From Extensimonas soli (lineage in GTDB: Bacteria > Pseudomonadota > Gammaproteobacteria > Burkholderiales > Burkholderiaceae_C), in assembly GCF_029211265.1 (NCBI RefSeq), contig NZ_JARGEL010000021.1, positions 1 to 24,000 on the forward strand: a stretch of DNA of 24,000 bases, written 5' to 3'. This document shows positions 1 through 24,000 of the stretch, piece after piece. The translations under genes and the position numbers were made by a program. Numbering within the stretch: the stretch's first letter is position 1; each line of letters starts with the position of its first letter. The notes below the pieces were generated by a model. That model worked only from the letters and a program-made list of their open reading frames with translations, made no database searches and was not told the origin of the DNA.

Positions 1-236
1 GCCGAAGATGTAGACTTATCCACAATCCAGACAGCCATTTGACCGTCAATTCAGTGGCTCAATTTTGGTTCGGAAGCCGGCTCACTTTGTTTCTGGAATC
101 AACACCTCGATGTAAGCGCCTCCCCATCGATATGAAACTGCTCTTGAACGGGCAGGATGGGACAGGGCACTGACGTCCTCATGGCCCACCGGCCTTGCGC
201 ATGGCTGTGTGTTCACCTTGGCCACTCGGCCCGCCA

Positions 237-253
237 TGCACCAAGATGACGCA
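237..253 (+). promoter_or_regulatory. Possible NtrC-type enhancer site upstream of the urtA sigma-54 promoter
   Basis: TGCACCAAGATGACGCA resembles the NtrC consensus TGCACCA-N3-TGGTGCA: the left half is perfect and the right half matches 5/7. It lies about 140-150 bp upstream of the -24/-12 element. Single site, imperfect. Confidence 0.3.
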
Positions 254-388
254 AAAGGCCGTGCCCCGCCACGATGCAGCGCGACGGGGTGAGCGTCATT
301 CAGACTCTCGATCGATGCACGCGAAGCAGTGCACGGCAACCCTCGGGCGCCGCAGCCATGCCCTGCGCCAGCCGACGGCGCGCGGAGC

Positions 389-404
389 TGGCACGTGCTT
401 TGCG
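389..404 (+). promoter_or_regulatory. Sigma-54 (-24/-12) promoter for urtABCDE
   Basis: TGGCAC-GTGCT-TTGCG matches the RpoN consensus TGGCAC-N5-TTGCW exactly in spacing and core GG/GC. It lies about 70 bp upstream of the preferred urtA ATG (473). Nitrogen-regulated urt operons are commonly NtrC/RpoN dependent. Confidence 0.6.
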
Positions 405-472
405 TGGGCGCAGGTGCAAGCCGATTCTGGCTTCGCACCTCTGATCCACCCCATTTTCTGGAGTCTGCACCC

Positions 473-1756
473 ATGAAGCGTCGTTCCACTCTCCATGCCC
501 TGGCCCTGGCCTCGGTCCTTGCAAGCGGTTTCGCCACTCCTGCGCTGGCCCAGTCCGGCGGCACGATCAAGGTCGGCGTGTTGCACAGCCTCTCGGGCAC
601 CATGGCGATTTCGGAAACCGTGCTCAAGGACACGGTGCTCATGGCCATAGACGACATCAACGCCAAGGGCGGCGTGCTCGGCAAAAAGCTCGAGCCGGTG
701 GTGGTCGATCCGGCTTCCAACTGGCCGCTGTTTGCCGAAAAGGCCAAGCAGTTGCTCACGCAGGACAAAGTGGCCGTGGTGTTTGGCTGCTGGACTTCGG
801 TGAGCCGCAAGTCGGTGCTGCCCGTGTTCGAGGAAAACAACGGCCTGCTGTTCTACCCTGTGCAGTACGAGGGCGAGGAGCTGTCCAAAAACGTGTTCTA
901 CACCGGCGCCGCGCCCAACCAGCAGGCCATTCCGGCGGTGGAGTATTTGATGAGCAAGGAGGGCGGTGGGGCCAAGCGCTTTGTGCTGCTGGGCACGGAC
1001 TACGTCTATCCGCGCACCACGAACAAAATCCTGCGCGCCTTCCTCAAGACCAAGGGCGTGAAGGATGCCGACATCATGGAAACCTATACACCCTTTGGCC
1101 ACAGCGACTACCAGACCATCGTGGCCGACATCAAGAAGTTCAGCCAGGGTGGCAAGACGGCGGTGGTCTCGACCATCAACGGCGACTCGAACGTGCCGTT
1201 CTACAAGGAGCTGGGCAACGCGGGTCTGAAGGCCAAGGACGTGCCGGTGGTGGCCTTCAGCGTGGGTGAGGAAGAGCTGCGCGGCGTGGATGCCAAGCCG
1301 CTCGTCGGGCACCTGGCGGCGTGGAACTACTTCATGAGCGTGAAGAACCCGACCAATGCGGCCTTCATCAAGCAGTGGAGCGCATACGCCAAGGCCAAGA
1401 GCATTCCCGGCCACAAGGACAAACCGCTGACCAACGACCCGATGGAGGCCACCTGGATCGGCATCCACATGTGGAAGCAGGCCGTGGAAAAGGCCAAGAG
1501 CACCGATGTCGACAAGGTCATTGCCGCGATGGCCGGGCAGACCTTCCAGGCGCCCGACGGCTTCCTTGTGAAGATGGATGAGAAGAACCACCACCTGCAC
1601 AAGCCGGTGATGGTGGGCGAGATCCGCGCCGACGGCCAGTTCAACGTGGTCTGGAAGACCAAGGGCCCGATCAAGGCCCAGCCCTGGAGCCCTTACATCG
1701 AGGGCAACGACAAGAAAAAGGACGAGCCTGACGGCAAGACCAAAACCGGCAGCTGA
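473..1756 (+). CDS. urtA: Urea ABC transporter, periplasmic urea-binding protein UrtA
   Basis: The track ORF is 329..1756. I prefer the in-frame ATG at 473, which has GGAG 9 nt upstream and yields the signal peptide MKRRSTLHALALASVLASGFATPALA. UrtA-type motifs are present (IKVGVLHSLSGTMAISE, FGCWTSVSRKSVLPVFE, LFYPVQYEGEE). It is the first gene of a urtABCDE-ordered cluster. Confidence 0.9.
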   Translation: MKRRSTLHALALASVLASGFATPALAQSGGTIKVGVLHSLSGTMAISETVLKDTVLMAIDDINAKGGVLGKKLEPVVVDPASNWPLFAEKAKQLLTQDKVAVVFGCWTSVSRKSVLPVFEENNGLLFYPVQYEGEELSKNVFYTGAAPNQQAIPAVEYLMSKEGGGAKRFVLLGTDYVYPRTTNKILRAFLKTKGVKDADIMETYTPFGHSDYQTIVADIKKFSQGGKTAVVSTINGDSNVPFYKELGNAGLKAKDVPVVAFSVGEEELRGVDAKPLVGHLAAWNYFMSVKNPTNAAFIKQWSAYAKAKSIPGHKDKPLTNDPMEATWIGIHMWKQAVEKAKSTDVDKVIAAMAGQTFQAPDGFLVKMDEKNHHLHKPVMVGEIRADGQFNVVWKTKGPIKAQPWSPYIEGNDKKKDEPDGKTKTGS

Positions 1757-1775
1757 GCGATGGCTGGCGCAGGCC

Positions 1776-1827
1776 GGCGCCGCACACGCTGCGACTCTGC
1801 GCGTGGCGCGCGGTGGCCCGCGGCGCC
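1776..1827 (+). terminator. GC-rich stem-loop between urtA and urtB (possible partial terminator/attenuator)
   Basis: A perfect 8-bp outer stem, GGCGCCGC (1776-1783) / GCGGCGCC (1820-1827), encloses an inner CACGC (1785-1789) / GCGTG (1801-1805) pair. A short T-run follows about 10 nt later. Such structures often set the binding-protein to permease expression ratio in ABC operons. The T-tract is weak. Confidence 0.3.
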
Positions 1828-1847
1828 GCACCAATGCTTTTGAAACA

Positions 1848-1890
1848 ATAGCTGCTAGCGCAGTCTCCATCTGCGCAAACGGCCAATTTT
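1848..1890 (+). repeat. Copy A of a roughly 43-bp intercistronic backbone repeat (ATAGCTGCYAGCGC-N7-ATCTGCGCAAA..GCCA..TTTT)
   Basis: ATAGCTGCTAGCGCagtctccATCTGCGCAAAcgGCCAaTTTT ends 13 nt before the urtB ATG. It is near-identical in core and spacing to copy B at 5656-5697. Confidence 0.6.
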
Positions 1891-1902
1891 GCTGAAAATT
1901 GT

Positions 1903-3516
1903 ATGTCCATCCTGCCCGACTTCGTTCGCCGCTGGCGTGGCGCCCGCCTGGCCTGCGCCGTGCTGCTGAGCCTGCTGGGCGCCGTGCCGGCCTGGGCGCT
2001 CACGGCCACGCAGGCGCTGCAGATGGCCACGGGCGACACCGAAGCGCGCATCGCGGCGATCAATGCGGCCCTGCCCGACGCCGACGAGCGCACCCGCGCC
2101 TTCCTCGACGCGCTGGCCAACGACGCCGTCAAGGCCACGGAGCATGCCGCCTACGTGATGGACGGGGACGGCGCGCAGGCGCACGACCCCGTCACCGGCG
2201 CGCCCGTGGCGCTGCCCGTCGACGCAGAGGACGTGATCAACAACAACGCGCTGCGCGCCGTGCTCGACACCGCGCGCGCGGCCCTGCAATTGCGCAGCAG
2301 CGACGAGGCCGCGCGCGCCGCGGCGGCCGACGCACTCATGAAAGACCCAGCCGAGGCGCGCCTGCCGCTGATCGAGCAAGCCCTGGCGCAAGAGCAGAGC
2401 AGCCGCGTGCGTGCCCGACTGGAGCTGGCGCGTGCCACCACCTTGCTCGCAAGCCCGGACGCGGCGCACCGCCTGCAGGCCGCGCAACTGCTGCAGCAGG
2501 CGCGCGACCCCGACATCAAGCTGCTGCTCAATGAACAACTCGGGCGCGAGGACGACCCCAAGGTCAAGGCCGCCATCGCCGCCGCCATCGCCCACATCGA
2601 CGCGGGCCTGGCCTGGGGCGAGCGCCTGGGCGTGCTGTTCACCGGGCTCAGCCTGGGCTCCATCCTGCTGCTCGCGGCGCTCGGGCTGGCCATCACCTAC
2701 GGGTTGATGGGCGTGATCAACATGGCGCACGGCGAGCTCATCATGGTGGGCGCCTACGCCACCTACGTGGTGCAGGCGTTGTTTCAGCGCTACCTGCCCG
2801 CGGGCGCCTTTGACTGGTATCTGGTGGCCGCCGTACCCATCGCGTTTGGCGCGGCGGCGCTCGTGGGCGCGGTGCTCGAACGCGGCGTGATCCGCTTTTT
2901 GTACGGCCGCCCGCTCGAAACCTTGCTCGCCACCTGGGGCATCAGCCTGATGCTGATCCAGGCCGTGCGCTCGCTTTTCGGCGCGCAGAACGTGGGCGTG
3001 GAAAACCCCGCGTGGATGAGCGGCGGCTGGCAGGCGCTGCCCAACCTGATGCTGCCCTACAACCGGCTGGTCATCATCGCGTTTGCGGCGGCGGTGCTCG
3101 CGGGCGTGGCCTTTTTGATCGCCCGCACGCGGCTCGGGCTGTTCGTGCGCGGCGTGACGCAAAACCGCGCCATGGCCGCCTGCATGGGCGTGAACACCGC
3201 GCGCACAGACACCTACGCCTTCGCGCTCGGCTCGGGCATCGCCGGGCTGGCGGGCTGCGCGCTCAGCCAGGTGGGCAACGTGGGGCCTGACCTGGGGCAG
3301 AGCTACATCGTCGATTCGTTCATGGTGGTGGTGCTGGGCGGCGTGGGGCAGCTGGCGGGCACGGTGGTGGCTGCGCTGGGCCTGGGGCTGGCGAACAAGC
3401 TGCTCGAAGGCTGGGCCGGCGCGGTGCTGGCCAAGATCGCCGTGCTGGTGTTCATCATCGTCTTCATCCAGAAACGCCCGCAAGGCCTGTTTGCCCTGAA
3501 AGGACGCGAGGCATGA
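1903..3516 (+). CDS. urtB: Urea ABC transporter permease UrtB with a long N-terminal periplasmic helical-repeat extension
   Basis: 537 aa. The C-terminal ~295 aa is a LivH-type branched-chain/urea permease domain (LGLAITYGLMGVINMAHGE..., multiple TM segments). The N-terminal ~240 aa is a signal peptide plus Ala/Asp/Leu-rich HEAT-like repeats. The stop overlaps the urtC start (ATGA). Confidence 0.9.
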   Translation: MSILPDFVRRWRGARLACAVLLSLLGAVPAWALTATQALQMATGDTEARIAAINAALPDADERTRAFLDALANDAVKATEHAAYVMDGDGAQAHDPVTGAPVALPVDAEDVINNNALRAVLDTARAALQLRSSDEAARAAAADALMKDPAEARLPLIEQALAQEQSSRVRARLELARATTLLASPDAAHRLQAAQLLQQARDPDIKLLLNEQLGREDDPKVKAAIAAAIAHIDAGLAWGERLGVLFTGLSLGSILLLAALGLAITYGLMGVINMAHGELIMVGAYATYVVQALFQRYLPAGAFDWYLVAAVPIAFGAAALVGAVLERGVIRFLYGRPLETLLATWGISLMLIQAVRSLFGAQNVGVENPAWMSGGWQALPNLMLPYNRLVIIAFAAAVLAGVAFLIARTRLGLFVRGVTQNRAMAACMGVNTARTDTYAFALGSGIAGLAGCALSQVGNVGPDLGQSYIVDSFMVVVLGGVGQLAGTVVAALGLGLANKLLEGWAGAVLAKIAVLVFIIVFIQKRPQGLFALKGREA

Positions 3517-4727
3517 CGCGCGACGCCAGCTCTTTGCCAGCCGCTGCGTCGGCCAATCCCGCCGCGCCCCCCGCACGTCCGCCGGCCCGCCCAGCCACGA
3601 CGCCCGTCACCCTGCCGGCGCGCGCGCCGCTGCTCTCGCGCGCGGGCTGGGCGGCGTTTTTTGCGGCGCTCATCCTCGTGTGCGCCGTGGCGCCAGTGCT
3701 CAATCTGCTCGTGCCCGCGGATAGCGTCTGGCACCTGTCGGACTACCTGCTCGGGCTTTTGGGCAAGATCATGTGCTACGCCATCTGCGCGCTGGCCATG
3801 GACCTGATCTGGGGCTACACCGGCATCCTGAGCCTGGGGCACGGCCTCTTTTTTGCGCTCGGCGGCTACGTGATGGGCATGTACCTGATGCGCCAGATCG
3901 GCCGCGACGGCAACTACCACAGCGACCTGCCCGACTTCATGGTCTTCCTCGACTGGAAGACGCTGCCCTGGCACTGGGCGCTGTCGGACAGCTTCATTGC
4001 CACGCTGGTGCTGGTAGTGGCGGTGCCGGGGCTGCTCGCGCTGGTGTTCGGCTGGTTTGCGTTCCGCTCGCGCATCAAGGGTGTGTATTTCTCCATCATC
4101 ACGCAGGCCATGACCTACGCGGCCATGCTGCTTTTCTTCCGCAACGAAACCGGCTTTGGCGGCAACAACGGCTTTACCGACTTCAAGCGCATTCTGGGCC
4201 TGCCGCTGGCCACGCCGCAGATGCGCATGGCGCTGTTCGTGCTCACGGGGCTCGCGCTGCTGGGCTTTTACCTGCTGGCGCGCGCGCTGGTGCGCAGCAA
4301 GTACGGGCGCGTGCTGCAAGCCCTGCGCGACGCCGAAAGCCGCGTCATGTTCTGCGGCTACGCGCCGCTGCCCTACAAGCTCAGCGTGTGGGTGCTCAGC
4401 GCCATGATGTGCGGCGTGGCCGGCGCGCTGTACGTGCCGCAGGTGGGCATCATCAACCCCGGCGAGATGAGCCCTGCGAGCTCGATCGAGATCGCCGTCT
4501 GGACGGCCGTGGGCGGACGCGCCACGCTCGTGGGCCCCATCGTGGGCGCGTTTCTGGTCAACGGTGCCAAGAGCTGGCTCACCGTCACCGCGCCTGAAGT
4601 CTGGCTGTATTTTCTGGGTGCGCTCTTCATTGCCGTGACCTTGTTCCTGCCGCAGGGCGTGCTGGGCCTGCTGCGCGCGCCGGGCCCGGCCCTGCGGCGC
4701 ATCGCCTTCTGGAGGGCCAGGCCATGA
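3513..4727 (+). CDS. urtC: Urea ABC transporter permease UrtC
   Basis: 404 aa LivM-type permease (IWGYTGILSLGHGLFFALGGY..., many TM helices). It is translationally coupled to urtB and urtD through ATGA overlaps at both ends. Confidence 0.9.
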   Translation: MTRDASSLPAAASANPAAPPARPPARPATTPVTLPARAPLLSRAGWAAFFAALILVCAVAPVLNLLVPADSVWHLSDYLLGLLGKIMCYAICALAMDLIWGYTGILSLGHGLFFALGGYVMGMYLMRQIGRDGNYHSDLPDFMVFLDWKTLPWHWALSDSFIATLVLVVAVPGLLALVFGWFAFRSRIKGVYFSIITQAMTYAAMLLFFRNETGFGGNNGFTDFKRILGLPLATPQMRMALFVLTGLALLGFYLLARALVRSKYGRVLQALRDAESRVMFCGYAPLPYKLSVWVLSAMMCGVAGALYVPQVGIINPGEMSPASSIEIAVWTAVGGRATLVGPIVGAFLVNGAKSWLTVTAPEVWLYFLGALFIAVTLFLPQGVLGLLRAPGPALRRIAFWRARP

Positions 4728-5608
4728 CGCCAGACCTCTTGGACGAAGGCGCGGCGCGCCTGCAAGCGCACCAGCGTGCCAGCGCGCAGGGCAAGACCGC
4801 ATCGGGCGGGCGCAGCGCCAGCTACGGGCGGCCGGCGCAGGCTGGCGAGGTGGACGTGACGCACGGGCGCATCTTGTACCTCGAAGACGTGTGCGTGAGC
4901 TTCGACGGCTTTCAGGCCATCAAGCACCTGAACCTGGACATCGCCCCCGGCGAGTTGCGCTGCATCATCGGCCCCAACGGCGCGGGCAAGACGACGATGA
5001 TGGACATCATCACCGGCAAGACCCGCCCCGACAGCGGCAGCGTGTTTTTCGGCAGCACCATCGACCTGCTGCGCCACACCGAGCCCGAGATCGCCGCTCT
5101 GGGCATAGGCCGCAAGTTCCAAAAGCCCACGGTGTTCGAGGAACTCAGCGTGTTCGAAAACCTCGAGCTCGCGCTCAAGACCGACAAGCGCGTGCCCGCG
5201 TCGCTGCGCTTTCGGCTCGACGCGGCGCAGGCCGACCGGCTCGCCGAAGTGCTGCACACCATCCAGCTGGCCGAGCAATGCACGCGCCAGGCGGGCCTGT
5301 TGAGCCACGGGCAAAAGCAGTGGCTCGAAATCGGCATGCTGCTCGTGCAAGAGCCGCGGCTGCTGCTGCTCGACGAGCCCGTGGCCGGCATGACAGACGA
5401 GGAAACCGCGCGCACCGCCGAGCTGTTTTTGTCGCTGCGCGGCAAACACTCGCTGATGGTGGTGGAGCACGACATGCACTTCATCCGCGCCATTGCAGGC
5501 ACGCACGGCATCGTCACCGTGCTGGCCGAAGGCAGCGTGCTGGCGCAAGGCACGCTCGACGCCGTGCAGGCCGACGAGCGCGTGATCGAGGTCTATCTGG
5601 GGCGCTGA
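4724..5608 (+). CDS. urtD: Urea ABC transporter ATP-binding protein UrtD
   Basis: Walker A GPNGAGKTT, signature-like LSHGQKQWLEIG, Walker B LLLLDEP. It occupies the position after urtC. Confidence 0.9.
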   Translation: MTPDLLDEGAARLQAHQRASAQGKTASGGRSASYGRPAQAGEVDVTHGRILYLEDVCVSFDGFQAIKHLNLDIAPGELRCIIGPNGAGKTTMMDIITGKTRPDSGSVFFGSTIDLLRHTEPEIAALGIGRKFQKPTVFEELSVFENLELALKTDKRVPASLRFRLDAAQADRLAEVLHTIQLAEQCTRQAGLLSHGQKQWLEIGMLLVQEPRLLLLDEPVAGMTDEETARTAELFLSLRGKHSLMVVEHDMHFIRAIAGTHGIVTVLAEGSVLAQGTLDAVQADERVIEVYLGR

Positions 5609-5655
5609 GCGCCGTGCGACGCACCCAGGGCAGGGCGCCGAATGCAATCATCGTG

Positions 5656-5697
5656 ATAGCTGCCAGCGCTTGATATATCTGCGCAAAAGCCACTTTT
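5656..5697 (+). repeat. Copy B of the intercistronic backbone repeat
   Basis: ATAGCTGCCAGCGCttgatatATCTGCGCAAAaGCCAcTTTT ends 14 nt before the urtE ATG. It has the same orientation and the same distance to the downstream start as copy A. Confidence 0.6.
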
Positions 5698-5710
5698 CAT
5701 CCATAAAGCC

Positions 5711-6415
5711 ATGCTCGAAGTCCAGCACCTCCACCAGTATTACGGCGGCTCGCACATCCTGCGCGACGTGAGCCTGAGCGTCGCCCCCGGCCAGGTCACC
5801 GTGCTGCTGGGGCGCAACGGCGTGGGCAAGACCACGCTGCTCAAGAGCCTCATGGGTCTGGTGGCTATCAAAACCGGCAGCATCCACTTCGCCGGTCAGC
5901 CCATCCACCAGGCCACGCCCTACCAGCGCGCCCGCGCCGGCATAGGCTACGTGCCGCAGGGCCGCGAGATTTTTGCGCGCCTGACGGTGGAGGAAAACCT
6001 GCGCATGGGGCTGGCCTACAAAAGCGCAGCCACGCCCATCCCGCCGCAGCTGTTCGAGCTCTTCCCCGTGCTCAAGGACATGCTGCAGCGGCGCGGTGGC
6101 GACCTCTCGGGTGGCCAGCAGCAGCAACTGGCCATCGCCCGCGCCCTCGCCCCCGGCCCGCGCCTGCTGATCCTCGACGAGCCGACCGAGGGCATCCAGC
6201 CCTCCATCATCAAAGACATAGGCCGCGTCATCCGCACCCTGGCCGCGCACGGTCTCGACGGCCAGCCCATGGGCATTTTGCTGTGCGAGCAGTATTACGA
6301 CTTCGCCGAATCGCTGGCCGACCACTACCTCGTGATGGAACGCGGCGAAATCATCGCGCGCGGGTTGGGAGGGGAAATGCGGGAGAAGGGGGTTCGGGGG
6401 TTGGTGGCGATTTGA
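5711..6415 (+). CDS. urtE: Urea ABC transporter ATP-binding protein UrtE
   Basis: Walker A GRNGVGKTT, signature LSGGQQQQLAIARAL, Walker B LLILDEPTEG. It is the last gene of the urt cluster. Confidence 0.9.
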   Translation: MLEVQHLHQYYGGSHILRDVSLSVAPGQVTVLLGRNGVGKTTLLKSLMGLVAIKTGSIHFAGQPIHQATPYQRARAGIGYVPQGREIFARLTVEENLRMGLAYKSAATPIPPQLFELFPVLKDMLQRRGGDLSGGQQQQLAIARALAPGPRLLILDEPTEGIQPSIIKDIGRVIRTLAAHGLDGQPMGILLCEQYYDFAESLADHYLVMERGEIIARGLGGEMREKGVRGLVAI

Positions 6416-6589
6416 TTTGCTGGCGGGAGATTTTGGACTTGGTGGGTTTTGAAATTGCGGGGCGTGAGCTCAATGTTGTGGAAGGTGGGCTGCTAATCGC
6501 TGATTCCGTCGAAGATAATGGGTTGAGGCTTTTGGTGGGAATGGAATCTCAAACATGGAGATCCGATGAGCCTCGGGTGCAATGGCATA

Positions 6590-7111
6590 TTAGACAGCCT
6601 TTTCCCAGGTTCCTACCCCGTTAAATCCGTCGCGAGGGAATATCGTGATGGGATGTGTTGCGACATATTTTCTGCCTTCTAAATCCCGGTAATAAATCTT
6701 GACTTCGGCACTGGCCCCGTATTGAAGTTGGGGCTTTCCTGCGCCCGACTCACTGGCGCTTCCAAGACCTGCCTTGAGTGTTTCGCCGTTACGGATTATT
6801 GGAATCGTGGTTTCTTCCTTGAAGCAGTCATGCAGCAACTTGCGTTCATGTTGGCTGGCGTTTGGATCAATCAATTTTTCTAGTTCACTGGGCTTTATTC
6901 TTATGCTTATTCTCACTGCTGGCCTGCTGCCTGTATTTGAGATGCAGAAATTGAAGAGCGCAATACCCGCTCCGATTGAATCCTCTTCAACAAAGGCGCA
7001 TACGATCGGCCGATTTCCCTCTAGCCAATTGCGTCGTGTTAGCCATATGGAAATTAACGAAATAGCCAAGGCGGCAATGGTTGCGAGTGTTTTGTAGTCG
7101 TCTGCGGTCAT
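6590..7111 (-). CDS. Hypothetical N-terminally membrane-anchored protein on a small low-GC block
   Basis: 173-aa ORF in markedly AT-richer DNA than its flanks. It has one N-terminal TM helix (LATIAALAISLISIWL) followed by a beta-rich soluble domain. I recognise no family. Confidence 0.5.
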   Translation of the reverse strand: MTADDYKTLATIAALAISLISIWLTRRNWLEGNRPIVCAFVEEDSIGAGIALFNFCISNTGSRPAVRISIRIKPSELEKLIDPNASQHERKLLHDCFKEETTIPIIRNGETLKAGLGSASESGAGKPQLQYGASAEVKIYYRDLEGRKYVATHPITIFPRDGFNGVGTWEKAV

Positions 7112-7401
7112 CTTTGCAGTCTACCTAATGAAAAATCGCATAAATCGGTGAAAACTTGGGCCGGATTCCAATGATTTGCCGCCAAGGCCAACACTCCAAA
7201 GGCCGAGCGTAGCGATGGCCCATATGGTATTCCAAGCCCTTCTGCCTGCGCCGAGGAGCACAGCGCCCGGCGGGAGAAAGGCGCGCGATTGTTCGAGCGC
7301 AGCGAGTTTCGCGCGACCCCGCCGGGCGCATATCCCGGCATCAGCCACCTGCCCCATCACCTCCCCAAATAATTTGAATCTAACCCAATTTCCCCATGCT
7401 C

Positions 7402-8307
7402 CTACAACGCCCACACCCGTGGCGCAGTCGCCGGTCGTTGCCAGAAATGCGTCCGCCAGGCGGCGCGCAGCGCGCGGGCGAGGGCCATGGCGGGTTCGAC
7501 CTGGGGCGCGAGCATGCGCGCGAGCAGCAGTTGCGGGTGCGGGCTGGTGGCGCCGGCAGTGAGGGCGAGCGGGTGCGGGGCGATCACCGCACGCGCGGCG
7601 TCCAGCGCTGTTTCGCGCTGGGCGGGGGTCAGCGCCGTGCCGCTGGCAAAAAACACGCTTGCGAGGCAGCCGTGCCCAGCCAGGCCCAGCGGGCTGTGCA
7701 GCAGGTGCTGGTCGGCCGCGGCGATGGTGCCGCGCTCCAGCCAGACGCCGGGTATTTCGAGATGCTGCAGCAGGCGCCCCGATGCGGCAGGCGGCGCGGC
7801 GTCGGTCGGGTCGGGGGCATGGGCAGCGTGGACGGTATTCGCGGATGGTGTGGCCTGTGCGACGTGCGCGGGATCGGGCATCCAGCCCAACGCCGTCACG
7901 TCCCAGCCCAGACATTGCGCGCCGGGTTCGAGGGTGAGGCTGAGGTGGTTTTCGGCTTCGCTGGCGCGGTAGCACAGGGTTTCGAGCGGCAGCCATTCGA
8001 GGCGTGCGTCGGCTTGCAGCCGCAGTTGCGTGATCTGGCGCGCAGTCGCGCCTGCGCTGCGGTAAAAGCGCGTGGCGCCGGGGGTGGTGAGCAGGGCGTG
8101 CGTGCCGCTGGCTGCATCGACGGTGACTTGCAGCGTGTCGCCGCCCACGAGCCCACCCGGCGGGTGCACGAGCACGTTGTGGCAAATGTCTGCACCTTCG
8201 GGGTACAGACTTTGCAGGATGCGCAGCGGGCCCTGGTGGGTGTAGCGCGCCACGGTGCGCTGCGCTTGCAGGGTGTAGGCCAGGTGCAGGTGCGCGTGCC
8301 AGGTCAT
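7402..8307 (-). CDS. ureD: Urease accessory protein UreD (UreH)
   Basis: 301 aa with UreD-like blocks (LRILQSLYPEG...VLVHPPGGLVGGDTL, LLTTPGATRFYRS, EWLPLETL). It lies on the strand opposite to urt, and no ureA follows it. Confidence 0.85.
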   Translation of the reverse strand: MTWHAHLHLAYTLQAQRTVARYTHQGPLRILQSLYPEGADICHNVLVHPPGGLVGGDTLQVTVDAASGTHALLTTPGATRFYRSAGATARQITQLRLQADARLEWLPLETLCYRASEAENHLSLTLEPGAQCLGWDVTALGWMPDPAHVAQATPSANTVHAAHAPDPTDAAPPAASGRLLQHLEIPGVWLERGTIAAADQHLLHSPLGLAGHGCLASVFFASGTALTPAQRETALDAARAVIAPHPLALTAGATSPHPQLLLARMLAPQVEPAMALARALRAAWRTHFWQRPATAPRVWAL

Positions 8308-8326
8308 GCGGCGTTTACTATGAAAT

Positions 8327-8371
8327 ATGGAGCTTCCAACGCTTGATAAATAGGCGCTTGTGGTCGTTTTC
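8327..8371 (+). repeat. Copy C (diverged) of the intercistronic backbone repeat
   Basis: ATGGAGCTTCCAACGCTTGATAAATAGGCGCTTGTGGTCGTTTTC aligns with copy B with identical spacing through CGCTTGATA..AT..GCGC....G....TTTTC. It sits between the ureD start and the IS end. No downstream + strand gene remains. Confidence 0.45.
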
Positions 8372-8389
8372 GCTTGAATATTTTAGCCG

Positions 8390-9180
8390 TGAGGTCAAGG
8401 GGGTGTCCGGGTCGGATGGGCTTGCGGCGCGTGTCAAGGTAGTTGTCGCCTCATTCATGCAGCCACCGGCTGTCTATCGGAGTCGCCTGAATGCGTCTGG
8501 ACGATCGAGTCGCGTTCGGGGTTGAGGGTGACTGGGCCGATGGGCGACCAGTTGCGTGTCTTGCCCGACCAGCGAGCCGGATGGGCCTGGCGAGCCCGTG
8601 CATACAGTTCATGTCGCGCCGCCAGGATCGCACGATCCTCGCCCGCATGGCGCTGCGCGGGGCTCACGTAGCGGATGCCGCTGTGCCGATGCTCGTGGTT
8701 GTACCAATGCACGAAGCCAGCCGCCCAGGCGCGCGCGGCCTCCAGGTCGGCAAAGCCCTTGGCGGGGAACTGCGGGCGGTACTTGGCCGTGCGGAACAAG
8801 GACTCGGCATAGGCGTTGTCGTCGCTCACGCGCGGACGCGAGTACGAGGGCTTGACCCCCAGCCAATCGAGCATCGCCAGCACCGTGGTGGCCTTGAGCG
8901 TGGAGCCATTGTCGCCATGCAGCACCGGCTTGGCATCCAGCGCGGCAATGCCCTCGGCCAGCGCCGTGCGGCGCACCAGGTGGGCGGCATGCTGCGAATC
9001 ATCGGTTGCGTGCACCTCCCAGCCCACGATCTTGCGGCTGTACAAGTCCAGGATCAGGTACAGGTGAAACCAGCGCCCCAGCACAGCAGCCGGCAGATAG
9101 GTCATGTCCCAGCACCACACCTGGCGCGGTGCGGTGGCGATGTGCGTGGAGGAGGCAATTTCAATGTCTCGGTTCGCCAA
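8390..9180 (-). mobile_element. IS3-family insertion sequence remnant (3' ~0.8 kb only; orfA and the 5' part of orfB are missing)
   Basis: A TG-initiated terminal sequence TGAGGTCAAGGGGGTG at about 8390 is a plausible terminal inverted repeat. It is followed by a transposase core ORF. High-GC IS sequence stops abruptly at about 9180, where AT-rich island DNA begins. Confidence 0.7.
8455..9180 (-). pseudogene. IS3-family transposase OrfB (rve/DDE integrase core), 5'-truncated
   Basis: The DDE core is recognisable: QVWCWDMTYLP (D), LHGDNGS (D), AYAESLFRTAKYE-like (E), and HWYNHEHRHSGI. Only about 20 aa precede the first catalytic block, whereas intact OrfB proteins have about 100 or more. There is no upstream orfA or frameshift region. 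Confidence 0.8.
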
Positions 9181-9217
9181 ATTTCAGAGTGTAAATATTC
9201 TCTATGAATAGGCTATT

Positions 9218-9234
9218 TGTTCCGAATTGGAACA
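9218..9234. promoter_or_regulatory. Candidate operator/UAS, palindrome TGTTCC-GAATT-GGAACA (copy 1)
   Basis: 17-bp sequence with perfect 6-bp inverted arms. An identical copy lies 67 bp downstream. Both are 340-420 bp upstream of xmoC in AT-rich DNA. Confidence 0.4.
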
Positions 9235-9284
9235 ATATTTTAGGGTGGCATAACCAAGTTAAAACTGAAGATCCCCTGATATGT

Positions 9285-9301
9285 TGTTCCGAATTGGAAC
9301 A
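9285..9301. promoter_or_regulatory. Candidate operator/UAS, palindrome TGTTCC-GAATT-GGAACA (copy 2)
   Basis: Exact 17-bp repeat of 9218-9234. It is followed by a TATAAA hexamer at 9311-9316. Confidence 0.4.
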
Positions 9302-9641
9302 GTGCCTCGGTATAAACCCTAGGCCCCATATCGCAAGACGCAAACTCTCGTTAAACTTAAAGGGTGCTGGCTGTAGAAAGTCGCGCTCGCAGAGGACGTC
9401 CGGTTCCACGTCGCATGAAGGATGCAATGCGCTCGGGATTTATGTGTTCTGCGGCAGCTTCGAGCGAAGAGATGGACCTGCTGCCACAGCCATGGTCGGT
9501 CATGGTGCAACCTTTCAAAGGAAGGCGCGGGTCTGGAGTTCAGGTTGGCTTCGGCTTTTCGTTCTGAGCATGCTTTCAGTGGATTCTATGGCAGAGCACA
9601 CAATGGAGGCGGTAGTTTTTTTTCAACTGTAGGAGGTTGTC

Positions 9642-10436
9642 ATGTCAGCAGTAATCAACTCTGTCGGGAGGGACTCTCAAAAAGTCTCAAGCACTGACGA
9701 TAAGATGTTCAAAGTTGCCCCGGTGGCAATCGTCTGGGGTATTTTGCTTGCCATTTACCTTGGGTTGCGGGTCTACCAGCAAGAGTTCGCATTTAGCGTT
9801 GGTCTGGATTCGACTGCGCCCGAATTCGCCACGCACTGGATGGCGTTGCTGAAATTCGAGTTACCTGTGATATTTGGCTCGGGGGCGATAATATGGGCTT
9901 ACTTGTGGTTTACCCGTGACCGCAACATGGATGCACTGACTCCCAAGGAGGAGTTGCGTCGGTATTTTTCGCTCGTCAGTTGGTTCTTGCTTTATACCTT
10001 CGCCTTCCTGTGGATTGCCGGCTTTTTCGGCGAAGGTGATGCCGTCTGGCATCAAACGGTTGTGCGGGATACCTCCTTTACGCCCAGTCACATCGTTGTG
10101 TTCTATGCGTGCGTGCCAACCTATATCGTGTTTGGTGTAAGCGCACTGCTGTACGCAACGACGCGTCTGCCCCTTTTTGCCAAAAGGTATTCGGTGCCGT
10201 TGATCATGGTCGTTCTGGGGCCGGGCCTGATTTTGCCCAATCTTGGCTTCAATGAATGGGGGCACGCTTTCTGGTTGACTGAAGAAATCTTTAGCCATCC
10301 ACTGCATTGGGGTTTTCCGATTCTTGGCTGGACAGGTTTTGCTCTGGGCGGAGTTTTGTTGCAAGTGCTGAATCGCATGTACCAATTGTTTAGGCAAATC
10401 GATGGGTCGCCCGTAACGGACGCCACGGCTGCCTGA
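9642..10436 (+). CDS. xmoC: Copper membrane monooxygenase subunit C (AmoC/PmoC family)
   Basis: 264 aa, strong RBS AGGAGG 6 nt upstream. The hallmark block GDAVWHQTVVRDTSFTPSHIVVFY carries the CuC-site triad spacing D-x3-H-x12-H (D133, H137, H150). NEWGHAFWLTEEIFSHPLHW carries the CuD-type N-x3-H-x13-H (N204, H208, H222). Multiple TM helices. Confidence 0.93.
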   Translation: MSAVINSVGRDSQKVSSTDDKMFKVAPVAIVWGILLAIYLGLRVYQQEFAFSVGLDSTAPEFATHWMALLKFELPVIFGSGAIIWAYLWFTRDRNMDALTPKEELRRYFSLVSWFLLYTFAFLWIAGFFGEGDAVWHQTVVRDTSFTPSHIVVFYACVPTYIVFGVSALLYATTRLPLFAKRYSVPLIMVVLGPGLILPNLGFNEWGHAFWLTEEIFSHPLHWGFPILGWTGFALGGVLLQVLNRMYQLFRQIDGSPVTDATAA

Positions 10437-10450
10437 GACTTAGAAAATGG

Positions 10451-10512
10451 GAGAGTTCCTAAACCAGTTTGAAAAGGAAGAATTGCTTCCAAAATTCCGG
10501 TTTAGGACTCTC
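10451..10512 (+). other. Nested intercistronic stem-loop in the xmoC-xmoA spacer
   Basis: The outer stem is GAGAGTTCCTAAACC (10451-10465) / GGTTTAGGACTCTC (10499-10512), 14 bp with one bulged T. The inner hairpin is GGAAG-AATTG-CTTCC (10476-10490). Confidence 0.55.
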
Positions 10513-10533
10513 TGAAACAAGGGGATATATCAA

Positions 10534-11346
10534 ATGAATAGCAACGACCAAGCCATCCTGGCTATCTCGGGGCTCTCACCGCAAACTTTGCGATGGTCAC
10601 GAACTTTTGACATGTTAATCATCGTGATCGCCGCGTTCTTGGTGTGGGCGGTGAGTCACATCAACTTTCTGTTGCTTGCGGGTGATTGGGACTTTTTTAT
10701 TGACTGGAAAGATCGGCAGTATTGGGTTCTGATCATGCCGATTTCGACGATCATCACTGCAGCGGCCTTTCAGTCGATATTCTGGAACCTATTTAGGCTT
10801 CCCATCGGAGCCACCGCCAGCATGATGCTGTTGCTGATCAGCGTATGGATCGTGCGTTATCACGGCTGGCATACCTGGGCGGGTTTCCCTCTCAGTCTGG
10901 TTGTGCCGGCATCGTGCGTGATGGGGGCAATTGTGATGGACACTATCTTGGTCATTACGCGCAGTTGGGTCCTTACAGGGGTCTTTGGAGGGGTGCTGTT
11001 TTCGGTGCTCTTTTTTCCCAGCAACTGGACTTATTTGGCGCCTTATTTCCTTCCTGTGGAGCACATGGGTGAGGTGGCTCCAATCGCCGATATTATTGGT
11101 TATACATTCCCGCGTACGGCGACGCCCGAATATATTCGCATCATTGAACGTGGAAACCTCAGGACCTTCGAGGATTCGGCAAGCTGGGTATCAGCTGCCT
11201 TCGGCGGTTTTCTCTGCATATTTATCTATTGGATTTTTTGGACAGTCGGTGTTGTGGCCTGCAGCACTAAGTCGATTGCAGTGGGTCAGCGCTTTATGAT
11301 GCTGTTCGGTTTCAAGGGCAATAAAGGCGCGGAGGTGACTCAATGA
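10534..11346 (+). CDS. xmoA: Copper membrane monooxygenase subunit A (AmoA/PmoA family)
   Basis: 270 aa. Diagnostic blocks are GDWDFFIDWKDRQYW and PRTATPEYIRIIERGNLRTF (compare AmoA/PmoA GDWDFW.DWKDR and RTGTPEY.R..E.G.LRTF). Polytopic membrane protein. The stop overlaps the xmoB start (ATGA). Confidence 0.93.
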   Translation: MNSNDQAILAISGLSPQTLRWSRTFDMLIIVIAAFLVWAVSHINFLLLAGDWDFFIDWKDRQYWVLIMPISTIITAAAFQSIFWNLFRLPIGATASMMLLLISVWIVRYHGWHTWAGFPLSLVVPASCVMGAIVMDTILVITRSWVLTGVFGGVLFSVLFFPSNWTYLAPYFLPVEHMGEVAPIADIIGYTFPRTATPEYIRIIERGNLRTFEDSASWVSAAFGGFLCIFIYWIFWTVGVVACSTKSIAVGQRFMMLFGFKGNKGAEVTQ

Positions 11347-12605
11347 TTTTCCTCCTGAAAAGAATCACGATGCTGCTGATGGCGGTATCGGCCCTGATGG
11401 TTGGGCTGATGCCTGGCGTGGCGATGGCGCATGGAGAGCGTGCAACGGAGCCATACATCAGAACGCGTACCGTTCATTGGTATGACGTCAAGTGGTCTAC
11501 AGAAAAGGTCAACGTGAACGACCAAGTTGTCGTTACGGGGAAATTCAGGCTTTTCGGCGACTGGCCCGAGGCGGTGAGTCTCCCTAATTTGACCTATCTT
11601 GGAAACGGAGCGCCGTCAGCAATGCTGGTGCGAGAGGAGACCTACATCAACGGAATTCCTGCGCGCCAATCGCATAAGGATCTGGTGCTTGGTAGGGACT
11701 ATGACTTCAAAATAGTGTTGCGTGGGCGGGTTCCAGGGAAGTGGCACTTTCACCCAATGCTCAACGTTTCAGGCGCAGGTCCGATCATCGGGCCAGGAGA
11801 CTGGATTGAGGTCGTGGGCAATCGTGCGGACTTCAAGCAGTCGTTAACGACCATGCATGGCTTGAAAATCGACGATCTCGAGACTTATGGGGTCAAGAAC
11901 GCACAAATTTGGCAGGCCGGGCACGTGCTGCTGGCGATTGTTTGGTTGCTATGGTGGCTTCGTCGCCCGCTGATAATTCCTCGCTGGAGAGCCAAGGAGC
12001 AAGGGCGGGACGATCTGCTTGTCACGCGAACCGATGATCGCATGGCGGTGGTGTTTTTTGTCGTAGTGCTAGCGGTTGTCATTATTGGGTTCACCCAGGT
12101 CAAGAAAAACTATCCACAACTCGTTCCGTTGCAGGCGGGTGTGGAAAAGCCGGAGCCACTTCCGGCAGGGCCTCAGTGGGTGACGGTGAAGTACAAACGC
12201 GCAGAATACGACGTGCCAGGTCGGAGCATGCGAATCGTGGCTGAGTTTGAAAATCTATCTGACCGGGCAGTGACCATTGGTGAGTTTGATACAGCAAATC
12301 TCCGCTTCGTCAACAAGGCTTCTCCAGTCGCTCTGAAGGCGGTGGATCCGAAATATCCCAAAGAATTGTTACCTGCACATGGCTTGGTATTGGACAAGCA
12401 GGAGCCGCTGCAGCCAGGCGAGAAAAGAACGGTGGTTCTGAACGCCACAGACGCGGCTTGGGAAGTTGAGCGGCTCGTGAGCTTCCTGACGAACGTCGAT
12501 AGCCGGACTGGCGGGTTGATCTTCTTCTATGACGAGAAGGGAAATCGCTCGATCAGTGAAGTCTCCGGACCTATCTTGCCTGTCTTCAAAGGAGCCAGGA
12601 TTTGA
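11343..12605 (+). CDS. xmoB: Copper membrane monooxygenase subunit B (AmoB/PmoB family)
   Basis: 420 aa. The signal peptide ends VAMA|HGERATEPYIRTRTVHWYD, giving a mature N-terminal His (H30). An HxH motif is present in KWHFHPMLNVSGAGPIIGPGDW (H135, H137). Two central TM helices separate two cupredoxin-like domains, as in PmoB. Confidence 0.93.
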   Translation: MIFLLKRITMLLMAVSALMVGLMPGVAMAHGERATEPYIRTRTVHWYDVKWSTEKVNVNDQVVVTGKFRLFGDWPEAVSLPNLTYLGNGAPSAMLVREETYINGIPARQSHKDLVLGRDYDFKIVLRGRVPGKWHFHPMLNVSGAGPIIGPGDWIEVVGNRADFKQSLTTMHGLKIDDLETYGVKNAQIWQAGHVLLAIVWLLWWLRRPLIIPRWRAKEQGRDDLLVTRTDDRMAVVFFVVVLAVVIIGFTQVKKNYPQLVPLQAGVEKPEPLPAGPQWVTVKYKRAEYDVPGRSMRIVAEFENLSDRAVTIGEFDTANLRFVNKASPVALKAVDPKYPKELLPAHGLVLDKQEPLQPGEKRTVVLNATDAAWEVERLVSFLTNVDSRTGGLIFFYDEKGNRSISEVSGPILPVFKGARI

Positions 12606-13540
12606 TCAAGGGGCCTGCGGATGGATGGCGTGCTGAGGGTGCTCCACAGCTGCCGTCAATACGCCATCATCTGCGGAGCCCTTGGTCATTTATTGCATGC
12701 CTGATAGCTTTGCTATTACTGAGTGCGTGCGAAGGTCCTCAGACGAAGATTCTTCGCACGCCAATGGTGCATGATTACGGAGAGGATGCCATTGGAGAAA
12801 ACCGTTGCGAGCGGCGGGTGCCGCCGCAAGGGGAAAAGGAGCAGTTCGGCGGATGGAAGTTTCAAGATGGAGGAAGTCGATATCTCGTCAAGGTCCCTGT
12901 CAATTACGAAGAAAGCCGTATGCACCCATTGCTGGTGGTTTTTTCTCCAGCTGGAGCAAGCGCTGAAGACAACGAGCGATTCACGCGTCTGACGCCCGTT
13001 GCCACCGAAAAAGGATTCGTGGTAGCTTATATAGCAAGTAGGCCGATGAGCCTTGCTAGCGTAAAAGCTCAAGCAAAAGTGATTGGGACACTGATGGCGG
13101 GCTGGTGCATAGATCCGAAACAAGTCTTTTTTGCTGGACATTCGGATGGGGGGACAGTATCAACAATATTGGCTCTGTTGCCTGAGTCGCGTGGAGTCGC
13201 AAGCGGAATTGCAGTCAGCGCTGCAGGCGTATTGCCCTTAGATACACAGCCGATGGGCTGCCCCTCAAAGCCGCTGAAGGTGTTGCTAATGCATGCGGAA
13301 GACGACACACACTTCCCAGGATATGGTCGCAAAATGGCGCAATGGTGGTCGCAGTGTTTTCGCTGTACTGGTGTAGAGGCAAAGCCGGATGCAAAGGGAT
13401 GTAGGAATTATATTGGGTGCGAATCAAGCGAGCTGAAGTTTTGCGAAGGGTCTGGTGGACACACAAAATGGCCCGCTATGCAGAGTGAAATGTTGAATTT
13501 TTTTCTGTCGAAACAACTGGACAACCCAAGGGGACAATAA
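12602..13540 (+). CDS. Lipoprotein alpha/beta-hydrolase (PHB-depolymerase/esterase-like serine hydrolase)
   Basis: 312 aa. The only canonical start is TTG at 12602, overlapping the xmoB stop. Lipobox LLLSAC. Nucleophile elbow GHSDGG, with candidate triad Asp (HAEDDTHF) and His (GSGGHTKW). The layout resembles the esterase/PHB depolymerase family (LLVVFSP...GFVVAY...FFAGHSDGG). Confidence 0.65.
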   Translation: MIKGPADGWRAEGAPQLPSIRHHLRSPWSFIACLIALLLLSACEGPQTKILRTPMVHDYGEDAIGENRCERRVPPQGEKEQFGGWKFQDGGSRYLVKVPVNYEESRMHPLLVVFSPAGASAEDNERFTRLTPVATEKGFVVAYIASRPMSLASVKAQAKVIGTLMAGWCIDPKQVFFAGHSDGGTVSTILALLPESRGVASGIAVSAAGVLPLDTQPMGCPSKPLKVLLMHAEDDTHFPGYGRKMAQWWSQCFRCTGVEAKPDAKGCRNYIGCESSELKFCEGSGGHTKWPAMQSEMLNFFLSKQLDNPRGQ

Positions 13541-14157
13541 TGAGGTTTTGGTCAAAAATTGCTCGAACGGCCATCTTTGGCGATGGCACTGTACGTCGAG
13601 CTGTGTGGCCTTTTTTAGCGCTGTGCTGCAGCATGGCAGCGCCGATGGCAATGGCGCACGGTGGCCTCAGCATGGATCAGGACAAGTGTGTGCTCAGGGT
13701 CGGTCCTTATTTTATGCATTTCGCTGGCTACCAGCCCAGCAGTAGTGGGGCTACGGAGTTTTGTGAGGATATTCCAGCGGCCGGCCAGACGGTAGTGACG
13801 ATCGACGCGATCGACGACGCGCTACGATCTATGCCGCTACAAGTAAGAATAGTTCGAGACACCGGAGCTCCACCCGCGGAGCCGCCACGCGAGGCAGACA
13901 CAGTGCTGTATATACCTCCCAAGTTGTATCCAGCAGGCAGCGTGTCGTTTGAATATAAATTCGATGGTCCGGGGAAATTTGTTGGCTATGTACAGGCAGG
14001 TGACAATGGTCAGCATGTGTCCAGGTTTCCATTCAGTGTCGGTCGCACACAAAGTGTTTGGAGTAGCATGATGCCATATGTGGGCCTGGGTACGCTGGCG
14101 TTACTGTTGTTGGCGTACACAGGAAGGCGGCGGATATCATCCAAGTCGGTCAATTAA
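13540..14157 (+). CDS. Secreted, C-terminally membrane-anchored protein with predicted mature N-terminal His; PmoD/AmoD-like architecture (unverified)
   Basis: 205 aa. The start overlaps the upstream stop (TAATG). The signal peptide ends PMAMA|HGG. It has a ~135-aa periplasmic domain with Cys50, Met59-His60 and Cys75, plus one C-terminal TM helix (YVGLGTLALLLLAY) and a basic tail. Its position after the CAB genes mirrors amoE/amoD and pmoD. Confidence 0.55.
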   Translation: MRFWSKIARTAIFGDGTVRRAVWPFLALCCSMAAPMAMAHGGLSMDQDKCVLRVGPYFMHFAGYQPSSSGATEFCEDIPAAGQTVVTIDAIDDALRSMPLQVRIVRDTGAPPAEPPREADTVLYIPPKLYPAGSVSFEYKFDGPGKFVGYVQAGDNGQHVSRFPFSVGRTQSVWSSMMPYVGLGTLALLLLAYTGRRRISSKSVN

Positions 14158-14331
14158 GTCCGGCATTGGAGTTATATAAGAATGGTGTGTGATGAGTCAT
14201 CTGACCGAGAATATCGGGGTTTCTATGTGTGTGCTGGTTTAATTCTGGGCGTGGAATAATTTATTTGGATTTGATATAGATAGGCGCTCGAAATGTTCAA
14301 GTTTGTAAAATAGATTGAGAATAACCTAATC

Positions 14332-14838
14332 ATGAATATCAATATGAATCAAAGCATGGCCAGTCGAGCTGGCGTTATTTGTGCAATGGTGTGCGCGACG
14401 TTCTTGCCGATAAGTGCTGTCAATGCTGGCATGCATGATCACGCGGGTCATGCCAACGATAAAGCGGTTTCCAAGCCAGTGGAGAAAGGGGATTTCCCGT
14501 CCTTGCGATTCCTCTCGCCGAAGTCTAACGACAAAATTGGTCGTGTTATCACCGTTGAGTTCGAGACACCTGCGGACTTGACGAAAATGACAATGGGGGG
14601 TGGGGTGGTGGGTGTCCATCTTCATTTGGACTTGGATGGAGCGGTCATGATGCCAACCAGCTCCGAACTGACCCGTACTGCCAAGGACCGTTACCGTTAC
14701 ACCTTCGATCTGCCAGTGAAGCCCGGAACACACGTCGTAAAGATCTATTGGTCTGATAGCATGCATAAGACAATAGAAGAATCAGTTCAGACGGTCCGCT
14801 TCACGGTGGTAGAAGGGCAATCTGGAGATAAGCAGTGA
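14332..14838 (+). CDS. Periplasmic His-rich Ig-like protein (DUF4399-like), putative copper-binding
   Basis: 168 aa. The signal peptide ends AVNA|GMHDHAGHAND. The body resembles DUF4399 proteins (LRFLSPKSNDKI...VTVEFE, GVHLHLDLDG, PGTHVVKIYWSD). The stop overlaps the copC GTG start (GTGA). Alternative in-frame ATGs exist at 14344 and 14356. Confidence 0.6.
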   Translation: MNINMNQSMASRAGVICAMVCATFLPISAVNAGMHDHAGHANDKAVSKPVEKGDFPSLRFLSPKSNDKIGRVITVEFETPADLTKMTMGGGVVGVHLHLDLDGAVMMPTSSELTRTAKDRYRYTFDLPVKPGTHVVKIYWSDSMHKTIEESVQTVRFTVVEGQSGDKQ

Positions 14839-15209
14839 GTCGACGCAGCGCGCTCAAGGCAATGCTGGGCGCATCCTGCTTGGTGCTGCTGGCACCATTT
14901 GCACGTGCTCATGCGGGACTCGAAAAGTCCGAACCTGCACGACGCGCGACACTGAGCAAGGCGCCTAAGAAAATCCGGCTGTGGTTTAACGAACGTCTCG
15001 AGCCTGATTACGCCTCGGTAAAGCTCTACGGAGAAGATGGCGAGAAGCTAATAGAGACGCCTAAGGCCGTGGTCGACGCCATGGATCCCAAGTTGTTAGA
15101 GATGGAGTTGCCGCCTCTGCCGCCGGGCCAGTACACAGTGAAGTACCGTGTGCTGTCGGTTGATGGGCACACGGTTGACTACGGTTACGTTTTCACAATA
15201 AAGCCCTAG
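14835..15209 (+). CDS. copC: Copper chaperone/resistance protein CopC (Cu(II)-site type)
   Basis: 124 aa. The signal peptide ends ARA|HAGLEKSEP, the classic CopC mature N-terminus H-x-x-L-x-x-S-x-P. A D-x-H motif occurs in LSVDGHTV. There is no Met-rich Cu(I) loop. Confidence 0.85.
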   Translation: MSRRSALKAMLGASCLVLLAPFARAHAGLEKSEPARRATLSKAPKKIRLWFNERLEPDYASVKLYGEDGEKLIETPKAVVDAMDPKLLEMELPPLPPGQYTVKYRVLSVDGHTVDYGYVFTIKP

Positions 15210-15368
15210 GAGCCTGTCGGACTTTGGGCGTCGAAAGCGAGAATGTGCCCCAGCGAGGCCAGTTTTTTCCGGATTCGCCGCCCCATAGTGGTGCTATGGG
15301 GTAAGAAGACGGTAAAAAATGGACCGCTGTGGCACAGTTGCAGCCGTCGATTCAAGTCCGACGGGCGC
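15210..15368. mobile_element. MITE-like 159-bp imperfect palindromic element flanked by CTAG direct repeats
   Basis: Terminal inverted repeats are GAGCCTGTCGGACTT (15210-15224) and the reverse complement of 15354-15368 (GCGCCCGTCGGACTT), 13/15 identical. Internal arm pairing includes TGTGCC/GGCACA, CAGCG/CGCTG, T6/A6 and a central perfect hairpin CCCCATAG-tggtg-CTATGGGG (15281-15301). CTAG lies at 15206-15209 and 15369-15372. Confidence 0.5.
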
Positions 15369-15395
15369 CTAGACTATTAGCAGGCAGGGTGTTTA

Positions 15396-17471
15396 GTGCT
15401 GGAGTTTTCGATAGCGATACGCTGGATCATGCTGGTCAGCGCTAGTGCACTGCTTGGGGCGCTGACACTGATGCTCCTGTCCGGCAAAGGTGGAGGTGCG
15501 GCTGCCGACCAATGGAGGGGCAAGCTTCAAAACATCGGTGCAGTGCTGATCGCAGGGTGGATCGCGTTCTCCTTCGTGGCATTGGGTGTGCAGGCGGCGG
15601 CCGTTACCGGTCACACGGAGGCGGCATGGACGTGGCGCGAGTGGCGTCATGTGCTGGAGAACACGCGTTTCGGTGCAATCTGGATGCTCCGGCTGCTGGT
15701 CGGGGTGAGCCTTCTGGTTTTGCTGCTGTGGCAACGCAGAAGGCGGATGGTTCGACGGGAAGGCCTGATTGCGGCGTGGGTGTTGGCAGTGATAGTCCAG
15801 TGTGCTGCCGCTTGGTCAGGACATGGTGCTGCGCTTGAGCCTGCTGTGATTGGGCTAGGTGCTGTGGCGGCTCACCTATTGTGCGCAGGGATTTGGGCCG
15901 GAGCATTGCCTTGGTTGGTGCTGGGCTTCGGTCAGGCCGCACATGCCAACGCTTCCTCTGAGTACAAACAATGGATGCGATCCGTTTTGGTGCGATTTTC
16001 AGCGCTGGCCACTGTCGGTGTCTTGGTCATTTTGGCCTCCGGCACCGTGATGACCTATTTGTTGGTCGAGGCGCCCAAAGAATGGCCTGCGCGTGCAGGT
16101 GACTGGCTGGCCGGTGCATCGACCGTGCTCGAGAGGGTCGTCGCGCCGTTGCTTTCCACCCGTTTTGGAACCTGGGTTCTGATCAAGATCGGCTTGTTTC
16201 TGATCATTTTGTGGCTGGCCTCCGGTGTGCGTTGGCGTGACCTGCCGCGCATTGCATCCGGCAATGCCCAATCGTGGGCGGGAGCACGTCGTAGCGTGTT
16301 GCTCGAGGCCTTGGTCGTCGCAGCGTTGCTGTGTGCGGCGGCGATAGCCGCCTCTTCAATACCCGCGGCCCACGACACCATGGTATGGCCGCTGCCGTTC
16401 CGAGTATCGATGGCTGCGACTTGGAGCCAGCCGAATGTACCAATGTGGTTCGCGCTGGCGAGTTTCGGCCTCGTGATTGCTTTGGTAATCGGTGCGCGAC
16501 CCTGGGTACGTCTCCTGACGCGAAAACAGCTCGAAAAGAAAGATGTTTGGAGAGCCATCTTGGGTGCAGGTTCCATGCTGGCGGCGACGGGTACGATGTT
16601 ATGGCTCCTGGCTGTTCCAGCCTATCCGGAGACCTACTTGAAAAGTGACGTAGCCTATGACGCAGTGTCGATTGCGCGAGGAACGGGCCTATATCCGCGT
16701 CATTGCGCGCAGTGTCACGGAGTCGGAGCGCACGGGGACGGACCGCTGGCAACGAAGCTTGCCAAGCGGCCAGCTGATCTGTCGCAGCCGCACACGGCGC
16801 TGCATACAGCTGGCGACATCTTCCACTGGATCACGTATGGCATAGCGAATTCCCCGATGCCGGGATTTCGTGGCATTACCACGGACGACGACCGTTGGGA
16901 CCTTGTCAACTTTCTGCGTCTGTTCTCTTCAGGCCATCAGGCCCGCATTTTGACACCTAGAGTGGTTCAGGGTCAGCCATGGCTCGGAGCGCCAAACTTC
17001 GACTATGTCGACGCGCAAAGCATATCGGGCTCGCTCAAGGAGCTGCGTGGTCACGTCGTACTCCTTGTCTTTTACACGCTCCCGACTTCGCAAAAGAGGT
17101 TCGCGCAACTGGTCGCGCTGCAAGCGCGTATGCGGGAGCGGGGCGTGGAAATAGTCGCTGTACCGCTGCCAGGTTCACAGGCAGCTGATGCAGCTTCTTT
17201 GCCGTTCATATTGCCGGTTGATGGTGCTGCAGAAATCGCAAGGGCTTACCTTCTCCTTCGTCGAACCAAGGACGACGCTGGAAGAACAGTGGCCGATGAG
17301 GTGCCTGCGCATATGGAGTTTCTCATTGACCGCTTCGGTTACGTGCGGGCCCGCTGGGTGGATGTGCCGAAGTCACAAGAGTGGCGCGACGAGGGTTTTT
17401 TGCTGCGGCAGATTGAACTGTTGAACGAGGAGCCACGTCTGATGCCGTCGCCAGACGACCATGTTCATTGA
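15396..17471 (+). CDS. copD: CopD-family copper transport membrane protein fused to a c-type cytochrome domain and a Cys-less peroxiredoxin/thioredoxin-like domain
   Basis: 691 aa, GTG start. The N-terminal ~410 aa is polytopic and CopD-like. The heme-binding motif CAQCH lies at nt 16704-16718, with a downstream ...NSPMPGF Met ligand candidate. The C-terminal ~150 aa resembles the Prx/redoxin fold (GHVVLLVFYTLPTSQKRF, HMEFLIDRFGYVRARW) but has no Cys where the peroxidatic/CxxC Cys would be. Confidence 0.8.
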   Translation: MLEFSIAIRWIMLVSASALLGALTLMLLSGKGGGAAADQWRGKLQNIGAVLIAGWIAFSFVALGVQAAAVTGHTEAAWTWREWRHVLENTRFGAIWMLRLLVGVSLLVLLLWQRRRRMVRREGLIAAWVLAVIVQCAAAWSGHGAALEPAVIGLGAVAAHLLCAGIWAGALPWLVLGFGQAAHANASSEYKQWMRSVLVRFSALATVGVLVILASGTVMTYLLVEAPKEWPARAGDWLAGASTVLERVVAPLLSTRFGTWVLIKIGLFLIILWLASGVRWRDLPRIASGNAQSWAGARRSVLLEALVVAALLCAAAIAASSIPAAHDTMVWPLPFRVSMAATWSQPNVPMWFALASFGLVIALVIGARPWVRLLTRKQLEKKDVWRAILGAGSMLAATGTMLWLLAVPAYPETYLKSDVAYDAVSIARGTGLYPRHCAQCHGVGAHGDGPLATKLAKRPADLSQPHTALHTAGDIFHWITYGIANSPMPGFRGITTDDDRWDLVNFLRLFSSGHQARILTPRVVQGQPWLGAPNFDYVDAQSISGSLKELRGHVVLLVFYTLPTSQKRFAQLVALQARMRERGVEIVAVPLPGSQAADAASLPFILPVDGAAEIARAYLLLRRTKDDAGRTVADEVPAHMEFLIDRFGYVRARWVDVPKSQEWRDEGFLLRQIELLNEEPRLMPSPDDHVH

Positions 17472-18240
17472 TTGGGAAAAACTTGACATGAGATATCTTT
17501 CATTGGCCATTGCCGTTGCCGCATATGGGCTTTTCGCCGGTACCTTCGCAGCACTCTTGCTGTTCATGCATGATTATTTTTCGCCGTCGTGGGGTGCTGG
17601 CGTCGACGTCTGCAGCCATGACCTACTCAACCACATCGGCGTCGACAGCGCATTGATAGTCTTGTTCGGGTTGCAGCACAGCATCATGGCGCGTCGGTCT
17701 TTCAAGCAGCGATGGACCCGTATCGTGCCGCAGCATTTGGAGCGGACCGCTTACGTGATCGCATCGAGTGTCGCATTGATCGTGATGATGGTGTATTGGC
17801 ACCCAATTCCGATGCTCGTTTGGGAGGCTGGGTCTGTAGTGATGTGGTGGCTGAGTATTGCGGCGGGTGTGATGGGGGTCGTTATTGTCCTGTGGTCAAC
17901 ATTTTTGACAGATCATTTTGAACTCTTCGGCCTTCGCCAGGCTTATCTCCACGACCGAGGCATCGCTTGGACGCCGGTACCTTTCAAGAAGGCAGCGCTT
18001 TACAACTTCGTGCGCCATCCGATGATGCTCGGCATGTTGATCCTGCTGTGGGTCACCCCGCGCATGACCCAGGGTCATCTAGTGCTCGCCCTGGGTTTCA
18101 CGCTGTACGTGCTGATCGGGGTGTATTTTGAGGAGCGGGATCTACGCCGTGAACTCGGGCCCGAGTATGAGAGCTACCGGCGTTCCACACCCATGCTGAT
18201 TCCTCGGCTGTGGCCGGTTGCCCCAAACGGGGCAAGTTGA
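17461..18240 (+). CDS. ICMT/PEMT-family integral membrane methyltransferase (MddA-like)
   Basis: 259 aa with multiple TM helices. The C-terminal signature is LYNFVRHPMMLGMLILLW...YFEERDLRRELGPEYESYRRSTPMLIP, typical of isoprenylcysteine carboxyl / phospholipid methyltransferase-like enzymes. The GLQHSIMARRSFK block is as I recall in methanethiol S-methyltransferase-like proteins. It overlaps the copD stop by 11 nt (alternative ATG at 17491). Confidence 0.65.
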   Translation: MFIDWEKLDMRYLSLAIAVAAYGLFAGTFAALLLFMHDYFSPSWGAGVDVCSHDLLNHIGVDSALIVLFGLQHSIMARRSFKQRWTRIVPQHLERTAYVIASSVALIVMMVYWHPIPMLVWEAGSVVMWWLSIAAGVMGVVIVLWSTFLTDHFELFGLRQAYLHDRGIAWTPVPFKKAALYNFVRHPMMLGMLILLWVTPRMTQGHLVLALGFTLYVLIGVYFEERDLRRELGPEYESYRRSTPMLIPRLWPVAPNGAS

Positions 18241-18404
18241 CGCGAGTCGTCAGCGATGGCTGAAGCAGAATCTCAAGCAAATCGCGCAAGATGGCTCGAG
18301 CCATGGGAGGCGGTGGCGACGCATCGGTAGGGATGGGGCACCTGATGCCTTCCAACCCTGGCTAATCTACGAAGAGCCCGCTATTGGTGTCATGACCGTC
18401 AGGC

Positions 18405-20669
18405 TCAGTCCCGTGTTTCGAGCAGGCGCTCGACGGTGGCGCAGAACTCCTGCATGTCGTTGGGTTTGTGGATCAGGGCGCGCGCGCCCTCGGTCAGCGC
18501 GGCTTGCTCGATCTCGCTGCTGATGTAGCCCGAGGCCAGCGCCACGGGCAGCTGGGGGTGGATCTGGCGCGCTGCGCGCAGCAAGTCCACACCCGAAAAG
18601 CCCGGCATGTTGTAGTCGGTCACGAGCAGATCGTAGGTTTTGGGGTGGGTGTGCAGGGCTTGCAGCGCCGCCTGCGGATCGGTAAAGGTGCTGACTTCGT
18701 AGCCGCGTCGGCGCAGCAGGCGTTGCACCACGAAGACCAGCGCCTGGTCGTCGTCGACGTACATCACGTGGTGCGGGCGTGCCGCTGCGCTGTCCTTGGG
18801 CGTGGACGCTGGCACAGGCAGAGCGGCCACAGAAGGGGAGGGCGGCGGTGCGGTCTCCTGTGCAGCGCCTTGCGGCGCAACCGGCTCCATGTGGGAGGCG
18901 GCGCCATGGGTGGTCGGAAAATACAGCGTGAAGCGGCTGCCCTTGCCAGGGCTGCTTTGCACATCGACCCCGCCACCATGCGTGCGCATGATGCCGTGCA
19001 CCACGGCGAGCCCCAGGCCCGTGCCCTGGCCCACCGGCTTGGTGGTGAAAAAAGGCTCGAAGATGCGCCCCAGCGTGGCCGCGTCCATGCCGGGGCCATC
19101 GTCGCGCACCGTCAAGGCGATGTAGTCGGTGTGGGCGGCGAGGCCCAGGCGTTCGCGCAGGCGCTGCTCGGGCTGTACGCGCAGCGCTTCGACGTGGACG
19201 TGGCCGCGACGGCCGCCCAGCGCCTGCACGGCATTGGTGCAGAGGTTGAGCACGGCCTGACCAACCTGCGTGGCGTCGCCGAGCACGGGGGGCAGGTTTT
19301 CGGGCACCTGCACGTGCAGGGCGATGCTGGGCGGCAGCGTGACGCGCAGCAGGCGTTCGGTGTCGTGCGCGACTCCGGCAAGCTGCACGGCAGCGCGCTG
19401 CGGCGGCTCGTTGCGGCTGAAGGTGAGGATCTGGCGCACCAGATCGCGCGCACGCCGCGCAGCCTTGTCGATTTCGTTCAGGCTCTCGAGCAGGGCGCTG
19501 CCCTGCGTTCCAGGCGAGGCCGAGGTGCAATCGGCCTTGGCGAGTTCGACGTTGCCCAGGATTGCGCCCAGAATGTTGTTGAAGTCGTGCGCGATGCCGC
19601 CGGCCATGGTGCCCACGGCCTGCATCTTGTGCGACTCGCGCAACTGTGCTTCGAGCTCGTTGCGCTGCGCCTCGGCCTTTTTGCGGCCCGTGAGGTCGCG
19701 CGCGAACACGGTGGCAGTCTCGCCCGTGGCATGGCGCTCGAACGAGATGCTCACTTCGACCGCAAGCTCTTTGCCGCCGGCGGTGCGCGCTGTCATCTCG
19801 CCGAGCATGGCCTGTGTCGTGAGCTGCGAGAACGCCAGCGCCTGCGCTGCACCGGGCAAGAAGCGCTCGAGCGGGCTGCCCAGCGCGTCGTCGGCGTTGC
19901 ACTGGAACAGCGCCGCCGCCGTGGGGTTGAATACGGTGATGCGCTGCTCTTGATCGACGCAAAGGATGGCGTCGAGCGCCGAATCGATCACCGCAGCCAG
20001 GCGCTTTTCGCTCGCGCGCAGTTGCGCATTACGCTCCTGCAGCGCGCGGCGCTCGGCAAGGAGCGGCCCCTGGTCGATCACGGCGCACAAGAATTGCACC
20101 GGCGCCGGGGTGTCTTCATCTTCCTGTGCCGCTTCGATGCGCGCGATGTGCAGGTCGCCCGTGATGGCGGGGTGGCCTTCGATCGTGAACACCACTTCCG
20201 TGATCTCGCTGTGTCCCCGTTCGCTGGCCTGCGCGAACCCCTGCCGCACGCGCTCCAGGTCACCCGGGTGCACGAAGGGTTGCAGCATGGTGAGCGGCCG
20301 GTCGCGCTCGCTCGGCTGGAACGAGCGGTGCGCCATGGCGTTGGCCTGCACCACGATGTCGTGCGCATCGACCACCATGAGCGCGAGCGGCACGCTCGCA
20401 AACAGCGTCTCGAAGCGCTCCGACGCGCGCTCTGCCATCGCCTGGCTGTAGCGCAGCATCGCGTTTTGGCTCTCGAGCTCGGTCTGCGAGGCGCGTAGCT
20501 CGGCGATCAGCGCCGCGACGGCGCCGTGCGGCCTATCCGTGCCACGACGTTCCTCCGTGGCAGGAGCCAGCGGGGCCGCGGTCGCCGGCGGGGGCGGACC
20601 GGCGGACGAACGATGCGCATCCTCCGCCAGGGCAGCGGCAAAAAGCAGGGAAAGGTCAGGGCGTGTCAT
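18405..20669 (-). CDS. Soluble hybrid sensor histidine kinase (coiled coil + PAS domains + HisKA/HATPase + C-terminal receiver)
   Basis: 754 aa with no obvious TM segment. H-box GGIAHDFNNILGAILGN. ATPase G-boxes are present (DDGPGMD, GQGTGLGLAVVHG). The receiver contains VMYVDDDQALV...LLVTDYNMPGFSG...LIHKP. High-GC backbone composition. Confidence 0.9.
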   Translation of the reverse strand: MTRPDLSLLFAAALAEDAHRSSAGPPPPATAAPLAPATEERRGTDRPHGAVAALIAELRASQTELESQNAMLRYSQAMAERASERFETLFASVPLALMVVDAHDIVVQANAMAHRSFQPSERDRPLTMLQPFVHPGDLERVRQGFAQASERGHSEITEVVFTIEGHPAITGDLHIARIEAAQEDEDTPAPVQFLCAVIDQGPLLAERRALQERNAQLRASEKRLAAVIDSALDAILCVDQEQRITVFNPTAAALFQCNADDALGSPLERFLPGAAQALAFSQLTTQAMLGEMTARTAGGKELAVEVSISFERHATGETATVFARDLTGRKKAEAQRNELEAQLRESHKMQAVGTMAGGIAHDFNNILGAILGNVELAKADCTSASPGTQGSALLESLNEIDKAARRARDLVRQILTFSRNEPPQRAAVQLAGVAHDTERLLRVTLPPSIALHVQVPENLPPVLGDATQVGQAVLNLCTNAVQALGGRRGHVHVEALRVQPEQRLRERLGLAAHTDYIALTVRDDGPGMDAATLGRIFEPFFTTKPVGQGTGLGLAVVHGIMRTHGGGVDVQSSPGKGSRFTLYFPTTHGAASHMEPVAPQGAAQETAPPPSPSVAALPVPASTPKDSAAARPHHVMYVDDDQALVFVVQRLLRRRGYEVSTFTDPQAALQALHTHPKTYDLLVTDYNMPGFSGVDLLRAARQIHPQLPVALASGYISSEIEQAALTEGARALIHKPNDMQEFCATVERLLETRD

Positions 20670-20738
20670 GGTGGCAAACCTCGCTGCGTGGCCCGCAGGC
20701 CGGCGCGCAGCGCAGGATTGCCAGTGTAAGCCTGCGCT

Positions 20739-23660
<2,922 letters not shown>

Positions 23661-23704
23661 GGATGCTCTCAAAAAAGAAGTTAAAAGCGCAAGACCTTCA
23701 AGCG
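23661..23704 (-). repeat. Copy D (most diverged) of the intercistronic backbone repeat, between gcvH and gcvP
   Basis: The minus strand reads CGCTTGAAGGTCTTGCGCTTTTAACTTCTTTTTTGAGAGCATCC-ATG. It shares CGCTTGA...TCT(T)GCGC...T-run and the ~10-14 nt distance to the downstream start with copies A and B. It overlaps the gcvH stop codon. Confidence 0.35.
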
Positions 23705-24000
23705 TTTTTGCAGAATTCTGCGTATGAGGCTTCGTCCATCAGCGCATCGAGTTCGGCCGCCTTGCTGAGCTTGACCTTGAAAAACCAGCCCGAGCCCAGC
23801 GGGTCGGAGTTCGCGAGCGCGGGGTCGGCGCGCAGCGCTTCGTTGACCTCGACGATCTCGCCCGTGACGGGCATATACACGTCGGCCGCGGCCTTCACTG
23901 ATTCGACCACGCCAGCCACTTCGCCTTGGTTGTAGGTCTTGCCCACCTCGGGCAGATCGACGAACACCACGTCGCCCAGCGCGTCCTGCGCGTGCGCGGT
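23698..24000 (-). CDS. gcvH: Glycine cleavage system H protein (partial; N-terminus beyond the window end)
   Basis: The reading frame is open from the window edge: ...[53 protein letters not shown]... This includes the lipoyl-lysine motif ESVKA. The track M at 23970 is an internal GTG. Confidence 0.9.

Follow-up and report, generated by a model that had tools for sequence, protein, structure and literature searches.

An apparently horizontally acquired copper monooxygenase cassette beside a housekeeping kinase gene in Extensimonas soli, a cultured soil heterotroph

Introduction

What does a copper monooxygenase (CuMMO) do in a bacterium that grows as a heterotroph, and how did it get there? 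The species description of Extensimonas soli H3M7-6T presents an aerobic heterotroph whose source was coking-plant soil polluted with PAHs and metals and which was obtained on agar and then re-streaked on R2A; it leaves xmo genes unmentioned. The initial annotation of a 24,000-nucleotide stretch of DNA (the window) had placed a CuMMO on a lower-GC island in a Comamonadaceae-like genome; the encoded XmoA shares 100% identity with WP_275850452.1 from E. soli H3M7-6T, in agreement with such a host. Polycyclovorans relatives also carry xmo-type enzymes.

Here we confirm a 9.2-kb CuMMO block (9194-18404) beside a housekeeping kinase gene, and our comparisons support its horizontal acquisition.

Results

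A nine-gene cassette encoding a predicted complete CuMMO

Reading of the open reading frames outlined nine genes on the + strand, xmoC, xmoA, xmoB, an esterase gene, xmoD, orf6, copC, a copD fusion and an mddA-like gene, that is, xmoCAB and six accessory genes as first annotated, with start/stop overlaps at xmoA/xmoB, xmoB/esterase, esterase/xmoD, orf6/copC and copD/mddA. The products of xmoC (9642..10436, +), xmoA (10534..11346, +) and xmoB (11343..12605, +) match Pfam AmoC (295 bits), AMO (249 bits) and Monooxygenase_B (447 bits), respectively. In XmoC, Asp133/His137/His150 and Asn204/His208/His222 align with the metal-site residues of PmoC; in XmoB, the predicted mature N-terminus, His30 (AMA|HGE), falls on the first residue of the mature PmoB/AmoB chains in the alignment, and His135-x-His137 is conserved in the alignment to solved pMMO and AMO. 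These profile matches for the C, A and B subunits, together with the conserved metal ligands, show that XmoCAB is predicted to be a complete CuMMO.

In a placement that covered solved AmoA and PmoA and the Xmo enzymes of Solimonas, Bradyrhizobium and Polycyclovorans, XmoA groups with these Xmo enzymes, apart from AmoA and PmoA. XmoB matches AMO (7.6e-103) and pMMO (1e-102) with equal E-values, and subunit B is only 27-34% identical to characterised actinobacterial hydrocarbon enzymes.

Accessory genes

The gene following xmoB (12602..13540, +) encodes an esterase-like lipoprotein of the alpha/beta-hydrolase type with an LLSAC lipobox, whose true start may lie 3' of the TTG at 12602. The GHSDGG elbow, Asp201, His253 and eight Cys are invariant, and its family profile matches a feruloyl esterase (9j07, 1.3e-13), LC-Est1C (2.6e-13) and a PHB-depolymerase-family esterase (1.5e-11). 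It is followed by xmoD (13540..14157, +), found in 36 of the 39 related loci, whose product has a signal peptide, a cupredoxin-like domain and a C-terminal transmembrane helix, an architecture described for the PmoD/AmoD family (PMC13058606), and matches PmoD in PDB 6cpd (E = 2.6e-18). Cys50 and His60 of XmoD align with the Cys and His of CuA, with the Met shifted by one residue.

The orphan orf6 (14332..14838, +) encodes a periplasmic protein with a His-rich N-terminus for which Pfam, NCBIfam and PDB gave no match by sequence and whose homologs amount to only 12 clusters among 5.8 billion. His37, His96, His98, His145, Met88 and Met107 are invariant, and the AF2 model predicts an Ig-like beta-sandwich (pLDDT about 90) with generic Foldseek matches, CopC included. 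The neighboring copC (14835..15209, +) encodes a periplasmic copper-binding protein (Pfam CopC, 86.9 bits) whose domain begins at His26, the residue next to the signal peptide; by sequence reading the DGH motif is present and the Met-rich Cu(I) motif is absent. Downstream lies a gene for a 691 aa membrane protein (15396..17471, +) fusing CopD, cytochrome c and thioredoxin-like parts (Pfam CopD, Cytochrom_C and AhpC-TSA; NCBIfam CopD, 95 bits), in which CxxCH is conserved, the C-terminal Trx-like domain lacks Cys and the terminal PDDHVH is conserved as far as Solimonas. This fusion also adjoins xmo in the related loci L002, L008 and L013. The last gene (17461..18240, +) encodes an MddA-like/NnrU-family membrane methyltransferase (Pfam NnrU) that scores 230.7 bits against NCBIfam MddA, below the cut-off of 270, and among the 39 related loci it is tied to xmo in L002 and L008 only. 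The accessory genes had been called largely uncharacterised, which holds for the esterase, orf6 and the MddA-like protein, but PmoD/AmoD, CopC and CopD are recognisable as known CuMMO partners.

Two non-coding elements lie inside the cassette. An AT-rich spacer (14158..14331), a candidate internal promoter, separates two halves; at 23.6% identity it shows no relation to the corresponding L002 spacer of 363 bp, blastn homology to L002 breaks at 14157-14277, and in L008 other genes separate the halves. Between copC and copD, an imperfect MITE/REP-like palindrome (15206..15373; DNA fold -51.9 kcal/mol, z = -7.0) is 88.8% identical, in both orientations, to positions 92-261 of the E. vulgaris locus L018 and also occurs in L002 (77%).

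The substrate

CuMMOs are promiscuous enzymes, so genomic context does not fix the physiological substrate. Judging from sequence, the clade of the cassette probably consists of already reported, probable small-hydrocarbon oxidisers rather than ammonia or methane oxidisers, and we favor, with some confidence, C2-C4 short-chain alkanes or small hydrocarbons close to them as the substrate of this enzyme, which the cassette would provide with a copper-supply/partner set of its own. In relatives, xmoCAB stands beside genes for MimR_N-GAF-HTH_8 regulators, a Toluene_X porin (FadL/TodX), aldehyde dehydrogenase, acetyl-CoA hydrolase/transferase, acyl-CoA synthetase and PQQ and Zn alcohol dehydrogenases; these dehydrogenase and regulator genes support the hydrocarbon proposal from the relatives and are absent from the cassette itself. 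Related betaproteobacteria studied by Rochman et al. in 2020 reportedly assimilated ethane and propane, but not methane.

There is a smaller, still appreciable chance that the enzyme acts on another class of substrate, such as ketones (e.g., acetone), alkenes (e.g., ethylene) or the cyclic/aromatic hydrocarbons of coal tar, in which case an ester or lactone intermediate would be the target of the conserved esterase. This serine esterase, its triad intact, accompanies xmoCAB at variable positions in 19 of the 39 related loci, and one independently chosen esterase homolog also adjoins an xmoD; MimR-type regulators, which flank the relatives, are known from propane/acetone systems. The PAH-polluted source of the strain and the enzymes of Polycyclovorans relatives point the same way, as does a documented CuMMO that acts on acetone, Methylacidiphilum PMO3 (PMC8630023). 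However, the esterase is a lipid-anchored protein of the periplasm, it is missing from half of the related loci, no Baeyer-Villiger monooxygenase was found among the Pfam domains at the annotated related loci, and nothing in the sequence separates such substrates from alkanes.

An ammonia monooxygenase, making E. soli a cryptic nitrifier or allowing heterotrophic nitrification or co-metabolism of ammonia to hydroxylamine, appears improbable. In its favor, and counter to hydrocarbons, XmoC (337 bits, cut-off 319) and XmoB (528 bits, cut-off 336) pass the NCBIfam equivalog cut-offs of AmoC_BACT and AmoB_BACT. The best single PDB match of XmoA is likewise an AMO subunit, and the gene order, with a PmoD/AmoD gene and copCD after CAB, is similar to the amoCABED-copCD arrangement of beta-AOB. 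Nevertheless, XmoA scores 261.5 bits against AmoA_BACT, below the cut-off of 290, and is less identical to solved AmoA (37.5-37.8%) than to solved PmoA (42.6-43.5%); no hao/cycAB genes lie in the window or adjoin any related operon, where alcohol and aldehyde dehydrogenases are found instead, and the host is a heterotroph recovered on agar and R2A. The cassette thus falls outside canonical AmoCAB of ammonia oxidisers, an outcome that the initial annotation had left to be checked.

A pMMO- or Pxm-like enzyme conferring methane oxidation is very improbable: despite the slightly greater proximity of XmoA to solved PmoA and the presence of every copper ligand that pMMO needs, XmoA lies outside the PmoA clade and below the TIGR03080 cut-off (230 vs 318), methanol dehydrogenase/C1 genes adjoin the operon neither here nor in relatives, related betaproteobacteria reportedly do not assimilate methane, and the species description portrays an ordinary heterotroph.

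Borders and acquisition of the cassette

The compositional drop first noticed between 9181 and 18300 was borne out by computation: GC is 0.541 there, against 0.662 at 1-6500, 0.678 at 7401-9180 and 0.679 at 18301-24000, and GC3 is 0.49-0.67 in the nine island genes, against 0.83-0.92 in urtA-E, ureD, the kinase gene and gcvP. In pooled synonymous-codon usage the island lies at a distance of 0.231 from the flanks, a value reached in 0 of 5000 label permutations, and tetranucleotide correlations are 0.63-0.69 between island and flanks and 0.92-0.95 between flanks. The flanks encode, as annotated, housekeeping functions: a urtABCDE-type ABC transporter, UreD, the PAS hybrid kinase/response regulator and GcvP/H.

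At the left border lies an IS3-family transposase gene (8455..9180, -; Pfam rve/rve_3) of backbone-like composition (GC3 0.81). Only its C-terminal integrase-core part is present, since it matches positions 210-368 of the 369-position NCBIfam transpos_IS3 profile, and this truncation falls exactly where GC drops from 0.65 (9050-9149) to 0.38 (9150-9249) in 100-nt windows. Homology to L002 begins at 9194, and the IS3/cassette junction recurs in two independent metagenome contigs (L016 and L017). At the right border, a cassette-specific spacer (18241..18404), common to the window and L002, runs up to the stop codon of the PAS hybrid histidine kinase/response regulator gene (18405..20669, -), a host backbone gene outside the cassette whose product is 87% identical (aa) to that of E. 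vulgaris and about 70% to those of many Acidovorax. The window is homologous to E. vulgaris from 18417 onward, a point that lies 12 nt within the 3' end of the kinase gene, and E. vulgaris diverges right after the kinase stop. A variable stretch of the gene (18690-18890) marks no recombination boundary, since it varies equally between island-free relatives.

E. vulgaris, whose nucleotide identity to the window is 92.6% between 18417 and 24000, has an empty site at the kinase junction, and the MAG GCA_049322855 (90% nt) also lacks the cassette at its kinase locus; both keep gcvTHP-kinase, with acs or dnaB in the cassette position. In the relative L002, 17% diverged (83% nt), this cassette also abuts the kinase gene, with an identical junction, and the acquisition would therefore be older than that split, yet lineage-restricted.

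Vertical inheritance, with low GC as a constraint typical of CuMMO operons, is quite improbable. Its proponents could point to the shared junction of L002, to a host-lineage MITE-like element already inserted in the cassette, to borders at which no direct repeats, tRNA or integrase were found, and to the atypical composition of xmoCAB operons in many hosts (PMC6215863). But the GC3 gap is synonymous and extends to the non-membrane accessory genes, homology of the empty-site relatives stops at the kinase stop, the truncated IS3 sits exactly on the left edge, and XmoA has its nearest relatives dispersed among Vitreoscilla, Sterolibacterium, Burkholderiaceae and Gammaproteobacteria. We therefore retain horizontal acquisition, as originally suggested; of the three outcomes named in advance as speaking against that suggestion (no compositional deviation, the block at this locus in most relatives, proteins inside canonical AmoCAB), none was observed.

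Leader region and selection

Upstream of xmoC, a non-coding leader (9194..9641, +) contains two copies of the perfect palindrome TGTTCCGAATTGGAACA, at 9218-9234 and 9285-9301 (2 observed vs 0.02 expected by chance), with both half-sites kept in L002. Within the leader, identity to L002 peaks at the 5' end (82%) and over the last 100 nt (84-90%), versus 69-76% at third codon positions. A search upstream of xmoC found no consensus sigma-70 or sigma-54 promoter. The Pfam/ORF annotation of the cassette revealed no regulator and no alcohol or aldehyde dehydrogenase, so that expression would rely on a host factor at the twin palindromes and downstream metabolism on host enzymes.

That the cassette rides along in a silent or decaying state, stripped of the regulator and pathway genes present in relatives, with its left side rearranged by an IS and its expression lost, is hardly probable: all nine open reading frames are intact and have dN/dS values of 0.05-0.16 against L002 (xmoC 0.046, mddA-like gene 0.115, esterase 0.138, orf6 0.163), which indicates purifying selection, leader and palindromes are conserved, and three different samples yielded metagenome contigs with near-identical cassette DNA (99.7% nt), two of them reaching across the IS3/cassette junction.

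Discussion

In the model that we propose for an acquired, small-hydrocarbon-oxidising cassette, XmoCAB would form the usual (CAB)3 complex within the inner membrane and use O2 to hydroxylate a small hydrophobic substrate. Copper would be imported and handed over by CopC and the CopD-cytochrome c fusion, which might also pass electrons via the heme, while XmoD, a PmoD-type cupredoxin on a C-terminal helix, may aid the loading of copper or the transfer of electrons; the orf6 product and the periplasmic lipoprotein esterase could be clade-specific helpers. A host factor bound to the twin palindromes would drive expression, and host enzymes would process the products of C2-C4 alkanes or near small hydrocarbons, with ammonia and methane not serving as energy sources.

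PMC8630023 classes the CuMMOs found in Polaromonas, Rhodoferax and Solimonas as neither AMO nor pMMO, with function unknown. CuMMOs of non-nitrifying Comamonadaceae (Rhodoferax, Polaromonas) and the Xmo enzymes of Solimonas/Bradyrhizobium are published (PMC6215863, PMC8630023), and the initial caveat that the enzyme may belong to a little-studied clade proved apt.

A copper monooxygenase cassette on acquired DNA

Extensimonas soli, a heterotroph of the Comamonadaceae, carries on foreign DNA a conserved set of CuMMO (copper monooxygenase) partner genes under purifying selection. Nine + strand genes (xmoC, xmoA, xmoB, an esterase gene, xmoD, orf6, copC, a copD fusion and an mddA-like gene) fill the block, and their stop and start codons overlap in five pairs, in line with the initial annotation, which had described nine co-oriented, mostly overlapping genes. 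Positions 9181-18300 have a GC content of 0.541 and the flanks one of 0.662-0.679; in 100-nt windows GC falls sharply from 0.65 to 0.38 between 9050 and 9250. The nine island genes show a GC3 of 0.49-0.67, compared with 0.83-0.92 for urtA-E, ureD, the kinase gene and gcvP; the pooled synonymous-codon distance between island and flanks (0.231) was reached by 0 of 5000 label permutations, and the tetranucleotide correlation was 0.63-0.69 between the island and the flanks compared with 0.92-0.95 between one flank and the other. The ORF at 8455-9180 (- strand) matches only the last 159 positions of a 369-position IS3 transposase profile, so the IS3 element is truncated exactly at the GC drop. The drop that the initial annotation had placed at about 9181, at the end of a truncated IS3 transposase, is thus real and sharp by windowed GC, GC3 and codon usage.

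Comparison with relatives set the cassette borders at 9194-18404 (9.2 kb). When the window was aligned with Extensimonas vulgaris, the cassette-free sister species, 18417-24000 matched at 92.6% nucleotide identity and homology stopped directly after the stop codon of the kinase gene (18405-20669, - strand; a PAS hybrid histidine kinase/response regulator), while inside the cassette only one 170-bp repeat aligned. The kinase itself is 87% identical to that of E. vulgaris and ~70% to those of many Acidovorax. Both E. vulgaris and another relative, MAG GCA_049322855, have gcvTHP and the kinase gene followed by acs or dnaB, i.e., the cassette is absent from the orthologous site. The initial annotation had argued for horizontal acquisition; the deviant composition and codon usage together with the empty site in these two genomes support that view.

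A diverged copy of the cassette lies on a 10.4-kb metagenome contig (L002), which has all nine genes as in the window and an XmoA of 92% identity. This contig aligns from 9194 across the right border into the kinase gene, and its left flank is unrelated; the use of that flank for a filled-versus-empty pair was rejected, as it aligns with neither the window nor E. vulgaris. The cassette at 99.7% nucleotide identity, or an identical XmoA, was also found on contigs from three metagenome samples; two of these contigs extend across the junction between IS3 and cassette. Because the cassette is shared with L002 at the kinase gene but missing from the E. vulgaris site, we conclude from these alignments that it was gained on the branch that led to E. 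soli and to the organism of L002, and its left side appears to have been remodelled later by an IS. No target-site duplications, flanking direct repeats or terminal inverted repeats were found at the cassette borders, no tRNA integration site or Rfam element was detected, and the search for a plasmid origin gave no close XmoB among 72,556 plasmids.

A transferred segment reaching into the kinase gene was suggested by an identity to E. vulgaris of 81% at the 3' end of that gene versus 92.6%, but it was rejected, since two relatives without the island differ from each other just as much in this stretch. Positions 18690-18890 of the kinase gene (- strand) are hypervariable (54-71% nucleotide identity) within an otherwise 90-98% conserved kinase/gcvP region; they vary equally among island-free relatives and probably encode a Pro/Ala-rich linker before the receiver domain.

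The 90% cluster of XmoA includes WP_275850452.1 of E. soli H3M7-6, which is 100% identical to the XmoA of the window. The window thus most probably stems from H3M7-6 or a nearly identical strain. According to the species description, this aerobic, validly described type strain (H3M7-6T = JCM 36176 = CGMCC 1.61336) comes from PAH- and metal-polluted soil of a coking plant, has 65.3% GC and 91.7% ANI to E. vulgaris, and needs 2 days to form colonies on R2A agar; monooxygenase, methane, ammonia and copper are nowhere mentioned in it.

XmoCAB and its placement among CuMMOs

The three subunit genes stand in the CuMMO order C-A-B on one strand, and each product scores far above the gathering cut-off of its Pfam family: XmoC (9642-10436, +) matches PF04896 with 295.5 bits against 26.7, XmoA (10534-11346, +) matches PF02461 with 249.5 against 27.5, and XmoB (11343-12605, +) matches PF04744 with 446.8 against 22.7. 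Alignment with the solved enzymes identified as metal residues His30 (aligned to residue 1 of the mature chains) and His135-x-His137 in XmoB, and Asp133/His137/His150 and Asn204/His208/His222 in XmoC; this assignment follows the copper ligands of the pMMO structures. As judged from these residues, XmoCAB is a complete CuMMO with intact copper ligands. A scan of genome contigs with XmoB as the single query returned one short MAG contig only.

All nine cassette genes have a dN/dS of 0.05-0.16 against the copy that is 17% diverged, and they are therefore real, constrained genes. In the comparison of the window with L002, dS is 0.44-0.89 in the cassette genes (9642-18240), higher than in the adjacent kinase fragment (0.26; 18405-19047); weaker codon bias in foreign genes or allelic replacement by recombination could account for this difference.

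XmoA shares 37.5-37.8% identity with the solved AmoA 9pxf and 9leg and 42.6-43.5% with two solved PmoA, and in an NJ distance tree of 119 sequences it falls in a large separate clade outside those of AOB AmoA and PmoA. It is thus not the canonical beta-AOB AmoCAB that the initial annotation had set out as the alternative. The clade holds MAG proteins of Vitreoscilla (77% identity), Sterolibacterium and Burkholderiaceae (~69%) and Polycyclovorans (64%), as well as Solimonas aquatica (58.8%) and Bradyrhizobium (58.1%); none of the XmoA homologs among the matches found is named Rhodoferax or Polaromonas. The enzymes of S. aquatica DSM 25927 and Bradyrhizobium sp. have been described as 'Xmo of unknown function' (Khadka et al., 2018; PMC6215863), and a later paper groups the CuMMOs of Polaromonas, Rhodoferax and Solimonas as function-unknown enzymes (PMC8630023). 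XmoCAB belongs therefore to a known, little-studied clade and is not a new kind of system, as the initial annotation had cautioned.

Scored against the NCBIfam equivalogs of bacterial AMO, XmoC and XmoB pass the cut-offs (AmoC, 337 over 319; AmoB, 528 over 336) and XmoA stays below (AmoA, 261.5 under 290); with TIGR03080 XmoA reaches 230, below the cut-off of 318. No hao/cycAB genes were found in the 24-kb window or at the loci of the relatives. Two MAG proteins of Methylibium and Burkholderiaceae (P0078 and P0096) are named 'bacterial ammonia monooxygenase, subunit AmoA', yet they are ~42% identical to solved AmoA.

Accessory genes

The fifth gene, xmoD, encodes a PmoD/AmoD homolog (E 2.6e-18 to PDB 6CPD, aligned over residues 49-168) with a signal peptide, a cupredoxin-like domain and a hydrophobic C-terminal segment or helix, the layout of PmoD/AmoD, in which a soluble cupredoxin-like domain stands between a signal peptide and a C-terminal TM helix (PMC13058606). 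Of its CuA residues, Cys50 and His60 are conserved in 4/4 lineages, and the Met position is taken by Phe58, with Met59 adjacent; the axial Met of the CuA site is not conserved in AmoD/E either (PMC13058606). In CopC, the CopC domain begins at the post-signal His26. The 691-aa CopD fusion (15396-17471) combines a cytochrome c domain, whose CxxCH is conserved, with a thioredoxin-like domain and a C-terminal PDDHVH, which is also conserved and could bind metal. The AhpC/TSA-like domain of this fusion is Cys-free in three lineages (the window, L002 at 6806-8881 and the related xmo locus L013 at 13228-15186), and a thioredoxin fold without Cys is incapable of thiol redox chemistry. The last gene is MddA-like/NnrU-like and scores below the MddA cut-off.

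The fourth gene (12602-13540) encodes a lipoprotein alpha/beta-hydrolase whose family profile matches structures of feruloyl esterase, LC-Est1C and PHB-depolymerase type at about 1e-13. Ser147 (in GHSDGG), Asp201, His253 and eight cysteines are invariant. The family is small: at E <= 1e-30 it takes in 85 of 1.84 billion representative clusters. When two esterase homologs on short contigs were chosen independently, one adjoined an xmoD and the other contig was uninformative. The 2026 AMO review says nothing of this esterase. The product of orf6 belongs to no family and has only 12 homolog clusters out of 5.8 billion. Some of its His and Met positions are invariant, and the domain that could be modelled with confidence is predicted to be a generic Ig-like beta-sandwich. 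An identification of orf6 by fold was discarded, since all matches were of a generic Ig-like kind and CopC was one of many.

Gene context in relatives

We surveyed 39 related loci with at least 2.5 kb of sequence after xmoB. XmoD is present in 36 of the 39, CopC and CopD-cytochrome c in about 20/39, orf6 in 5/39 and the MddA-like gene in 2/39. The esterase clade recurs near CuMMO genes in 19/39 loci, at XmoA identities of 42-92% and in three positions (after xmoB, after xmoD or after copD); esterase loci are the window, L002, L008, L011, L024, L027, L034-36, L047, L057, L062-66, L072-74, L083-84 and L102.

In the named relatives, the operon neighbours are MimR_N-GAF-HTH_8 or sigma-54-type regulators, a Toluene_X porin, aldehyde dehydrogenase, acetyl-CoA hydrolase/transferase, acyl-CoA synthetase and PQQ or Zn alcohol dehydrogenases, and never hao/cycAB. 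Against this survey, the E. soli cassette is therefore a stripped version that keeps the enzyme and the copper/partner set and has no regulator or downstream dehydrogenases.

The cassette looks bipartite, with its halves joined at the spacer between xmoD and orf6. At the equivalent position L002 has a 363-bp spacer that is unrelated in sequence to the AT-rich one of the window (14158-14331), the flanking genes being conserved, and in the related locus L008 the two halves are separated by other genes. The copper-handling half may have a promoter of its own in the spacer of the window.

Leader and candidate regulatory sites

Two perfect palindromes (TGTTCCGAATTGGAACA) lie 67 bp apart at the conserved 5' end of the leader, where 0.02 would be expected, and are candidate operator sites. 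A role of the palindrome as a general xmo operator was rejected, as it was found in Extensimonas-type cassettes only. Because the relatives have MimR/bEBP-type regulators, we looked for a sigma-54 promoter upstream of xmoC; there was no TGGCAC-N5-TTGC match within 2 mismatches in 9181-9641, and across the whole window matches were fewer than expected by chance. No sigma-70 consensus was found upstream of xmoC.

Other elements in and around the cassette

Between copC and copD lies an imperfect palindrome of ~170 bp (15206-15373; DNA fold z = -7). An 88.8% identical copy, matching in both orientations, is found upstream of gcvT in E. vulgaris, and the element is also present in L002; it looks like a MITE/REP-like element of the host lineage that invaded the foreign cassette.

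To the left of the cassette, a second low-GC patch (~0.48) at 6450-7200, between urtE and ureD, is probably a separate small insertion. Its ORF (6590-7111, - strand) encodes 173 aa with a hydrophobic helix at the N-terminus, and its codon usage resembles that of the island; it has no Pfam or PADLOC match and a weak match to PHROG 9607, of unknown function (E 1e-5). The adjacent ureD (7402-8307, - strand) is wedged between this patch and the IS3 fragment. Although intact, it is an orphan gene, which stands on the strand opposite to urtABCDE with no ureABC after it. E. soli is negative for urea hydrolysis according to its species description, which would fit a disrupted urease cluster.

Proposed function and significance

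We propose that XmoCAB would form a membrane (CAB)3 hydroxylase, for which CopC and CopD would import and hand over copper, and that the fused cytochrome c and the XmoD cupredoxin may provide electron input. The substrate would be a small hydrocarbon, most likely a C2-C4 alkane, and the resulting alcohol would be processed by host dehydrogenases. The only serious competitor is that the enzyme acts on another small molecule, namely a ketone, an alkene or a cyclic hydrocarbon. Ammonia oxidation, methane oxidation, vertical inheritance and a silent relic were also weighed and are not serious competitors.

To our knowledge, genomes and single-cell data have revealed CuMMOs outside nitrifiers and methanotrophs, but for almost none of them has a substrate been demonstrated. 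CuMMO biochemistry has been hampered by the lack of tractable hosts. A joint proposal, which we consider unlikely, is that the cassette is a portable, self-sufficient CuMMO kit and that a large CuMMO clade cannot do without the esterase and orf6 as maturation or partner factors, a role so far unrecognised. If so, the modules xmoCAB-esterase-xmoD and orf6-copC-copD/cytochrome c-mddA would suffice for an active enzyme in a foreign, fast-growing heterotroph and, with the island-free E. vulgaris as recipient, would constitute the long-missing genetic system for functional CuMMO expression.

The locus is of value because it unites a type strain that can be cultured, a cassette with defined borders and a sister species with an empty site, and also because of its recurrent, undescribed esterase and orf6 partners. 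With a cultured strain, a compact bordered cassette and such a sister species, the substrate range, copper delivery (CopC, CopD-cytochrome c and XmoD) and the role of the esterase are directly testable. Moreover, as two of the three subunits (XmoC and XmoB) pass the NCBI 'bacterial ammonia monooxygenase' cut-offs, the clade can be mis-scored as nitrification markers, with the risk of false nitrifier calls in metagenome surveys.

Comparison with known systems

The pmoCAB of Methylococcus and Methylocystis, with pmoD/copCD, shares fold family and copper sites with XmoCAB, and no homolog of XmoD other than PmoD (6CPD) has a solved structure. The E. soli system differs in the axial Met of XmoD, displaced by one residue, and in having no C1 metabolism genes near xmo. 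The amoCABED-copCD of Nitrosomonas and Nitrosospira likewise has three homologous subunits with identical metal ligands, a gene of the PmoD/AmoD family past amoB, and copCD downstream; E. soli, in contrast, has a single xmoD instead of amoE and amoD, a CopD fused to cytochrome c and a Cys-less Trx-like domain, no hao/cycAB context at the locus, and a heterotroph as host.

HmoCAB/BmoCAB of Mycolicibacterium chubuense NBB4 and Rhodococcus sp. ZPP are CuMMOs for C2-C4 alkane oxidation by heterotrophs and reside on mobile DNA (plasmids), as the E. soli cassette resides on acquired DNA. However, they belong to another host phylum, identity in subunit B is only 27-34%, and the E. soli cassette has no close relative in the plasmid collection.

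Solimonas shares with the E. soli cassette xmoCAB-xmoD-copC-copD-cytochrome c-Trx-like and an orf6 homolog, although the XmoA of Solimonas and Bradyrhizobium differ from that of E. soli by ~41% amino-acid divergence. Unlike in E. soli, the Solimonas operon is adjoined by PQQ and Zn alcohol dehydrogenases, a sigma-54 activator and a GMC oxidoreductase, and its esterase lies upstream on the opposite strand rather than between xmoB and xmoD.

Finally, betaproteobacterial CuMMOs (Rhodoferax and Polaromonas) were reportedly linked to alkane use by Rochman et al. in 2020 (ISME J 14:714). Their xmoCABD likewise occurs in a non-nitrifying, non-methanotrophic Comamonadaceae host, as a C-A-B operon followed by a PmoD-type gene, with the hydrocarbon-pathway context that we see in the relatives of the E. 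soli cassette. Compared by description only, the E. soli system differs in belonging to another genus and to a cultured type strain, in the esterase gene between xmoB and xmoD, and in an orf6-copC-copD-cytochrome c-mddA module of its own that comes with no regulator.

Follow-up and report, generated by a model that had tools for sequence, protein, structure and literature searches.

The heterotroph Extensimonas soli carries a complete, horizontally acquired CuMMO cassette with a short-chain alkane or alkene as its probable substrate

Among described CuMMOs, the XmoCAB enzymes of Solimonas aquatica DSM 25927 and Bradyrhizobium share a clade with the enzyme reported here, the Solimonas XmoA being 59% identical (Khadka et al. 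2018, PMC6215863). In Solimonas, xmoCAB is followed by a pmoD homolog, copC, a copD-cytochrome c fusion and a DUF4399-like gene, with an esterase homolog nearby, and the cluster is surrounded by PQQ and Zn alcohol dehydrogenases, a sigma-54 activator and a GMC oxidoreductase. Clusters of the form xmoCABD are found in Rhodoferax and Polaromonas, in Comamonadaceae hosts that neither nitrify nor oxidise methane and that are represented by single-cell genomes. Rochman and colleagues are said to have predicted in 2020 that these clusters, in three lineages, act on an alkane and not on methane or ammonia, and the title of that study (ISME J 14:714) ties novel CuMMOs to alkane-utilising Betaproteobacteria. 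Elsewhere, the Solimonas, Polaromonas and Rhodoferax CuMMOs are listed with function unknown (PMC8630023).

We analysed a window of 24,000 nucleotides whose encoded proteins match Extensimonas sp. H3M7-6 / E. soli exactly; the source is Extensimonas soli H3M7-6T. This strain is an aerobic heterotroph from coking-plant soil that was re-streaked on R2A; its carbon use is very narrow, as judged with a substrate panel that holds no gaseous alkanes or hydrocarbons, and its species description makes no mention of ammonia or nitrification (PMC11936349). The window contains a nine-gene, low-GC island of about 9 kb that begins with xmoCAB (Table 1). The three subunits are encoded together in the order C-A-B, and each scores above its Pfam gathering threshold.

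Table 1. Features of the xmoCAB island of E. soli and of its upstream region (positions in the window)
Feature	Position	Strand	Evidence	dN/dS
Remnant of an IS3-family transposase: catalytic rve portion without orfA	8455-9180	-	Pfam rve, rve_3	
Twin palindrome element	9217-9302	+	two copies of TGTTCCGAATTGGAACA	
Conserved xmoC leader with Shine-Dalgarno AGGAGG at its end	9303-9641	+	alignment to L004	
xmoC, 264 aa	9642-10436	+	Pfam AmoC E 3.5e-88, 295.5 bits	0.046
xmoA, 270 aa	10534-11346	+	Pfam AMO E 5.6e-74, 249.5 bits	0.052
xmoB, 420 aa	11343-12605	+	Pfam Monooxygenase_B E 9.6e-134, 446.8 bits	0.117
Esterase-like alpha/beta hydrolase, lipobox LLSAC	12602-13540	+	weak NCBIfam PHA-depolymerase catalytic domain match	
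PmoD/AmoD homolog, 205 aa	13540-14157	+	phmmer against PmoD 6cpd E 2.6e-18	
Periplasmic Ig-like protein, 168 aa, distantly DUF4399-related	14332-14838	+	alignment, AlphaFold2, Foldseek	
copC, 124 aa, periplasmic copper-binding protein	14835-15209	+	Pfam CopC E 1.8e-24; NCBIfam copper_CopC	
CopD-cytochrome c (CAQCH)-AhpC/TSA fusion, 691 aa	15396-17471	+	Pfam CopD, Cytochrom_C, AhpC-TSA; NCBIfam copper_CopD	
MddA-like/NnrU-family membrane methyltransferase, 259 aa, final island gene	17461-18240	+	Pfam NnrU; NCBIfam MeththiolMtaseMddA	

With Solimonas, the E. soli locus shares xmoCAB, the pmoD homolog, copC, the copD-cytochrome c fusion and the DUF4399-like gene; it differs in that its esterase-like gene lies directly 3' of xmoB, an MddA-like gene closes the cluster, and none of the surrounding Solimonas genes named above is present. 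The Rhodoferax and Polaromonas systems share with E. soli the kind of host as well as the xmoCAB-plus-D arrangement, but here the host is a cultured type strain. The amoCAB(ED)-copCD systems of betaproteobacterial ammonia oxidisers (9cl6, 9pxf) have the same three subunits and the same ligands at CuB, CuC and CuD, followed downstream by copCD and a pmoD/amoD homolog. In E. soli, by contrast, XmoA falls short of the AmoA equivalog cut-off and outside the branch of the AOB, the window has no hao, and the host is a heterotroph. To our knowledge, AOB clusters contain no counterpart of the esterase-like, DUF4399-like and MddA-like genes. We also propose a functional analogy with the actinobacterial hydrocarbon/butane monooxygenases (HMO of Mycolicibacterium chubuense NBB4, and Rhodococcus), CuMMOs that act on C2-C4 hydrocarbons; XmoB is only 27-34% identical to these enzymes, which is short of close homology, and because they form a different deep branch their biochemistry cannot be transferred by homology.

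The initial annotation had listed copper ligands in XmoB and XmoC, and direct counting places each residue where it had been reported: H30 (following AMA), H135 and H137 at the CuB site of XmoB and, in XmoC, D133, H137 and H150 at CuC and N204, H208 and H222 at CuD, to which we add D143 and E215, respectively. XmoC aligns without gaps, its residues 33-243 pairing with 56-266 of M. capsulatus PmoC at an offset of +23, so that its six ligands fall on PmoC D156/H160/H173 and N227/H231/H245, which we take to be the published ligand numbers of the Bath CuC and CuD sites. All six are also conserved in the PmoC of Methylocystis sp. M, to which XmoC is 51% identical over 217 ungapped positions. XmoB H135 and H137 align to H137 and H139 of M. 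capsulatus PmoB, and the mature PmoB/AmoB chains 11ll, 9pxf, 9cl6, 3chx and 7s4m begin at the column of XmoB H30; signal peptide cleavage is placed at AMA|H30, and XmoB, which was aligned to 9leg, 6cxh and 3rgb, has two domains in the periplasm and two transmembrane helices. The equivalence proposed with CuB, CuC and CuD in pMMO and AMO of known structure was therefore borne out, column by column in the case of the pMMOs of M. capsulatus Bath and Methylocystis (1yew, 7s4h, 4phz), and judged from these alignments, at E values of about 1e-70, the listed ligands are homologous positions rather than chance motifs.

The broader statement that all known CuMMO copper ligands are intact holds for CuB, CuC and CuD and needs two small corrections beyond them. 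XmoB has R69 in place of PmoB H72, so that half of the bis-His site of pMMO is lost, a site not known outside the Bath enzyme, and XmoA V104 occupies the position of PmoA E100, which belongs to the contested tricopper site. The XmoA motif PRTATPEYIRIIERGNLRTF begins at residue 193, and E199 lies at the position of PmoA E195. A review describes two extra ligands in Nitrosococcus AMO, D146 and E218 (PMC13058606), and these are matched in XmoC by D143 and E215. By homology, XmoC, XmoA and XmoB would form the trimeric hydroxylase of the inner membrane that is usual for the family, and the low dN/dS of the three genes (0.05-0.12) together with the full copper-accessory set makes it plausible that this hydroxylase is catalytically competent.

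The six genes downstream of xmoCAB look more like genes for maturation and support than like a catabolic pathway. The PmoD homolog belongs to the PmoD/AmoD family, which PMC6189053 defines by a signal peptide, a periplasmic domain of cupredoxin type carrying two invariant cysteines, and a transmembrane helix at the C-terminus; it retains C50, C75 and a hydrophobic C-terminus, but the motif Cx7MxH that a CuA site requires is changed to Cx7FMH, with F58 at the Met49 position and the Met one residue later (C50-x7-F-M-H60). A homolog follows xmoCAB in all relatives with sequence for the region. CopC has a predicted mature N-terminal His (ARA|HAG), and a likely role for CopC and CopD would be copper uptake and loading. 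The CopD-cytochrome c fusion, whose thioredoxin-like AhpC/TSA domain has no cysteines, recurs in five related loci (L004, L008, L021, L022 and L023). No Pfam family matches the DUF4399-like protein itself, but its AlphaFold2 core is a beta-sandwich for which Foldseek finds Ig-like folds and, weakly, CopC; its N-terminus is rich in His, its residues H96, H98, D102, M107 and H145 are invariant, and it probably binds metal. Its family is rare (173 cluster representatives in 1.84 billion), and distant members touch DUF4399. The esterase-like protein is probably a periplasmic lipoprotein with a catalytic triad S181/D235/H287. GHSDG, D235, H287 and seven cysteines are invariant in 20 homologs, and the AlphaFold2 model (pLDDT 86.8) best matches feruloyl and acetyl-xylan esterases and PHB depolymerases. 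Of 8 related loci compared, with near-identical copies of the E. soli locus left out, 7 have the gene next to xmoCAB or close by. The MddA-like protein matches MeththiolMtaseMddA at E 1.4e-68 and 230.7 bits, below the 270-bit cut-off, and is conserved in L004 and L008.

The base composition of the island is foreign to its surroundings. GC is about 0.51 within it and about 0.68 in the flanks, and GC3 is 0.49-0.67 in island genes as opposed to 0.85-0.90 in host genes. The IS3 remnant, whose NCBIfam transpos_IS3 match covers only model positions 210-368 of 369, marks the left edge; close to it, at 9194, begins the homology to the related locus L004. On the basis of this composition and of the remnant at its edge, the island was acquired horizontally. 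Its flanks in the window, scanned with Pfam on both strands, carry urtABCDE, an orphan ureD, a hybrid histidine kinase, gcvP and gcvH. L004, 84% identical in nucleotides and with the same right flank, carries the same stripped-down cassette at the same chromosomal position in a second lineage. Compared with L004, all nine island genes show dN/dS of 0.05-0.17 at dS of 0.4-0.9 and are under purifying selection, which indicates that selection has been active since the two lineages split. The operon of E. soli has no frameshifts, as the initial annotation had also seen; those in some JGI contigs are sequencing artefacts, since they are single-base homopolymer deletions that also affect the host kinase gene. 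That annotation had missed the genes for the PmoD homolog, CopC, CopD and the conserved esterase-like protein, as well as the low GC of the island, the IS3 remnant and the conserved twin palindrome.

Upstream of xmoC, the palindrome TGTTCCGAATTGGAACA occurs at 9218-9234 and 9285-9301, 67 bp apart; these are its only matches in the 24 kb, with 0.02 expected by chance. Both copies are retained in L004 despite differences in adjoining bases. On inspection, the second shares bases with a possible -35 element that lies 18 nt before TATAAA; a consensus scan returned no promoter at this copy. The whole upstream region is conserved (mean column identity with L004 of 87% over 9181-9660), and by inspection the longest conserved runs occupy roughly the final 300 nt before xmoC. 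The leader matches no Rfam family, and a 142-aa ORF at 9204-9632, for which a Pfam scan gave no match, is probably not a gene. The island itself encodes no regulator, as had been observed, and the conserved twin palindrome points to a factor with its gene elsewhere in the genome: the two copies look like operator sites through which such a regulator would control expression.

With regard to family, a neighbour-joining tree with two reference sequences only, the AOB AmoA of N. briensis and the PmoA of M. alcaliphilum, groups XmoA with the sequences of Solimonas aquatica, of Bradyrhizobium and of MAGs from Betaproteobacteria, and both references stand apart. As far as sequence comparison can tell, XmoA belongs to the Solimonas/Bradyrhizobium-type clade, neither AOB AMO nor pMMO, and E. 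soli XmoCAB is a further member of a known CuMMO group and no new enzyme type.

The genes that adjoin xmoCAB in other members of this clade bear on the substrate. Seven further loci were compared, with XmoA identities of 59-92%, and in five of them genes leading from hydrocarbon to acyl-CoA, together with regulators, adjoin xmoCAB. L008 (XmoA 77%) has an HTH_8 regulator, a TodX/FadL porin, an aldehyde dehydrogenase and an acetyl-CoA hydrolase/transferase; L011 (69%) a MimR_N-GAF-HTH_8 regulator, an aldehyde dehydrogenase, an acyl-CoA ligase and a CoA transferase; L013 (65%) TetR, acyl-CoA dehydrogenases, an enoyl-CoA hydratase, a PrpD-like protein and CoA transferases; L021 (62%) a CRP-type regulator, an IcmF-like mutase and a PQQ dehydrogenase with cytochrome c; and L022, that of Solimonas (59%), a PQQ alcohol dehydrogenase-cytochrome c, a Zn alcohol dehydrogenase, a sigma-54 activator, a GMC oxidoreductase and an acyl-CoA ligase. 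The aldehyde dehydrogenase and CoA transferases are generic and fit oxygenated substrates such as acetone as well. Neither catabolic genes nor a regulator occur at the E. soli locus or at its closest relative, L004, and the hydrocarbon reading therefore rests on relatives with XmoA identity of at most 77%; the very narrow carbon use described for the species also counts against it. The window indeed contains no hao, alcohol dehydrogenase or aldehyde dehydrogenase in Pfam scans of long ORFs on both strands, and the initial annotation was right that the window alone does not reveal the substrate. Given the tree placement of XmoA and the contexts of five of the seven relatives, however, the substrate can be narrowed, and we think it probable that this complete cassette serves the oxidation of a C2-C4 alkane or alkene.

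A true ammonia monooxygenase, supporting heterotrophic nitrification in a Comamonadaceae heterotroph, is what PGAP implies in naming the subunits "ammonia monooxygenase" or "bacterial ammonia monooxygenase", yet we regard it as very unlikely. XmoC and XmoB exceed the AmoC_BACT and AmoB_BACT cut-offs (337 vs 319 and 528 vs 336), but XmoA does not reach that of AmoA_BACT (261.5 vs 290) and falls in a clade separate from the single AOB AmoA reference. The order xmoCAB-pmoD homolog-copCD resembles that of the AOB cluster (see the legend of Fig. 1 in PMC6189053), and ammonia is co-oxidised by CuMMOs generally (PMC6215863); hao and cycAB were nevertheless not found in the 24 kb window, and the relatives' neighbourhoods speak of carbon catabolism, not nitrogen. 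Urea-uptake genes do lie 3 kb away, but these urt genes are part of the host flank with its high GC, and E. perlucida has them in synteny without the island. The silence of the species description on ammonia and nitrification also weighs against this function. A particulate methane monooxygenase enabling facultative methane oxidation is more improbable still: Methylocystis PmoC is the best PDB match of XmoC (248 bits) and the pMMO ligands at CuB, CuC and CuD are all conserved, but in bits all three subunits score about as high against AMO chains as against those of pMMO, and XmoA reaches 230, far below the TIGR03080 cut-off of 318. Methanol dehydrogenase and C1 genes occur neither in the window nor in the neighbourhood of any examined relative, and the IcmF-like mutase and PrpD-like protein of the relatives indicate C3-C4 acyl-CoA metabolism. 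Hosts of related betaproteobacterial CuMMOs are moreover said, in the abstract by Rochman and colleagues, to lack methane assimilation, which we count against methane.

The substrate could also be a small oxygenated or other non-alkane compound, with the periplasmic esterase acting in the pathway, although we consider this unlikely. MimR controls propane/acetone monooxygenase, and the L011 regulator contains a MimR_N domain; the esterase-like gene, its catalytic triad intact, travels with xmoCAB through the clade, but has a wider homolog in Nitrospira that shows no linkage to amo. There is precedent in a CuMMO documented to oxidise acetone to acetol, Methylacidiphilum PmoCAB3 (PMC8630023). No Baeyer-Villiger monooxygenase or acetol-handling gene is found in any neighbourhood, however, and the PQQ or Zn alcohol dehydrogenases in two relatives fit alcohols derived from alkanes. 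It is also unlikely that the cassette is silent or co-metabolic cargo that lost its regulator and catabolic genes and contributes nothing to growth. The island lacks a regulator and downstream genes, its upstream region is abutted by the IS3 remnant, its base composition is unadjusted to the host, and closer relatives such as L008 have extra catabolic genes within the cluster; but the low dN/dS of all nine genes, the conservation of palindromes and leader, and the same stripped-down cassette at the same position in a second lineage argue against this.

We therefore return to a short-chain hydrocarbon as the favoured substrate. Inferred from the clade and from the relatives' neighbourhoods, the natural substrate would be a C2-C4 alkane or alkene, and its alcohol product would pass to dehydrogenases encoded elsewhere in the E. 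soli genome. The interest of the cassette lies mainly in its host, which is a culturable type strain.

The xmoCAB genes head a stretch of low GC content (about 0.51 across roughly 9.2-18.3 kb, against about 0.68 in the flanks of the window) that holds nine tightly packed genes, all in one direction. GC3 lies at 0.49-0.67 in these island genes and at 0.85-0.90 in the host, which fits acquisition from a lower-GC donor. The flanking genes are those of the host: urtABCDE, an orphan ureD, a hybrid sensor kinase, gcvP and gcvH. There is no ureABC near the ureD; the E. soli strain is urease-negative, as is E. vulgaris. We found no convincing direct repeats at the flanks that would delimit the island, and Rfam and tRNA scans gave no matches. 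A plasmid origin of the cassette was rejected, as PLSDB holds only distant copper membrane monooxygenases (CuMMOs), and an empty insertion site was not recoverable in E. perlucida, where synteny stops just past urtE. Within 6450-8454, a low-GC 173-aa ORF stands in the place of an E. perlucida HNH-domain gene; PADLOC returned no matches for this ORF, the esterase or the 168-aa protein. As the initial annotation had it, the island contains no regulator gene, and Pfam scans of long ORFs in the 24-kb window recovered neither hao nor any gene for an alcohol or aldehyde dehydrogenase.

Features of the low-GC island and its left flank
Feature	Positions	Strand	Description or evidence
173-aa ORF	6590-7111	minus	no family match
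ureD	7402-8307	minus	orphan
IS3-family transposase remnant	8455-9180	minus	catalytic part only; adjoins left edge of island
xmoC	9642-10436		Pfam and NCBIfam
xmoA	10534-11346		Pfam and NCBIfam
XmoA V104	10843-10845		position of PmoA E100
xmoB	11343-12605		Pfam and NCBIfam
XmoB predicted cleavage	11343-11432		AMA/HGE
esterase-like gene	12602-13540		312 aa
PmoD homolog	13540-14157		205 aa; phmmer against PDB 6cpd, E 2.6e-18
PmoD homolog predicted cleavage	13540-13659		AMA/HGG
168-aa protein gene	14332-14838		
copC	14835-15209		Pfam and NCBIfam
CopC predicted cleavage	14835-14912		ARA/HAG
copD fusion	15396-17471		691 aa: CopD, cytochrome c, AhpC/TSA-like; Pfam and NCBIfam
MddA/NnrU-like methyltransferase	17461-18240		Pfam and NCBIfam

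[quoted passage not shown] XmoC aligns with the PmoC of Methylococcus capsulatus Bath without gaps and at a constant offset of +23, so that D133/H137/H150 correspond to Bath D156/H160/H173 and N204/H208/H222 to N227/H231/H245, which we take to be the published CuC and CuD ligands. Each of these XmoC residues is also conserved in an alignment with Methylocystis PmoC (51% identity, 217 ungapped positions). In XmoB, H135/H137 align with Bath H137/H139, and the mature PmoB or AmoB chains of five PDB entries start at the residue aligned with H30, which supports the predicted cleavage after AMA. By the A-x-A rule, a mature N-terminal histidine is predicted in three proteins of the cassette, namely XmoB, the PmoD homolog and CopC. 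The broader claim that all known ligands are intact stood for these three sites and needs qualifying at two other positions: H72 of the bis-His site, presumably found only in the Bath enzyme, is R69 in XmoB, and PmoA E100, which is taken to belong to the disputed tricopper site, is V104 in XmoA. The latter position is Val, Thr, Ala or Ile in 113 of the 115 homologs that are neither from ammonia oxidisers (AOB) nor from methanotrophs, and Glu in both of the two PDB references, one AMO and one pMMO; the replacement of Glu may be a clade signature. Two additional ligands, D146 and E218, are reported for a Nitrosococcus AMO structure (PMC13058606), and these correspond to D143 and E215 in XmoC.

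We compared the cassette with its closest distinct relative, a metagenomic locus (L004) that is 84% identical to it in nucleotide sequence and 92% in XmoA, and in which nine genes identical in kind and order adjoin the same host kinase gene. The dN/dS values were 0.046 for xmoC, 0.052 for xmoA, 0.117 for xmoB and 0.12-0.17 for the six accessory genes, at a dS of 0.4-0.9, indicating that all nine genes have been kept by selection since the two lineages split. Some JGI contigs of about 99% identity have xmoC or xmoA split by single-base deletions. We rejected pseudogenisation in these contigs and regard the deletions as sequencing artefacts, because they fall in homopolymer runs, the host kinase gene suffers a deletion of the same type, and four other assemblies are free of them. 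Judged from sequence, XmoCAB is very likely an intact CuMMO maintained by selection. Contigs about 99% identical to the island and host flank recur in several JGI and SRA/ENA samples (among them JGI 3300019106, 3300018772, 3300019140 and 3300018672, loci L016, L017, L018 and L020), so that either the organism itself or contamination with it seems widespread.

Of the accessory proteins, the PmoD homolog retains both invariant cysteines as well as the architecture of its family, and has F58 at the position of the CuA ligand Met49, giving Cx7FMH in place of Cx7MxH. Since Cx7MxH is the published rule for the PmoD CuA site (PMC6189053), CuA formation in this protein is doubtful. The CopD-cytochrome c fusion ends in an AhpC/TSA domain with no cysteine in the matched region, and this thioredoxin-like domain is therefore probably not redox-active. 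The esterase-like protein is probably a lipoprotein of the periplasm, and its Ser-Asp-His triad is intact: GHSDG, D235, H287 and seven cysteines are invariant across 20 homologs, and its AlphaFold2 model is a confident alpha/beta hydrolase (pLDDT 86.8) that most resembles feruloyl esterases, acetyl-xylan esterases and PHB depolymerases in fold. Near-identical copies of the window locus not counted, its gene accompanies xmoCAB in seven of the eight related loci compared (L004, L008, L011, L015, L021, the Solimonas locus L022, and L023), down to 59% XmoA identity. For the wider family a constant link to CuMMOs was rejected, a Nitrospira homolog not being linked to amo. The 168-aa protein is predicted to fold as a beta-sandwich of Ig-like type; its N-terminus is rich in His, and H96, H98, D102, M107 and H145 are invariant. 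It belongs to a rare family, which counts 173 cluster representatives in 1.84 billion and is distantly related to DUF4399, touched by its distant members. In four of the related loci under comparison (L004, L008, L022 and L023) the gene for the 168-aa protein adjoins copCD or lies close to it. The last gene of the island, kept in L004 and L008, encodes a protein that matches the model of the methanethiol S-methyltransferase MddA over its full length (E 1.4e-68, with a score below the cut-off); we speculate that its role might be to protect a copper enzyme against thiols, or else lipid modification. Three genes, those for the esterase, the 168-aa protein and the MddA-like methyltransferase, are companions of xmoCAB specific to this clade.

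The region upstream of xmoC has a mean column identity of 87% to L004, and the longest stretches of conservation, judged by eye, fall within about 300 nt of the start of the gene. A perfect palindrome, TGTTCCGAATTGGAACA, is present twice at a spacing of 67 bp, and nowhere but upstream of xmoC (0.02 expected by chance); both copies are retained in L004 although the adjoining bases differ, and it was not found ahead of xmoC in less closely related loci. The second copy may overlap a weak -35 element that precedes TATAAA by 18 nt. Because the consensus promoter scan made no call at this -35/TATAAA pair, we only infer a promoter there. A sigma-54 promoter upstream of xmoC was rejected, as matches to TGGCAC-N5-TTGC across the window are at or below chance. 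The regulators of the more distant relatives differ, comprising GAF-HTH_8 with MimR_N, TetR and CRP types and, in Solimonas, a true sigma-54 activator; those of L008 and L011 have no sigma-54 AAA+ domain, and we therefore do not term them sigma-54 activators.

We next asked which kind of CuMMO this is. For each of the three subunits, AMO and pMMO chains in the PDB gave nearly the same bit scores. Eight proteins of the window have exact counterparts in Extensimonas sp. H3M7-6 (E. soli), on a contig of 140.8 kb. Public annotation names XmoC and XmoB "bacterial ammonia monooxygenase" because they exceed the AmoC_BACT and AmoB_BACT cut-offs, respectively; XmoA falls below the cut-offs of both AmoA models. 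A neighbour-joining tree built from 117 sequences groups XmoA with Solimonas aquatica, Bradyrhizobium and MAGs that carry the labels Vitreoscilla, Burkholderiaceae, Sterolibacterium and Gammaproteobacteria; N. briensis AmoA, M. alcaliphilum PmoA and a second non-AOB group stand outside this large clade. The Solimonas and Bradyrhizobium enzymes were entered as of unknown function by Khadka et al. (PMC6215863), as were the Solimonas, Polaromonas and Rhodoferax CuMMOs by Awala et al. (PMC8630023). The characterised actinobacterial hydrocarbon monooxygenases are distant (27-34% XmoB identity). The sole match in the genome collection was one MAG contig at 81% identity, and among the XmoA homologs listed every organism-named match above 59% identity is a MAG. 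The ammonia monooxygenase label is likely a misannotation.

The neighbourhoods of the relatives bear on the substrate. Beside xmoCAB are a TodX/FadL porin, an aldehyde dehydrogenase and an acetyl-CoA hydrolase/transferase in L008 (XmoA 77%); an aldehyde dehydrogenase, an acyl-CoA ligase and CoA transferases in L011 (69%); acyl-CoA dehydrogenases, an enoyl-CoA hydratase, a PrpD-like protein and CoA transferases in L013 (65%); an IcmF-like fused mutase and a PQQ dehydrogenase with cytochrome c in L021 (62%); and a PQQ alcohol dehydrogenase-cytochrome c, a Zn alcohol dehydrogenase, a GMC oxidoreductase and an acyl-CoA ligase in the Solimonas locus (59%). This is the set that would be expected for conversion of a hydrocarbon via alcohol and aldehyde to acyl-CoA, with C3-C4 handling, and the title of Rochman et al. 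2020 agrees with it. The cassettes of E. soli and L004 are stripped down to the hydroxylase and the copper and accessory genes. Where the initial annotation had held that the substrate cannot be inferred, we infer from the relatives that it narrows to short-chain hydrocarbons. It is also conceivable, though we think it very improbable, that XmoCAB works without a dedicated downstream pathway, as a genuine ammonia-oxidising CuMMO that would make this Comamonadaceae isolate from ammonia-rich coking-plant soil a heterotrophic nitrifier, with the esterase, the DUF4399-like 168-aa protein and the MddA-like protein as CuMMO support factors. If so, these three would provide previously unrecognised support, such as membrane-lipid or thiol conditioning. 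The species description presents E. soli as an aerobic Comamonadaceae heterotroph from coking-plant soil and says nothing of a monooxygenase, of oxidising ammonia or of alkane gases (PMC11936349).

CuMMOs outside nitrifiers and methanotrophs come mostly from MAGs and single-cell genomes, with their substrates unproven. The cassette described here lies in a type strain with the culture-collection numbers JCM 36176 and CGMCC 1.61336, so three questions become testable in E. soli: which substrate is oxidised by the Solimonas/Bradyrhizobium-type clade, whether PmoD, CopCD and the clade-specific esterase are required, and how a bare hydroxylase-plus-copper module works after transfer to a new host. 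Its value lies in a culturable host, in conserved and unexplained accessory genes, and in a likely AMO misannotation that could inflate nitrifier counts in surveys.
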